64,000 nt of DNA from Hyalangium minutum (GCF_000737315.1 NZ_JMCB01000007.1:321072-385071); one strand, 5' to 3'. Positions 1 through 64,000 are shown, counted from the stretch's first letter. The notes: generated by a model from the sequence alone, not told the origin. Made by a program: numbers and translations.

Positions 1-3000
1 AGCGCCACCGTCTTCTGTCCCTGCTCCTCGAGCACCGTGCGGATGAGCCCCGCGTCCAGGTGGCTCGCGTGGTTGGCGATGACCAGGAAGTTCCGGTTCT
101 GCGGCACGAACTGCTTGCCCGTCACCTTCACGCTGAACGCGCCGCCGTACAGCACCTTCTGCCCGAAGGTGAGCAGCTGCCGGCCGAGGTTCGCCACCAC
201 CTCCGGCACGGGGATCTCCATCTCCTCGGAGCGCTTGTGGTCCTCGGAGATCTCCTTCGCCCGAGCCTCCATCGCCGGCCGGCGCCCGGAGGCGACGATC
301 AGCTTGCGCAGATCGTCCACGGTGTTGATCTGCGTCAAGTCGTTCACCGCGGGCAGCGGCACCCCGGCCTGCTCCAGCGCCACGGACAGCTCCGTGAGCA
401 TCAGCGAGTCGAAGCCCAGGTCCACCGAGAGCCGCGCCTCGGGCCGCACGTCGGCCGCGGGCCGGTTCACCACCTCGGCGATGAGCGGGTAGAGCCAGTC
501 GCTCACGCCGCCCGTGCCCGGATGCGTCACCTTGTCGCGGGCCTTCTCGCCCGAGGAGGCCAGCCGCTCCAGGCGCTTGAGCTCCTCGACCACCAGCTTG
601 CGCTTCACCTTGCGCGTGGAGGTGCGAGGCAGCTCGCCGTCCCAGAAGCGCAGCACCTTCACCCGGCGGTAGAAGGGCATGTCCGCGCTCACGTTGCGGA
701 AGTGCTCCTCCAACTCGCGGCGAACCTCCTCGCGAGGCCGCTCCTTGTAGTCCGGCACACAGAGACAGGCGACCTTCTCGCCACCGCCATCCTCGGGCAT
801 GCCGACGATGGACAGCTCCTTGATGTGCGTGTGGACGCTGTACAGATCCTCAAGCTCGTCCGGGTACACGTTCTTCCCGTTGGCGTCGATGATCACGTCC
901 TTCTTGCGGCCCACGAGGTACAGGCGTCCCTCGGCATCCAGCCGGCCCAGGTCGCCCGTGTGCAGCCAGCCGCTCTTGAGCACGGCCTCGGTGGCCTCAC
1001 GGTCCCCGAAGTAGCCCGCCATGATGTTCGGGCCCTTGGCGATCACCTCGCCGATGCCATCGTTGTCCGGCTGATCGATCTTGAACTCGATGCCTGGCAG
1101 CGCCTTGCCCACCGTGCCCGGCTGGCGCTTGTTGGTCGGCTCCGCGACGCTGAGCACCGGGGCTGCCTCGGTGAGGCCGTAGCCCTCGGTGATGTTGAAG
1201 CCCAGGGCGTGGAAGGCCTTGTGCACGTCATCCGGCAGCGCCGAGCCGCCCGACACCAGGAACTTCACCTTGCCGCCGAACTTGCGGTGCACCGGCCAGA
1301 ACAGCAGCTTGCCCAGGTTGATCGAGCTGCGGTTGCGCAGCTCCCCGTGCGACGCCATGAGCGCCTTGATGGCCTGCTCCACCGCTGGGGGACGGCTGGC
1401 CATCTCCTGGGTGATCTTCCGGTGCAGCAGCTGCCACAGCGCCGGCACGCCGACCATCGCGGTGACGCGGCCCGTCTCGAACACGTCGCCCAGCCGGTCT
1501 GCCGTCAGCTCGTCGATGTACGTGATCTCCGCGCCGCGCGAGAACGGCATGAGGAAGCCCGCGGAGAACTCGAACGTGTGGTGCAGCGGGAGCACGGACA
1601 CCAGCCCATCTCCCACGCCGATGTTGAACGCCCCCGCCAGCTTGGCCACCAGCGACGCGAAGTTGCGGTGGGTGAGCATGACGCCCTTGGGCGTGCCCGT
1701 GGTGCCCGAGGTGAAGATGAGGCTCGCCACGTCATCCGCCGCCGCCGTCTTCCGCACCGGCCCGATGCGATCCGGGTACGCCGGGTCTCCGGACATGGCC
1801 TCGGCGAGGCTGAGCACCTGCGTGGAGCGCTCGCCATCCGTGAGCGACGCCACCAGGCTCGGGAACTCCTCGATGGACTGCTCGGAGATGAGGCACGCCT
1901 TGGCCTCGGCGCGGCGGGCGATGTTCACCACCTCCGCCTCGCTGAGCGCAGGGTCGACCGGAACCACGGTGCCGCCCGCGCGCAGGATGCCGAAGTAGGA
2001 GATGGCCCACTCGGGCCGGTTCTCGGACACCAGCAGCACGCGGTCGCCGTGCTTCACACCGGCCTTCATGAGGGCGCTGCCGACGCGGCCCGCGTAGCGG
2101 TGCACCTCGCCGTAGGTGACGCGCTCCTCCTTCTCGTCGGCGAACATCCGGAAGGCCACGCGGTGCCGGAAGGCGTGCACGGAGGCCTCGAACAGCTCCA
2201 GCAGGTCGCGGTGCGCGGGGATGACGGTGCGCCGCTGCGTCTCCTCCTCGAGCCCCGGGAACACCCACTTCTCCAGGCCGGGCAGGTGCGTCTCCAGCCA
2301 GTACGTGCGCCAGTCGATGTGCTCGGGGGCCCAGGGAATCTTCAGCCGGTCCGCGTGAGCCATGCGCTGGTACACCGAGCGCGTGTTGTCGCAGCGGAAG
2401 ACGTAGCGGTTCTCCCAGATGAAGGGGAGGAACAGCTCGATCATGCCCGCGAGGCTGCCGACCTGCTCCTCGACGCCATCCAGCGTGTCCTTGGCGCGGT
2501 CCAGCAGGGCTTGCACACCGGGGGCGCCCCAGGTGGGCCGCACCTCGTCGATGAGCTTCTTGAGCAGCCGCGAGCCCTTGATGAACGCCGGAGCACTGAA
2601 GTTCTCGAAGGCCTGCTTGGTGACGGGGACGGGCTCCACGCGCGAGCGCACCGCGTTCATCAGCGCGTTGCCCGTCTCCTTGTTGCGGTAGTAGCGGCGG
2701 CGGTACAGGCCCACCAACTCCACGGAACGGCTGGCGTAGAACGGGTTCTCGTCACCGGAGGCCAGGTGGTAGACGCGCCGCTCCTCCACCGTGAGCGAGT
2801 GCGCGGTAATCCCAATGGTGGCTCCGGCCACGTGGTCCACGGGGATAATGTCGAGAATGGTCCGGTCGCCCGCGGGGATGCCGCGCTGGCCCTTGAGGCC
2901 GGCGAACGCGAGCGGCGCGGAGGTGGTGAAGCCTTCGTTCCACCCGGGAAAGGGGAAGTGCTGGGCGCTCTCGACGATGGAGGGCCGGACGATGGAGTAG

Positions 3001-3890
3001 CGCAGGCCCGGAGTCGCGGCGAGCACCTGCTCGCCCAGGCTCTTGGTGTACGTGTACGTGTTGGGCCAGCCCCAGTGCAGCGCGCGCTCCATGCCCGCGC
3101 GGACCAGCTCGCCGGTGAGCCACAGCTTGCGCTCGCGGCCCACGGCGAGGCGCAGCGTCTTCTCGTCGTTGGTGTCGCGGCCCTCTTCCTCCAGGCGATC
3201 CAGCGCCTTCTTGCGGAAGAGCGAGGTGAGGGCCTTGTCATCGGCCTGCTCGCGCAGCCGGGCGACAATCCGCTCGGCGTCCTTCAGCTCCTGCTCCAGG
3301 CTGAAGTCGCGCCCGTCCAGCTCGTCCTTCTTGGGGAAGTAACCGAGCACCTCCTCGTCCTCGAAGACGAGCCCGCTGCGGTTGCCCGCGACGAAGGCGG
3401 TGGACATGTGCACGAGCGGCGCGTTCCATTTCAGCGCCAGGTCCACCGCGTACTTCACGCCGTGGGTGTTGACGTTGAGGCCCACCTCCAGCGAGGGGTT
3501 GAAGGACACCAGGCCCGCGCAGTTGACGATGGCGGCCACCTTGCCGGTGAGCTCCTCGGCCTTGGCCTCCTCGAGGCCCATGCGCGGATCGGTAATGTCG
3601 CCGTCGAGCACCTCGCACTTCTTGCGGATGAACTCGAGGGCGCCCGCGTCGCCGAGCGCGTCGCGCAGGGGCTGGAAGGGCTCGCTGGTGGCGACCTTGT
3701 CGAAGAAGCGGCGCTCGGACGAGGCGGCGCTGCCCTTGCGTACGAGCACGTAGACCTTGTCCAGCTCCTGGCCGTAGCGCGTGAGGAGCATGGACAAGGT
3801 GACCTTGCCCACGAAGCCGGTGGAGCCGGCAAACAGCAGACGCTTGCCGGTGAAGACCTGGGAGACGTTCAGTTCGGGCAGCAGACTCAT
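1..3890 (-). CDS. elbD: Multidomain ether-lipid biosynthesis enzyme (fatty acyl-CoA reductase + acyl-CoA synthetase + ACP + acyltransferase); 3' end lies outside the window
   Basis: Starts ATG at 3890 (MSLLPELNVSQVFTGKRLLFAGSTGFVGK, FAR Rossmann motif). AMP-binding motif IFTSGTTGTPKG, ACP motif GFDSL, PlsC motif NHASHLD near window start. Frame is open to base 1, so it is missing from the ORF track. Domain order matches Myxococcus ElbD. Confidence 0.88.
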   Translation of the reverse strand, partial: MSLLPELNVSQVFTGKRLLFAGSTGFVGKVTLSMLLTRYGQELDKVYVLVRKGSAASSERRFFDKVATSEPFQPLRDALGDAGALEFIRKKCEVLDGDITDPRMGLEEAKAEELTGKVAAIVNCAGLVSFNPSLEVGLNVNTHGVKYAVDLALKWNAPLVHMSTAFVAGNRSGLVFEDEEVLGYFPKKDELDGRDFSLEQELKDAERIVARLREQADDKALTSLFRKKALDRLEEEGRDTNDEKTLRLAVGRERKLWLTGELVRAGMERALHWGWPNTYTYTKSLGEQVLAATPGLRYSIVRPSIVESAQHFPFPGWNEGFTTSAPLAFAGLKGQRGIPAGDRTILDIIPVDHVAGATIGITAHSLTVEERRVYHLASGDENPFYASRSVELVGLYRRRYYRNKETGNALMNAVRSRVEPVPVTKQAFENFSAPAFIKGSRLLKKLIDEVRPTWGAPGVQALLDRAKDTLDGVEEQVGSLAGMIELFLPFIWENRYVFRCDNTRSVYQRMAHADRLKIPWAPEHIDWRTYWLETHLPGLEKWVFPGLEEETQRRTVIPAHRDLLELFEASVHAFRHRVAFRMFADEKEERVTYGEVHRYAGRVGSALMKAGVKHGDRVLLVSENRPEWAISYFGILRAGGTVVPVDPALSEAEVVNIARRAEAKACLISEQSIEEFPSLVASLTDGERSTQVLSLAEAMSGDPAYPDRIGPVRKTAAADDVASLIFTSGTTGTPKGVMLTHRNFASLVAKLAGAFNIGVGDGLVSVLPLHHTFEFSAGFLMPFSRGAEITYIDELTADRLGDVFETGRVTAMVGVPALWQLLHRKITQEMASRPPAVEQAIKALMASHGELRNRSSINLGKLLFWPVHRKFGGKVKFLVSGGSALPDDVHKAFHALGFNITEGYGLTEAAPVLSVAEPTNKRQPGTVGKALPGIEFKIDQPDNDGIGEVIAKGPNIMAGYFGDREATEAVLKSGWLHTGDLGRLDAEGRLYLVGRKKDVIIDANGKNVYPDELEDLYSVHTHIKELSIVGMPEDGGGEKVACLCVPDYKERPREEVRRELEEHFRNVSADMPFYRRVKVLRFWDGELPRTSTRKVKRKLVVEELKRLERLASSGEKARDKVTHPGTGGVSDWLYPLIAEVVNRPAADVRPEARLSVDLGFDSLMLTELSVALEQAGVPLPAVNDLTQINTVDDLRKLIVASGRRPAMEARAKEISEDHKRSEEMEIPVPEVVANLGRQLLTFGQKVLYGGAFSVKVTGKQFVPQNRNFLVIANHASHLDAGLIRTVLEEQGQKTVA

Positions 3891-3901
3891 GTGCGACTCG
3901 C

Positions 3902-5515
3902 TCAGAGCTTCACGTCCGCAAGCAGGGTGGGCGCGATGCGCAGCAGGCTAATGGTGGCCGAGCGGCCCATGAAGCCGCGGGCCTCTTCGATGGCCTCGGT
4001 GAGGGTGTCAGTGCGGTCCCAGCCGAGCAGCGCGGGCACGTGGTTGTTCTCGGCACCGGCGACGATGACCTTGCCCACGTGCTGGCGGCCGTTCTCGCCC
4101 CAGTACCACATATAGAAGGGGTGCACGCCGTGGTAGGCGTTGCCCTTGCGGTACAGGTGCACGTAGCTGGGGTTCTCCGCGAACTCGCGCTCGTACTTGT
4201 GCTCCAGCTTCATCGAGTCGCGCGTCTCCGGCAGCAGCCGGTTGAAGAACTCGATGTAGCTGGGGTGCTGCACCGGATCGAACTCGTCGAACGCCGGGTG
4301 CAGGAGGATGAGCACGCCGCCCTTCTTCACCAGCGGCACGCCGCGGTTCAGGTTGAAGAAGTAGCCCAGCCCCATGACCTGCAGGAGCAGCGGGTTGAGC
4401 ACCGAGTTGACGCTGTACGGCGAGATGAAGGGGATGGGGAAGATGACGATGTCGCTCTGCCCCTCCACCGGCACCGAGTACTGCTTCCAGCTCATCTCCA
4501 GCGTCTTGGCGTGGGTGGGCTCGGTGGCGCCGGCGAACACGCCCGTCACGTCGTAGGGGGCGGGCACGGAGTTGAAGATCTTCCGGGCCGCCGCGCGCGG
4601 GGTGTGCTTGAGGGCGAACAGCGCCGCCTGCAGCTTGAGCCGGTCCGCCTCCGTGTAGTCCTCCTCCTTCTTGGCGAGGAACTCCAGCGGCGCGCCGAAC
4701 ATGCGGTTGTTGAGCGTGGTCTCGATGTGGAAGACCTTGAGGTGCTTGTCGATCACCGAGCCAATGCGCGTGTTGCTCTTGTAGAGCGCGCTCGCCTTGG
4801 GCTCCATGTAGCTGTCGGACTCGCGGATCGTCTTCGGGTTGTGGTGCGAGCGCAGCGACGCGTAGTTGGCCACGCCCGTGCCCATGGACTTGTGCCCGCC
4901 GTTCATCGGCACGAAGTTCACGTTCACGTAGACGATGAGATCGCTCTCCGCCACGCGGCGGTTGATGGCGACCACTTCCTGGTGGCTGGTGCGCTCCAGC
5001 TCGACGATGCCGTCCGGATCCTCGGCGTCGTGGTTGTAGTACCGGTCCGGGTAGTAGGCGTCGTAGATCTTCTGGCCCACCATGCGCTTCATCTCCGCCT
5101 CGGTCATCCGGCGGTGCAGCGCGTTGGCGATGACCAGGTGGATGTCATCCACGCCGCTGTCGGCGGCCAGATCCAGCACCACCTCGAGGATGGTCTGCCG
5201 CACGTCCGGGGTGACCATGGGCGGCAGCGGCACGGAGATGTCGTCGATGACGCAGGTCAGCTTCATGCCCGGGCGCAGCAGGGCGTGCAGCGGATCCATG
5301 CCCTCCGGGTGGTTGATGGCCCAGCGGATGGCGGCCTTCGTGTTGGGCACGCCGGCCATGGGCGGCCGGGGGAAGATGACCCGTGTTCCAACGGGCAGGT
5401 CCTCCAAGAGGAAGTTCTCACCGAAGAAGAGGGCGCGCGGAGGGCTGCCCTTCTCGGTGATGACGACCTGACTTTCCTCGTCGTAGAGCTTCTGGAGCGT
5501 CTTGATGGGGCGCAT
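3902..5515 (-). CDS. LarA (lactate racemase)-like domain protein of the elb operon
   Basis: 537 aa; motifs VIDDISVP, ALHRRMT, NHDAED, GGHKS resemble the LarA/DUF2088 family; 11 bp from elbD. Confidence 0.75.
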   Translation of the reverse strand: MRPIKTLQKLYDEESQVVITEKGSPPRALFFGENFLLEDLPVGTRVIFPRPPMAGVPNTKAAIRWAINHPEGMDPLHALLRPGMKLTCVIDDISVPLPPMVTPDVRQTILEVVLDLAADSGVDDIHLVIANALHRRMTEAEMKRMVGQKIYDAYYPDRYYNHDAEDPDGIVELERTSHQEVVAINRRVAESDLIVYVNVNFVPMNGGHKSMGTGVANYASLRSHHNPKTIRESDSYMEPKASALYKSNTRIGSVIDKHLKVFHIETTLNNRMFGAPLEFLAKKEEDYTEADRLKLQAALFALKHTPRAAARKIFNSVPAPYDVTGVFAGATEPTHAKTLEMSWKQYSVPVEGQSDIVIFPIPFISPYSVNSVLNPLLLQVMGLGYFFNLNRGVPLVKKGGVLILLHPAFDEFDPVQHPSYIEFFNRLLPETRDSMKLEHKYEREFAENPSYVHLYRKGNAYHGVHPFYMWYWGENGRQHVGKVIVAGAENNHVPALLGWDRTDTLTEAIEEARGFMGRSATISLLRIAPTLLADVKL

Positions 5516-5527
5516 AGGTAGAGTGGG

Positions 5528-6196
5528 TTACTTCAGATCGAGGATGGGCCAGTTGTAGGCGCGCGCGAGCTGGCGCAGGCGCATGTCCGGGTTGACGGCG
5601 GTGGGCCGGCCCACAATGGCCAACATGGCGTAGTCCGAGGCGCTGTCCGAGTAGCCGTGGCAGTGCGCCAGCGACAGGCCTTCCTTCACGCAGTAGTCGC
5701 GGATGGCGTTGGCCTTGTTGGCGCCCTCGATGATGGGGGGAATCACCTTGCCGGTGGCCTTGCCGCCCACGAACTGCATCTTGTTGGCGATGAGCTCGTC
5801 AGCGCCCAGGTACCGGGCGAGCGGGCGCATGGTGAAGTCCAGCGCGCCCGTCACCAGGACAATGCGGCACCCGGCACGGCGGGCCTCGGCGATCAGGTCC
5901 TTGGACTGTTCGTAGAGGCCCGGCTTGAGCACGTCCTCGAACATGTCCTCGGCGACGGTGATGAGCCGGTCTTCGGAGAGTCCCGCGTAGTAGCGGTAGA
6001 AGAACTCGTTGAAGACCTTGCGGTTGACGACATCCAACGCTCCGAACAGCGGGAGGCTCGCGGCGGTGCCGAGCGTGCGCCCGGCCATGCCCAGGAGCGA
6101 GCCACGGTTCATCGCGTAGTAGGCGTAGACGTGGACGACGTTCGTCTTCACGAGCGTCCCGTCGACATCATAGAAGGCAGCTTTAGCGGGGGGCAT
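5528..6196 (-). CDS. HAD-IB family hydrolase/phosphatase (elb operon)
   Basis: Motif I FYDVDGTL, motif II VTG, motif IV GYSDSASD; ATG at 6196 preferred over GTG at 6217. Confidence 0.85.
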   Translation of the reverse strand: MPPAKAAFYDVDGTLVKTNVVHVYAYYAMNRGSLLGMAGRTLGTAASLPLFGALDVVNRKVFNEFFYRYYAGLSEDRLITVAEDMFEDVLKPGLYEQSKDLIAEARRAGCRIVLVTGALDFTMRPLARYLGADELIANKMQFVGGKATGKVIPPIIEGANKANAIRDYCVKEGLSLAHCHGYSDSASDYAMLAIVGRPTAVNPDMRLRQLARAYNWPILDLK

Positions 6197-6282
6197 GGGG
6201 CTGGCGCTTCCTGACACTCCTGTAGGGGTGTGTCAACGACGCCGGAAGTGTGGGAATTCGCTGGTAAACCTCGGTGGGAAAC

Positions 6283-7260
6283 TCACAACCAGCCCTGCTC
6301 TTGGTACCACCGGGCGCTGCGGCGGATGGAGTCCACGACATCTCTTCGAGGACGGAAGCCCAACAGCCGTTCGGCCTTGGCGCCGGAGCACGTCCACGCG
6401 GGGGCCAGGAGCTGACGCGCGAGCTTGCGGTTCAGGGGCAGCTTGCGCCCGGTGGCCTGGGTGACGACGTCCGCCGCCGAGGCCAGGCCCTTGAGCACCC
6501 AGGGTGGGAGGTGGACCGTCCGCGTCTTCACGCCCAGCTCCCGGGCGCCAATGTCCTGCAGCTCATCCATGGTGAGGTGCTGCGGGCCGGCGACGAAGAA
6601 GGCCTCGCCCAGGGCCTCGGGGCGGTCGGCGAGCACCAGCATGAGGTCCACCACGTCCTCGACATCCACCAGGGTGAGGGGGCGGGGACCACCGCCAATC
6701 TCCAGGCGGATGCCCTTCTTCACCAGCTTGAAGAAGGTGAGGTTCTCGTGGTCGCCGGGCCCGAGGATGCGCGGCGGGCGCACCACTGTCACCGGCAGCC
6801 GATCCTTGTAAGAGAGGGCGATGCGCTCGGCCTCGCCCTTGCTCTCGCCGTACCACTCGGCGGGGTGGAAGGGGTCCTCCTCCACGTGGGGACGGCCGGC
6901 GGACGAGGGGCCCGAAGCGGCCAGCGAGCCGCACAGCACCAGGCGCGCTTTTCCTCCGGCCTTGAGCATGGCCTCGCACACATTGCGCGTGCCCTCGGCG
7001 TTGACGCGCATGAACTCGTCGCGCGTGGCGGCACGGCGGATGCCCGCCAGGTGGAACACCACGTCGCGTCCGGCCACGGCGCGCTCCAGCGAGGCCGAGT
7101 CCGTGACGTCTCCGTCGAGGCGGGTATAGGGCAGGCCCGCGAGCGCCGAGATATCGCTGGTGGGGCGCAGCAGGCACGCGACGGTGTCTTTCCGAGCGAC
7201 AAGGGCCTTGGCGAGCCAGGCTCCCAGGAAGCCGTTGGCACCGGTGATGAGGGCGTTCAT
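6283..7260 (-). CDS. NAD-dependent epimerase/dehydratase (extended SDR), first gene of the elb-like operon
   Basis: MNALITGANGFLG Rossmann motif; YGESK catalytic YxxxK. Confidence 0.85.
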   Translation of the reverse strand: MNALITGANGFLGAWLAKALVARKDTVACLLRPTSDISALAGLPYTRLDGDVTDSASLERAVAGRDVVFHLAGIRRAATRDEFMRVNAEGTRNVCEAMLKAGGKARLVLCGSLAASGPSSAGRPHVEEDPFHPAEWYGESKGEAERIALSYKDRLPVTVVRPPRILGPGDHENLTFFKLVKKGIRLEIGGGPRPLTLVDVEDVVDLMLVLADRPEALGEAFFVAGPQHLTMDELQDIGARELGVKTRTVHLPPWVLKGLASAADVVTQATGRKLPLNRKLARQLLAPAWTCSGAKAERLLGFRPRRDVVDSIRRSARWYQEQGWL

Positions 7261-7513
7261 GGGCTCGTCTTCAAGACCAAAGCGGCACAGCCGGCAAGGG
7301 GAAATCCCGGACCGAAGTGCCTTTCTCCCGAGGGGAAAACGGCGCGTCACCCCCCCTCCTCCGAGTGTGAAACAGCGATCACGGCGCTGTTTTCAGAGGG
7401 AAAGTCGCACGGAAGGGCTGTTTTTCGGCTCGGGCCGTGCTACTACGCCGCGCACGGCTCTAGGTTCCCAACGCCGTAATCCACGTCCCCTTCGGAGGGG
7501 AGGAGACTCAAGA

Positions 7514-7837
7514 ATGGCCGCGAAGAAGGCTGCTGCGAAGAAGACCACTGCTACTGCTGCGAAGAAGGCTCCCGCGAAGAAGGCCGCTGGTGCGAAGCGC
7601 AAGCCGAACGCAGCGTTCATGCAGGAGTTCACCCCGTCGCCTGAGCTCGCTGCTGTCATTGGCGAGAAGCCGCTCCCGCGCACCGCGGTGATCAAGAACC
7701 TGTGGACCTACTTCAAGAAGCATGGCCTGAACCAGGGTCAGCTCATCAACCTGGATGACAACCTGAAGAAGGTCTACGGCAACAAGAAGCAGATCAAGAT
7801 GACCGAGGTCGCTGCGGCCTTCAAGCACCTGAAGTAG
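7514..7837 (+). CDS. SWIB/MDM2-domain protein with Lys/Ala-rich N-terminal tail
   Basis: AGGAG RBS; MAAKKAAAKK tail; SWIB-like core SPELAAVIG..PRTAVIKNLWTYFKKHGL..LINLDDNLKKVYG. Confidence 0.85.
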   Translation: MAAKKAAAKKTTATAAKKAPAKKAAGAKRKPNAAFMQEFTPSPELAAVIGEKPLPRTAVIKNLWTYFKKHGLNQGQLINLDDNLKKVYGNKKQIKMTEVAAAFKHLK

Positions 7838-7878
7838 CCGTCGATCGCACGCAGCCCTCTGGGGCGCGCGTCGCACAC

Positions 7879-7914
7879 AGGGCTCGCCGAGATTCGGCGG
7901 GCCCTCTGTTTTTT
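7879..7914 (+). terminator. Intrinsic terminator after the SWIB gene
   Basis: agggctcgccga-ga-ttcggcgggccct stem followed by ctgtttttt. Confidence 0.7.
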
Positions 7915-7919
7915 CCGCG

Positions 7920-10900
7920 TCAGTGAGGCTGCTGCTGCAGCCAGTGCTCCAGCAGACGCAAGGAGCTGCGCAGGTCCGAGGAGGCCGCCGCCGGAGGAGC
8001 CTTCCGGGCGCGCTCCAGCCGCTGCCGCGCCGAGGCGAGGAACTGCTCCACCTGGGCGGACGGCGCTCCGGTGCGCGCCACCGCGAGATCCACCGTGGCG
8101 CGCAGCAGGGACACCAGCTCGATGAGCACGGGGTCCTCGCGCAGCTCGGGCGCGGCCTCGAGTGCGAGGAAGCTCTCGGAGGCGGCGGGGAGCTGGCCGA
8201 GCGCGGCGTACACCGCGGCGAGGTGCGCGGAGAAGCGCAGCATGTGCCAGCGGGAGACCTCGGACAGGGTGGCGATGGCCTCGCGCAAGTACGTCTGAGC
8301 CTGCGCGGGGTCATCCAGCCACAGGCAGGCGCGGCCGAGCTCTCCCAGCGCGCACGCCTCCAGCAATCGGCTGCCGAGCTGACGCCCAATGGGCACCGCT
8401 GCCTCCAGGTGCTCCACGGCCTCGACGGCGCGGTTCTCCTCCAGCAATAGGCATCCAATGTTCAGCCGCGCGGTGGCCTGGCTGAAGCGGTCCCCCACGT
8501 GGGTGGACTTGGTGACGGCTTCCTTCAAGAGCGCCACGGCCTCGCGCATCCTCCCGAGCTCACCGATGGCGAAGGCGTAGTTGATGAGGAAGGCCACTTC
8601 GAAGGGCGCGTCTCCGAGCCCGCGGAACAGCTCCAGCGCCGAGCGCAGGTGAGGCACGGCCGCCGTGGCGCCGCTGCGGAACAGCTCCACGAGGCCGAGG
8701 TTGCCCACCGCATAGCCCTCCAGCCACTTGTCGCCACCCGAGGGCAGTGCTCGCGCTCCCACCACCAGGGCCCACGCCGCGTTCATGTCACCTTCGTGGC
8801 GCGCCACCATGGAGAGCCCTACCAGCACCCGCTTCTCTTGCGCGCCCGCGCCCAGGGCATGGAAGGCCTTCCGGGCCTCCTCGAGAGCCTTGCGCGCGGC
8901 GGCCAGCTGACCCAGCTCCAAGTGGGTCCGGCCGCGCATCGCGAGCGCCTCGGCGCGCAGCAGCGCATCCACGGGGAGACTGGCGGCCAGATCCAATGCG
9001 TGGTCCAGCCGCTCGAGAGTGAGATCCATGGGCCCGCGCGCCGTCACGTCTGGCTCGAGCGCAATGAGTCCGCCCAGGGCCCGGCCGAGGGACTCGGGCG
9101 TGTGAGGGCGCTGGGCCAGGGCATGATCCACCACGGCCAGCAGGTTCTCGCGCTCCACCGCGAGCCGGCGCAGGGCCTCGACACCGCTGCTCCCGTGCAG
9201 GAGCCGCGTGAGCACGCGGGCATGTTCCAGGAAGAATGCGGCATGGCGGGCCACCACGGAGGCCTCGGCGCCCGGCTCGGCCAGCCGCTCCGAGGCGTAC
9301 TCGCGCACGCTCTCGTACAGGCTCAGGCGCCGCTCGCCCTCGACATCATCCGTGGGGGCGGTGCGCAGCAGCGACTTGCTGCGCAGCGATTGGATGACGT
9401 CCAGCACGTCCGGACTGTCTGGAGGAAGTTCGAGCACGGCCTCGGCGGCCTCGAGGGTAAAGCCGCCGCGGAACACGGAGCACTGGGCCAGGGCCTCGCG
9501 CTCGGCGGGCTCCAGGAGGTTCCAGCTCCAGTCGATGGCGCCGCGCAGCGTGGCCTGCCGCGCCGAGGCATCCCGGCGTCCCGCGCGCAGCAGCACGAAG
9601 CGCCGCTCCAACCGCTCGCGAATCTGAGCCACGCCCAGCACGTGGGTGCGCGCGGCGGCCAGCTCGATGGCCAGGGCAATCCCATCCAGGCGGCGGACGA
9701 TCTCGGACACCAGAGGCGCATCCTCGGCCGTCAGCACGTAGTTGCCCTGAGCGCCCTGGGCGCGCTGCACGAAGAGGCGCACGGCCTCCGAGCGGGAGAT
9801 GGCCTCCAGGGACGTCTCGTCCTCGGCGGGCAGCCCCAGGGGAGCCAGATCCAGCACCCACTCTCCCGGCAGCCGCATCTCCTCGCGAGAGGTGACGAGG
9901 AAGCGCGCGTGGGGCGCCAGCGTCATCCACCGTCCCAGGGTGGCGGACACATGGCGCATCAGGTGCTCCATGTTGTCGAGGATGAGGAGCACCTGGCCCC
10001 GGCCCGCCAGCGCGCGGCCGATCTGCTCGGCGGCATCTCCCTCTTGGCCCCCATGGATCAGGTCCACCTCGAGCGCCTGGCCGACCACATGGCAGATGTC
10101 TCCCGCGGTGGTGGCCTCGGTCAGCACGCACAGCCACGCACCCCCCTCCCAGAGCTGCGGAGAGCTGAGCTGGGTGCTGCCGAAGTGGGTGGCCAGGCGC
10201 GTTTTCCCCATCCCCCCAGGGCCGAGGATGGTGATGAGCCGCGCGCCTTCCTGGAATCGCTTCGCCAGCAGCGCCAGCTCTTCCTCGCGGCCCACGAGGG
10301 CACTGGTGACAGAGGGGAGGTTGCCGCGCCGGGCCTCCAGGGCGCGCAGCGGGCGGAAACGCCGGTCCGCCAGAGCGGCCGGAAGCAGCTCGATCAGGGT
10401 GACGGGTTCATCCAGACCCTTGAGGCGAAATTCACCCAGGGTCCTGACGGCCGGCTGTCCTACCGCTTCCCATTGGTCGGCCACCTGGGTCCAGGCTGCC
10501 CCACTTAGAAGGATCTGTCCGCCATGACCCGCCGACGTGACACGCGCCGCCACGTTCACCGTCCGGCCCAGGTAGTCCGCTCGGCCCGTGCGCTCATCCA
10601 CGCGGCACTCGGCCTCGCCGACGTGGATTCCCATGCGGACGCGCAGCCCTCGGTGCAGGGGCCGCCCCTGGGGCCCGCGCTCCTCGGCGCCCTGGGGATG
10701 GGCCAGCACTTCCGCGGGCCACGAGGCCTGTAGCAGCGCCTCCTGCGCATCCAGACACCAGCGCACGGCCTCCGGCACCGTGGGGAAGACCACCATGAAG
10801 GAGTCCCCCTGGGTCTTCACCTCGTATCCCCAGGTGGTGGCCAGCAGGGCGCGCAGCACCGTGTTGTGCATATCCAGCGCGGCCTGCATGGCCTCGCCAC

Positions 10901-11036
10901 ACTGCTCCCACAGCTGGGTAGAGCTCTGCACATCCGTGAAGACGATCGCCACCGTGCCCGTGGGAGCGGACGGAGAACCTCCGGGGTGGGTTTTCCCCGA
11001 GGCATCACCAGGAGGGGGCGGGTTGCTCGCGGACAT
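7920..11036 (-). CDS. Class III adenylate cyclase - STAND/NB-ARC-like ATPase - TPR protein
   Basis: Cyclase motifs FTDVQSST, VKTQGDSFM, MGIH, DYLGRTVNVAAR; Walker A GPGGMGKT; Walker B LILDN; helical TPR-like C-terminus. Confidence 0.85.
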   Translation of the reverse strand: MSASNPPPPGDASGKTHPGGSPSAPTGTVAIVFTDVQSSTQLWEQCGEAMQAALDMHNTVLRALLATTWGYEVKTQGDSFMVVFPTVPEAVRWCLDAQEALLQASWPAEVLAHPQGAEERGPQGRPLHRGLRVRMGIHVGEAECRVDERTGRADYLGRTVNVAARVTSAGHGGQILLSGAAWTQVADQWEAVGQPAVRTLGEFRLKGLDEPVTLIELLPAALADRRFRPLRALEARRGNLPSVTSALVGREEELALLAKRFQEGARLITILGPGGMGKTRLATHFGSTQLSSPQLWEGGAWLCVLTEATTAGDICHVVGQALEVDLIHGGQEGDAAEQIGRALAGRGQVLLILDNMEHLMRHVSATLGRWMTLAPHARFLVTSREEMRLPGEWVLDLAPLGLPAEDETSLEAISRSEAVRLFVQRAQGAQGNYVLTAEDAPLVSEIVRRLDGIALAIELAAARTHVLGVAQIRERLERRFVLLRAGRRDASARQATLRGAIDWSWNLLEPAEREALAQCSVFRGGFTLEAAEAVLELPPDSPDVLDVIQSLRSKSLLRTAPTDDVEGERRLSLYESVREYASERLAEPGAEASVVARHAAFFLEHARVLTRLLHGSSGVEALRRLAVERENLLAVVDHALAQRPHTPESLGRALGGLIALEPDVTARGPMDLTLERLDHALDLAASLPVDALLRAEALAMRGRTHLELGQLAAARKALEEARKAFHALGAGAQEKRVLVGLSMVARHEGDMNAAWALVVGARALPSGGDKWLEGYAVGNLGLVELFRSGATAAVPHLRSALELFRGLGDAPFEVAFLINYAFAIGELGRMREAVALLKEAVTKSTHVGDRFSQATARLNIGCLLLEENRAVEAVEHLEAAVPIGRQLGSRLLEACALGELGRACLWLDDPAQAQTYLREAIATLSEVSRWHMLRFSAHLAAVYAALGQLPAASESFLALEAAPELREDPVLIELVSLLRATVDLAVARTGAPSAQVEQFLASARQRLERARKAPPAAASSDLRSSLRLLEHWLQQQPH

Positions 11037-11155
11037 GCGGGCGAAGGGACTCAGAGAGGGAGGGCCGGCGCGTGGAGGTTGGAGAAGACCCACCCTCCCG
11101 CGTCAGTTTTTCGAGTTCCGCAGCGTTTGAGGCCGTCGCCGCGCCTACGCTGTCG

Positions 11156-11184
11156 GGTTTTCAAAGGGTTTTCCTCAGGTTTTC
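11156..11184 (+). repeat. Three perfect GGTTTTC direct repeats with exact 11-bp period
   Basis: Copies at 11156, 11167 and 11178, just upstream of a sigma54-like box. Confidence 0.85.
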
Positions 11185-11188
11185 GCGA

Positions 11189-11204
11189 CGGCACATGTTC
11201 TGCA
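11189..11204 (+). promoter_or_regulatory. Candidate sigma54 (-24/-12) promoter
   Basis: CGGCACATGTTCTGCA: GG-N10-GC spacing, 84 bp upstream of the ATG at 11288. Confidence 0.55.
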
Positions 11205-11287
11205 AAGAAGCCTGTGTGTCAGACCCCCGTGGTTGTTTTCGCGCATCGGTTGGACAGGACCTACAACCCCGGTTTGGAGAGAAGACC

Positions 11288-12250
11288 ATGGAAAACCTCG
11301 CGAAACGAGAGCGTCTCAGCAGGATGGGTGGATGGGTGGTGGTGGCGGCGCTGCTGATGGGCAGCGTTGCGTGTGGGCGGATGGAGGAGTCTGGTGAGTC
11401 CATGGTGACCCCCTCCACTGCGAAGCAGGAGCTGACGGAGTCCAATGGCCTGACGGTGAACGGGCTGACGGTGAACGGGCTGACGGTGAACGGGCTGACC
11501 GTCAATGGCCTGACGGTGAACGGGCTGACGGTGAACGGGCTGTCGAGCTCTGCCTTCGCCTCGTGGTTCAGCCGCGACGTGGCGCTCAACAACATGCTGA
11601 TGAAGTACATGGTCCAGTGCGCGCTGCCTGCGGGCGAGACGCGCACGTACCGGGAGCTTGAGACGGGCACGGCTTACACGTGGGAGGGCTCGCTGGGGCT
11701 GGCGCCGGGCTGGGTGCGCGGCCACGACTTCTCGGTGGAGGAGCAGCAGCTGGTGTCGGCGTGCCTGGCGGCGCATGTGAACAAGTACGGGATGCACGTG
11801 CCTCTGTCGGTGCTGGGCCTGAAGGCGGAGCGGCAGCCTATCGCTTACAGCCAGGAGGAGCTGGAGAGCTTTCCGCGTCGTGAGGCGTGCTTCTTCGGCA
11901 ACCTGTTCACCGGCGAGGGTGTGTTCGCGGGCGTGGATCGGGACTACCTGGATGCGAGCGAGAGCTCGCCTCGCGCCTGCGGTCTGACGACGCAGGAGGG
12001 TGCCTCCGAGTCCGCGTGCAGCCCGATGGTGCACGTGGAGGAGAGCTGCGAGACGCTGTGCATGCTGGACCCGTCGGGTCTGTTCTACACGGAGTGCCGG
12101 TACAACGGGCAGAAGTACCGTCCGCTGACCACGCGCATCCGCTCGGAGGACGTGTTCGCGTGCGGTGACGGCGTGTGCCAGTTCACGGAGAGCTGTGGCC
12201 TGAACGACACGGCCACCAGCTGCTTCAGCGACTGCGGCGCCTGCGAGTGA
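11288..12250 (+). CDS. Putative lipoprotein with NGLTV pentapeptide repeats and Cys-rich C-terminus
   Basis: Signal peptide ending GSVAC; (NGLTV)x6-NGL; many Cys; GGAGA RBS. Confidence 0.75.
   Translation: MENLAKRERLSRMGGWVVVAALLMGSVACGRMEESGESMVTPSTAKQELTESNGLTVNGLTVNGLTVNGLTVNGLTVNGLTVNGLSSSAFASWFSRDVALNNMLMKYMVQCALPAGETRTYRELETGTAYTWEGSLGLAPGWVRGHDFSVEEQQLVSACLAAHVNKYGMHVPLSVLGLKAERQPIAYSQEELESFPRREACFFGNLFTGEGVFAGVDRDYLDASESSPRACGLTTQEGASESACSPMVHVEESCETLCMLDPSGLFYTECRYNGQKYRPLTTRIRSEDVFACGDGVCQFTESCGLNDTATSCFSDCGACE
11444..11542 (+). repeat. 15-bp coding tandem repeat (6 full units + partial) encoding NGLTV
   Basis: aacgggctgacggtg units with synonymous variants. Confidence 0.95.
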
Positions 12251-12299
12251 GTGACGCCGTGAAGCGCGGCGCGTGAGCCCCCTGGGCCACGCCGCACCG

Positions 12300-12334
12300 A
12301 GGGTCCGCCGTCACACGGCGGGCCCTTTGTTTTT
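12300..12334 (+). terminator. Intrinsic terminator after the NGLTV lipoprotein gene
   Basis: agggtccgccgt-cac-acggcgggccct stem + ttgttttt. Confidence 0.75.
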
Positions 12335-12417
12335 GGGCGGGTCGAGCGTTGGATACAGGGCGAACCGGCGTTTGCGCACTGGCCAACGCCGCCGGGAGTT
12401 CCTACCTCTCTGCCGGT

Positions 12418-15400
12418 ATGCTGCTCCAAGGGTTGGAAGAGGGGAGTGCCGGCGCTACGGCGAAGGCAGAGGGTGGTGTGTCCATCGCGGACAAGCTGTT
12501 CGCTCGCATTCGCGAGGACCTGCTCGCGCGCGCTCGCGCCACGCCGCTGTCCACGTATCGCATTCAGCTCCACAAGGGCTTCACCTTCCAGGAGGCCCAG
12601 GCCGTGGTGCCGTATCTGGCCCGCCTCGGAGTGAGCGACTTCTACGCGTCGCCCTACTTGAAGGCGTCCCCCGGCAGCACCCACGGGTATGACTGCGTCG
12701 ACCACCAGCAGCTCAACCCCGAGGTGGGCTCCGCCGAGGACCACGCTGCTCTCTGCCACGCGCTCCGCGAGCAGGGCATGGGACACGTGCTCGACGTCGT
12801 CCCCAACCACATGGGCATCGAACGCTTCAATGCCCTGTGGTTCGACGTGCTGGAGAACGGCCCGGCCTCCGTCTACGCGAAGTACTTCGACATCGACTGG
12901 GCCCCTGTGAAGGCGGAGCTGCGCGACAAGGTGCTCCTGCCCATCCTCGGAGATCAGTACGGCATCGTCCTGGAGAATGGTGAGCTCAAGCTCGGCTACC
13001 GCTCCGGTGCTTTCTTCATCCACTATTACGATCACCTGCTACCCCTGGCACCCCGGCAGTACGCCCGCGTGCTGCGCCCAGGGTTCGAAGAGCTCGAGAC
13101 GCGGCTCGGTGCGACGAATCCGCACCTCATCGAGCTGCAGTCCATCCTCACCGCCATCGAGCACCTGCCCACTCGCACCGAGACGGAGCGCTCCAAGGTC
13201 ATCGAGCGCAACCGCGAGAAGGAGGTCATCAAGCGGCGCCTCGCCGCGGTGGTGGATGCCAGCCCAGAGATCGCCACCTTCGTGACCGCCCGCGTGGAGG
13301 CCTGCAACGGCGCCCCCGGCAACCCGCGCTCGTTCGACACGTTGGATGAGCTGCTCGCCGAGTGCAGCTACCGGCTCGCCCACTGGCGCGTCGCCGGCGA
13401 GGAGATCAACTACCGCCGCTTCTTCGACATCAACGGTCTGGCCGCCATCCGTGTAGAGGACCCTGACGTCTTCGAAGAGGCCCACGCCCGCATCTTCGAC
13501 TGGCTGAGCCGGGGCGATATCACCGGCCTGCGCATCGATCATCCGGACGGGCTCTTTGACCCGACCGCCTACTTCCTGAGGCTCCAGGAGCGCTTCTTCC
13601 TGGTGCAGGCCCGTGCGCGCTTCATCGAAGAGCACGGCGAGAGCGACGCGCGCTGGTCCACCGTGGAGCAGCGGCTCGTGGAGCGCTGGCGGAGCGAGGT
13701 GGCGGAGGACTTGAGCTCCCCACTGCGCAAGGCCCTCTTCGTCGTGGTGGAGAAGATCCAAGGTGGCCGCGAGCGAATGCCCGAAGCCTGGGCCGTGCAC
13801 GGCACCACTGGCTACCGCTTCGCCAACTTCGTGGGCGGCGTCTTCGTCCAGCCAGACGCCGAGAAGCAGCTCACGGACATCTACCACCGCTTCATCGGTG
13901 AGTCGCCGAACTTCGAGGATCTCGTCTACCAGAAGAAGCTCCTCATCATGCGCACGGCCATGGCGAGCGAGATCAACATGCTCGCCTATGAGCTGAACCG
14001 CATCTCCGAGATGCACCGGCGCACGCGCGACTTCACCCTCAACAGCCTGCGCCGCACCTTGGTGGAGTTCATCGCGCTGTTCCCCGTCTACCGCACCTAT
14101 GTAGACGGCTGGCGCCCCGAGCTCGATGCGCGGGACGTGCAGTACATCGAGTGGACCATCGCCCGCGCCAAGGAGCGCAACGCCACCACCAACGTCAGCA
14201 TCTACGACTTCCTCCGGGACATCCTCCTGCGGCGCTACCCGGATCACCTCAACGAGCGCGAGCGCGCCGCCATGCTGCGCTTCGCCATGAAGCTCCAGCA
14301 GGTGACCGGCCCGGTGATGGCCAAGGGCCTGGAGGACACTTCCTTCTACATCTACAACCGGCTCGTCTCGCTCAACGAGGTGGGTGGTGAGCCGGAGCAC
14401 TTCGGCACCCGCGTGGTGGACTTCCACCAGCGCAACCGTGAGCGCGCCGAGAACTGGCCCGCAAGTCTGCTCACCACCAGTACCCACGACACCAAGCGCA
14501 GCGAGGACGTGCGCGCCCGCATCCACGTGCTCACCGAGCTGCCCGAGGAGTGGGGCCGCCGCGCCGAGCACTGGAGCCAGCTCAACGCCGCTCACGTCGC
14601 GAAGCTGCCCAGCGGCCCCGCGCCCTCGCGCAACGACGAGTACCTCTTCTACCAGACCCTCATCGGCGCCTGGCCCATGGGCGGCGAGCCGCTCTCCGGC
14701 CCAGAGCTCCAGGACTTCCAGCGCCGCGTGCGCGAGTACATGGCCAAGGCCATCAAGGAGGCCAAGGTCCGCACCTCGTGGACCAACCCGGACGCCGACT
14801 ACGACACCGCCGTGGCCCGCTTCGTGGACGCCTGCTTCGATCCGGCCAAGAACGGCGCCTTCCTCGAGGACGTGCGCCAGTTCAAGCGGCGCATCGAGCC
14901 CGCGGGGCAGATCAACTCCCTGGGGCAGCTCCTCCTCAAGCTCGCCTCGCCCGGCGTCGTGGACACCTATCAGGGGTGCGAGCTGTGGGATTTGTCCCTC
15001 GTGGACCCTGACAACCGGCGCCCCGTGGACTTCACGCTCCGCTCCCAGCTGCTCGAGGCCCTGGAGCGCGAGGCCGCCGAGGATGCCGCGGGCCTGTGCG
15101 CGCGGCTCATGGCGAACCCGGACGACGGGCGCATCAAGCTCTACACCCTCACCCAGGGCCTGCGTCTGCGTCAGCGCCACATGGCCCTCTTCCGCGCCGG
15201 CGGCTACCACGAGCTGGAGCTGGAGGGGCCTCGCGCCCGGGCCGCCCTGGCCTTTGCCCGCAAGCACGAGGACTCACGGGTCCTCGCCGTGGTGCCTCGC
15301 TTCACCCTGGCCGCCCTGGAAGGGGAGGGGGGCCTGGCTCGCGCCTATGAAGGCACTTTCGTGGCGCTTCCGGAGGCGTATGGAGGCATGATGTTCCGGG

Positions 15401-15519
15401 ACGTCTTCACCGGACGCGAGGTGCGGCCAGAGCGCGGGGCGACGGGTGGCGTGGTGCTGCCCCTCTCACCGCTCCTCGCGGCGTTCCCGGTCGTCCTCTT
15501 GGAGAGGAGCAAGGGATGA
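12418..15519 (+). CDS. treY: Malto-oligosyltrehalose synthase (GH13)
   Basis: STYRIQLH, STHGYD, DVVPNHMG, INYRRFFDIN, GLRIDHPDGL, TSTHDTKRSED; start uncertain. Confidence 0.92.
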   Translation: MLLQGLEEGSAGATAKAEGGVSIADKLFARIREDLLARARATPLSTYRIQLHKGFTFQEAQAVVPYLARLGVSDFYASPYLKASPGSTHGYDCVDHQQLNPEVGSAEDHAALCHALREQGMGHVLDVVPNHMGIERFNALWFDVLENGPASVYAKYFDIDWAPVKAELRDKVLLPILGDQYGIVLENGELKLGYRSGAFFIHYYDHLLPLAPRQYARVLRPGFEELETRLGATNPHLIELQSILTAIEHLPTRTETERSKVIERNREKEVIKRRLAAVVDASPEIATFVTARVEACNGAPGNPRSFDTLDELLAECSYRLAHWRVAGEEINYRRFFDINGLAAIRVEDPDVFEEAHARIFDWLSRGDITGLRIDHPDGLFDPTAYFLRLQERFFLVQARARFIEEHGESDARWSTVEQRLVERWRSEVAEDLSSPLRKALFVVVEKIQGGRERMPEAWAVHGTTGYRFANFVGGVFVQPDAEKQLTDIYHRFIGESPNFEDLVYQKKLLIMRTAMASEINMLAYELNRISEMHRRTRDFTLNSLRRTLVEFIALFPVYRTYVDGWRPELDARDVQYIEWTIARAKERNATTNVSIYDFLRDILLRRYPDHLNERERAAMLRFAMKLQQVTGPVMAKGLEDTSFYIYNRLVSLNEVGGEPEHFGTRVVDFHQRNRERAENWPASLLTTSTHDTKRSEDVRARIHVLTELPEEWGRRAEHWSQLNAAHVAKLPSGPAPSRNDEYLFYQTLIGAWPMGGEPLSGPELQDFQRRVREYMAKAIKEAKVRTSWTNPDADYDTAVARFVDACFDPAKNGAFLEDVRQFKRRIEPAGQINSLGQLLLKLASPGVVDTYQGCELWDLSLVDPDNRRPVDFTLRSQLLEALEREAAEDAAGLCARLMANPDDGRIKLYTLTQGLRLRQRHMALFRAGGYHELELEGPRARAALAFARKHEDSRVLAVVPRFTLAALEGEGGLARAYEGTFVALPEAYGGMMFRDVFTGREVRPERGATGGVVLPLSPLLAAFPVVLLERSKG

Positions 15520-17666
15520 GGAGGGCGGAGGTGCTACCAGGGAAGCCGTTTCCCCTGGGCGCCACGTACGACGGAGAGGGCATCAACTTCGCGGTCTTCA
15601 GCGAACACGCCCGGAAGATCGAAGTCTGTCTCTTCGACCCGGACATGCCCTCCCGAGAGATCCGCCGCATTCCCCTGGTGGAGACCACCTACCAGGTCCA
15701 CCACGCCTACGTTCCCGGCCTCAAGCCGGGCACCCTCTACGGCCTGCGCGCCCATGGCCCCTACGAGCCTCGGCGCGGCCTGCGCTTCAACTCGCACAAG
15801 CTGCTGGTGGATCCGTACGCCCGCGCCCTGCACGGCCGCATGGAGCTGTCCGCGCCCATCCACGCCTACAAGGGCGAGGCCGAGACCGACAAGGACGCCG
15901 ACCTCACGCTGGACACGCGGGACAGCGCCGCGGGTGTGCCCAAGGCCGTGGTGCTCACCGATGACTTCGACTGGGAGGGAGACCGCCGGCCTGCCACGCC
16001 GCTGAACCGCTCGCTGCTGTACGAGCTGCACGTGAAGGGCTTCACTCAGCTCCACCCCGCCGTGCCCGAGCACCAGCGCGGCACCTACGCGGGCCTGGCC
16101 CATCCGGCCGTCACCGAGTACCTCCAGAAGCTGGGCGTCACCGCCGTGGAGCTGCTGCCCATCCACGCCGCCGTGGACGAGTCCTTCCTCGCCAAGAAGG
16201 GCCTCACCAACTACTGGGGCTACAACACCCTGGGCTACTTCGCCCCGGACGCGCGCTTCAGCAGCTCCGGCTCCCTCGGCGGCCAGGTCAACGAGTTCAA
16301 GCACATGGTCCAGGCGCTCCACCGCGCCGGCATCGAAGTCATCCTCGACGTCGTCTACAACCACACCTGCGAGGGCAACCACCACGGGCCCACGCTCTCC
16401 TTCAAGGGCCTGGACAACAGCGCCTACTACCGGCTCAACGAGAAGGAGCCGCGCTTCTACCTGGACTTCACCGGCTGCGGGAACTCGTGGAACGCCACCC
16501 ACCCGTACGCGCTCAAGCTCGTGGTGGACTCGCTGCGCTACTGGGTCGAAGTCATGCACGTGGACGGGTTCCGCTTCGACCTGGCCACCACCCTGGGCCG
16601 CGACAGGCACGGGTATGATCCCCGCGCCGCCTTCTTCCAGATGGTCCACGGCGACCCCGTGCTCAGCCAGGTGAAGCTCATCTCCGAGCCCTGGGACGTG
16701 GGCGACTTTGGCTACCAGGTGGGCAACTTCCCCGTGCTCTGGAGCGAGTGGAACGGCAAGTACCGCGACACCATCCGCCGCTACTGGAAGGGCGATGACC
16801 GGCAGGCCGCCGAGATTGGTTACCGGCTCACCGGCTCGTCGGACCTGTACGCGCTGTCCGGGCGCGGGCCCACCGCCAGCGTCAACTTCATCACCGCCCA
16901 CGACGGCTTCACCCTGAGCGATCTCGTCACCTACAACGAGAAGCACAACGAGGCGAACCTCGAGGGCAACCGCGACGGCTCCAACGACAACCACTCGTGG
17001 AACTGCGGCGTGGAGGGCGAGACGGACAATGCCGTCATCAACGCCCTGCGCGACCAGCAGATGCGCAACTTCATCGCCACCCTCTTCGTCTCCCAGGGGG
17101 TGCCCATGCTCGTGGCGGGCGACGAGTTCGGCCGCACCCAGAAGGGCAACAACAACGCCTACTGCCAGGACAGCCCCATCTCCTGGGTGAACTGGGAGCT
17201 GAGCGCCCGCCAGCGCTCCCTGCTGGACTTCACCTTGCGCATGAGCAAGCTGCGCCGCGAGCAGCCCGTGCTCCGCAAGCGCCGCTTCTTCCGGGGCGCC
17301 CACATCTGGGACAGCGAGCTCAAGGACCTCGCCTGGTTCCGCCCCGATGGCAAGGAGATGCGCAAGGACGACTGGGAGAAGCCCTATGTGCGCTCACTGA
17401 GCTTCCTGCTCGGGGGCGATGCCATCCCCACCCTGGATGAGCAGGGGGAGCGCATCGTCGGCGACACCCTGCTGGTGCTGATGAACGCCCACCACGAGCC
17501 CATGGCGTTCGCTCTGCCCGCCATCGAGTGGGGTGCCGACTGGGAGCTGGTGGTGGACACCACCACGTCCGAGGACTGTTCCCACGTCCATACCCCCGCA
17601 GGCGGGAAGGTCCAGGTGGCGGGGCGCTCCATGGTGGTACTGCGCCGCCCAGCCACGGACTTGTAG
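15516..17666 (+). CDS. glgX: Glycogen debranching enzyme/isoamylase
   Basis: NYWGYNT, DVVYNHT, DGFRFDLA, EPWDVG, NNAYCQD; ATGA overlap with treY. Confidence 0.95.
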   Translation: MRRAEVLPGKPFPLGATYDGEGINFAVFSEHARKIEVCLFDPDMPSREIRRIPLVETTYQVHHAYVPGLKPGTLYGLRAHGPYEPRRGLRFNSHKLLVDPYARALHGRMELSAPIHAYKGEAETDKDADLTLDTRDSAAGVPKAVVLTDDFDWEGDRRPATPLNRSLLYELHVKGFTQLHPAVPEHQRGTYAGLAHPAVTEYLQKLGVTAVELLPIHAAVDESFLAKKGLTNYWGYNTLGYFAPDARFSSSGSLGGQVNEFKHMVQALHRAGIEVILDVVYNHTCEGNHHGPTLSFKGLDNSAYYRLNEKEPRFYLDFTGCGNSWNATHPYALKLVVDSLRYWVEVMHVDGFRFDLATTLGRDRHGYDPRAAFFQMVHGDPVLSQVKLISEPWDVGDFGYQVGNFPVLWSEWNGKYRDTIRRYWKGDDRQAAEIGYRLTGSSDLYALSGRGPTASVNFITAHDGFTLSDLVTYNEKHNEANLEGNRDGSNDNHSWNCGVEGETDNAVINALRDQQMRNFIATLFVSQGVPMLVAGDEFGRTQKGNNNAYCQDSPISWVNWELSARQRSLLDFTLRMSKLRREQPVLRKRRFFRGAHIWDSELKDLAWFRPDGKEMRKDDWEKPYVRSLSFLLGGDAIPTLDEQGERIVGDTLLVLMNAHHEPMAFALPAIEWGADWELVVDTTTSEDCSHVHTPAGGKVQVAGRSMVVLRRPATDL

Positions 17667-17758
17667 CGGCCAGCCCACAGAAGCGGTAGGCAGGTGTCGA
17701 CGGAGTGCCACCCGGCCGGTTAGGGTGCGTGCCGCTCCGTGTCGATCCGGGAAAATCT

Positions 17759-18748
17759 GTGAACACGCAAGTCGCGCTCTGGGTGGGCTTCAACCTCTTC
17801 GTGATGGCGATGCTCGCCATCGATTTGGGGCTGTTCCACCGCAAAGAACATGTGGTGTCGCCCAAGGAAGCGGGCGTGTGGACGGGCGTGTGGATCGCCA
17901 TCAGCCTCCTGTTCTGTGCCGGGGTGTGGCGCTTCTCGGGCCGAGAGCCCGCACTCCAGTGGCTCACCGCCTACGTCGTCGAGTACTCGCTGTCCGTCGA
18001 CAACCTCTTCGTCTTCCTGATGGTGTTCGGCTACTTCCGGGTCGCCCCCGAGCACCAGCACCGGGTGCTCTTCTGGGGCATCATCGGCGCCTTCATCATG
18101 CGCGCCGTGCTCATCATCGCGGGCACGGCGTTGGTGCGTGAGTTCAACTGGCTCATCTACCTGTTCGGCGCCTTCCTCGTTTTCACCGCGGGGAAGATGC
18201 TGCTCTCCAAGGAGGATGATGATGCCGCGGACCCGGAGAAGGGGCTGGTGGTGCGCCTCGCCCGGCGGGTGCTGCCGGTGGCGCCCCAAGGCGATGGCAG
18301 CCACTTCTTCGCCAGGGAGGAAGGGCGGCTGAAGGTGACGCCCCTGTTCCTCGTGCTGCTGGTGGTGGAGGCCACGGACCTGCTGTTCGCCCTGGATTCC
18401 ATCCCCGCGGTGCTCGGCATCAGCCAGGACGCGTTCATCATCTACACCTCCAACGTGTGCGCCATCCTGGGCCTGCGCTCGCTGTTCTTCGTGGTGGCCA
18501 GCCTCATGGCCAAGTTCCACCTGATCAAGGTGGGTCTGGGCGTCATCCTCGGCTTCGTCGGCGTGAAGATGTTGATCACCTACTTCGACATCCACATCCA
18601 CATCGGACTGTCGCTGGGGATCATCGCCGGCATCCTCGTGGCCAGCATCGTCGCCTCGCTCATCTGGCCCAAGCCCCCGGAGCCCGAGGAGGCAGGCGCC
18701 GCCAAGGCCTCCAAGCCGGGCCAGGACCGCGAGAGCGCCAAGACGTAA
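17759..18748 (+). CDS. TerC/Alx family membrane protein
   Basis: EYSLSVDNLFVF, QHRVLFWG, EATDLLFALDSIPA; GTG start. Confidence 0.9.
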   Translation: MNTQVALWVGFNLFVMAMLAIDLGLFHRKEHVVSPKEAGVWTGVWIAISLLFCAGVWRFSGREPALQWLTAYVVEYSLSVDNLFVFLMVFGYFRVAPEHQHRVLFWGIIGAFIMRAVLIIAGTALVREFNWLIYLFGAFLVFTAGKMLLSKEDDDAADPEKGLVVRLARRVLPVAPQGDGSHFFAREEGRLKVTPLFLVLLVVEATDLLFALDSIPAVLGISQDAFIIYTSNVCAILGLRSLFFVVASLMAKFHLIKVGLGVILGFVGVKMLITYFDIHIHIGLSLGIIAGILVASIVASLIWPKPPEPEEAGAAKASKPGQDRESAKT

Positions 18749-18826
18749 GCCGCACGGAGGCAGGAGCTGCGCCTTCCGCTGGCGTTTTGCTTGCATCCCG
18801 GGGCTTCCCGGCCAATTGTGGTGCAC

Positions 18827-19210
18827 ATGTCCACGACGACCACCGAGGGCATCCGCATCACCGTGAAGCCGGCCTTCTGGCCGGAGCGCAGTGCTCCGGA
18901 GTCCGGCCACTACGCATTCACGTACACGGTGGAGATCGCCAACACGGGCTCCCAGCCGGCCACCCTGCGCAGCCGGCACTGGGTCATCACCGACGCCAAC
19001 GGGCGGGTGGAGGAAGTCAAAGGCGAAGGCGTGGTGGGCAAGCAGCCGAGGCTCGCGCCCGGAGAGCGCTTCGAGTACACGAGCTGGGCCATGCTCCGCA
19101 CGCCCTTTGGCTCCATGCGCGGCAGCTACCAGATGGTGCGGTCCAACGGGCAGCAGTTCGACGCCCGGATCTCCGAGTTCGCTCTCACCCTGCCCAACGC
19201 CCTGCACTGA
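18827..19210 (+). CDS. apaG: ApaG protein
   Basis: YAFTYTVEIAN, LRSRHWVITD, GEGVVGKQP, GSMRGSY. Confidence 0.93.
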   Translation: MSTTTTEGIRITVKPAFWPERSAPESGHYAFTYTVEIANTGSQPATLRSRHWVITDANGRVEEVKGEGVVGKQPRLAPGERFEYTSWAMLRTPFGSMRGSYQMVRSNGQQFDARISEFALTLPNALH

Positions 19211-19214
19211 GCCC

Positions 19215-20273
19215 ATGCCTACGCCGAAGAAGGGTGTGCTGCTGGTGAACCTGGGCACTCCGGATGCCCCGGAGTCCGGCCCGGTCCGCCGCTACCTGCG
19301 CGAGTTCCTCAAGGATCCCCGGGTGGTGGACATCCACCCCGTGGGCGCGTGGATGCTGCTCAACCTCGTCATCCTCCCCACCCGCCCGGCCAAGAGCGCC
19401 GAGGCCTATCGCAAGGTGTGGATGAAGGAGGGCTCGCCGCTGCTCGTGCACAGCCGGGCGCTGGAGGCCTCCGTGCGCGAGCGCCTCCGGGGCGAGTACG
19501 AGGTAGAGCTCGGCATGCGCTATGGCAACCCCTCCATCCCGGCCGCGGTGAAGGCGCTGCGCTCGCGCGGGGTGAAGGAGTTCATCCTCCTGCCGCTCTA
19601 CCCGCAGGAGGCCGCCTCCTCGACCAGCTCTTCCCTGGCGCGCGCCTACGAGGTGCTGGCCGAGGAGTGGGACGTGGCGGGCGCGCGCGTGGTGCCCGCC
19701 TTCCACGACCACCCGGGCTTTTTGGACGCGTTCGCCGAGGTGGCCAGGCCCGTCATCGCCGAGGCCCGCGCGGACCACGTCCTCTTCAGCTACCACGGCC
19801 TGCCCGAGCGCCACATGCGCAAGAGCGACCCGTCCGGACAGCACTGCCTGGCCTCGAAGGGCTGCTGCGACGTGCTGACGGACGTGAACCGCCACTGCTA
19901 CCGCGCGCAGTGCTTCGCCACCACGCGCGCCCTGGTTCAGCGGCTGGGCTTGCCACCCGAGGGCTACACCCTTTCCTTCCAGTCGCGCCTGGGCCGCACG
20001 CCGTGGATCAAGCCGTACACGGACCTGGTACTGCCGGAGCTGGCCCAGCGCGGCGTGAAGCGGCTGGCGGTGATGTGCCCGGCCTTTGTCGCGGACTGCC
20101 TCGAGACGCTCGAGGAGGTGGGCCTGCGCGCCAACGAGCAGTTCCGGGAGTGCGGCGGTGAGTCGCTCACGCTCGTCCCGTCGCTGAACTCCCACCCGGC
20201 CTGGGTGGATGCCGTGGTCCGCATGGTGCGCGAGGCGGATGGCGCCGCGCCGCGGACCCCTCCCGCTCCCTGA
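19215..20273 (+). CDS. hemH: Ferrochelatase
   Basis: LLVNLGTPD, MRYGNP, FSYHGLP, FQSRLG, FVADCLETLEE. Confidence 0.95.
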   Translation: MPTPKKGVLLVNLGTPDAPESGPVRRYLREFLKDPRVVDIHPVGAWMLLNLVILPTRPAKSAEAYRKVWMKEGSPLLVHSRALEASVRERLRGEYEVELGMRYGNPSIPAAVKALRSRGVKEFILLPLYPQEAASSTSSSLARAYEVLAEEWDVAGARVVPAFHDHPGFLDAFAEVARPVIAEARADHVLFSYHGLPERHMRKSDPSGQHCLASKGCCDVLTDVNRHCYRAQCFATTRALVQRLGLPPEGYTLSFQSRLGRTPWIKPYTDLVLPELAQRGVKRLAVMCPAFVADCLETLEEVGLRANEQFRECGGESLTLVPSLNSHPAWVDAVVRMVREADGAAPRTPPAP

Positions 20274-20372
20274 AAACGAACCGGGCACCGGACTCCTGAA
20301 GAGCCCGATGCCCGGCGTGTCACTTCACTCCCGTGGCTGCGCCCGGGTCACCCCAGGCGCGCACCTGTGTCA

Positions 20373-22631
20373 TTACGGGTAGTACGGAGGGTACTCGGAG
20401 GAGCCGCCCGTATCCTCACCCGGAGCGCCCGGATCCTCGCCAGGAGCACCCGGATCGGACGGGCCGCCCGGATCGGACGGGCCGCCCGGATCGGACGGGC
20501 CGCCCGGATCGGACGGGCCGCCCGGGTCGGACGGGCCACCCGGATCAGTCGGGCCACCCGGATCGGTCGGGCCGCCCGGATCAGTCGGGCCACCCGGATC
20601 GGTCGGGCCGCCCGGATCAGTCGGGCCACCCGGGTCGGTCGGGCCACCCGGATCAGTCGGGCCACCCGGGTCGGTCGGGCCACCCGGATCCGAGCCGTCC
20701 AGGCAGATCTCGAACTCGTTCAGCGCGTTGATGTGGCCCTCGGCGTCACCCGTCAGCGACTGGGCGTAGATGCCGCCATCCCAGCTGCCGTTGTAGAAGG
20801 TGATGTGGGCGTAGGGCGCCAGCACCGTCCCGAACACGCCGAAGCCCTGCAGGTTGATGCTCGTGGTGGTCACGAAGTTGTAGAGCACCCCGTGCTGATC
20901 AATGCCGCCGCTGAAGCTGATGCCGAAGCCCTGGAAGGTGGCCGAGTTGCCGCGGATGTTCACCACCGCCAGCGAGCCAGCCGGCGCGTCGATGTTGAAC
21001 ACCACCGCCCCCGTGAAGGCGCTGCCGTCCACCTCGAACACGTTCAGCTCCGGATCCGTGCCGTTCAGGTACAGGCCGCCCCACACCTCGCGCCGCGTCG
21101 TGCCGTTGGCCGGAATCAGCCCCAGCCGCTCAGACAGCTGCTGCAGGTAGGCCTCGTGCTCCACGAAGTCGATGGGCTCGCCCTGCGCCAGCGTGCCGCG
21201 GGGGAACGTCACCGTGCCACCCGCCGTGGTGCTGCCGCCGTAGAAGGCGTCGCCGAAGACGGCGCCGTGGCTGATGTCCAGCGTGCCACCGGCCACCAGC
21301 ACGTTCTGGGTGTCGCTCGGATTGAGGCCCGAGCCCACCGCGAAGCCGTGCATGGAGATGTTGCCGCGCGCCGCCACCTTGCCCACCACGTCATGGCCGC
21401 CCGAGTAGTTCTCCAGCAGGAACAGGTTGTAGTCGTTCAGGTGCACGGAGATGCACTCGGCCGGAGGAGGAGGCTCCTCGGTGATGTTGATGGTGTGCGT
21501 GCGCGGGGCCTCCACGTTGCCGGCCACGTCCGTCGCGTAGAAGGTGATCGTCGTCACTCCCAGGTTGCTGATGACGGGCAGGATGGCCGCCGAGCCCGAC
21601 ACCGTCTCGCCGCCCGTGGTCGCGCCGCTGAGCACGTAGGTGATGCTCGCTACGCCCGACTCGGTGTCCGTCGCGGTGATGACGCCGTTGACCGGACCGT
21701 GGTTCTCGCCGTTGGCATCAGGCCCCGGGGACACCGTCAGCGTGCTCACCGGGGGCGCGATGTCCGGGCGGCCGTTGCGCACGTTGAAGATGTAGCGGCC
21801 CGGGATGGTGCTGTTGCGGCTGCCGTGGATCAGGCCCGTCTCGCTGTTGCTGTCCAGCAGGGCGCCGTTCACCAGCGAGCCCGGGAACTGGAAGAAGTTG
21901 GCCGCGTCACCCGTGCCCGCGGAGAAGCCCGCGCCGGCCGAGGTGCCACCGAAGCCGTTGCGGCCACCGCTCGCGTCACCGGCCTCCCAGAGGATGCGCG
22001 AGTAGTTCAGGATGATGTCGAAGTTGCCGGCGCCCGTGTCGCTGCGGTCCACCAGGAGCAACTGGAAGGTGTTGCGCTTGTCGGCGTGGCGAGACCAGTA
22101 GCCCACGTCCACCCAGCTCACGCAGAAGGCCCGGTGGCCCTCGAAGCTGAACGCGCCCTGCGAGAACGTGGTGAGCCCCGACACCGGGCCCGAGCCCGCG
22201 TAGCGCGTGTCCACGTCCGCGAAGAACGGCGCGATGATGGGAGGCGTGTTGGCCCCCAGCACGAACGGGGTGTACGTCGGCATCCGCGCGTTGAACGTCA
22301 CGTTGCCGTTGTTGTTGATGAAGAACTGCGAATACGTGTTGCCGAAGAAGTTCAGCTGGAATGGCAGCGAGATGACGTCGGTGGAGCTGTCATCATTGGC
22401 GGGCAGCGACAAAGCAAAGCACTCGTCGTCCCAGACGATGGCGCTCGAGGCCAGCGTCGACAACTCAGAGCGGCGGCTCTTGAGCTCCGCGCGAGCCCTG
22501 GCGTCGTTGAGGACACTGGCGACAGTCGCGGGTTCTCTCTGTTCCCGCTTTTGCTGTGCTGCTGCGTCATCCTGCGTGCCGCAGGCGGTGGTTATGAGCA
22601 CCGCCAGCAAGCCGATCAACAATCTCTTCAC
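20373..22631 (-). CDS. Surface lipoprotein: nidogen-like domain, Ig-like domain, choice-of-anchor A-like domain, DPGGP(T/S) repeat tail
   Basis: GGAGG RBS + GTG start; lipobox ITTAC; [16 protein letters not shown] nidogen-like motifs; C-terminal tandem repeat. Confidence 0.7.
20457..20690 (-). repeat. 13 x 18-bp coding tandem repeat (8 DPGGPT + 5 DPGGPS), followed by DPGAPGE x2
   Basis: Units counted directly in the DNA. Confidence 0.95.
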
Positions 22632-22726
22632 GGACTTCCTCCTCCCGAATAGGCCCTGCAAGAGAGCAAACGAGCCCAACCGCTTTCTTTGCAGGGCGAG
22701 CGCAGTCTACGCTTGTGGTTCGGTGA

Positions 22727-22755
22727 TGTTAAACAATAACAATCACACTGTTAAA
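22727..22755. promoter_or_regulatory. AT-rich patch with TGTTAAA direct repeat (22-bp spacing)
   Basis: TGTTAAA at 22727 and 22749, about 100 bp upstream of the nidogen-like gene. Confidence 0.35.
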
Positions 22756-22756
22756 T

Positions 22757-25459
22757 CTAGGGAACCCCGAGTGATGCCGGGCCAACGGCCCAGTCCGCCG
22801 CACGGTGTGTGTCTGTAGGGCCGACACGCCGAGACGTCGTACTCCGGTCGGTGGAGACGTTGTCCCAGCTGGCAGAGACTTCAATGGCTGTAGGTGAGGT
22901 GCTGTAGGTGCATGGAGCGCCCCCGCAGTTGGCCGGCAGCCACTGGTTGACGGACTGCAGCTCCTGGAGCAGGGGCGGGAAGGTCTCCGTGGTGACGGAG
23001 GGCCGGGCGAAGGCCACCGCGTCCTGGGTCGCTCCCTGGGCATTGTTCACGAGGACGACGCTGTTGGTGTTGTAGAGGAAGCCCAGCGTGCCGCCGTGGA
23101 TGTCCCAGGCGTTGTCGTAGTTGGAGGCGTATGTCGCGCTGCGGAACTGCGTCTTGCTCGACGTCTCCGAGCTGGGGGCATCGAAGCCCGAGTTGGTGTC
23201 CGGGTTGAAGTGGACGACGATGATGTCACCGGTGGCCACGGCGACAGCGGGCAGGGCGGTCAGCGTGGTGGTGTCCCGCACGATGGTGAAGTTGGAGATG
23301 TTGCCGCCCTGCACCACGTACAGCTCGAGCAAGTCCCGGCCCGAGGCGACGTTGGGGGCGATCTCGTTGATGCGCAGCACAGCGGGGGCCTGGAAGCCGC
23401 CGAAGGTGGCCGTCCGGCCGGTGGCGTCCATGCCGCTGCCCAGGGTGTCGCGGATACTGGTGGCCAGCGTCACCGTGTAGCTCTGCCCGTTGGTCTGGGT
23501 GGAAGTCGTCAGCAGAATGTCGCGATCCTGGACGCTGGCGGCCGAGGCCGTCAGGCCGTTGGTGAAGGTGAACTGGCTGCCATTGGCCTGCACGCTGGTC
23601 GGATCAATGCGCCGGTCCAGGTGGATGACGACGCCCGTGGTGCCGCTGCTGGCCGCGCTCAGCACGGTGGGGGCCGGGCAGGTGTGGACGGTGAAATCGC
23701 TGTTCACCCAACCGGAGGCCTGGGCCTGGGCGCCATTGCGCCACAGCGGGGCGCGGGCGGTGACGTTGCAGCCCTTGCTCACGTCGAGCGTGTCTTGCAC
23801 GAGGGTGGGCAGACGAAGCTGGAGGTTGCTGTTGCTGGCCGAGCCGGAGGTAGACAGGGTGGAGGCCACGTACCCCGAGCCGGACGGCGAGAGGGTGTCC
23901 AGCAGCGTGCCGGTGATGGAGATGAGCTCGCTCTCGTAGCTGGCCACGGCGGGAGCCAGGTCCACGGAAGTCACGTTGGCGCGCAGCGGCCCCACGGGCT
24001 CGCTGGTGCCGTTGCGGAGGTAGTTGGTGATGGCCGTCACGTGCACCATGCCGTTCACGGTGGCCTTCTGCGTGGCCAGCAGCGTCACGCGATCCCCGGC
24101 CACGGGCACAGGGTTGATGCTGGAGGGAGACACCGCGACGAAGAGGGCGGGGCCCGACGGCTCGGCCTGGAGGAAGAACCCCGGGGAGTCCCCTCCGATG
24201 GAGGGCTTCACGTAGGTGATGAGCGCCAGGTCGATCTGCTGGTTCACCGCGCCATCCGCCGCGGCGCGCACGGCGGCGATCTGCGCGGAGATGGAGGCGG
24301 GCGTGCGGCCGATGAAGTACGAGGCGTTCTGCACGGGCTCGGCGTTGTTCCGCGCGTCCACCGAGAAGAACTTCAGCACCGTGTTGGCGCTGATGGCGAT
24401 GGGGTTCGTGTAGCGGGGCGAGGACGTCGTGGGCGTGCTGCCATTCGTCGTGTAGTAGGTGTCCGTGCAGCCCGCGCCGCCCGTGCCGTCATCGCAGGTG
24501 AGCGTCACGTTCTGCGCCGAGGCATACACTCCACCGGCCGGGCTCGCCGTGGTGATGGGCGGCGCGACGTCCGCAGTGAAGGTGTACGACTCGCTCTTCG
24601 CGGACTCGGAGTTGCCCAGCCGGTCCACCGAGAAGAACCTCAGCGTCGTGGGCCGGTTGATGAAGATGGCGCCGGAGTACACGGTGGAGCTCCGCGTCGG
24701 CGTGCTGCCATCCGTCGTGTAGTAGGTGGCCTGGCAGCCGGAGCCCCCCCCGTCATCGCAGGTGAGTGTCACGTTCTGGGCTGTGCCGTAGGCGCCGCCC
24801 GCGGGGCTCGCGGCCGTGGTGGGCGCCACCGTGTCGATGACGTACGTCTCGGTCACCACCGATGAGGGCCGGCCCTGCGCATCGATGCCGATGAACTTCA
24901 GCGTGGTGTTCGCGCTCACCAGGATGGCTGTCGAGTAGGCCGGGGAGGACGCGGAGGGCGAGAGGCCGTCCGTTGTGTAGTGGATGGAGGCACAGGCTTC
25001 GCCAGTGCTGGAACTGCACGTGAGCGTCACCGTCTGGGCCGAGCCATAGTTGCCGCCCCGAGGCGACGCCGTCAGCGTGAGCGTGGAGGCGGCGCCGAAG
25101 AGGTACTCCTCCGTCTTCACCGCCTCGGCGTTGCCCGCAGTGTCCACCGAGAAAAACTTCAGCGTCGTGGTGGCCGACACGAAGAGGGGCGTGCTGTAGC
25201 GCGGCGAGGCCTGCGTGGGCGTGGAGCCGTCCGTGGTGTAGTGCGTCTCCGCGCAGCCACCGCCATTGCCGTCATCACAGATCAGCGACACGGAGACGGG
25301 CGTGGTGAAGGTGCCACCCGTGGGGTCGGCCCGGGTGACGGGAGGGGTCGTATCCTCCTCGGGAGTGGGGGGCTTCGAGCCGCCGCCACACGCGCTTGCC
25401 AGATGGAGAACAAGCAGCGGCAGGACGAACCGGGAGTACGCAGCGGGGTGCAGCGCCAT
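22757..25459 (-). CDS. Lipoprotein with four YTTDGSTP (chitobiase/beta-hexosaminidase C-terminal-like, Fn3-type) repeats and further beta-sandwich domains
   Basis: Lipobox LASAC; four ~80-aa repeats with CDDGxGxGC/YTTDGSTP/LKFFSVD; LRINEIAP lamin-tail-like segment. Confidence 0.7.
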   Translation of the reverse strand: MALHPAAYSRFVLPLLVLHLASACGGGSKPPTPEEDTTPPVTRADPTGGTFTTPVSVSLICDDGNGGGCAETHYTTDGSTPTQASPRYSTPLFVSATTTLKFFSVDTAGNAEAVKTEEYLFGAASTLTLTASPRGGNYGSAQTVTLTCSSSTGEACASIHYTTDGLSPSASSPAYSTAILVSANTTLKFIGIDAQGRPSSVVTETYVIDTVAPTTAASPAGGAYGTAQNVTLTCDDGGGSGCQATYYTTDGSTPTRSSTVYSGAIFINRPTTLRFFSVDRLGNSESAKSESYTFTADVAPPITTASPAGGVYASAQNVTLTCDDGTGGAGCTDTYYTTNGSTPTTSSPRYTNPIAISANTVLKFFSVDARNNAEPVQNASYFIGRTPASISAQIAAVRAAADGAVNQQIDLALITYVKPSIGGDSPGFFLQAEPSGPALFVAVSPSSINPVPVAGDRVTLLATQKATVNGMVHVTAITNYLRNGTSEPVGPLRANVTSVDLAPAVASYESELISITGTLLDTLSPSGSGYVASTLSTSGSASNSNLQLRLPTLVQDTLDVSKGCNVTARAPLWRNGAQAQASGWVNSDFTVHTCPAPTVLSAASSGTTGVVIHLDRRIDPTSVQANGSQFTFTNGLTASAASVQDRDILLTTSTQTNGQSYTVTLATSIRDTLGSGMDATGRTATFGGFQAPAVLRINEIAPNVASGRDLLELYVVQGGNISNFTIVRDTTTLTALPAVAVATGDIIVVHFNPDTNSGFDAPSSETSSKTQFRSATYASNYDNAWDIHGGTLGFLYNTNSVVLVNNAQGATQDAVAFARPSVTTETFPPLLQELQSVNQWLPANCGGAPCTYSTSPTAIEVSASWDNVSTDRSTTSRRVGPTDTHRAADWAVGPASLGVP

Positions 25460-25579
25460 ATAAAGAAGGCCCTCACGAAGAAGAGAGGGCCGGAGAGTGG
25501 CATCGGCGCGCGCCCTGCGGCAAGGAGCCACGGGGGGCGGGTGTTCTCCTCGGACAGGAGGAGAACAGGGCCGCGTGTA

Positions 25580-26551
25580 CTACCTCTTCGCCTCGGGCGC
25601 CTGGAGCTCTGCGGGCACCGAGTCCAGCGCGGTGAGCTGCAGCTTGAGCGTGCCCGGGGGCACGTGCGCCAGGGACTTGCCCGGCGCCGGCGAGGAGCCC
25701 GCCGTCTTCGCGGCCAGCGTGCCCTGCCAGGAGCGCCACTTGCCCGCCTTCACCAGGAACTCGCCGGTGCCCTTGAAGCTCACCTCGGCGGTGACCTCGA
25801 TGGCCTTGGGCTTCTCGTTGTGGTGGTCATCCGCGGGCGGCTTCTTGCCTTTGCCCTTGTTCTTGCCCTTGTCCGGGGCCGCCTTCACGGGCACCGTCTC
25901 TCCCGTAGCCGTGGCCGTGGCCGCGCCAGGCGGGAAGAAGCCTGTCACCGTCTCGAAGAGATCGTACTGAATCGTCGCCACCTTGTCGTCGCCCTCCGGG
26001 GTGAGCGACGCGAGCTTCACGGTGTTGCGCCGATCCGACTTCTTCGCGCTGAAGCCCATGCCGAGCGGCTCGGGGTTCACGAAGTCCGCGCCCAGCGCCC
26101 ACGTGTCACCCACGCCCACCGGATCCTTGGGCAGCTCCAGCAGCAGCGTGGCGAGGTTCCGGTCCACGTCGCCCAGCCCGTCCAGGATGAAGCCGCGCTC
26201 GCTGAAGGTGCCCTGTTCCACGGCCTCCTTCGAGGACTCCCGGGCGATGCGCACCACGTTGTCCCCCTTCTCAGGGTGCACCAGCGCGTAGGTGACCTTC
26301 AACGCGCTGGCACCGTCCTCCGGCGAGCCCTCCAGGCGGAAGGCCACGGGCGCGCCCGTGGCGAGCTTCCAGCGCAGCACCACTTTGTTGGGATCCGGGG
26401 CCGGCTGCGGGGCCTTCTTGGGCTCCTCGGGCTTGGGCGGCTCCACGTAGCCCGGCGGGCGGGGAATGGGCTCCAGTTGGCCGGGCGGCTTGTCACCGCA
26501 GGCGGACAGGGCACCGAGGAGGACGACGAGGCTCAGCAGACATCGCTTCAA
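25580..26551 (-). CDS. Hypothetical lipoprotein
   Basis: MKRCLLSLVVLLGALSAC signal and lipobox; TTG start. Confidence 0.7.
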   Translation of the reverse strand: MKRCLLSLVVLLGALSACGDKPPGQLEPIPRPPGYVEPPKPEEPKKAPQPAPDPNKVVLRWKLATGAPVAFRLEGSPEDGASALKVTYALVHPEKGDNVVRIARESSKEAVEQGTFSERGFILDGLGDVDRNLATLLLELPKDPVGVGDTWALGADFVNPEPLGMGFSAKKSDRRNTVKLASLTPEGDDKVATIQYDLFETVTGFFPPGAATATATGETVPVKAAPDKGKNKGKGKKPPADDHHNEKPKAIEVTAEVSFKGTGEFLVKAGKWRSWQGTLAAKTAGSSPAPGKSLAHVPPGTLKLQLTALDSVPAELQAPEAKR

Positions 26552-26606
26552 AGGGGCACGCTCCTGACAGGAAGCAAGGCGGGGATATCGGAGAGTGCGT
26601 GGCGCT

Positions 26607-27578
26607 TCAAGAGTCCCCGGGACGAGGTGCGGCGGCCCGCGAGAGCCGGTCCCTCACCGCCACGCCCAGGCCCTGTGCCGGAGGCAGACAGGCCAGGAGC
26701 ACATCCAGGCCCGCCCCATCCGCCTCGCGCAGGCGCAGGTAGAGGAGGCGGGCGGCTCCAGCGGGCTCTTCGGGCACGTCGAAGCGCTGCAGCTCGCTGG
26801 GCAGGGCCAGGCTCCGAGGGCCGAGCACCCCTACCCGCCGTCCTTGGAGGCGCAAGGTTTCGGCCCGGGACGCAGCCTGAGCAGGCTCCACCAGCTCCAC
26901 ACCCACACGGGGGGCATAGTGGGACTCCAGCGAGCCGGAGACGCGCACGGTTGACGCGGTGCGTACAGGGACGGGGCGCCCGAGCACGCGCTCCAGCTCC
27001 TCGGCGGCGAGGCCCCCGGGGCGGAGGATGGAGGGCTCGTCCGAGCTCAGGTCCACGATGGTGGACTCGACGCCCACGGTGCAGGGGCCTCCATCGAGGA
27101 GGAGGTCCACGTCGCCGCCCAGGTCCTGGCGCACATGCTCGGCGGTGGTGGGGCTGACGCGGCCGAAGCGGTTGGCGCTGGGAGCGGCCAGGCCTCCTCC
27201 GAGCGCCCGGAGCACCGCGAGCGCCACCGGGTGGTTCGGCACGCGCACGGCGACGGTGTCCTGGCCCCCAGTGACGGCGTCGGTGGCGCGAGCGGTGCGC
27301 TTCAGCACCAGGGTGAGCGGGCCGGGCCAGAAGGCAGCGGCCAGGCGGTGGGCCTCATCGGGGACGGGGCTGGCCCATTCGGACAGGGCAGCGGCGTCCG
27401 GCAGGTGGACGATGAGCGGGTGGGTGGAGGGCCGGCCCTTGATGGCGAAGATGCGGCGCACGGCCAGCTCATCCTCGGCGTTGGCGGCCAGGCCATACAC
27501 CGTCTCCGTGGGCAGGGCGATGACCCCGCCCCGCCGCAGGATTTCCACTGCGCGATCAATGAGCTCCGGGGTAAGCAT
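26607..27578 (-). CDS. sua5: L-threonylcarbamoyladenylate synthase (Sua5/TsaC with SUA5 C-terminal domain)
   Basis: PTETVYGL, KGRPSTHPLIVH, APSANRFG, GVESTIVD, SHYAP. Confidence 0.92.
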   Translation of the reverse strand: MLTPELIDRAVEILRRGGVIALPTETVYGLAANAEDELAVRRIFAIKGRPSTHPLIVHLPDAAALSEWASPVPDEAHRLAAAFWPGPLTLVLKRTARATDAVTGGQDTVAVRVPNHPVALAVLRALGGGLAAPSANRFGRVSPTTAEHVRQDLGGDVDLLLDGGPCTVGVESTIVDLSSDEPSILRPGGLAAEELERVLGRPVPVRTASTVRVSGSLESHYAPRVGVELVEPAQAASRAETLRLQGRRVGVLGPRSLALPSELQRFDVPEEPAGAARLLYLRLREADGAGLDVLLACLPPAQGLGVAVRDRLSRAAAPRPGDS

Positions 27579-27605
27579 GCGCAGCCTCACTGTCGCGGAG
27601 GGGTT

Positions 27606-29036
27606 ATGGGCAAGTCCAGGATGTTCGATGCGCGCAGCCGGATGCCGGTGCCAGCCACGGAGGTGTTCGCCTGGCATGCCCGCGAAGGGGCCTTCGAGCG
27701 GCTGACGCCCCCCTGGGATGCCGTGGAGGTGGTGGAGCGCAGTGGCTCGGGCATCCAGCCGGGGACCCGTCTGAAGATCCGGATGAAGATCGGCCCGGTG
27801 CCGCAGACGTGGGAGGCGGAGCACACGAAGTACGTGGAGGGCTCGCTCTTCCAGGACGCCCAGGTGTCCGGCCCCTTCGAGCGCTGGGTGCACACGCACC
27901 GGATGTGGCCCGAGCCGCCCTCGTCCTCGGTGCTGGAGGACGAGGTGGTGTACGCGCTGCCCATGGGGCTCCCGGGGCGGCTGGCGGGAGGCGGCATGGT
28001 GCGGCGCCGGCTGGAGCGGGTGTTCACGTACCGGCACGCGCTGACGCGCGAGGATCTGCGGCGGCACGCGCTCTACGCGGGGCAGGGGCCGCTCACGGTG
28101 GGCGTGACGGGGGCCACCGGTCTGGTGGGCAGTGCGCTGGTGCCCTTCCTCACCACCGGCGGCCACGTGGTGCGGCGGCTGGTGCGAGGGCGTGCGGACA
28201 AGGCGCGCGGGGACGTGGCCTGGAACCCGGACAAGGGAGAGATCGACACGGCGGCGCTGGAGGGCGTGGACGCAGTGGTGCACCTGGCGGGCGCCAACGT
28301 GGGGCAGAAGTGGACCCCGGAGACGAAGGAGCTCATCCTCCGAAGCCGCACCGAGGGCACGCGCGTGCTGAGCGAGGCCCTGGCCCGGCTCCAGAAGAAG
28401 CCGCAGGTGCTGGTGTGCGCGGCGGCCATCGGCATCTACGGGGACCGAGGCGACGAGGTGGTGACGGAGGAGAGCCCCCCGGGCGCCGGTTTCCTGGCGG
28501 ACGTGTGCAAGCAGTGGGAGGCGTCCACGGCTGCGGCGGAGGCGGCGGGCATCCGCGTGGTGCACCTGCGCATCGGCGTGGTGCTGGATCCGAGGGGAGG
28601 GGCGCTGGCGAAGCTGCTCCCGCCCACGCTCATGGGCGGCGGAGGGCCGGTGGGCGGTGGCCAGCAGTGGCTGAGCTGGATCTCCCTGGAGGACGTGCTG
28701 GGGCTCATCCAGCTGGCCCTGTTCAACCGGGAGCTGCGTGGGCCCATGAATGCCGTGGCCCCCCAGGCGGTGCGCCAGGGAGAGCTGGCCCGCACGCTGG
28801 GCCGGGTGGTGTCCCGGCCGGCGGTGCTGCCCGTGCCCGCGGCGGCCATCCAGGCGCTCTTCGGGGAGATGGGGAAGGAGACCGTGCTCTCCAGCACCCA
28901 TGTGCGCCCCACGGTGGCCGAGCGCCTGGGCTTCTCATTCATCCACCCACAGCTGGAGGGCGCCCTGCGCTTCACCCTGGGTCGCACCCAGGGGGGCCTG
29001 GAGTTCACTCACTCCGACGCGCCCGATCCGTCTTGA
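27606..29036 (+). CDS. SRPBCC domain + TIGR01777-type NAD-dependent epimerase
   Basis: N-terminal FAWHAR..F(Q)DAQVSGPFERWVHTH; GVTGATGLVG; VVHLAG; RIGVVL. Confidence 0.85.
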   Translation: MGKSRMFDARSRMPVPATEVFAWHAREGAFERLTPPWDAVEVVERSGSGIQPGTRLKIRMKIGPVPQTWEAEHTKYVEGSLFQDAQVSGPFERWVHTHRMWPEPPSSSVLEDEVVYALPMGLPGRLAGGGMVRRRLERVFTYRHALTREDLRRHALYAGQGPLTVGVTGATGLVGSALVPFLTTGGHVVRRLVRGRADKARGDVAWNPDKGEIDTAALEGVDAVVHLAGANVGQKWTPETKELILRSRTEGTRVLSEALARLQKKPQVLVCAAAIGIYGDRGDEVVTEESPPGAGFLADVCKQWEASTAAAEAAGIRVVHLRIGVVLDPRGGALAKLLPPTLMGGGGPVGGGQQWLSWISLEDVLGLIQLALFNRELRGPMNAVAPQAVRQGELARTLGRVVSRPAVLPVPAAAIQALFGEMGKETVLSSTHVRPTVAERLGFSFIHPQLEGALRFTLGRTQGGLEFTHSDAPDPS

Positions 29037-29061
29037 CAAAGTTCCATCCTGCGCGAATTAA
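29033..29061 (+). promoter_or_regulatory. Candidate sigma70-type promoter of the ABC operon
   Basis: Perfect TTGACA, 17-bp spacer, weak -10 (AATTAA). Confidence 0.4.
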
Positions 29062-29094
29062 GACGCGTTTTTCGCAAGGTACAGAGGGTCCCGG

Positions 29095-30036
29095 ATGATC
29101 CAGGTCGAAGGGCTCACGAAGTACTACGGCGAGCATGCAGCGGTTCGAGATCTGGCCTTCACCATCAACAAAGGTGAGGTCATCGGCTTCCTTGGCCTGA
29201 ACGGCGCGGGGAAGACGACGACGTTGAAGATCCTCGGCTGTGTGCTCTTACCCACCTCGGGGCGTGTCGTCATCGACGGATACGACGCGGTGAGAGATCC
29301 CCACGAGGTCCGCAAACGCATCGGGTTCCTGCCCGACACGCCGCCGCTCTATGACGAGATGACGGTGGGCGAGTACCTCGCCTATGTGGCGCAGCTGCGC
29401 GGGGTGTCCTCACAGGAGGTCCGCGCGCGCGTCACCGAGGCCGAGGAGAAGACGGCGCTGCGAGAGAAGGACGGGGCGCTCATCTCCACGCTCAGCCACG
29501 GCTACCGGCAGCGCGTGGGCGTGGCGCAGGCGCTGGTGCACCGCCCGGCCTTCCTCATCCTGGACGAGCCCACCAGTGGCTTGGACCCGGCGCAGATCCG
29601 CGGCATGCGCGAGCTCATCCGCAGCCTCAAGGGTGCGCACACGGTGCTCGTCTCCAGCCACATCCTCCCGGAGATCAGCGAGACGTGTGACCGGCTGCTC
29701 ATCATCAGCGGCGGACAGCTGGTGGCGCAGGGCACGGAGGAGGAGCTGGCGCGCAAGCTGGGCGGCGGCTCGGTGGAGGTGGAGGTGCGTGGCGACAAGG
29801 CCAAGGCCCTGGAGGCGCTGGCGGGCCTGGGGCCCGTCACGGTGGCGCAGGAGGACGGCACGGTGCTGTCGCTGCGTGTGGAGGTGTCTCCGGACCAGAG
29901 GCCCCAGGTGGCGCGGGCACTGGTGGGGGCGGGGCTGGAGCTGCTCCGGCTGGATCGCGGCGCGCAGCGGCTCGAGTCCATCTTCCTGAGCCTGACCCGG
30001 AATGGCGGGGCGTCGTCCCAGGAGGTGTCCTCATGA
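29095..30036 (+). CDS. ABC transporter ATP-binding protein (GldA-like)
   Basis: Walker A GLNGAGKTT; signature LSHGYRQR; Walker B LILDEP. Confidence 0.9.
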   Translation: MIQVEGLTKYYGEHAAVRDLAFTINKGEVIGFLGLNGAGKTTTLKILGCVLLPTSGRVVIDGYDAVRDPHEVRKRIGFLPDTPPLYDEMTVGEYLAYVAQLRGVSSQEVRARVTEAEEKTALREKDGALISTLSHGYRQRVGVAQALVHRPAFLILDEPTSGLDPAQIRGMRELIRSLKGAHTVLVSSHILPEISETCDRLLIISGGQLVAQGTEEELARKLGGGSVEVEVRGDKAKALEALAGLGPVTVAQEDGTVLSLRVEVSPDQRPQVARALVGAGLELLRLDRGAQRLESIFLSLTRNGGASSQEVSS

Positions 30037-30755
30037 AGGCGCTGCTGATTGCCCGCCGCGAGCTGGCCGGCTACCTGCGCTCGCTGAGCGGCTACATCAT
30101 CATCGCGGTGATCCTCGCGTTGAACGGGCTGTTCTTCAACGCATTTGCCCTGAGCAAGGCGGCGGAGCGCTCCGCCACGGTGCTCTCCAACTTCTTCTAT
30201 TACTCGAGCGGCTTCACCATCGTCGCCTCGGTGTTCATCTCCATGCGGCTGCTGGCCGAGGAGCGGCAGGCGGGCACGCTGCCCCTGCTGTACTCCTCGC
30301 CGCTGCGAGACAGGGACATCGTCCTGGGCAAGTACCTGGCGGGGCTCCTGTTCCTGGCCCTCTACCTGGCGTGCACCTTATATATGCCGCTGCTCATCGC
30401 GGTTCACGGCAAGGTGTCCGCGGGCCACATCTTCGCGGGCTACCTGGGGCTGCTGCTGCTGGGCAGCGCGTCGCTGGCGGTGGGGACGTTCGGCTCGGCG
30501 CTGGCCCGCAACCAGATCATGGCCGCCATCCTGACCGCGGTGATGCTCGTGGGCCTCATCCTGTGCTGGCTGCTGGCGCGCATTGCCGAGCAGCCGTTGG
30601 CCGGAGTGTTCAGCGCGATGTCGCTGTGGAACCAGCACTTCCCGCCGTTCCAGAGCGGCCTGGTGCATGTGCGAGACGTGGCCTACTACCTGGTGCTCAC
30701 CTACGTGGCGCTGTTCGGTGCCACCCGGGTGTTGGAAGCGCGGAGGTGGCGATGA
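30033..30755 (+). CDS. ABC-2 type permease (GldF-like)
   Basis: RRELAGY, SMRLLAEERQAGTL, VLGKY; about 6 TM segments; ATGA overlap. Confidence 0.85.
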   Translation: MKALLIARRELAGYLRSLSGYIIIAVILALNGLFFNAFALSKAAERSATVLSNFFYYSSGFTIVASVFISMRLLAEERQAGTLPLLYSSPLRDRDIVLGKYLAGLLFLALYLACTLYMPLLIAVHGKVSAGHIFAGYLGLLLLGSASLAVGTFGSALARNQIMAAILTAVMLVGLILCWLLARIAEQPLAGVFSAMSLWNQHFPPFQSGLVHVRDVAYYLVLTYVALFGATRVLEARRWR

Positions 30756-32605
30756 ACTCCCGGGGAAGCAGTCTCGTCCTGAGCATCGCCTTCGCGGCGG
30801 TGCTGGTGCTCGGCCTCGTCGCCGAGCGTATTGCTGGCGCGGGCACCGCGCTCACCGCCACCGTGGCGGTGCGCACCGTGGTGCTGCTGGGAATCATCGG
30901 CCTGGGAGTGCTGCGCATGTCCCAGGCCACCGGCGAGCGCAAGGTGCTCTGGCGCTGGGCGCTGCTCTGCTACGTGGCGGGCTTCGTGGGCCTGCTGCTC
31001 TTCACCGCCCAGTCGGAGCTGGGGGCGAAGCTGCTCGGCACGCCGCTGTCCCAGTCCTCGCCGAAGCTGGCGGTGGTGTTCCAGGCGCTCTTCCCGGCGC
31101 TGCTGGTGCTGTCGCTGCTGCCGCTGGCGCTGCTGGAGTCCTCGGCTGCCGCCATGGCCCGCGCGCCCGTCCTGGAGACGGACCGCACGCGCGGGGCGCT
31201 GTACTCCGGTGCGGGCACGGCCTTCGTCCTCATCTTCGCCTTCGCGGCCATGTACGTGGCCACGCAGCGGGACGTGACGTGGGACTTGTCCTACTTCCGG
31301 ACCGCGCGGCCGGGTGAGTCCAGCCGGAAGATTGTCCGCGGCCTCACCGAGCCGCTGCAGGTGATGCTCTTCTTCCCGCCCGCCAATGACGTGGGCGAGG
31401 CGGTGAGCCAGTACTTTCGCGAGCTGGGCGAGGAGTCTCCGCAGCTCCAGGTGGAGCGGCTGGACCAGGCCGTGGAGCCGGCGAAGGCCCGCACGGTGGG
31501 GGTCACCACCAACGGCGTCCTCGTGCTGGCGCGCGGCGAGCAGCGCGAGGTGTTCACCGTGGGCCTGGAGCTCGACCGGGCGCGTGGGCAGCTGAGCCGG
31601 CTGGACCAGGAAGTTCAGAAGCGGCTGCTCACGGTGGCCCGCCCGCGCCGCGTGGTGTACCTCACCGAGGGCCATGGCGAGCGCAGCGACGCGCGCGCCT
31701 TGCCGGGGGAGACGGAGCGCCCCGGTATTTCCCAGCTCAAGGAGCTGCTGCGCGGCCAGAACGTGGAGGTGCAAACGGTGAGCGCTGGCGAGGGCCTGGG
31801 CACCGAGGTGCCGCGCGACGCGGCGGCGGTGCTCATCCTCGGGCCCACCAAGCCCTTCCTCCCGGAGGAGGTGGCGGCCCTGCGCGAGTACTTCAACAAG
31901 GGCGGGCGGCTGTTCATCGCCCTGGATCCGGAGGGCTCCCCGGAGGACGAGCTGCTGAAGATGCTCGGGGTGAAGTACCTGAAGACGAAGCTGGCCAATG
32001 ATCAGGTGTACTTCCGCCTCACCCGCCAGCCGAGCGATCGCACCAACCTGGGCACCTCGAACTACTCCTCGCACCCGTCCGTTTCGACGCTCGCGCAGCT
32101 GGGCGGGCAGGGGCCCGTGGTGATGCTGGGCGCGGGTGCGCTGGAGCCCATCGTCCCGCCGCCCGAGGGCATCAGCGTGGACGTGACGGTGCGCGCGCAC
32201 GAGGCCACCTTCCCGGACGCCAACGGCAACTTCACCGAGGATCCGGGCGAGGAGCGCCGCAACTGGCCGCTGGCGGTGGCGGTGCAGAAGCAGGGCACCG
32301 GCAAGGATCCGGGGCGGGCGGTGGTGCTGGGCGACTCGGATGCGCTGGTGGATGGCGTGCTGCCGAGCCTGGGCAACGTGTACCTGGCGCTGGACGCGCT
32401 GCGCTGGCTCACGGGCGAGGAGGCCATCTCTGGCAAGGTGACGAGTGAGGAGGACGTGCCCATCCAGCACACGCGCGAGCAGGACGTGCTGTGGTTCTGG
32501 GCCACGGTGCTGCTGGCGCCGGCGGTGGTGTTGGGCGTGGGGTTCTTCGTGACGCGGCGGCGGGGCCGCCGTGCGCCGGCGGTACCGGCAGGAGGTGCGT
32601 CATGA
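30752..32605 (+). CDS. GldG-like ABC auxiliary component with extra N-terminal TM helices
   Basis: WDLSYFRT, VYLTEGHGE, GRAVVLGDSD, N..LALDALRWL; C-terminal TM. Confidence 0.8.
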   Translation: MNSRGSSLVLSIAFAAVLVLGLVAERIAGAGTALTATVAVRTVVLLGIIGLGVLRMSQATGERKVLWRWALLCYVAGFVGLLLFTAQSELGAKLLGTPLSQSSPKLAVVFQALFPALLVLSLLPLALLESSAAAMARAPVLETDRTRGALYSGAGTAFVLIFAFAAMYVATQRDVTWDLSYFRTARPGESSRKIVRGLTEPLQVMLFFPPANDVGEAVSQYFRELGEESPQLQVERLDQAVEPAKARTVGVTTNGVLVLARGEQREVFTVGLELDRARGQLSRLDQEVQKRLLTVARPRRVVYLTEGHGERSDARALPGETERPGISQLKELLRGQNVEVQTVSAGEGLGTEVPRDAAAVLILGPTKPFLPEEVAALREYFNKGGRLFIALDPEGSPEDELLKMLGVKYLKTKLANDQVYFRLTRQPSDRTNLGTSNYSSHPSVSTLAQLGGQGPVVMLGAGALEPIVPPPEGISVDVTVRAHEATFPDANGNFTEDPGEERRNWPLAVAVQKQGTGKDPGRAVVLGDSDALVDGVLPSLGNVYLALDALRWLTGEEAISGKVTSEEDVPIQHTREQDVLWFWATVLLAPAVVLGVGFFVTRRRGRRAPAVPAGGAS

Positions 32606-33690
32606 ACGCGCGAGGGTTGGCGCTGCAGGGTGGGCTCGCGGCGCTGGGATTGGTGGCGGCCTTCCTCACGTGGCAGCGCGAGCCAGAGGGCCAGCCCGGC
32701 GAGGTGACGGTGTTGGATCTCTCCAAGCGGGCGCTGCAGAAGGTTCGCTACGAGGACCCGACGCGCTTCGCCGAGCTGTTCCGCAACCCGCAGGACGAGG
32801 ACCGGCTCTGGGTGCGGGTGGGCGACAAGCCGAAGCCACCGCCTCCCGCGCCTCCTCCGGCTTTGGGGACGGATGGCGGTGTGCCTGGGGGCACGGATGG
32901 TGGAGCGGCGGTGGCTTCCACGGTGGGCGCGGTGGATGCGGGAGTTTCGTCCACGCCGCCCACGCCGCCACCGCCTCCGCCGCCTCGCGAGCTGCGAGCC
33001 AATGCGAACGCGGAGACCTTGTGGGGCCGTCTGGCGCCGGTGAAGGGCTCGCGGTCGCTGGGCGAGCTGGACGCGAAGAAGCTCGAGGAACTGGGGTTGG
33101 TGAACAGCCCGCGCAAACTGACGTTCACGGTGGATGGCCGGGAGCAGGTGCTCGCGCTGGCGGCCCCCACGGGCGGCGCCTGGGGGACTCCGTACGCGTT
33201 GCGGGAGGACGGCAAGGTCTTCCTGCTGGTGACGACCCTTCTCCCGGACCTGGAGAACGCGATGAGCCGGCTGGTGGATCGCCGGTTGCACCTGTTCGAG
33301 GAGGGGGACTACGACTCCATCACCGTTTCAGCGGGGAAGAACTCGCGGACCTTTACCTCGACGGGCAAGCCTCCGACGCCGGTGGTGATTGCACCGCAGA
33401 ACGCGCCGGACAAGCCGGACGAGTTCGTCCGCAACTGGCACGACCGCGTCTGGCGGATGATGGCGATGGACGTGCTGGGCCAGGGCGAGGAGCCGCCGGG
33501 CGGAGCGCCCGAGGAGCAGGTGCGCATCGGCTACGGCAAGGGCGGCAAGGAGATGGGCTTCCTCGTCCTCGCGAAGAACCCCAAGGGCGAGTACTTCGCG
33601 CGCTCCGAGCACAGCGCGGGCTGGGTCCGGCTCCACGCCGGGTTCGACACGCTGGTGAACGAGGCCATCAAGATCGCCTCGGGAACCTGA
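32602..33690 (+). CDS. DUF4340-like membrane-anchored protein
   Basis: N-terminal TM; LEELGLVNSP motif; typical position after a GldG-like gene; Pro-rich insert. Confidence 0.6.
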   Translation: MNARGLALQGGLAALGLVAAFLTWQREPEGQPGEVTVLDLSKRALQKVRYEDPTRFAELFRNPQDEDRLWVRVGDKPKPPPPAPPPALGTDGGVPGGTDGGAAVASTVGAVDAGVSSTPPTPPPPPPPRELRANANAETLWGRLAPVKGSRSLGELDAKKLEELGLVNSPRKLTFTVDGREQVLALAAPTGGAWGTPYALREDGKVFLLVTTLLPDLENAMSRLVDRRLHLFEEGDYDSITVSAGKNSRTFTSTGKPPTPVVIAPQNAPDKPDEFVRNWHDRVWRMMAMDVLGQGEEPPGGAPEEQVRIGYGKGGKEMGFLVLAKNPKGEYFARSEHSAGWVRLHAGFDTLVNEAIKIASGT

Positions 33691-33707
33691 GCGTTCGCTG
33701 TCACGAG

Positions 33708-33732
33708 GGCGCCTGAGCCCGGCTCAGGCGCC
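33708..33732. terminator. Perfect GC-rich hairpin between convergent genes
   Basis: ggcgcctgagc-ccg-gctcaggcgcc; no U tract. Confidence 0.45.
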
Positions 33733-33750
33733 TCGGCGATGCTTGGCCAC

Positions 33751-35469
33751 TCATGTCGGCTGCAGGAAGCGGCCGTCCACGAGGTGGTCAATCACCTCGC
33801 GGGCGGAGTGCGGATCGAGCCTCGCCTTCGTTCCCAGCTGCGTCACCGCCTGGGCGACCGTGGTAGGGCGCTCGAAGGCGGCGAGGGCCGACAGGAGAAT
33901 CTGACCCTCCTCGCCCTGATCCAGTGTCGGGTCGGTGAACCGCCGTGGGCTGACGGAGGGCGCACAGGCGAGGCCCGTTCCGTCCACGGAGCGCACCACC
34001 GTCACCGTCTCCTGCGCCACCTTCGCGGGGACCTTGTGGGGACCCAGCCAGTCACTGAGCTTGAACTGGAGCGTCGAGGGGGCAGTGTTCAGGAGGCGCG
34101 TGCGTCCGTTGATCTGCACCTTCCGCTTTGCAGCCCGGTGCTTCCACGCGAGGGAGTCCACATGGTCCGACGTGCGCTGCACCGCTTCCTCGAGCGCCGC
34201 GTCGCGGAAGCGCAGCATCGGCACGGATACGTCGCCGGGCTCGCGCTGCTCGAAGTACTCGAGGAACTCCGTGAACGTCCGTGCCTCGGTCTCCATGTCG
34301 AACCGCGCGGGGTGCTCCGTGACGAGCGCTCCCGGCTGTGCTTCGAGCCGCTGGTAGCCCACCACGCAGTCCAGGCTGATGACCTTCTCCACCAGGCGGA
34401 GCTCCTCCTTCAGCGTGGCAGCGCTGGCGAAGGGGAGGCCCGCGATGCCGGAGATCTCCACGTCCAGGTTCTTGTGGCGGCGGCAGCGGTCGATGAGCTC
34501 CAGCAGCTCCTGATCCGTGGCACACGGCTTGAGCAGGCCCCGGCGCATCTGCTCGAGCCGCTGTTGCTCCGAGAAGCAGCCGATGTCGAGCACCATGAAG
34601 ACGCGCTCGAAGGTTTGCGCCAGCGCGTCGATGAGCTCGATCCGTGCCACGCCCCACAGGAAGTACGTGCAGCAGTGGCGGGAGAGATCGACTCCCGCCC
34701 AGGTATTCTGGAGGAACTCCGCCGTGCTCCCCGAGAAGTCGTAGCGCATCTGCCACGTCCGAGGAGCGATCTCCTGGTGATCGCGGCGCACGCTCTCCTC
34801 GGATCGCAGGAACGGCTTGGCGCGCCCGAAGGCCGCTTTCTGGTTGCCGCGGGCTCCGCCGCAATAGAGGCAGTTCTCGCCACAGCCCTTGCCGGGCGCG
34901 ACCCACCCCGAGAACGCGTGGAGGTCCTGCTGGCTCAGGAAGATGTCTTGGAAGTGGGAGTAGTAGACGTCCTCGCTGTTCGTGGCGCCCTGGACGTACT
35001 TCAGGGGCAGACGCCGTGGAGAGCCGTCTGGATCCCGGGTGACGCAGTTGGGCGGGGAGGGGTCACCCTGGCAGAGCGCCAGCAGAGGCCGCTCGCCGTC
35101 GCCCAGGACGATGTGGTCGATGGAGTCGAAGGCGTGCAGTTCCCGCCACCAGTACGCCGCGGTGTTACCGCCCACGACGACGCGGATGCTGGGGTCGATC
35201 TTCCGCAAGGTCCGCGCCACGAGCAGGGCGCGGTGGACGTGGTGGAACCACTTGAGGCTGATGCCGACGAGCTTGGGGCGCACACGGGCCACCAGGGCCT
35301 CGAGCGAGCGAGCCACCTCTTCCTCGGTCTCGTCCCCATCGTAGAGCCGGACGAACGCTTCGATGCCGCCCCGGCGCAGGTAGCTCGCGAGATACAGGAT
35401 CCCACACGTGGCCTCGCCGGTACCGGCGCCAAGAAGGAGGACTGGAGAGAGGACGCGACGGCCATTCAT
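33751..35469 (-). CDS. Cobalamin-binding domain radical SAM protein
   Basis: N-terminal GILYLASYL..LVGIS..VVVGG B12-binding-like fold; CxxxCxxC (GCGENCLYC); ATG at 35469. Confidence 0.8.
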   Translation of the reverse strand: MNGRRVLSPVLLLGAGTGEATCGILYLASYLRRGGIEAFVRLYDGDETEEEVARSLEALVARVRPKLVGISLKWFHHVHRALLVARTLRKIDPSIRVVVGGNTAAYWWRELHAFDSIDHIVLGDGERPLLALCQGDPSPPNCVTRDPDGSPRRLPLKYVQGATNSEDVYYSHFQDIFLSQQDLHAFSGWVAPGKGCGENCLYCGGARGNQKAAFGRAKPFLRSEESVRRDHQEIAPRTWQMRYDFSGSTAEFLQNTWAGVDLSRHCCTYFLWGVARIELIDALAQTFERVFMVLDIGCFSEQQRLEQMRRGLLKPCATDQELLELIDRCRRHKNLDVEISGIAGLPFASAATLKEELRLVEKVISLDCVVGYQRLEAQPGALVTEHPARFDMETEARTFTEFLEYFEQREPGDVSVPMLRFRDAALEEAVQRTSDHVDSLAWKHRAAKRKVQINGRTRLLNTAPSTLQFKLSDWLGPHKVPAKVAQETVTVVRSVDGTGLACAPSVSPRRFTDPTLDQGEEGQILLSALAAFERPTTVAQAVTQLGTKARLDPHSAREVIDHLVDGRFLQPT

Positions 35470-35600
35470 GAGGGGGGACCCGACCTTCGTAACAGCGCGA
35501 GTATAGCGGTCTTGTCCCGCGCCGTGGCGACGTGTCATGGGTATGTCAGGGGGAGCCTCTGACAAGTCATCTCCTCGCAGCGAGCGCGGCGTCACTCCGC

Positions 35601-36029
35601 TTCGTCACACGCATCTTCGGAGAGTTCCAGGAGGTGACGCGCGAGGGCGTGCCCATCAGCCGCATCTTCAAGAACGGGGACTTCGGCTACCGCACCATCA
35701 CGGTGGAGCGCCCCGAGCGGGACGCGAAGGGCCAGCCGGTGCTGGGCTCGAAGGGCAAGGGCAAGGGCAAGCCCGTGGCGGACGCGAACCTCCGTGACAC
35801 GGAGAACGTCCCGCTCTCCGAGGACGTGGAGGCGTACTTCCAGCGCGAGGTGCTGCCCCATGCGACGGATGCGTGGATCGACCACGAGAAGACGAAGGTG
35901 GGCTACGCGATTCCCTTCAACCGGCACTTCTACGTCTTCAAGCCGCCGCGCAAGCTGGAGGACATCGACAAGGACTTGAAGGGTGTCACCGGCCGCATTC
36001 TCCAGATGATCGGTGGGCTATCTCAGTGA
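35601..36029 (+). pseudogene. hsdM: 3' fragment of type I R-M methyltransferase
   Basis: [48 protein letters not shown] are typical HsdM C-terminal motifs; N-terminal and catalytic part absent. Confidence 0.85.
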
Positions 36030-36048
36030 GCGTCTCGAAAGGGTGCGC

Positions 36049-36867
36049 TCAGATCCCCATCGTCCAGTCCCAGTAGAGCGGTTGGCACGAGAAGGGGCCC
36101 TGCTCCCAGCTCCGGCTGCAGTGGTAACCCTCGCCACAGGCGTTGGGAGGCCCTTGAGGGTCGCAAGCCGGCAGACAATGCCAGCCGTCGCAGACCTTGC
36201 CCTCGCCGCAGGGGGGCTTGCCTTCGCCGCAGGGTTCGACGCACTCCATCCACACCTTGCCTGGAAAGGCGGCCTCTCGGGCCAACAGTGCATCCCTTTC
36301 GAGGAGGGCGCAGGTGGGGAAACACAGGGGCTGGGGAACGGTGTCCGCGCAGAAAAAGCCCTCCGGGCAGCTCTGACTGTCTTCGGGACGGCAGAGCCGG
36401 GCACACCAAGCGTGTTCTCTGCCACCGCACAGCAAGCCCGCGGCGCAGGCGTTTGCCCGGTCATCCGGAAGCTCGACGCACCCCTCGCCTTCCTGGCGAA
36501 GACCCACGGGGATGCAGCGGCGCACGAAGGGGCCTCCTCCCCATGTAGCGAGGAGGCGGCAGACCTCGTCTTCCTTGCATTGGCCGTCCGTCAAACACTC
36601 GCTGTCGACGCAGGTGGACCGGAGGTGGCGGCCGTCGAACAGGCAGCCCAACGGCGCTTCACACGCTCCGCTAGGTCCGCACCGCCGGCCATAGGTCTCC
36701 CGTTGCATGCGCTGCTCAGGGGTGAGCACGGGGCTGATGCGCACCCCAGGGAGCGGCTGCGTGGGGACTTCTGGCTTCAGGAGCGCCCAGAGCAACAGCA
36801 GCAGGGGCAGGGGCAGCAACACGCTCGCGAAGACCACGCTCCCCTTGCGCCAGTTCCACCTCCGCAC
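36049..36867 (-). CDS. Cys-rich membrane-anchored hypothetical protein
   Basis: N-terminal TM; about 30 Cys in EGF/Dickkopf-like spacing; divergent from the kinase. Confidence 0.7.
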   Translation of the reverse strand: MRRWNWRKGSVVFASVLLPLPLLLLLWALLKPEVPTQPLPGVRISPVLTPEQRMQRETYGRRCGPSGACEAPLGCLFDGRHLRSTCVDSECLTDGQCKEDEVCRLLATWGGGPFVRRCIPVGLRQEGEGCVELPDDRANACAAGLLCGGREHAWCARLCRPEDSQSCPEGFFCADTVPQPLCFPTCALLERDALLAREAAFPGKVWMECVEPCGEGKPPCGEGKVCDGWHCLPACDPQGPPNACGEGYHCSRSWEQGPFSCQPLYWDWTMGI

Positions 36868-37113
36868 CTACGGCCCTCCACATTCGAGACACGCGGGGGA
36901 GCGGTCCTGGCCGTGCCCGCAGACCTCCTTGCGTCGTTTCCGAGGGGCAGCCGGCCGTCACCGTGACGGAGAGGACGGCAACAGCCATCTGGAGCCAACG
37001 CATGGGGTCTCCCATGAAGGGCGCTCGACGCTACCAGCGTGGCTCCCATGGCGTCCACGTTCCGGCAGGTGGAGCAGGTCGCCTGGCCTCACGCGGAAGG
37101 CTTCTAACGCGCG

Positions 37114-37130
37114 CCTACCTCTGAGGTAGG
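37114..37130. promoter_or_regulatory. Perfect palindrome CCTACCT-ctg-AGGTAGG upstream of the kinase
   Basis: 7-bp arms, 13 bp before the kinase ATG, in the divergent intergenic region. Confidence 0.45.
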
Positions 37131-37143
37131 GTGGCGGGCACCC

Positions 37144-38601
37144 ATGCCAAGCCCGTCCATGCCCCCGCTCCACCCCGCAGCGCTCCCTCTCGGCACCCCC
37201 GTGGGCCCTTGGCGCGTGGTGGACTGGGCGGGGCGGGGCGTCAACGGCGCCGTCTACCGCGCCGTGCGCATCGGCCAGGAGCACCTGCCGCCCGTGGCTC
37301 TCAAGGTGGCCGTGCTGCCCGAGGACCCACGCTATGGCCGCGAGCGGGAGCTGCTGTCTCGCACGCTGCACCCGCACATTCCCCGGCTCGTGGACCATGG
37401 ACACTGGGTGAGCCCCAGCGGCGCTCGGCATCCGTTCGTGGCCATGCAGTGGGTGGACGGCGTGCCCCTGTATGAGTGGGGCCGAATGTTCCGTCCCTCG
37501 GCGGCGCAGCAACTGCGGCTGCTGGCCCAGGCGGCGCTCACCCTCCAGTACCTCCATGCACAGGGGGCGCTCCACCGGGACTTCAAGGGCGGCAACCTCT
37601 TGGTCCGCCGCTCCGACAGCCGACTGTTCCTCATGGACTTCGGCTCCGGCATCTACCCGGAGGCGGACACGCTGACGCCTCAGCAACTGCCTCCGGGAAC
37701 GCCGGCGTACCGCTCGCCCGAGGCCTGGCTGTTCACCCTGCGGTTCCGCCACACCTCGGAGCGCTACCGGGCTGGGCCCGCGGATGATGTGTTCGCCCTG
37801 GGCGTCACCGCCTGCGTGCTCGCGACCGGCAAGTACCCGGAGATGGGCGTGCCGCTCAGGGATGAGCAGGGCATCCCGTATTTGGATTCGCTGATGCTGC
37901 CGCGGGCCCTGTTCTCTGCCCAGGTGGCGCCGCCGCTGCGAGAGCTGATTCTGCGCATGCTCGCCATCCGCCCCGAGGAGCGCATCTCCGGGGCCGAGCT
38001 GGCCCCCGCGCTGGAGCAGGCGGCGGACGCGCTCAGCCCGTTCCCCTCGAGGAACCACGAGCCCGTGCCCGAGCCTGAGCCGGTGAGGGCAGAGGCCCTC
38101 GCGGCTCGGCGTTCCGCGCCCGGGCCCGCGTGGTGGCCCTGGCTGGCGGTGGTGGTGGCGGCGGGGGCGCTGGGCCTGTGGGTCGGAGGGATGATGCGGG
38201 AGGCCTTACCCCCGGCTCGCGCAGTGTCTCCGGAGGCCGCGCAAGCCGCGCACTCGCGAGCCGCGCCGGGAGCGCCAGAGACAGAGACGGCAGGGCTCGG
38301 GGAGGCGGCGGGCTCCACTTCGCTGGAGCATGCCTCTCCGTCCGGCTCGGAGCGGGCGGTGGCGGAGAGTCTCCCCGAGCTCTCCGAGGGACAGGCTCAG
38401 CCCGACAAGAAAGGCCGGTGCCCTCACCCCCAGCAAGTGGTGCTCAACGGAGGCTGCTGGGTGCGCATGAAGGTGAGCCGCGAGGCGTGCGACGTCTTCG
38501 GCGATGGCCAGATGTACCAGCAGGCGTGCTACGTGCCGGTGTTTCCCGGCAAGCGTGGCCGCCCGTCCACCTCCGGCGAGGGCCGCCCCCGGCCGCAGTG
38601 A
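37144..38601 (+). CDS. Hanks-type Ser/Thr protein kinase with TM helix and Cys-containing C-terminal domain
   Basis: GRGVNGAVY, VALK, HRDFKGGN, DFG, GTPAYRSPE, DVFALG; TM WWPWLAVVVAAGALGLWV. Confidence 0.9.
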   Translation: MPSPSMPPLHPAALPLGTPVGPWRVVDWAGRGVNGAVYRAVRIGQEHLPPVALKVAVLPEDPRYGRERELLSRTLHPHIPRLVDHGHWVSPSGARHPFVAMQWVDGVPLYEWGRMFRPSAAQQLRLLAQAALTLQYLHAQGALHRDFKGGNLLVRRSDSRLFLMDFGSGIYPEADTLTPQQLPPGTPAYRSPEAWLFTLRFRHTSERYRAGPADDVFALGVTACVLATGKYPEMGVPLRDEQGIPYLDSLMLPRALFSAQVAPPLRELILRMLAIRPEERISGAELAPALEQAADALSPFPSRNHEPVPEPEPVRAEALAARRSAPGPAWWPWLAVVVAAGALGLWVGGMMREALPPARAVSPEAAQAAHSRAAPGAPETETAGLGEAAGSTSLEHASPSGSERAVAESLPELSEGQAQPDKKGRCPHPQQVVLNGGCWVRMKVSREACDVFGDGQMYQQACYVPVFPGKRGRPSTSGEGRPRPQ

Positions 38602-38642
38602 GTGTTGCTGGCTCGAACGAACCGCTGACTGAGAGGAACTCC

Positions 38643-39578
38643 ATGAGGGAGCACATTCCCGTGATTCGTCTGGTGCCAGACCTCGGCGATGACAGCGTGG
38701 TGGCCCGGGACGGCGTGGTTATCTGCTTCTTTCTGCCCCACTCCCACAAGGAGGTGGCTCCGGCCATCTGGCGCGCATTGGAGACCTACCGGCGCGCCGT
38801 ACCTTCTGGATCGTTGGCTTGGTACGTCTCGGATGATGGCGACTATCTCCCGCTGGACGAGAAGGGTTGGGCGCACATCCGCTACAAAATCCTGGAGCGC
38901 CAAGGAGGCTACGCGTGGCACGTGGAGTTGGAGGAGGACTGTAGCCAGGTGGGGGGCTACCACTTCGAGTATGCCGGCCTGTGGCTGAATGATCCGGAAG
39001 GGCTGAACCGGGAGGGCTCGACGACGGGAGTGCTCTTCACCTTGCCCACCGAGTACCTCTTGGAGCACGGCCCCGGCCACGTGCGCGCGCTGGCGCTGGA
39101 ACTGGCACGCGAGCTGCCGTTCAGCTTCGGCTACGCCAGCCTCGCCCTCATTGCTCCTCACGGCCGCTGGTTCGCCGCTCGCAGGGCCGTGGTGCCACTG
39201 CTGTCGCGCTACGCTGGGTTGGACATCTACAGGCTGATAGAGACAGGGGGGCACATCGGGGGGCGCGCCCGAGGCGCGTACTGGCTGACGTTCCTGGGCC
39301 AGCCGTTGCTGGGGCAGGTGGGGGGCGAGGAGGGCTTGAGGAGCAAGCTGGCCTTCCCGCAGGTGTCCGTGCAGCCGCTGGGGGGAGAGCGGGTGCTCAT
39401 CACCCTGGGAGAGTGGCCGGAGCTGATCGACACGGCTCAGGAGGTGTACGTGCTGGAGTACCGGACGCTGGCGTGGGTGTTGGCGCCGTACCTGTACGAG
39501 GAGCGCGATGACTGGTTTTCGTTGTGGGCCCCTGAGGGCGACAACATGCGCCGTTGGATCCGCCGCCTGTGCCAGTGA
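38643..39578 (+). CDS. DUF3396/TsiV-like immunity protein, copy 1
   Basis: 311 aa; paralog of 40471..41406; family recognised from memory of myxobacterial DUF3396 proteins (ELPFSFGYASL, GAYWLTFLG). Confidence 0.7.
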   Translation: MREHIPVIRLVPDLGDDSVVARDGVVICFFLPHSHKEVAPAIWRALETYRRAVPSGSLAWYVSDDGDYLPLDEKGWAHIRYKILERQGGYAWHVELEEDCSQVGGYHFEYAGLWLNDPEGLNREGSTTGVLFTLPTEYLLEHGPGHVRALALELARELPFSFGYASLALIAPHGRWFAARRAVVPLLSRYAGLDIYRLIETGGHIGGRARGAYWLTFLGQPLLGQVGGEEGLRSKLAFPQVSVQPLGGERVLITLGEWPELIDTAQEVYVLEYRTLAWVLAPYLYEERDDWFSLWAPEGDNMRRWIRRLCQ

Positions 39579-39643
39579 GCACCTGATGGCGGGGCGCTGC
39601 CCAGCGATCTCCGAGTGCCCCTGCGGTAGCATGGCCGCGTGCC

Positions 39644-40474
39644 ATGAGTGAACCGAACCGCTCTTTGTTCGCACGTGTCGAGCGCGCGTGCCTGTGGGGT
39701 GCCAGTGTGCTGCTGGTGGCGTGCGCTGGAAGCACGCCCCATTCCCGCCAGGGGCAGTGGCGCCTGGACACGGAGACGGCCGGGCGGCTTCGCCATGCCA
39801 CGACTGTGGCGGGGGAGGGGGCCAGCACCGCCGCGCCTGCCGCAGCCCCCACGGTGGCCTCGGTGCTGGTGAAGACTGCGCCCCTGCTGGTGACCGTGCT
39901 GGGAAGTGACAACGCGGTGGGAGAGCTTGAGGAGCGGCTCTGGGAATGCGCGAGAGAGGCCGAGCGCCGTATCAACGCGCGGTATTTCGGAGGCCGAGCG
40001 CCCACACGCGCGGAGTGCGGGGAGGAAGTCGTGGTGGATGGGTGTCCCCAGCCCATCACCCGGGCGATGCAACTGGGCCAGCAGAAGCATGCGCTGGCGC
40101 TGGAGTGTGCTCGCGAGGTGCTGGAGGAATTGTGGCCCCGGCCGTTCAGGCTGGAGCAGCGCTACCGCTACTATCGCAACGCCCAGTTTCTGGAGATGGT
40201 GAGCCGCGAGGAGGAGGCGCGCTTGATTGCCCAGGGGTGCACCCGCGAGCTGTGGCGCACCATCAAGCCCGACATCGTTCTGTATCTCGACGATAACTGG
40301 CGCCGCGCTGCACTCACCCTGGACTTCAAGTTTCCGTGCCCAGAGACCAATGTCCCCCAATGGCGGCAATACAGCAGCGACAGCGCCTATTCCGGGCAGA
40401 GCCAAGGCCAAATCTACCAAGAGGCATTGGGAGGACATCCGGTCATTCTTTCGCCCAAGAAGATTACTCCATGA
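39644..40474 (+). CDS. Lipoprotein with C-terminal PD-(D/E)xK-like nuclease domain (putative polymorphic toxin)
   Basis: Lipobox LLVAC; KPDIV...LDFKFPC...QGQIY; ATGA-coupled to the downstream immunity gene. Confidence 0.65.
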   Translation: MSEPNRSLFARVERACLWGASVLLVACAGSTPHSRQGQWRLDTETAGRLRHATTVAGEGASTAAPAAAPTVASVLVKTAPLLVTVLGSDNAVGELEERLWECAREAERRINARYFGGRAPTRAECGEEVVVDGCPQPITRAMQLGQQKHALALECAREVLEELWPRPFRLEQRYRYYRNAQFLEMVSREEEARLIAQGCTRELWRTIKPDIVLYLDDNWRRAALTLDFKFPCPETNVPQWRQYSSDSAYSGQSQGQIYQEALGGHPVILSPKKITP

Positions 40475-41406
40475 AGAAACACATCCCCCGGATTCGGCTG
40501 CTCCCTGAGCTCGGCGATGACGCTGTGGTGGCACGGGACGGTGTGGCTATCTGCTTCTTCCTGCCCCACTCTCACAAGGAGGTGGCCCACGCCATCTGGC
40601 GGGCCCTTGAGACCTACCGGCGCTCCATTCCTCCTGAGGCGCTGCCTTGGTACGTCTCGAATGATGGCGACTATCTCCCGCTGGATGAGAAGGGCTGGGA
40701 GCAAACCCGCTACACCCTCTTAGAGCGCCCGTGGGGCTCTGCCTGGATCGTCCAACTGGAAGAGGACTGCAGCCAGGTAGGGGGCTACAACTTCGAGTAC
40801 GTCGGCCGGTGGCTGAACGATCCGGAAGGGTTGAACCGGCAGGGCTCGGCGACGGGGGTGCTCTTCACCTTGCCCACCGAGTACATGGTGGAGCACGGCC
40901 CCGGCCATGTGCGCGCGCTGGCGCTGGAGTTGGCGCGCGAGCTGCCCTTCAGCTTCGGCTACGCGAGCCTGGCCCTCATCGCGCCTCAGGGCCGCTGGTT
41001 CGCCGCGCGGGGCGCCGTCGAGCCTCTGCTTTGGCGCTACCTGGGGCTGGACGTCTACAAGCTGATGGAGACAGGGGCCTGTATCGGTTCGCAGGCCCGA
41101 GGTGCGTACTGGCTGACATTCTTGGGCCAGCCGCTGCTGGGGCAGGTGGGGGGCGAGGAGGGCTTGAGAAGCAAGCTGGCTTTCCCTCAGGTGTCGGTGC
41201 AGCCGCTGGAAGGCGAGCGGGTGCTGCTTACCCTGGGAGAGTGGCCGAAACTGCTCGACACGCAGAAGGGCGAGACGGGACCGGAGTACAGGGCGCTGGC
41301 GCGCGTGTTGGAGCCGTATCTGTATGAGGAGCGGTATGACTGGTTCCCCAGGTTGCCCCCAGCAGAGAACTCCTTGCGCCGCTGGATCCGGCGCTTGTGC
41401 CAGTGA
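40471..41406 (+). CDS. DUF3396/TsiV-like immunity protein, copy 2 (cognate)
   Basis: 311 aa; start overlaps the toxin stop; long blocks identical to copy 1. Confidence 0.72.
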   Translation: MKKHIPRIRLLPELGDDAVVARDGVAICFFLPHSHKEVAHAIWRALETYRRSIPPEALPWYVSNDGDYLPLDEKGWEQTRYTLLERPWGSAWIVQLEEDCSQVGGYNFEYVGRWLNDPEGLNRQGSATGVLFTLPTEYMVEHGPGHVRALALELARELPFSFGYASLALIAPQGRWFAARGAVEPLLWRYLGLDVYKLMETGACIGSQARGAYWLTFLGQPLLGQVGGEEGLRSKLAFPQVSVQPLEGERVLLTLGEWPKLLDTQKGETGPEYRALARVLEPYLYEERYDWFPRLPPAENSLRRWIRRLCQ

Positions 41407-41478
41407 GTCCCGGAGAGCAGGGAGCACCCGAGATTGACGGGCGCGTGCTTGCGCCCCTGCGGGGGCATGCCGCAGGCC

Positions 41479-41550
41479 ATGCGTGAACCGAACCTGTCTG
41501 CTCCTTCCAGCCATCGCGAACCTGCCCGTGCTCGGAGGGGCTCGCGATGA
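41479..41550 (+). pseudogene. Truncated start of a second toxin-like gene (MREPN...)
   Basis: Upstream sequence and first codons (ccatgcgtgaaccgaacc) match the toxin start (ccatgagtgaaccgaacc); stops after 23 codons at the hsdS ATG. Confidence 0.55.
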
Positions 41551-41624
41551 GCTTCCCTCGCTACCCGAAGTACAAGGACAGGGGTGTCCCGTGGCTGGGC
41601 GAGGTGCCTGCTCACTGGGAAGTG
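41547..41624 (+). pseudogene. hsdS: 5' stub of type I R-M specificity subunit
   Basis: MSFPRYPKYKDRGVPWLGEVPAHWEV is the characteristic HsdS N-terminus; stop at 41640-41642; not in the ORF track. Confidence 0.8.
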
Positions 41625-41866
41625 TGGAGTCGCCCACGCTGACGCAGCAGGCCGCGAACAACACCAAGGAACAGTTCGCGAACTCGCCGGATCTCCAGAG
41701 CGAATTGGAGAATGCCATCATCGCGGCGTACGACGCCCACACGCTCATGAGCACGCAGGCACTGGACTCGAAGGCGGTTCAGCAAGCGCTCAAGGACATC
41801 CTGCTGAACCATGCGCTGCTGTGGGAGGCGCTCCGCGCCAAGGCCACAGAGAGCCCGGCCCGGTAG
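41622..41866 (+). pseudogene. hsdR: 3' fragment of type I R-M restriction subunit
   Basis: QQAANNTKEQFANSPDL..AIIAAYDAH..MSTQALDS..LKDILL..LWEALR resembles an HsdR C-terminus; joined out of frame to the hsdS stub. Confidence 0.72.
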
Positions 41867-41981
41867 GGGCCCCGCTTCTCAGCTGGGCGGGTGGGTCGGA
41901 GTCGCCTGCGCCAGGACTCCTTGTGGCCAAGTGCCCGTTTTTACAGGGGCTGTTTCAGCTGTGGCCATCCGCCCGTCGCAG

Positions 41982-42001
41982 ACAGCTGACCAGTCAGCTG
42001 T
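41982..42001. repeat. Perfect 20-bp palindrome ACAGCTGAC-CA-GTCAGCTGT
   Basis: 9-bp arms, between the hsdR remnant and the convergent gvpF/L gene. Confidence 0.8.
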
Positions 42002-42059
42002 GGCACGCCGCATTCTGATCAACCCAGTGGTTGGTACCGTGAACGTGGGGCCGTTCCTG

Positions 42060-42713
42060 TCACCGCTCCGGTGTGGGCTCCCGCCGCAGCACGATGTCCG
42101 TGAAGTGATAGGGCGCCCACGGGCCTGTGTACTGGAGCGTGAGCAACTCGAAGCGCGCCGCCAGCGAGCGCAGCTTCGCATCGAAGGCCGCCTCGTGCTC
42201 CCGTGCCACCAGGAAGGCCGCGTTCAGGATCATCCGCTCGCCCAGGGGGCGCACCTCGCGCACCGCGGTGGCCAGCGGCCTCAGGGACTCCAGCAGCGTC
42301 TGGGCGTCATGCCTCGCCGCTTCCCGGGCAATGACGTCCTCATCCCACAGCACCTTCACGCCCAGCTCGATGTGCCCTTCCAGCTTCGCCAGCACGCCCG
42401 TGAAGGCGTCCCGCGCCGAGCGCAGCAGCTCCACCACCTCCTCGTGGCCTCGGAACGTGAGCCCGAAGGCCGCTGGCAGCAGCGTGTGCTCGCGCATCAC
42501 CGCCTCCTGCACGCGGTGGTGGGCCAGCAGGTGGTCCCTCGTGGGGTCCGGCACTGCCGCTGAGCCCTCGGACACCACCGCCGCCAGCTCGCCGTCGTGC
42601 ACCGTCACCACCTCGGCGGGCGGTGTCCCCAGGCCGAGCGCGCCGAAGCGCAGCTCCTGCTTCGCGCGCAGCACCCCATACAGGTACAGGGAGGAGGTCC
42701 GGGCCATGGCCAT
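42060..42713 (-). CDS. GvpL/GvpF family gas vesicle protein
   Basis: LYLYGV, LAAVVS, LLAHHRVQE, TLLPAAFG, MILNAAFLV, YTGPWAPYHF. Confidence 0.85.
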   Translation of the reverse strand: MAMARTSSLYLYGVLRAKQELRFGALGLGTPPAEVVTVHDGELAAVVSEGSAAVPDPTRDHLLAHHRVQEAVMREHTLLPAAFGLTFRGHEEVVELLRSARDAFTGVLAKLEGHIELGVKVLWDEDVIAREAARHDAQTLLESLRPLATAVREVRPLGERMILNAAFLVAREHEAAFDAKLRSLAARFELLTLQYTGPWAPYHFTDIVLRREPTPER

Positions 42714-42716
42714 CTG

Positions 42717-43111
42717 TCACTTCTTGCGTGCCGCGAGCACCTTCTTCACCTCCGCCACCAGCGTGTCCGGTAGACAGGGTTTCACCACGAAGGAGTCGCA
42801 CTGCACCTGCTGCCCGGAGCCGGGCTCATTGGCCAACGCGTGCCCCGTCAGTGCCACCACCGGAATGTGCTTCGTGCGCTCGTCGCTCTTGAGCCGGCGC
42901 GTGGCCTCCCACCCGTCGATAATGGGCAGGGACAGGTCCATCAGGATGACGTCCGGTATCAGCGCGAAGGCCTTGTCCAGCGCCTCGGCCCCGTTCGTCG
43001 CCTGGTCCACCCGGAACCCGGAGAACTCCAGGTACTCCGCGTACATCTCCCGCGCGTCCTGGTAGTCGTCGACGACCAGCACGAGGGGCTTGGAGTTGTC
43101 CGGAGCATTCG

Positions 43112-43115
<4 letters not shown>
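42717..43115 (-). CDS. Single-domain CheY-like response regulator
   Basis: [20 protein letters not shown]; ATGA overlap with the kinase stop. Confidence 0.92.
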
Positions 43116-44779
<1,664 letters not shown>

Positions 44780-44783
44780 AGTC

Positions 44784-44993
44784 CTAGGCTCCGGTTCCCG
44801 TTTTTCCCGGAGGCACTCCGGGTCGCTCCAGGTGCGTGTTCACGGACTCGACGGCGAGGCGGCCACTTGGGGCAAGGGCCGAGGTTCGCGCAGGCTCCAC
44901 GCCGGGCTCCTGGGCGAAGCGGATGCCCTGATCCAGGACGCGGTCCAGGATGTCGACCAGGCTGGTGCCTCCGGGATTTCGTGTGACCGGCAT
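44784..44993 (-). CDS. Divergent GvpA/GvpJ-like small protein
   Basis: AGGAG RBS; [15 protein letters not shown] and SVNTHL match GvpA helix motifs; central hairpin not conserved. Confidence 0.65.
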
Positions 44994-45217
44994 CCTGTGC
45001 TCCTGGCCGTGGCGGCCCGTCCCTCAACTTCATTAAATAGCGCGGTCCCCCTCAGACAACCTCAGCGTTTCGGCGGAAGTCCGCGCTTTGCCAACTCCTG
45101 AGAAGGCACTCTGTTGCCTCGGACACACCCTGTCCACCTTCTGGACGAGGAGCAGGCAGCCGTGCGGGCCGAGTCTGCTGGCTTACCAGCCCTCAGGGGA
45201 ATCCCTAGCCTTGGTTC

Positions 45218-46771
45218 ATGACGGAAGAGCGGATCCACAAGTCGCTCTGGACGACGACGGCGCCCGGGCGGCGGTTTCCCGTGCTCTCTGGAGACCTGAC
45301 GGTGGATGTGGCGGTGGTGGGCGGCGGTGTCGCGGGCCTCACAGTGGCCTGGCTGCTCCGCAGGGCGGGCAAGAGGGTGGTGGTGCTGGAGATGAACCGG
45401 CTGCTCACCGGGCAGACCGGGCAGACCACGGCCCATCTCACCGAGCTGTTGGACACCCCGTACTCCACGCTCTGCTCGGACTTTGGCGAGAAGGGAGCTC
45501 GCCTGGCGGCCGCCTCCAGCCGGGACTCCATCGAGCAGATCGCCTCGCTGGTGAAGGCGCTGGGCGTGGACTGCGGGTTCCAGCGCGTGCCCATGTTCCG
45601 CTACGCGGAGACGGACTCGCAGCTGAGGGAGCTGGAGAAGGAAGTGGCTGCGGCGCGCAAGGTGGGGCTGCAGGCCTCGCTCACGCGGGACGTGCCGCTG
45701 CCGTTCCCAGTGAAGGGAGCGCTCCGGCTGGAGAACCAGGCGCAGTTCCACCCACGCACGTACCTGCTGGCCCTGGCCGAGCGCCTCGAGAAGGAAGGCT
45801 GCCTCATCTTCGAGGAGACGCGCGTGGTGGACGTGCAGGACGGGGTGCCCTGCCGCGTCGTCACGGACAAAGGCACCGTGCTGGCCACGGACGTGGTGGA
45901 GGCCACCACGACGCCGCTCAACAAGCTGTTCCTCCACAGCAAGCTCTACCCGTACCGCACCTACTCGGTGGCGGGTCCGCTGGAGGCGCCGCTGGAGGCG
46001 GGCCTCTATTACGACAGCCAGGACCCGTACCACTACATCCGCCCGCAGCGCATCGACGGGGTGGACTACCTGATCGTCGGTGGCGAGGACCACAAGGTCG
46101 GCACCGAGGAGGACACGGAGACGCACTTCGCCGCGCTGGAGGCGTACACGCGGCGCAACTTCCCTGTCACTCGCGTGACGCACCGCTGGTCCGGCCAGGT
46201 CATCGAGCCCGCGGACGGGCTGGCGTACATCGGCCGCAACAGCGCCTCGCGGCACACGTACGTGGCCACGGGCTTCTCGGGCACGGGCATCACCTGGGGG
46301 ACGCTGTCGGGGATGATCCTCTCGGACCTGATCCTCGGGCGGGAGAACCCGTACGCCGCGCTCTATGACGCCAGGCGCGTGAAGGTGCGGGCGGGCGCCA
46401 AGGACTTCATTCAAGAGAACGCCGAGGTGGCCTTCCGCTTCGTCGCGGATCGGCTCGCGCGGCCGGACGGGCACCAGCTGTCCGAGGTGGCTCCCGGCGA
46501 GGGGAAGATTCTCGAGGTGGAGGGCAAGAAGGTGGCCGTCTACCGCGAGGAGAACGGCACCTGTCATGCCATCAGCCCAGTGTGCACGCACGTGGGGTGC
46601 CATGTGCACTGGAACCGCGCGGAGCGCTCCTGGGACTGCCCCTGTCATGGCGCCCGCTTCAGCCCCACCGGCAAGGTGCTCAATGGCCCGGCCGTGAGGG
46701 ATCTCGCCTCCCAGAAGCTGCCAGAGGAGGCCTCAACCGCTTCACCTATCACCACACACGGAGAGGAATAA
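45218..46771 (+). CDS. FAD-dependent oxidoreductase with C-terminal Rieske 2Fe-2S domain (YhfW-like)
   Basis: VVGGGVAG; CTHVGC...WDCPCHG. Confidence 0.9.
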   Translation: MTEERIHKSLWTTTAPGRRFPVLSGDLTVDVAVVGGGVAGLTVAWLLRRAGKRVVVLEMNRLLTGQTGQTTAHLTELLDTPYSTLCSDFGEKGARLAAASSRDSIEQIASLVKALGVDCGFQRVPMFRYAETDSQLRELEKEVAAARKVGLQASLTRDVPLPFPVKGALRLENQAQFHPRTYLLALAERLEKEGCLIFEETRVVDVQDGVPCRVVTDKGTVLATDVVEATTTPLNKLFLHSKLYPYRTYSVAGPLEAPLEAGLYYDSQDPYHYIRPQRIDGVDYLIVGGEDHKVGTEEDTETHFAALEAYTRRNFPVTRVTHRWSGQVIEPADGLAYIGRNSASRHTYVATGFSGTGITWGTLSGMILSDLILGRENPYAALYDARRVKVRAGAKDFIQENAEVAFRFVADRLARPDGHQLSEVAPGEGKILEVEGKKVAVYREENGTCHAISPVCTHVGCHVHWNRAERSWDCPCHGARFSPTGKVLNGPAVRDLASQKLPEEASTASPITTHGEE

Positions 46772-46773
46772 CC

Positions 46774-47262
46774 ATGGACGCGTTGGATCTGCTCAAGGAA
46801 CAGCACGACGAAGTGAACACGCTCTTCAAGAAGTTCGAGAAGCTCGAGGAGGGCTCCACGGCGGAGCTCCGTGAGCTCTTCGTCATGATCGCGGACCGGC
46901 TCTCGGCCCACGCCACCATCGAGGAGCAGTTCTTCTATCCCTCCATCAAGACGGACAAGACGGAGGACCTCATCCGCGAGGCCGTGGAGGAGCACCTGGG
47001 CGTCAAGCGCATCATCGCGGACCTGCTGGAGATGGAGCCCTCGGACGAGCAGTTCGCCGCCAAGATGAAGGTGCTGATGGAGAACGTCGAGCACCACGTC
47101 GAGGAGGAAGAGGACGAGATGTTCAAGCTGGTGCGCAAGGTGCTCGACAAGGATCAGCGCTTCGCGCTCGGCGTTCAGATGAAGGCGGAGTTCGACGAGC
47201 TGATGAAGGGCGAGCCCCGCAACGAGGTGCCCATGCAGACGGACGAGGCGGCCCCGGTTTGA
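46774..47262 (+). CDS. Hemerythrin-like domain protein
   Basis: QHDEV, HATIEEQFFYP, EEH, HHVEEEE. Confidence 0.85.
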   Translation: MDALDLLKEQHDEVNTLFKKFEKLEEGSTAELRELFVMIADRLSAHATIEEQFFYPSIKTDKTEDLIREAVEEHLGVKRIIADLLEMEPSDEQFAAKMKVLMENVEHHVEEEEDEMFKLVRKVLDKDQRFALGVQMKAEFDELMKGEPRNEVPMQTDEAAPV

Positions 47263-47312
47263 TGCTGAACTGACGTGCAGTCCAGGCGCGAGGGTGGCAC
47301 CATGGCCCGGCC

Positions 47313-48083
47313 ATGCCTGCCACCGCTCGCGCCCGTGCTGTTGTCCCGCTCCTCCCCGAGTCCTTCACTCCCGCTGCTCGCAGAGCCTTGATGCGGGCGG
47401 ATCCCGTCCTGGGCGCGCTGATGAAGCGGGTGGGGCCCCTCCAGCTGCAGATGAAGCCGCTGCACAGCCCGTTCTCGGCGCTGGCGGAGTCCATCGTCTA
47501 CCAGCAGCTCCACGGCCGCGCGGCGGCCACCATCTTCGGCCGGCTCTGTGAGCGGGTAGGCCATGGCGCCGCGCTCACGCCGGAGGCGCTGCTGGCCACG
47601 CCGGACACGGCGCTGCGCGAGGCGGGCCTGTCGGCCGCGAAGCTGGCGGCGGTGAAGGACCTGGCGCAGAAGACACGGGAGGGCACGGTGCCCACGCTGG
47701 CCCAGGTCCACAAGATGGACGACGCGGAGCTCATCGAGCGCTTCACGCAGGTGCGTGGCATCGGCCAGTGGACGGTGGAGATGCTGCTCATCTTCCGGCT
47801 CGGGCGGCCGGACGTGCTGCCGGTGGATGACTACGCCATCCGCAAGGGCTTCATGCTGATGCAGGGGCTGGAGGAGTCACCGCGCCCGCGCGAGGTGCTC
47901 GCCTACGGGGAGCGCTGGCGGCCCTGGCGCACCGTGGCGAGCTGGTACCTCTGGCGCTCGCTGGATACGCCCCAGCCTCAGGAGGCGCTGGAGCCCTCGA
48001 GATCGGCGCGGCCCCAGTCTCCCCAGGCCCGCAAAAGCAAGCTGCGAACCTCGTCCTCCGTCACAGGGCGGAAGTCCGAGTAG
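47313..48083 (+). CDS. DNA-3-methyladenine glycosylase (AlkA/HhH family)
   Basis: SIVYQQL, GLSAAK, VRGIGQWT, DVLPVDD, WRPWRTVASWYLW; start uncertain. Confidence 0.88.
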   Translation: MPATARARAVVPLLPESFTPAARRALMRADPVLGALMKRVGPLQLQMKPLHSPFSALAESIVYQQLHGRAAATIFGRLCERVGHGAALTPEALLATPDTALREAGLSAAKLAAVKDLAQKTREGTVPTLAQVHKMDDAELIERFTQVRGIGQWTVEMLLIFRLGRPDVLPVDDYAIRKGFMLMQGLEESPRPREVLAYGERWRPWRTVASWYLWRSLDTPQPQEALEPSRSARPQSPQARKSKLRTSSSVTGRKSE

Positions 48084-48658
48084 CAGGACGACACGGTATC
48101 GAAGGGCAGCGGTTGCCAGGGGCAGACGACCTCATCGAACTCCTCGTTGATCAGCTGTAGGCCCTCCCGCGAGGCCACGGGGACTGCGGCCACCAACGTC
48201 CGGGCGCCCGTGCGGCGCACCAGGCCCGCAGCGTCCCGGAGCAGGAGCCCCTGGGCTGCGCCCTCGTCCACGATGAGGGCGATGCGTCCGTGGAGGGTGG
48301 GGGGTGGGGCGGGGGGACGAAGCGTGTGAATGCGCTGGCGGAGGCGGCGCCACGCGAAGGCGGTGGCTTGGCGCAGTGGCTCGTCGTTGACTCCCAGCGC
48401 GTTGATGACGGGCTCGTGGAGCTGTTGCGAGGGTGGCCAGCCGAGCAGCCCCAGAGTGATGTCTCCCCGGGGCGAGGTGATGGGCTCCAGGAAGCACAGC
48501 TCCAGGGGCACCGCGAGGTGCCGCGCCACCTCGAAGGCGATGGGCACTCCCCCGTTCGGAATGCCGAGCACGGTGACGTCATGCCGTCCTGCGTAGCGGG
48601 ACAGTGAGCGGGCAAGCACCTCGCCCGCGTGAGAGCGGTGAGAGAAGGGCGTGATCAT
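47978..48658 (-). CDS. Phosphoribosyltransferase-like protein with degenerate PRPP loop
   Basis: VLGIPNGGVPIA; IVDEGAAQG in place of VDDGxATG; VAAVPVAS. Confidence 0.7.
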   Translation of the reverse strand: MITPFSHRSHAGEVLARSLSRYAGRHDVTVLGIPNGGVPIAFEVARHLAVPLELCFLEPITSPRGDITLGLLGWPPSQQLHEPVINALGVNDEPLRQATAFAWRRLRQRIHTLRPPAPPPTLHGRIALIVDEGAAQGLLLRDAAGLVRRTGARTLVAAVPVASREGLQLINEEFDEVVCPWQPLPFDTVSSCYSDFRPVTEDEVRSLLLRAWGDWGRADLEGSSAS

Positions 48659-48803
48659 CTGGACGGAACCTGAGGAGCAAGCCTGGGCACGGCAAACAGG
48701 GGCCGCTCGCCCGGCTGCTCTCGTGCCCAGGGGCTTCCAAGGGAGCCTGCCTTGCGGCGCGTCCCCACCGTCCTCACCCCTTGAGACAAAGGAGCCATCG
48801 CTC

Positions 48804-49952
48804 ATGCGTGCTTTGACTTATCAAGGGCCTTACCGGGTCCGTGTGGAGAACAAGCCTGATCCGACCATCGAGCACCCGCAGGACGTGGTGCTGAAGGTGA
48901 CGCGGACGGCCATCTGTGGTTCGGACCTGCACCTGCTGCACGGTCTCATCGCAGACACCCGCGTGGGCTGCACGTTCGGGCACGAGTTCATGGGAGTGGT
49001 GGAGGAGACAGGGCGCGAGGTGAAAACCCTGCGCAAGGGCGACCGCGTGGTGGTGCCGTTCAACATCTCCTGCGGCATGTGCTTCTACTGTCAGCGCTCG
49101 CTCACGGCGCTGTGTGAGAACTCCAACCCGTGCAGCGATCTGGCCTCGGGCGTGTACGGGTACTCGCACACCACGGGCGGCTTCGAGGGCGGCCAGGCCG
49201 AGTATGTGCGCGTGCCCTACGCGGACGTCGGCCCTCTGAAGGTGCCCGAGGACATGGAGGACGAGGAGGTGCTCTTCCTCAGCGACATCCTCCCCACGGG
49301 CTACCAGGGCGCGGAGATGGGAGAGATCCAGGCCGGTGAGACGGTGGTGGTGTTTGGCTGTGGCCCCGTGGGCCTGTTCGCCATGAAGTCCGCATGGCTG
49401 ATGGGCGCCGGGCGCGTCATCGCCGTGGACCACATTCCGTACCGGCTGACCTTCGCGGAGCAGTACGCGAAGGTGGAGACGGTGAACTTCAAGGAGGTAG
49501 GGGACGTGGTGATGCACCTCCGCGAGATGTGCGGCGGCCGCGGCGCGGACGTGTGCATTGACGCGGTGGGCATGGAGGCCGAGGGCTCCACCATGCACAA
49601 GATGCTGGGCCTGGCGAAGCTCGAGGCCGGCGCTCCCACGGCCATCAACTGGAGCATCGACACCGTGCGCAAGGGGGGCAACGTGTCGATCATCGGCGTG
49701 TACGGCCCGCCGTGGAACCTGATCAACATCGGCACGGCGATGAACAAGGGCCTGACGCTGCGGATGAACCAGTGCAACGTGCGCCGGTACATGCCTCGGC
49801 TGCTGGAGCACATCCGCGAGGGCCGTATCGACGCCAAGGGCATCATCACCCACCGCTTCCCGCTGGAGGACGCGGCGCACGCCTACCACCTGTTCGCCCA
49901 GAAGCGGGACAACTGCATCAAGTGCGTCCTGGTTCCCCACGGGCACGCCTGA
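48804..49952 (+). CDS. Zn-dependent alcohol dehydrogenase (glutathione-dependent formaldehyde dehydrogenase-like)
   Basis: CGSDLH, GHEFMG, CGMCFYC..C, GCGPVG. Confidence 0.9.
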   Translation: MRALTYQGPYRVRVENKPDPTIEHPQDVVLKVTRTAICGSDLHLLHGLIADTRVGCTFGHEFMGVVEETGREVKTLRKGDRVVVPFNISCGMCFYCQRSLTALCENSNPCSDLASGVYGYSHTTGGFEGGQAEYVRVPYADVGPLKVPEDMEDEEVLFLSDILPTGYQGAEMGEIQAGETVVVFGCGPVGLFAMKSAWLMGAGRVIAVDHIPYRLTFAEQYAKVETVNFKEVGDVVMHLREMCGGRGADVCIDAVGMEAEGSTMHKMLGLAKLEAGAPTAINWSIDTVRKGGNVSIIGVYGPPWNLINIGTAMNKGLTLRMNQCNVRRYMPRLLEHIREGRIDAKGIITHRFPLEDAAHAYHLFAQKRDNCIKCVLVPHGHA

Positions 49953-49966
49953 GAGAGGACACAGCC

Positions 49967-50344
49967 ATGATGAACGAACAGATCGTGGGCAAGGGCGCGG
50001 ACGCGGATCCTGCCAACCGTCCTGGGATTCCGATGGAGACGGAGCCGGCACCGCTGGCAGGGGCGCAGATGCCCATCGAGCCCCAGAAGTCGGACTACCC
50101 GGTGCTGATGCACGGCGGGAAGCAGAAGATGCCGCCGGTGTTCGGGACGGCCTCGCCGCCCAAGGCGCTGAGCGGGCTCATCCGGAAGGCGGCCTACAAG
50201 TACCCGGACCACTGGGCCCGGCACTGGATGATGCTGATGATGGCGGACCGGGTGGACTCGTGGGAGCACAACCTGCGGAGGGTTCTTCCATTGGCCGCAG
50301 TCGTCCTCGTCGGCGGCCTGACGTACAAGCTGATCCGCCGCTGA
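49967..50344 (+). CDS. Small hypothetical protein with C-terminal TM
   Basis: RBS GAGAGG; good codon usage; directly follows the dehydrogenase. Confidence 0.65.
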   Translation: MMNEQIVGKGADADPANRPGIPMETEPAPLAGAQMPIEPQKSDYPVLMHGGKQKMPPVFGTASPPKALSGLIRKAAYKYPDHWARHWMMLMMADRVDSWEHNLRRVLPLAAVVLVGGLTYKLIRR

Positions 50345-50363
50345 GCGGGCGGCGGTAGCTCCG

Positions 50364-51605
50364 TCAGGAGCTGGGCTGCGGGGCGGGAGCGTCCTTCTGC
50401 TCCCGCAGCGGCAGCAGCAGGAACAGGAAGGCCGCTGAGAGCCCCGCGCCCAGCAGGAATACCTGGGCGTAGCTCCAGTGCGCCCGGTCGAAGAGCTGCC
50501 CCGCAATGGGGCCTGCGGGAGCTTTACCCGCAACCTCAATGCTGGCGAAGAGCGTGTAGTGGGTTGCGCCGACGCGGCGGTCTACCCGGGACATCATGAA
50601 GGCGAACACCACCGTCGTCAGTGCCCCGCCGAAGAACTCCTCGGCGATGGTGACGCCGATGACGCCCGCCTCCGTCACGCCCGTCTGTGCGAGCCACCAG
50701 CGGCCCAGCAAGGGGAATAGCCGTAGCGTTGTCGTCAGCGCGAGCGCGCGGAACAACGGCACCCGCGTTGCGAGCAGGCCGCCCAGCGCCGAGCCGAGGA
50801 TGGAGGCTCCCTGCCCCCAGGTTCCGACCCAGAGGCCGATCTGCTCGGGCCGGATGCCCGCATCGACGAGGAAGAGCTTGTAGAGCACGTCGGACATCGT
50901 CTCGCCGAGCTTGTAGGTGCCGATGAACAGCAGCATCCACGCCGTTCCCGGCAGCAGCAGGGCCTCCTTGAGCTGTCCGAGCACCTCGCGCCAGCTCTTG
51001 CGCTCCTCCGAGCCCGAGGACTCCCGGGGCGCGGGCTCTCTCGTGAAGGCCATGAGCGTGAACACGGAGAGAGACAAGGCTGCCATGGAGAGGAACAGCC
51101 CCTTCCAGCCGATGTACTGGCTGGCCCAGACGAGCAGCCCGCCTCCAGTGAGCATTCCCAGCTTGTAGCCCACCACCTGCGCGGCGTTGCCGAAGCCCAG
51201 CTCCTCGGGTCGCAGCGAGTCCACCGCGAATCCGTCCACCGCGATGTCCTGGGTGGCTGCGAAGAGGTTCATCAGGAAGATGAGCCCGAGCAGCGCAGGC
51301 AGCGCTCCCTCCACGGGGACGAAGGCCGCGACGGCACAGGTGGCCGCCAGCGCTGCCTGGAGCGGGAGGATCCACGACTTGCGCCGGCCGATGCGGGCTG
51401 AGCCGTAGCGGTCCACCAGCGGCGCCCACAGCGCCTTGAACAGCCACGGCAGCGCCAGCAACCCGATGAAGCCAATGGCTCCCACCGAGACGCCCTGCAT
51501 GCGCAGGTAGACGGGGAGCGCCGTGGCCTGGAACCCAAAGGGCATGCCCTGAACGAAGTAGAGGGCGCTCAGCAACCCCAGCTTGCGGACAGAGAGCTTC
51601 TTCAC
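50364..51605 (-). CDS. AmpG/RhtX-like MFS transporter
   Basis: LYFVQGMPFG, KALWAPLVDR, AATQDIAVDG; about 12 TM; start uncertain. Confidence 0.85.
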   Translation of the reverse strand: MKKLSVRKLGLLSALYFVQGMPFGFQATALPVYLRMQGVSVGAIGFIGLLALPWLFKALWAPLVDRYGSARIGRRKSWILPLQAALAATCAVAAFVPVEGALPALLGLIFLMNLFAATQDIAVDGFAVDSLRPEELGFGNAAQVVGYKLGMLTGGGLLVWASQYIGWKGLFLSMAALSLSVFTLMAFTREPAPRESSGSEERKSWREVLGQLKEALLLPGTAWMLLFIGTYKLGETMSDVLYKLFLVDAGIRPEQIGLWVGTWGQGASILGSALGGLLATRVPLFRALALTTTLRLFPLLGRWWLAQTGVTEAGVIGVTIAEEFFGGALTTVVFAFMMSRVDRRVGATHYTLFASIEVAGKAPAGPIAGQLFDRAHWSYAQVFLLGAGLSAAFLFLLLPLREQKDAPAPQPSS

Positions 51606-51658
51606 GGGAGGCCTGGGGGCATGGACGCCATCACGGGGTGGATTATCGTCCAGCAACC

Positions 51659-52759
51659 ATGGAGAGGCCATCGTTGGAGAACCTGGAGACGCCCGCCGCG
51701 CTGGTAGACCTGGAGCGCGTCGATGCCAACCTGCGGCGTGTGGATGCCTACGCCCGGCAGCACGGCCTGCGCTGGCGGCCACACACGAAGACGCACAAGG
51801 TCCCCGTGCTCGCGGAGCTTCAGGTCCGGGCTGGGGCGTCCGGCGTCACGGTGGCCACGCCCCACGAAGCGGAGGTGATGAGTGCGGCCTCCAGCGATGT
51901 GTTCCTTGCCTATCCTCCCGTGGGCGCCGCCCGCCTCGAACGGTTGATGAGGCTCTCTGCGCACGTCCAGCTCTCGGTGGGGCTCGATTCCCGCGAAGTG
52001 CTCGAGGGACTGAGCGCCGCCGCGAAAAAGGCCGGGCGTACGGTGGGCGTTCTGGTGGAGATGGACTTGGGCATGCGGCGGGTGGGCGTGCAGCAGCCGG
52101 CGGAAGCGGTGGCACTGGCTCGGGCCATCCAGGCGGCGGAGGCCGTCGAGTACCGCGGCGTCACGTTCTACCCGGGGCACGTCCGTGCTCCCGTGGCGTC
52201 GCAGGACTCAGCGCTGAACGCGGTGTCCGTGCGCCTGGCGGAGTTCCTCGAGGTGCTGTCCAGCGCGGGGCTGCGCCCCCAAGTGGTGAGCGGAGGCTCC
52301 ACGCCCACCCTCTGGCGCTCGCACGAGGTGCACGGGCTGACGGAGATCCGTCCCGGCGTGAACATCCTCAATGATCGCAACTCCGCCGCCGTGGGGGCCT
52401 GCGCCTGGGAGGATTGCGCCTACTCGGTGCTGGCCACGGTGGTGAGCACCACCGTCCCCGGGCAGGCCGTCATTGATGCGGGCGCCAAGGCGCTGGCGAA
52501 GGAGGAGGGGCTCGCGCCGGAGGGCGGGTACGGCGCGCTCCTGGATCGGCCGGACGTGGTGCTCCGGAGCCTCTCCGAGGAGCACGGCCTGCTGGATCTC
52601 TCGAAGACGGAGTGGCGGCCTCGCGTGGGAGACCGTGTGCGGGTGGTGCCGAACCATGTCTGCGTCTCGGTGAACCTGCACGAACGGCTCTGGGCGGTGC
52701 GGAAGGGGGCGGTGGAGCAGGCATGGGCCATCACGGGCCGGGGCTGGGGCGCTCCATGA
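51659..52759 (+). CDS. Fold-type III PLP enzyme (D-threonine aldolase/D-serine dehydratase family)
   Basis: RPHTKTHK, GGSTPT, EIRPG, DAGAKAL, SEEHG, PNHVC. Confidence 0.88.
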   Translation: MERPSLENLETPAALVDLERVDANLRRVDAYARQHGLRWRPHTKTHKVPVLAELQVRAGASGVTVATPHEAEVMSAASSDVFLAYPPVGAARLERLMRLSAHVQLSVGLDSREVLEGLSAAAKKAGRTVGVLVEMDLGMRRVGVQQPAEAVALARAIQAAEAVEYRGVTFYPGHVRAPVASQDSALNAVSVRLAEFLEVLSSAGLRPQVVSGGSTPTLWRSHEVHGLTEIRPGVNILNDRNSAAVGACAWEDCAYSVLATVVSTTVPGQAVIDAGAKALAKEEGLAPEGGYGALLDRPDVVLRSLSEEHGLLDLSKTEWRPRVGDRVRVVPNHVCVSVNLHERLWAVRKGAVEQAWAITGRGWGAP

Positions 52760-52834
52760 ATATGAAATAGCACCGCTCGGCGGAACCCCGAGGCCTGTGA
52801 GGGTGTTCCAGGAGGGCGTTCCTGGAGGACTCTC

Positions 52835-53566
52835 ATGGTGCTCACCCTCGGACTGCTGAGCCTGGTCACGGTGGTTCCCACCGCCGCAGTGGAGATCGAG
52901 GTGTTCGTGCCGCTGTGCGACAACGCCCTGATCGCTTGTGGCCGCAGTGCTGCGGGAGATCCGCGCTCCTTGGAGGCGAACCTTTACTGGGGCGCCGCCT
53001 ACGGGGCGGAGCGCTTCCTCTCCCGGGCTCCTGGCTTCACGGTGCGGAGTCGCCGCGAGGGCGCCCCTGGCTCCGCGGTCTTGCGCGAGCTCGTGCTCGA
53101 GCGCGCCCCGGGAAAGGGGGAGCGGCTCGTCCGGCTCTCTCTCCACGCTTACGCAGGAGATCAGATTGACACGGCCCTGGAAGACTTCCTGCGTGCGGCC
53201 GGAGGCGGCAGTTCGGCGGACCTCGTGGTCTGGGCGGGTCATGACCGGCTCATGGACCGGGAGCCGCCGTTGATTCAGCCCAGTACCCACCTGCCTCCAC
53301 GGCCCGTGGTGGTCCTGGCGTGCATGAGCGAGCAGTACTTCGGGCCGGTGCTGCAATCTCTGGGGGCTCCGCCGGTCGTCCTCACCCGGACGTTGATGGC
53401 GCCCGAGGCCTATCTCCTCGAAGCACTGGCTTCGTCCGCGGCCAGGTACGGGCCCACGGAGTCTCAGCACCTGCGCACCGCGCTGGTGGATGCCTATGCC
53501 CGGTACCAGCGCATCACGCTTCGCGCTGCCAGCTCAGTCTTTTCTCGGCCAGGCGATCGCAAATGA
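52835..53566 (+). CDS. Secreted hypothetical protein
   Basis: GGAGG RBS; signal-like N-terminus; VPLCDN...NLYWGAAYG. Confidence 0.7.
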
Positions 53567-53575
53567 ACGCTCTGA

Positions 53576-54853
53576 TCAGGGCTGCGGGGGAGACTGCATG
53601 TGACGCAGGATCATCGCCTCCAGCCGCTCGAGCGCCTTGTCCAGCACGTCCATGGACGGGCCGAAGGACAGGCGCACGTACTGCCGGAATCGCGAGGCAC
53701 GGGCGCGGCGCTTGCCCGGATTCACGTCGAAGAACTCGCCGGGCACGCAGATGATCTTCTGCTCCAGCGCGGCCCGGAAGAAGCTCATGCCGTCATTGAG
53801 CGGCGCAGGCAGCCCGGCCAGGTTGCCCCACACATAGAAGGTGCCATCCGGCGGCCGGTCCGAGCGGATGCCCAGCCGCTCCAGCCGCGAGTGGAACCGG
53901 TCCCGCTTCTCGCGGAACGCCGCGTTGATGGCCTGTGTCTCGGCGATGACGTGCTGCTCCTCCAGCAGCGGGAGCGCGGCGCGCTGCAGGGGCCGAGTGC
54001 CTCCGCCATCCAGGAAGCTGCCTGCGCTGGAGACGGCCTCGATGACCTGCTTGGGCCCCACCGTCCACGTCATGCGCCAGCCCGGGTAACGCCAGTTCTT
54101 CGTGAGGCCGTCGAAGACGACCACGGGGTCCTTGTTCACGTCCTCCACGTACCGCGTGGCGCTCTCCACGGGGAGCTGCCCGGGGCGCCCCGTCCAGACG
54201 TAGTGCGAGTAGAACTCGTCGATGAGCAGCGTGCACTCCTGCTCGCGCGCCACGCCTACCCAGCGCGCCAGCTCATCGCCCTGCACCAGCTTTCCGGTGG
54301 GGTTGCACGGGTTGGAGAAGAGCAGGGCAGAGAGCCCACGCCCCTGGACCTCGCGCCTCAAGTCGTCGTGCGTGAAGGCGTAGCCGCGCTCGCCCTCCAG
54401 CATGATGGGGATGGCGGTGAACGCCTTGAAGACGTCCAGCAGCTCCTCATAGGCGGTGTAGTCGGGCAGGAAGTGGCCCAGGTTCACTGAGCCGAGGCTC
54501 GCCGCCGCGCGCGTCAGCGAGGTGCGCCCACCTCCGGACAAGCTCACGTTCTCCGCGCTGTACTGGCTGGGCATGCCCTTGCGGTAGAGCCGGTTGTAGA
54601 GGCCAGCGATGGCCTCGCGCACCTCCCAGAGTCCCGCCACCGGGGCGTACTCCAGGTCGGCCACATCCACGGCGACCTTGCCCACCCGCGGAGGAGCGCC
54701 GGGCAGCTCGCCCGTCTCCGGCTGCCCCTGGCCCAGGTTGCACCACTCCGAGTCTCCGGGCTTGTAGCCTCGACGGCCCGCCTCGGTGGTGACGTAGATG
54801 ACGCCCGTGCGAGGCACGGAGCGGAATGCTGGAATCGTGGTTTCGTCGCTCAC
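53576..54853 (-). CDS. Class I/II PLP-dependent aminotransferase
   Basis: NLGQGQPE, SNPCNPTG, IDEFY, GLTKNWRYPGWR; GTG start inferred. Confidence 0.88.
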   Translation of the reverse strand: MSDETTIPAFRSVPRTGVIYVTTEAGRRGYKPGDSEWCNLGQGQPETGELPGAPPRVGKVAVDVADLEYAPVAGLWEVREAIAGLYNRLYRKGMPSQYSAENVSLSGGGRTSLTRAAASLGSVNLGHFLPDYTAYEELLDVFKAFTAIPIMLEGERGYAFTHDDLRREVQGRGLSALLFSNPCNPTGKLVQGDELARWVGVAREQECTLLIDEFYSHYVWTGRPGQLPVESATRYVEDVNKDPVVVFDGLTKNWRYPGWRMTWTVGPKQVIEAVSSAGSFLDGGGTRPLQRAALPLLEEQHVIAETQAINAAFREKRDRFHSRLERLGIRSDRPPDGTFYVWGNLAGLPAPLNDGMSFFRAALEQKIICVPGEFFDVNPGKRRARASRFRQYVRLSFGPSMDVLDKALERLEAMILRHMQSPPQP

Positions 54854-54936
54854 GGCGCGCACCCTAGCGAAGCTTGGAGACGCGCGCCTCTCCAGAGTGT
54901 TGGGGCCTGTACCTCCCGGCGCTCCTCCTCGTGGCT

Positions 54937-55518
54937 TCAGGCGGGCGTAGGCACTCCACCGGGGGGCGCGCGGCGGCCGGGCGTGCGGCTCCAGGAGCGC
55001 AGCCGGAGCGAGAGGCCCAGCATCAGCGCGCCAAAGATGATGGCATACGCGCCAATCCACAGGATCACCGCCAGGGCCCCCGCGGCCGGTGCCACCAGCA
55101 ATAGGACGCCGAAGGCGATCGAGAGGACGCCGCTGAGGGCCATGAGCCACTCTCCCTTGATCTGCTTGCGGAGCCGGATGGCAGCGGCCACTTCGGCCGC
55201 GCCGGTGATGAGGGCCCAGAACGCGATCAGGAGGAGCAGGGCGAGCGCGGTGATGCGGGTCCAGGCGATCGTCAGCACGCCCACGAGGATGCCCACGGCA
55301 CCTTCGAAGATGAGCGAGCCCCAGCTCTGCCCGTCATTGGACCGAACGAGCGCCATCCCGAGGTTGAGCACGCCGTCGACGAGCGCATAGGCCCCGAACA
55401 AGAAGACGAGCGCGAGGAGGCTGGAGCCGGGAGAGATGAAGGTGAGGACGCCGAAGGCAAGGGCGGCGATGCCCCGAAGGGCGAGCGTCCACCAGCGGTT
55501 GGCGAGCGTCATGGCCAT
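54937..55518 (-). CDS. HdeD/DUF308 family membrane protein
   Basis: WWTLALRGIAALAFG; about 6 TM segments. Confidence 0.85.
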   Translation of the reverse strand: MAMTLANRWWTLALRGIAALAFGVLTFISPGSSLLALVFLFGAYALVDGVLNLGMALVRSNDGQSWGSLIFEGAVGILVGVLTIAWTRITALALLLLIAFWALITGAAEVAAAIRLRKQIKGEWLMALSGVLSIAFGVLLLVAPAAGALAVILWIGAYAIIFGALMLGLSLRLRSWSRTPGRRAPPGGVPTPA

Positions 55519-55697
55519 GGTGCTGCACTCCTTCGTCAGAGGAATGGGTCAGTCCTCTCCTAGACGAAGGTGGAGACGGCGCGAGGCCGTGCACAGCGAG
55601 CGGCAAGTCCAGATCCGCCCGTTGGCTGCGGAGAGCTCGTCAGCGCATGGGCCCGGCCGAGACCCTGCCTGCGGTGGCGTTCAGAGTCACCGCACGT

Positions 55698-56510
55698 TCA
55701 CCGGACGATGGGCACCGTCACCGGCTCCCGGTCGTCGATGGTCAGCTCCATCTTCCCCAGGCGCCACAGCGTTGTCTTGAAGGCGGCCTTCACCGTGTGG
55801 TCATCCGCCGTCTCCAGCAGCACCTCGCCCTCCTTCGGGGCGTACTCGCCAATCTCGTACTCCAGCTCCGTGAGGGTGAGCCGCCCCGTGCCGTTGGGGC
55901 CCGTCACCTCGCCTGGCCCGTTGAGCACCAGCGAGGTGCTACCAAAGATCGGCACTCCATCACGCTTGCCCACCTGGCCATCCACACGGAAGGTGTACTC
56001 AGGCTTCTTCGGCAGGGGCCCCTCGGCGAGCACGAAGTAGCGCGACTCGTCTCCGCACGTGCCGTAGCCCACCTCTGCTTGCAGCGAGGAGCCATCCACC
56101 TTCAGCTGGCGCAGGTCCGCCTTCAGCTCCATCCGGTCCTTGCCGCCCGAGTACCTGAAGGCCGTCTGTCCGGACACAGTGCGCTTGCTCACCTCACAGC
56201 CCCCCTGGGGGAAGGAGAGGATCACCGCGTCCGTGGTGGCATCCAACGCCTCGGCGCTGGCGGTGACGCACCCCACCTTCGCCTGGGCCGACTCGACGGC
56301 CTTGCCCACGAAGGTCCTCCGGTCCTCGCCGCAGGTGTACACCGGCAGGAGTCCGAGCAGCTCCAGTGCCGAGCGGGCCTGGTTGGCCACACCGAGCGCC
56401 ACCTCGGCCTTGTCTCGCGCCTCGTCGATCTCCTCCTGGGTGGGAGGACTCCCCCCACACGCGGTGGCAAGGGCGGTGAGGGAGGCAAGGCACAGCGTTC
56501 GGCGCAGCAT
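55698..56510 (-). CDS. Hypothetical lipoprotein
   Basis: MLRRTLCLASLTALATAC lipobox. Confidence 0.7.
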   Translation of the reverse strand: MLRRTLCLASLTALATACGGSPPTQEEIDEARDKAEVALGVANQARSALELLGLLPVYTCGEDRRTFVGKAVESAQAKVGCVTASAEALDATTDAVILSFPQGGCEVSKRTVSGQTAFRYSGGKDRMELKADLRQLKVDGSSLQAEVGYGTCGDESRYFVLAEGPLPKKPEYTFRVDGQVGKRDGVPIFGSTSLVLNGPGEVTGPNGTGRLTLTELEYEIGEYAPKEGEVLLETADDHTVKAAFKTTLWRLGKMELTIDDREPVTVPIVR

Positions 56511-56666
56511 GCGGGGGGCTCCTCGGCGTGTCTCCGGCGCGGGGGCGGCGGACGGACAGGAGCTCAGCAACACCCATGCCTGGGCCAACCCCGCGAGAAC
56601 AGGAGCGGGCTGAGGTGCCGGGTGTGCACCACCGTGCACCGCGCTGCACACGCTTGGGGCTGCCCC

Positions 56667-56702
56667 AAACAGAACGCCCCCCGGTGAATCCACCGGAGGG
56701 CG
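56667..56702 (-). terminator. Intrinsic terminator after ahpD
   Basis: Minus strand cgccctccggtg-gatt-caccggggggcg + ttctgttt. Confidence 0.7.
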
Positions 56703-56729
56703 CTCGTGACAGCAGGACTTCGAGGCGGC

Positions 56730-57254
56730 TTACGACTCCAGGCCCACCGCCGCCGCGTGGATGACGGAGGCGATGCGGACCGCGTCATGCACCTGGTCCT
56801 CGGAGAGGCCGCCCTCGAGGACGACCTTCTCGTGGGACTGCACGCACATCTCGCAGCCGTTGATGGCGCTGATGGCCAGGCAGACCAGCTCGAAGTCCAC
56901 CTTGCTCGTCAGCACCTGGGCCAGCCGGTTCATCCGCAGCCCCGGGCGCTTGGTCGAGTAGGACTCCTTCCCGATCATGTGCCGGAACCGGTAGTAGACG
57001 TTGTTCATCCCCATCAGCGAGGCCGCGGCGCGCGCGTCCTCGATGACAGGCTCGGCGTTGGCCAGGGCCTTCTTCGCCTCGTTGATCATGGCCTCCTTCA
57101 GCCGCTCGTTGCGTGCGGCGAAGGCGCTCCCAACGGCCACACCCCAGCGCTGCTCCGGGGTGAGGCTGCCACCCTCCAGCACGGCCTGGAGGTTGAGGCG
57201 GGTGTCCTTGTGGGCGTCCGCCAGCTCACTGCGAACGACTTCGAGCGAGGCCAT
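56730..57254 (-). CDS. ahpD: Alkyl hydroperoxide reductase AhpD
   Basis: MGMNNVYYRF; SAINGCEMCVQSHE CxxC. Confidence 0.93.
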   Translation of the reverse strand: MASLEVVRSELADAHKDTRLNLQAVLEGGSLTPEQRWGVAVGSAFAARNERLKEAMINEAKKALANAEPVIEDARAAASLMGMNNVYYRFRHMIGKESYSTKRPGLRMNRLAQVLTSKVDFELVCLAISAINGCEMCVQSHEKVVLEGGLSEDQVHDAVRIASVIHAAAVGLES

Positions 57255-57260
57255 GGTGGA

Positions 57261-57815
57261 TTACCCCGCCTTCGCCAGCTTCTTGGTGAGCGTCTCCTCA
57301 CCCTTCTGCCAGTTGCACGGGCACAGCTCGTCGGTCTGGAACGCGTCCAGGGTGCGTACCACCTCGGAGACGTTGCGGCCCACGGACAGGTCATTCACCG
57401 ACACGTGCCGGATGACGCCGGTCGGGTCGATGATGAAGGTGGCGCGCAGGGCCACGCCCTCCTCCTTGTGGAGGATGCCCAGGGCGTTGCACAGCTCGTG
57501 CTTCATGTCCGCCAGCATGGGGAAGGGCAGGGCCTTGAGGTCCGGGTGGTGCGTGCGCCACGCGTGGTGCACGAACTCGCTGTCGGTGCTCAGACCCAGG
57601 ACCACGGCGTCGCGGTCACCGAAGTCCTTGTTCTTCTTCCCGAACTCGGCGATCTCCGTCGGGCAGATGAAGGTGAAGTCCTTGGGCCACGCAAACAGGA
57701 TGATCCACTTCCCCTTGTAGCTGTCCTGGGTGATGGTGGTGAACTCCTTGCCCTTCTCCAGGCTCACGGTGGCCTTCACGGAGAAATTGGGAAGCTTGTC
57801 GCCAACGGTCAGCAT
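57261..57815 (-). CDS. ahpC: 2-Cys peroxiredoxin AhpC
   Basis: PKDFTFICPTEI; ELCPCNW; ATG at 57815. Confidence 0.93.
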   Translation of the reverse strand: MLTVGDKLPNFSVKATVSLEKGKEFTTITQDSYKGKWIILFAWPKDFTFICPTEIAEFGKKNKDFGDRDAVVLGLSTDSEFVHHAWRTHHPDLKALPFPMLADMKHELCNALGILHKEEGVALRATFIIDPTGVIRHVSVNDLSVGRNVSEVVRTLDAFQTDELCPCNWQKGEETLTKKLAKAG

Positions 57816-57886
57816 GTGTGACTCCTTGTGGGGTAGGGGACCTGCCTCCACGGCAGGCCCGAAAGGGTTTTGCCAGCTACCACTAG

Positions 57887-57902
57887 AGCAGACGCCGTGC
57901 CA
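57887..57902 (-). promoter_or_regulatory. sigma54 promoter of ahpC-ahpD
   Basis: Minus strand TGGCACGGCGTCTGCT, near-consensus with GG-N10-GC, 71 bp upstream of the ahpC ATG. Confidence 0.8.
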
Positions 57903-57976
57903 GGAAAACGGTCCCAGTCTTTTCAGGAGGTTAGGGATTGAACCCTCCTGAATCGCGCCGCCGGATAGGTGAATAA

Positions 57977-58010
57977 CGAAATGTCGGTGCGCTTCGCCAC
58001 TGCAATTTCG
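57977..58010. promoter_or_regulatory. Candidate enhancer (UAS): imperfect inverted repeat
   Basis: CGAAATGTCGGTG-N8-CACTGCAATTTCG (10/13 arm match), 75-110 bp upstream of the -24 box. Confidence 0.45.
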
Positions 58011-58034
58011 GTGGCCACTGGCTATTCGTGAGGC

Positions 58035-59624
<1,590 letters not shown>

Positions 59625-59869
59625 CCCGGGGTGGGTTGGGATCGCCCTACGGGGTGAGTTGTGCTTCGCGCCGGAAAAATCCTGTCGCAGTAGTGATTCG
59701 GTGAGATCGCGACGCCGTTCTTCCCACAGCGGTTTGTGCAAAGAGCGTCTGCCGTTGGCTGCAACACCTCGCTACAATTCGCCTCGCTCCACGTGCGACG
59801 GAGCAGCCGCGGAAAGCCCTGTCGCCGGGGGGGGCAGCCAACGCAGTCTCCACCCTGAGGGCGCGCTGT

Positions 59870-62800
59870 ATGAGAACTCGTGCAGCATCTTTTGCCGTAC
59901 TGAGCAGTCTGCTCTGGGCCTGGCCAGGGCTCTCCCTGGCGCAAGAGCTGACGGGGCCGGCGCAGAAAACCTTCACCACGGATGCCGACTTCCAGCCCGG
60001 CACTTTCAACGCTACCCGCGCCGGGGCACCGAACCCGGATCAGCTCCGCATCGACACCGGCGCGAACGTGCCGCCCTACCTCTGGGTCGCCAACGCCAGC
60101 GCGGGCGTCGTCACCAAGGTGGACACACGGACAGGCCTGCAGGTGGCGCGCTACGACTCCGTGCTCACCGTCAACTGGGATGGCTCGGTGCCAGCCGTCC
60201 GTCCACCGCGTGACTCGTGTAACTACCCTGCGGCCGTGGCGGTGGACGCCCAGGGCAACACCTTCGTCTTGAACCGGGGCAACTGCTCCGGCACCTCGGC
60301 GTCCATCACCCGCTACGCGGGTTCGTTGGCCGCGTGCGTGGACCGCAACGGCAACGGGCGGATCGACACCTCCTTCGACGCGAGCGGCAACGGCGCCATC
60401 GACCTGGGCGACCCGGCCGAGTTCTTCGGCCAGTCGGACGAGTGCATTCTCTGGACGAAGAACTTCGCCGCCGCGGGCGACCCGGGACGGGCGCTGGTGG
60501 TGGATGCGGACCAGCACCTCTGGGCCGCGGGCTTCAGCTCGTCGAAGCTCTACCGGATGAATGGGCAGACCGGCGGGGTGCTGCAGGTCATCGACCTTCA
60601 GGCGGAGACGGGTGTCGCCTCCAGCATCCAGAGCCTGGCCATCGGGCCGAGTGGCTACCTCTATACGTCGGACAACAGCACGCAGCGGCTCATCCGGAAG
60701 ATCGATCCGCGCGCCACCTCGGGCAGCCGGGTGGTGGACACGGTGACGTCTCCGGTGCCGACCTTCGGCCTGGTGGTGGACAGCACCGGCAAGGCCTGGC
60801 TGGGCGCGGACTCGGACTCCGCCAGCGGCGTGGTGCGAGCGGACTTCACGGCCCATACGGCGCAGCTCGTGGGCGGCGGAGGCGGGTGCACGGGCCGCAC
60901 GCACGGCGTCGCGGTGGATGCCGCGGGAGACATCTGGGCCGCCTGCTGGGCCTCGGGCCGCTTGCTGCGCGTGGGCAGCGACGGCGCGTACAAGGCCACC
61001 TGGTTCGTGGGCTCGCGGCCCGAGGGCGTGGCCGTGGCGGCGGATGGGAAGATCTGGACCATCAACTCCGGCGCGGATTCGCTGGCGCTGGTCAACCCCG
61101 CGGTGGCGAGCACGGTGCAGTGGTACACCCCCGGCGGCGCCTCGTTCAGCTATGGCGACATGACGGGCTACCACCACCAGCGCTTCACCGCGCGCCAGGG
61201 AACGTGGGGCGCCGTTCATGACGGGGGAGCGGCTGGGGCGACCTGGGGCATGGTCACCTGGAACCAGGAGCCGCAAGGCGCGACACCCGTGGGCGCGAGC
61301 ATCACCGTAGGCGTGAGGGCCGCCGATACAGCCGGTGCCCTGGCCTCGCAGCCCTTCGCGCAGGTGGTGAACGGCCAGGCCTTCGCGGGCATCCGGGGCC
61401 GCTACGTCGAGGTGCTCGCCACGCTGCGCTCGGTGAACTACAGCGCCGATCCAGTGCTGAGCGATCTCACGCTCTACTCGGGCAACCGCGCGCCGGTGGC
61501 GTCCTGCCAGGACCAGAGCGTCTGCGCCGCGGGCCCAGCGTGCACCGCCGAGGCAAGCATCAACCACGGCTCCACGGATCCGGACGGGGACTCCCTCTCC
61601 CTGAGCCAGTTGCCCGCGGGCCCGTATGCCATCGGCCAGCAGCCGGTGAGCCTCACTGTGACCGATGGGTTCGACTCCGACAGCTGCACCGCCAGCGTGC
61701 GCGTGCGCGACTGCGAGCCTCCCTCCATCACCTGCGCACCGCCGGTGCAGGCCGAGTGCACGGGCAACGAGTCGGCCTACGTGTCTGCGGGTGGCGCGGA
61801 AGCGACGGATGCGTGCTCCGCGGTGGACGTAAGCGGGCCGGGCCTGGCCTCCTATCCGCTGGGCTCCACGCCCGTCACGTATACGGCCAAGGACGTGGCG
61901 GGGAACACGGCGGCCTGCACCACCCAGGTGCAGGTGCGCGACACCCTGCCGCCCTCCATCACCTGCCCGGCGGCCACCACCGTGGAGTGCGTGGCGGGGG
62001 CGGCCTCCAACAACGGGGTGGGCACGGCGACGGCGGTGGACGTGTGCTCTCCGGTGGCGGTGCAGGGCCCCGGGCCCGCCAGCTTCCCGGTAGGCCGGGT
62101 GTCGCTCACGTGGTCGGCCTCGGACACCTCGGGCAACACGGCGAGCTGCTCCACGCCCTTCACGGTGGTGGACACGCAGGCCCCCAGCCTCGCGCTCAAT
62201 GGCGCCAACCCGATGCCGCTCGAGTGCATGCGCGACGGGTACTCCGAGCCCGGCGCCACGGCGGTGGACAGCTGCTCGGGAAACATCTCGGGCGCCGTCA
62301 CCATCGAGCGCGGCACCATCGACTCGGCGCGGCTCGGCACGTACCCCGTCACCTACCGCGCGGCGGACAGTGGCGGCAACGTGGCCACCGCCGTGCGCCA
62401 GGTGGTGGTGCAGGACACCCTGGCTCCGGACCTCACGCTGAACGGCGCCTCGAGCGTGCGGCTGGAGTGCAAGGTGGACGTCTACTCCGAGCCGGGCGCC
62501 ATCGCCCAGGACCTCTGCTCGGGCAACCTGGCAGACGCCCTCTCCATCTCCGGCGAGGTGAACACGAACGCCACGGGCGCCTATCCGGTGCGCTACCGTG
62601 TGCAGGACCGCAACGGCCTGGTGACGGAGAAGGTGCGGGACGTGCGCGTGGTGGACACGCGCCCGCCGGTCATCACCCTGGACGGCTCCTCCACACCCGT
62701 CATGGAGTGCTCACGTGACGGCTTGCTGGCGCTGGGGGCCACGGCCACGGACCTGTGCGCCGGGGACATCACGAACCGCATCACGATCTCGGGCACGGAT

Positions 62801-63823
62801 CGCATCGTCGCGACGGGCACCTACCCCATCACCTACAACGTCACGGACCCTTCCGGGAACGCGGCCACCAGCGTCACCCGCAGCGTCACCGTGAGGGACA
62901 CGCAGGCCCCCGTGGTGACGATTCGCGGCGAGGCCAACATGACGCTGGAGTGCGGCGTGGACGCTTATACCGAGCTGGGCGCCACCGCGTATGACGCGTG
63001 CCAGGGCGACATGACGGTGAACACCTACGGCAGTGGCGCGAACGCCGCCGCCGTGGGCACCTACAGCATCCAGTACGGCGTGTGGGACGCGTCCGGCAAC
63101 ACCACCATGGCGCTGCGCACGGTGAAGGTGGTGGACCGGCTGCCGCCCACGCTCGCGCTGGTGGGCGAGTCCGTCGTGCAGCACGAGTGCGCCAGCGGCC
63201 CCTACACCGATGCGGGCGCCACCGCGTCTGACGCGTGCTACGGCAACCTGACCCGCTCTGTGACCATGACGGGCAGCGTGAATGCCTGGACGCGTGGCTC
63301 CTACACGCTCACCTACAACGTGCAGGACAGCACGCTGCTCAAGGCCACGCCCCTCACCCGCACGGTGCAGGTGGTGGACACCCAGGCGCCGACGATCGAG
63401 TACCGGGACATCACCGTCTCGCCCGCCGATCAGGCGCTGCGCACCTTCTCGCTGGCGGACTGTGTGACGGCCAGCGACGCGTGCGACGGCTATGCCCTCG
63501 CCAACAACGGCATCATCCGCTCCATCTACAGCGACGAGCCCGAGGATGCGCCGGGCAGCAGCGATGGCAGCACCCTGGCGGACATCGTCATCACCAGCCC
63601 GAGCACCTTCCAGGTGCGCGCCGAGCGCCAGAGCGACGGTGACGGCCGCGTGTACGGCGTGGCCTTCGATCTGAAGGACCAGGCGGGCAACGTGCGCTCG
63701 GGCGTGTGCCGGATCCGCGTGCCGGCCAACTCCCTGGGCGTGGCCGCCGACAGCGGCCCGGGGGCGGGCTACACGGTGGTCGCGCCGCCGCCCGCTCCGC
63801 TGGCCAGCCGCACCGCGCCGTAG
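59870..63823 (+). CDS. Large secreted protein: beta-propeller + HYR-like + five DUF5011/Ig-like repeats
   Basis: Signal peptide; GVAVD-type propeller repeats; DxNGNG Ca-loop motifs; PSITC repeats; (A/P)PxLxLxG..xEC repeats. Confidence 0.75.
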   Translation: MRTRAASFAVLSSLLWAWPGLSLAQELTGPAQKTFTTDADFQPGTFNATRAGAPNPDQLRIDTGANVPPYLWVANASAGVVTKVDTRTGLQVARYDSVLTVNWDGSVPAVRPPRDSCNYPAAVAVDAQGNTFVLNRGNCSGTSASITRYAGSLAACVDRNGNGRIDTSFDASGNGAIDLGDPAEFFGQSDECILWTKNFAAAGDPGRALVVDADQHLWAAGFSSSKLYRMNGQTGGVLQVIDLQAETGVASSIQSLAIGPSGYLYTSDNSTQRLIRKIDPRATSGSRVVDTVTSPVPTFGLVVDSTGKAWLGADSDSASGVVRADFTAHTAQLVGGGGGCTGRTHGVAVDAAGDIWAACWASGRLLRVGSDGAYKATWFVGSRPEGVAVAADGKIWTINSGADSLALVNPAVASTVQWYTPGGASFSYGDMTGYHHQRFTARQGTWGAVHDGGAAGATWGMVTWNQEPQGATPVGASITVGVRAADTAGALASQPFAQVVNGQAFAGIRGRYVEVLATLRSVNYSADPVLSDLTLYSGNRAPVASCQDQSVCAAGPACTAEASINHGSTDPDGDSLSLSQLPAGPYAIGQQPVSLTVTDGFDSDSCTASVRVRDCEPPSITCAPPVQAECTGNESAYVSAGGAEATDACSAVDVSGPGLASYPLGSTPVTYTAKDVAGNTAACTTQVQVRDTLPPSITCPAATTVECVAGAASNNGVGTATAVDVCSPVAVQGPGPASFPVGRVSLTWSASDTSGNTASCSTPFTVVDTQAPSLALNGANPMPLECMRDGYSEPGATAVDSCSGNISGAVTIERGTIDSARLGTYPVTYRAADSGGNVATAVRQVVVQDTLAPDLTLNGASSVRLECKVDVYSEPGAIAQDLCSGNLADALSISGEVNTNATGAYPVRYRVQDRNGLVTEKVRDVRVVDTRPPVITLDGSSTPVMECSRDGLLALGATATDLCAGDITNRITISGTDRIVATGTYPITYNVTDPSGNAATSVTRSVTVRDTQAPVVTIRGEANMTLECGVDAYTELGATAYDACQGDMTVNTYGSGANAAAVGTYSIQYGVWDASGNTTMALRTVKVVDRLPPTLALVGESVVQHECASGPYTDAGATASDACYGNLTRSVTMTGSVNAWTRGSYTLTYNVQDSTLLKATPLTRTVQVVDTQAPTIEYRDITVSPADQALRTFSLADCVTASDACDGYALANNGIIRSIYSDEPEDAPGSSDGSTLADIVITSPSTFQVRAERQSDGDGRVYGVAFDLKDQAGNVRSGVCRIRVPANSLGVAADSGPGAGYTVVAPPPAPLASRTAP

Positions 63824-63851
63824 CGCGCGCGCGGCTCACCCTGCTGCAGAC

Positions 63852-63892
63852 AAAAAAAGAGCCCCCGAGTGCCTCGCCGCACTCGGGGGCTC
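63852..63892 (-). terminator. Intrinsic terminator (perfect 14-bp stem) for the minus-strand gene, possibly bidirectional
   Basis: gagcccccgagtgc-ctcgcc-gcactcgggggctc with A7 on the + side. Confidence 0.85.
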
Positions 63893-63911
63893 AAGCTGCG
63901 TCACGGCTGAA

Positions 63912-64000
63912 TCAGTCGCAGTTCACGTCGTTGTAGACGTTGAACGGCTCGCCAGCGGCGACGTTGATGTTGGTAGCGGCCGGGCACTCGGAGGCGAGCA
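63912..64000 (-). CDS. 3' end of an unidentified gene (partial)
   Basis: ...LASECPAATNINVAAGEPFNVYNDVNCD* followed by a terminator. Confidence 0.55.
   Translation of the reverse strand, partial: LASECPAATNINVAAGEPFNVYNDVNCD

Follow-up and report, generated by a model that had tools for sequence, protein, structure and literature searches.

The window, a stretch of 64,000 nucleotides from Hyalangium minutum DSM 14724 (contig JMCB01000007.1 of a draft assembly), contains three pieces of a type I restriction-modification (R-M) operon, the first of which is separated from the other two by a block of 5516 inserted bases. Five ORFs occupy this block, four of them on the hsd strand, and a copy of TGAGC flanks it on both sides. 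The features are as follows, with positions counted from the first nucleotide of the window.

35605 to 36029, plus strand: hsdM 3′ fragment, the last ~141 codons with the TGA stop, without the catalytic N6_Mtase part
36027 to 36031, plus strand: left TGAGC, made up of the hsdM stop and 2 nt of hsdS codon 2
36032 to 36048, no strand: left-end spacer, 17 nt separating the Cys-rich gene's stop from the left TGAGC; no match elsewhere
36049 to 36867, minus strand: Cys-rich repeat protein gene, myxobacterial, 272 aa, C-terminus intact
37144 to 38601, plus strand: Ser/Thr protein kinase gene, 485 aa, with a Cys-containing C-terminal tail (Pfam Pkinase, E 4.6e-21)
38643 to 39578, plus strand: TsiV1 gene, DUF3396 (Pfam PF11876, E 3.1e-54; PADLOC PDC-M20B, E 1.4e-120)
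39644 to 40474, plus strand: toxin gene, encoding a predicted outer-membrane lipoprotein of 276 aa (PADLOC PDC-M20A, E 5.8e-100)
40466 to 41495, plus strand: second, incomplete copy of a tandem unit of 1828 bp, the first copy of which starts at 38638
40471 to 41406, plus strand: TsiV2 gene, DUF3396, in the cognate position (Pfam PF11876, E 1e-55)
41496 to 41547, plus strand: right-end segment, 52 nt, with a GGAGG Shine-Dalgarno 8 nt upstream of the hsdS ATG
41547 to 41618, plus strand: hsdS stub, codons 1-24, joined to hsdR in another reading frame, with the ORF ending at 41643
41548 to 41552, plus strand: right TGAGC, within hsdS codons 1-2
41619 to 41866, plus strand: hsdR 3′ fragment, the last ~80 codons and the stop

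The initial annotation had described a type I R-M relic, and the hsdM, hsdS and hsdR pieces do all match homologues, with operon order and orientation kept. They align in the order M, S, R to three related loci (L066, L067 and L081) with 73-95% amino-acid identity. The HsdM fragment has 2805 database relatives with up to 87-88% identity, named as type I M protein or PF02384, and covers positions 563-658 of the 661 of the PADLOC MTase_I model (E 5.8e-41). It gives no N6_Mtase Pfam match and lacks the N6_Mtase domain and NPPF motif of a functional type I HsdM; in addition, it is substituted at otherwise invariant residues, reading KNGDF, HATDAW and GYAIPF instead of KNEDF, HAPDAW and GYEIPF. Homology to L066 and L067 begins at ~35605, and homology to the R-M-free locus L079 stops at 35604. 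In the HsdS stub, 21 of 26 residues are identical to residues 1-26 of an intact HsdS of 456 aa, and the ORF ends after 31 codons, short of the two target-recognition domains of a functional HsdS. The HsdR fragment shares 58 of 80 residues with residues 962-1041 of an intact HsdR of 1043 aa and has 95% amino-acid identity with the C-terminal end of HsdR in L081, which is intact and 1040 aa long; with only the last ~80 residues left, the HSDR_N nuclease and SF2 helicase domains of a functional HsdR are missing. As part of the overall explanation set out below, and with the same good degree of confidence, the hsdM-hsdS-hsdR operon is taken as a horizontally acquired type I R-M system that is now a decayed remnant.

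The left junction reads ...ggtgggctatctcagTGAGCgtctcg, with the TGA stop of hsdM at 36027-36029, and the right junction reads ...ggggctcgcgATGAGCttccctcgc, with the ATG of hsdS at 41547. The two TGAGC copies, 5521 bp apart, were confirmed in position and sequence as first reported, and taking out 5521 bp rebuilds the junction of intact relatives, caATGAGCttccc, which places the block exactly at the overlap of hsdM stop and hsdS start, in agreement with the initial annotation. These relatives have a contiguous junction with a 4-bp overlap (L066, tctcaATGAGCttcccgcg; L067, tcacaATGAGTttcccgcg; L080, tcgcaATGAGCttcccacg), and when they were examined for a differing hsdM-hsdS junction all three agreed with the reconstruction bar one base. 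At that base the left copy in the window reads GTGAGC, against ATGAGC in the relatives; the change is synonymous (CAA to CAG), and it counts against the reconstruction in that one extra substitution must be assumed. In a simulation with the composition of this genome, 0.9% of random insertions showed an apparent duplication of at least 5 bp (P ~0.009), and tests for a duplication longer than 5 bp found no extension (all P > 0.1).

The left junction, between hsdM and the Cys-rich gene, is known from one draft assembly only, and the right junction, including the toxin-gene stub and the 52 nt, is kept in L070 (twice) and L081, giving three independent assemblies. This evidence bears on the view that there was no insertion at all: either a resident toxin locus lay between two copies of the R-M operon, of which one lost everything after hsdM and the other everything before hsdS, or the window is an assembly chimera. 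The draft status of the assembly would allow for a chimera, and L070 has its two stub/hsdS junctions in inverted orientation with differing hsdS target-recognition sequences, so that more than one hsdS copy may exist near such arrays. Against a chimera stand the reproduction of the right junction in three independent assemblies and the location of the locus in the interior of a 385-kb contig. Two operon copies, in turn, would need two independent deletions ending within 0-2 bp of the same 4-bp overlap, and neither the toxin locus nor R-M genes are present at the site in L079 and L076, from which it follows that the toxin locus was not resident there. Both versions are considered highly improbable.

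The insert is native myxobacterial DNA, and a search for viral relatives of it found none. It is composed of a Cys-rich gene, a Ser/Thr kinase, a TsiV, the 276-aa lipoprotein, a second TsiV and a 17-nt toxin-gene stub; matches to Pkinase, DUF3396 and PDC-M20 in Pfam and PADLOC bear out the earlier reading of a kinase and a toxin-immunity module. The Cys-rich gene may be a pseudogene, because a 33-aa internal deletion takes away six conserved Cys from its product; paralogues of it usually adjoin Ser/Thr kinases. It is not annotated in the NCBI record. TsiV1, with no toxin gene upstream, is an orphan or spare immunity protein. The start of the TsiV2 gene overlaps the toxin stop by 4 bp, and TsiV2 weakly matches the PA0821 immunity structure 7DRG (E 0.016). 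The second copy of the tandem unit ends abruptly after the first 17 nt of a second toxin gene (ATGCGTGAACCGAACCT, 41479-41495). The 52-nt segment that follows shows 94-96% conservation at this junction in L081 and in both arms of L070, and was found nowhere besides the hsdS junctions of these two loci and of the window. The insertion had been called precise, which holds for its site, exactly at the hsdM/hsdS overlap; the inserted block, however, does not end cleanly on the right, where a broken repeat unit is followed by 52 nt.

An exact 5-bp direct duplication on each side, expected by chance in 0.9% of cases, is what a transposon or IS element leaves at its target, and the block could be a non-autonomous transposable element whose mobility came from a transposase acting in trans and duplicating 5 bp (Tn3, Tn7, Mu or IS-like), and whose ends have eroded since. 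The kinase and tox-TsiV genes do occur together at unrelated loci, as if moving as a unit; at one of these, L071, tox-TsiV is followed by a kinase 79% identical to that of the window. However, the gene order varies elsewhere (tox-TsiV-kinase versus kinase-TsiV-tox-TsiV), and the conserved ends of a transposon or IS element are missing. Terminal inverted repeats were sought in the insert by a repeat search and by eye, and none were found, the ends sharing only TCnCGA. The right end is a broken toxin gene plus 52 unrelated nt rather than an element terminus. The terminal 17 and 52 nt, sought at other copies of the module as the initial annotation had advised, recur neither at these nor anywhere else in the window or at 80 loci. 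As had been noted from the outset, no recombinase or transposase is found among the ORFs of the insert by Pfam and NCBIfam, and none is annotated within 10 kb on either side; the window contains no tRNA gene. Mobilisation in trans is on balance unlikely, and nothing points to the short-core recombination or trans-acting recombinase proposed earlier, given the lack of inverted repeats, the non-recurring ends and the broken right end.

The order of events can be approached through the relatives. L081, from a sister strain, shows 96.8% nucleotide identity over the interval bounded by gvpF/L and the kinase gene, and its GvpF/L, RR and HK proteins have 96-99% amino-acid identity. The right junction of the window recurs there, with an intact hsdS (454 aa) and hsdR (1040 aa) behind it. 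Because hsdS and hsdR are kept intact after the same right junction, the insertion did not destroy the R-M system and would be compatible with intact downstream hsd genes; in L082 as well, kinase-TsiV-tox-TsiV lie in the same order upstream of hsdR. The relic state goes back to two deletions after the insertion, one of the 5′ part of hsdM and the other from hsdS codon 25 to hsdR codon ~961, in which ~4.2 kb were lost at imperfect microhomology (TGC..A.TGGGAAG). The statement that a defence slot had been converted into a weapon locus was in this respect too strong. In L079 the radical-SAM (rSAM) and gvpF/L genes stand 652 bp apart with neither R-M nor cassette between them; this sole empty allele lacks the whole operon, and the empty-site allele with contiguous hsdM-hsdS that the initial annotation had looked to was not found in the same context. 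That the R-M operon came first and the cassette second is suggested by unrelated contiguous operons.

The explanation that we favour, and regard as likely when taken as a whole, is an insertion into an intact operon followed by decay through the two deletions. The R-M operon, still intact, would have received a block of native myxobacterial genes at the 4-bp hsdM/hsdS overlap, in a single illegitimate event by which 5 bp of the target were duplicated. This could have occurred by fill-in of a staggered break with a captured DNA fragment; alternatively, microhomology could have guided the integration of a circle or fragment that had been excised from a toxin array. An illegitimate insertion is more likely than a dedicated mobile element, although a 5-bp target duplication is also a signature of several transposon families and to that extent counts against our account. 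The position at a gene boundary would reflect selection on insertions: the insertions selected would be those that kept the hsdM stop and supplied hsdS with a start and a Shine-Dalgarno, leaving methylation and restriction balanced. In the window the insert provides a GGAGG that lies 8 nt before the hsdS ATG. The cassette may have outlived the decay of the R-M system because the loss of immunity is costly.

The toxin contains a lipobox (LLVAC, at Cys27) and a PD-(D/E)xK-type motif (PD210 ... D227-F-K229). It has 386 myxobacterial relatives with conserved lipobox and motif, and L-L-x-A-C and D...DxK are conserved across 30 aligned relatives. No Pfam match was obtained for it even at E of 10 or less. 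In an AF2 model (pLDDT 85-97 for residues 70-276) the best fold matches, weak ones by Foldseek (E 0.17 or worse), are PfoI, Cas4 and NucC, all PD-(D/E)xK nucleases. The toxin is predicted from these features to be a PD-(D/E)xK-type nuclease exported as an outer-membrane lipoprotein, which a cytoplasmic TsiV would neutralise in kin. DUF3396 proteins are known as immunity against PD-(D/E)xK (VRR-Nuc) T6SS effectors (PMC9635880). A putative lipoprotein nuclease combined with TsiV immunity argues for an inter-bacterial (kin-discrimination) module and not for phage defence.

It could nevertheless be that tox/TsiV, that is PDC-M20, is a genuine anti-phage system that works with or backs up R-M, like PrrC in EcoprrI, and is no inter-bacterial weapon. 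The PDC-M20A and PDC-M20B models match with E 5.8e-100 and 1.4e-120, and PDC-M20 was defined from copies in non-pseudogenised BREX, DISARM or type I R-M systems, but PDC systems are candidates only (bioRxiv 10.1101/2024.01.29.577857). That all but one of the five insert genes share the strand of hsd, that hsdS is given a Shine-Dalgarno and that hsdS and hsdR are intact in L081 would suit such a role. In the A component, however, the type II signal peptide and the lipobox are conserved, so that it is predicted to leave the cytoplasm, while the family of the B component provides immunity against T6SS nuclease effectors (PMC9635880). Moreover, neither of the two copies examined from beyond this lineage lies in a defence locus, and tandem amplification with spare immunity genes is seen as in polymorphic toxin loci. 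A function in phage defence seems quite improbable.

Cassettes embedded in type I R-M, BREX, DISARM and Hma operons have been described by Payne et al., and PADLOC catalogues PDC-M20 for its occurrence inside BREX, DISARM or type I R-M systems (bioRxiv 10.1101/2024.01.29.577857). Embedding between hsd genes is documented and common, and the locus is a tidy example of an already known embedded cassette and no new kind of element. Its A and B genes are adjacent in that order with a 4-bp overlap and full-length model matches, and the cassette lies between two genes of a multi-gene defence system, after the hsdM stop and before the hsdS start. As in embedded PDC-M20 cassettes, the two-gene A-B module is on the same strand as the hsd genes around it and without mobility genes; the "genomic sink" idea and the linked horizontal transfer of Payne et al. 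also fit the data. In contrast to their screen, which covered non-pseudogenised systems only, the host operon here is a relic, and the block is bigger than their PDC-M20, with a Cys-rich gene, a kinase, a duplicated immunity gene and a toxin stub. The 5-bp target duplication at the window junction is a detail outside that paper, and, unlike the phage-defence view of PDC-M20, the features of the genes seem to argue for inter-bacterial toxin-immunity.

Like TseV/TsiV (Hespanhol et al., eLife 2022, PMC9635880), the locus combines DUF3396/TsiV immunity (Pfam E 1e-55) with a toxin bearing a PD-(D/E)xK-type D...DxK motif, and the duplicated immunity genes beside one toxin recall TseV1 and TseV2. Unlike TseV, the toxin lacks PAAR and any other T6SS-linked domain, gives no VRR_NUC match in Pfam and carries a lipoprotein signal peptide at its N-terminus; no T6SS genes are adjacent. 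In being a myxobacterial lipobox lipoprotein, it resembles SitA (Vassallo et al., eLife 2017, PMC5562445; mBio 2021, PMC8546572). A +2 residue other than Lys predicts outer-membrane sorting (PMC5562445), and the +2 residue of the toxin is likewise not Lys. A C-terminal nuclease-like domain, an immunity gene directly downstream that lacks a signal peptide, and many alleles per genome sited in variable regions are further traits shared with SitA/SitI. SitA families, of which six are described, are defined by an escort domain of ~375 aa (PMC8546572); the 276-aa toxin (family ~273 aa) is too short for such a domain, and its lipobox is instead followed by ~45 disordered residues before the folded domain begins. 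Judged by its length, it would fall outside the six SitA families.

The PrrC anticodon nuclease is embedded in EcoprrI in the order hsdM-hsdS-prrC-hsdR. As with PrrC, a toxic nuclease gene, here a predicted one, is nested in a type I R-M operon with no mobility gene of its own. PrrC, however, is cytoplasmic, regulated by the R-M complex and anti-phage, whereas the toxin of the window is predicted to be exported and has a separate immunity protein; and PrrC is located at the S/R boundary, the window toxin at the M/S boundary.

The two ends of the insert were read directly in the sequence of contig JMCB01000007.1 (GCA_000737315.1), with which the window coincides exactly (window position 29644 is contig position 350715) and whose strain we take to be Hyalangium minutum DSM 14724. 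On the left side, a copy of TGAGC occupies 36027-36031, its first three nucleotides (36027-36029) being the hsdM stop codon TGA; on the right side, a second copy at 41548-41552 lies within the ATGAGC that opens the hsdS stub, with a spacing of 5521 bp between both. Fusion of the two sides at TGAGC generates tctcaGTGAGCttccctcg, which matches the junctions of three relatives with contiguous hsdM and hsdS genes (L066, gggctttctcaATGAGCttcccgcg; L067, ggctgtcacaATGAGTttcccgcg; L080, gagctctcgcaATGAGCttcccacg), except for one A-to-G change in the left copy that is synonymous (CAA to CAG). Both the M/S and the S/R overlaps of L066 are of 4 bp, the HsdM tails of L080 and the window share one 90% cluster, and a database relative encoded on a 901-bp contig (P0363) carries the same 15 C-terminal protein letters as the HsdM tail of the window. 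The initial annotation had described the two copies, their spacing and the restored hsdM stop/hsdS start, and had read them as a precise insertion into the R-M operon. Its observation is confirmed and its interpretation supported in part: a single contiguous block occupies the 4-bp overlap, flanked on each side by 5 bp of target, and the restored junction is that of the three relatives.

The duplication is 5 bp long, or 6 bp if one mismatch is allowed. A longer version seen by eye (TCGGnGGGGCT upstream, TGAGCnTCnCG downstream) was discarded, as it is not significant against random windows of this genome. When a random 5.5-kb insert is placed at a random site in simulations with the composition of this genome, an apparent terminal duplication of at least 5 bp arises in 0.9% of trials, and a chance origin of the TGAGC duplication is unlikely. 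The wider alternative, namely that the arrangement is due to chance, to a two-operon origin or to an assembly error, we consider very unlikely.

The insert itself is composed of the following elements.

Features of the insert in window coordinates
36032-36048, no strand: left-end spacer of 17 nt, origin unmatched, preceding the Cys-rich gene
36049-36867, minus strand: gene for a Cys-rich repeat protein with a complete C-terminus, not called in the NCBI record
37144-38601, plus strand: Ser/Thr kinase gene, divergent from the Cys-rich gene (Pfam E 4.6e-21)
38643-39578, plus strand: TsiV1, tandem array
39644-40474, plus strand: 276-aa lipoprotein, tandem array
40471-41406, plus strand: TsiV2, tandem array
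41479-41495, plus strand: start of a further toxin gene, 17 nt (ATGCGTGAACCGAACCT), after the repeated intergenic spacer, array end
41496-41547, plus strand: right-end segment of 52 nt, unmatched origin, running into the hsdS ATG

The tandem array that follows the kinase has a period of 1828 bp, and its similarity ends after the 17-nt toxin start. The 52-nt segment supplies the GGAGG located 8 nt upstream of the hsdS ATG, and the G+C content of the insert (0.60-0.75) does not set it apart from the surrounding genome. Compared with five relatives, the Cys-rich protein is missing 33 internal residues, six conserved Cys among them; in other genomes, Ser/Thr kinases are regular partners of its paralogues.

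The view that the fragments flanking the cassette represent a type I R-M relic holds for all three pieces, each of which matches intact relatives. Their identity was established by a search of a large protein collection, by direct comparison with intact operons and by the PADLOC MTase_I model, while searches of Pfam, NCBIfam and the PDB with the hsd fragments alone gave no match. For the ORF ending at 36029 the large collection contains 2805 relatives, the best of them 87-88% identical and either named type I M protein or carrying PF02384; the C-termini of the HsdM relatives all read ...M(I/L)GGLS(Q/K/A), and so does that of the window. The MTase_I model aligns with this fragment over its last 100 positions only (563-658 of 661, E 5.8e-41), indicating that what remains of hsdM is a C-terminal tail without the catalytic domain. 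At sites invariant among the relatives, the tail carries substitutions (E to G in KNEDF, P to T in HAPDAW, E to A in GYEIPF), a pattern expected of a fragment free of selection. The 31-codon ORF at 41547 is identical at 21/26 positions to residues 1-26 of an intact 456-aa HsdS, and the frame at 41619-41866 at 58/80 positions to residues 962-1041 of an intact 1043-aa HsdR. Between these two fragments, DSM 14724 has lost about 4.2 kb, the segment reaching from hsdS codon 25 to approximately hsdR codon 961. The two genes are fused within an imperfect 15-nt similarity between them (TGC..A.TGGGAAG), and the BLAST alignments to hsdS and hsdR share 10 nt (41609-41618); the hsdS-hsdR loss is a microhomology-type deletion.

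Possible signs of decay are also seen among the relatives of HsdM. In L066, the closest operon that looks intact, the NPPFGV*WKK motif of hsdM (60-62) is interrupted by an in-frame TAG, and a large share of the HsdM relatives (P0001-P0120) are pieces of 160, 197 or 248 aa starting from an internal Met, some of them on contigs of over 100 kb (P0054, P0066, P0110). These short pieces suggest either that pseudogenisation is widespread or that gene calling is systematically affected in a very conserved, cross-phylum R-M family.

The order of events can be deduced from relatives of the composite locus. A short-read contig, L081 (SRR33780596), shares 96.8% nucleotide identity with the window over the stretch that begins at gvpF/L and extends into the histidine kinase gene (99% amino acid identity in GvpF/L). 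It starts within the toxin stub, continues with the same 52 nt and gcgATGAGCttccctcgc, and beyond the junction encodes HsdS (454 aa) and HsdR (1040 aa), both intact, followed by gvpF/L. The cassette junction is therefore older than the decay, and the initial interpretation that the insertion converted a defence slot into a weapon locus overstates the case: in DSM 14724 the relic results from two further lesions. The same right junction is present twice in L070, an error-rich long-read contig with at least four TsiV-toxin units, where near-full-length hsdS and hsdR, with gvpF/L behind them, lie downstream of one of the two copies. Given its palindromic double array, arms 94.5% alike and many frameshifts, this contig was used for the right junction only. 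Its first part (1-13350) comprises two inverted (TsiV-toxin)n arrays with these 94.5% alike arms, both ending in the stub|hsdS junction, and the two hsdS copies are wholly unlike after about codon 25 (different target-recognition domains); the inverted pair is either a real shufflon-like hsdS pair or a long-read fold-back artefact. A third relative, L082, carries the kinase gene, TsiV, a toxin remnant and a second TsiV abutting a 1040-aa hsdR, with hsdS gone, and constitutes an independent decay path of the same composite locus. In its region 1992-3140, an internal deletion leaves the toxin gene as a 63-codon remnant, and only 18 bp separate the second TsiV stop from the start of the full-length hsdR, hsdS and stub being absent.

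The simplest allele of the site is found in L079, a 1.2-kb metagenome contig with 89-93% nucleotide identity to the window, in which the upstream region of the radical-SAM gene (up to window 35604) is joined to the 3' end of gvpF/L (from window 42043) with 652 bp between them and neither R-M genes nor cassette; at this site the operon was always seen already with the cassette. The 652 bp include a gene for a 167-aa predicted lipoprotein (219-722, minus strand; MNKQVPAVTLHVCLLIAAVAAGCGG...) that has no counterpart in the window. The cut in hsdM at 35605 is flush with the end of the L079 homology, and a single deletion running from upstream of this lipoprotein gene into hsdM would account for it. 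In the more distant L076, the interval between the conserved h362 and gvpF/L lacks a radical-SAM gene and is taken up by 9 kb of unrelated genes. The radical-SAM/B12 gene (33751-35469) was used to search for empty sites, with one genome per species: its orthologues are 61-89% identical in 65 myxobacterial species, and none of the 65 loci shares either flank, so that the flank comparison initially proposed is unworkable across species. The differing flanks and the alleles of L076 and L079 indicate that the interval between the radical-SAM gene and gvpF/L is a plasticity hotspot, one that has no integrase or tRNA.

Regarding the mechanism of entry, the earlier statement that the insert encodes no recombinase or transposase extends to its surroundings, none being detected in the insert, which is filled by ORFs, or within 10 kb of it. 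No tRNA gene was detected in the window, no terminal inverted repeats or conserved termini in the insert, and no Rfam match over 35000-42800. No promoter-like site was found, and terminator-like sites are no more frequent than expected by chance. The suggested search for further copies of the cassette ends returned, for the 17-nt and 52-nt segments, only the orthologous junctions in the window and the 80 fetched loci. The right end combines a broken toxin gene with 52 unrelated nt, and a microhomology-type deletion occurred at the same locus as the insertion. In the account that we favour, the cassette block would have entered by one illegitimate insertion, either through a staggered break filled in around a captured fragment or through integration, at TGAGC microhomology, of a circle or fragment excised from a toxin array; a circle closed at the boundary between the stub and the 52 nt would account for the odd right end. 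The position at a gene boundary is best explained by selection, since only there does hsdM keep its stop while hsdS gains a start and a Shine-Dalgarno sequence. We regard this overall account of the locus as fairly probable and, within it, illegitimate recombination as roughly twice as likely as trans-mobilised transposition. It is improbable that a general mechanism, in which a recombinase acting in trans slots promoter-less cargo with its own Shine-Dalgarno sequence precisely between translationally coupled genes of defence operons, left the 5-bp duplication at the ATGA stop/start overlap as its footprint; such a mechanism, if true, would explain the origin of 'embedded' systems.

As for the cargo, TsiV1 and TsiV2 match PF11876 (DUF3396, 'type VI immunity for VRR-NUC') with E 1e-54 to 1e-55, and TsiV2 displays a weak match to the PA0821 immunity structure 7DRG. 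DUF3396 proteins are specific immunity proteins for VRR-Nuc (PD-(D/E)xK) T6SS effectors, and a single effector gene is often accompanied by two of their genes (PMC9635880). For the 276-aa protein there are 386 relatives of about 273 aa, all myxobacterial where the source names the organism and none in viral contigs, and a TsiV gene directly follows the toxin relative in every locus examined. In an alignment of 30 relatives, a conserved lipobox (LLxAC) precedes a variable linker of about 45 residues and a conserved domain; in this domain H149, D210 (KPD) and K229 are invariant and D227 (LDFKFPCP) nearly so. D210 and D227-x-K229 lie on successive predicted strands in a D...(D/E)xK arrangement. 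The toxin matched no Pfam family, and a profile search against PDB sequences yielded no relevant match. Its AF2 model is confident over residues 70-276 and has only weak Foldseek matches in the PDB (best E 0.17), the top six including three PD-(D/E)xK nucleases (PfoI, Cas4 and NucC, likewise weak). From these sequence features we infer that the 276-aa protein is an exported lipoprotein nuclease that would be neutralised by cytoplasmic TsiV, and that it may act, by analogy, in the manner of SitA/SitI, the lipoprotein toxin-immunity system of myxobacteria transferred by outer-membrane exchange (PMC5562445, PMC8546572). Unlike SitA, whose escort domain of about 375 aa exceeds the length of the whole protein, it is too short to contain such a domain and was therefore not filed as SitA. 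In two unrelated loci a kinase gene lies directly after the toxin-TsiV pair: in L071 (11834-12508) the kinase is 79% identical to that of the window over 169 aa, and in L072 of H. rubrum (11806-12888) it is 43% identical with the same Cys-containing tail. The kinase may thus travel with the module and may be its third component.

The toxin and TsiV correspond in PADLOC-DB to PDC-M20A (E 5.8e-100) and PDC-M20B (E 1.4e-120), respectively. PDC candidates are genes embedded in non-pseudogenised BREX, DISARM and type I R-M systems that have been proposed, untested, as phage-defence candidates, the embedding being attributed to a 'genomic sink' and linked horizontal transfer; in supplementary file 8 of that work cassette CAS_00092 (two families), with the number 167 next to it, is entered as 'Assign as candidate PDC-M20' (Payne et al., bioRxiv 10.1101/2024.01.29.577857). 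Embedding in type I R-M operons generally is already on record, as is that of the PDC-M20 pair in one or more of the three system types BREX, DISARM and type I R-M; what this locus adds is the base-level junction, the decay series and sequence grounds to doubt the defence label of PDC-M20. It illustrates a known phenomenon at good resolution and offers a useful mechanistic footprint, without constituting a new class of element. Embedding in R-M, BREX and similar operons now serves to nominate phage-defence systems, and we know of no description of the route by which embedded cassettes enter operons. Here entry is resolved to the base, at a 4-bp overlap, with a 5-bp target duplication, a ribosome-binding site borne by the insert and no mobility gene. 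In addition, the alleles form a natural series, from L079 without the operon, through L081 with the junction and intact hsdS and hsdR (hsdM not seen) and L082 with hsdS lost, to the relic of the window, a series in which the embedded cargo is seen to outlast its host system.

The locus also advises caution on 'guilt by embedding', as PDC-M20 resembles the combination of a T6SS-type immunity protein and an exported lipoprotein nuclease. The defence label is in doubt because of the signal peptide and lipobox, the T6SS-type immunity partner, the tandem amplification with spare immunity genes and the non-defence contexts of L071 and L072. These features point to an inter-bacterial weapon rather than an antiviral system, and re-annotation of PDC-M20 is likely appropriate; the chances are about even that it represents a previously unrecognised family of myxobacterial lipoprotein nuclease toxins that lacks the escort domain and has been wrongly catalogued as a phage-defence candidate.

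Finally, a segment of about 173 bp between the hsdR stop and gvpF/L (41870-42042) is present in this strain only, being absent from L081, L070 and L079. It has a lower G+C content, is single-copy in the window and has no Rfam match. The segment is bordered by an imperfect direct repeat (GGGGCCCCGCTTCTCA / GGGGCCGTTCCTGTCA) and may represent a small insertion with target duplication.
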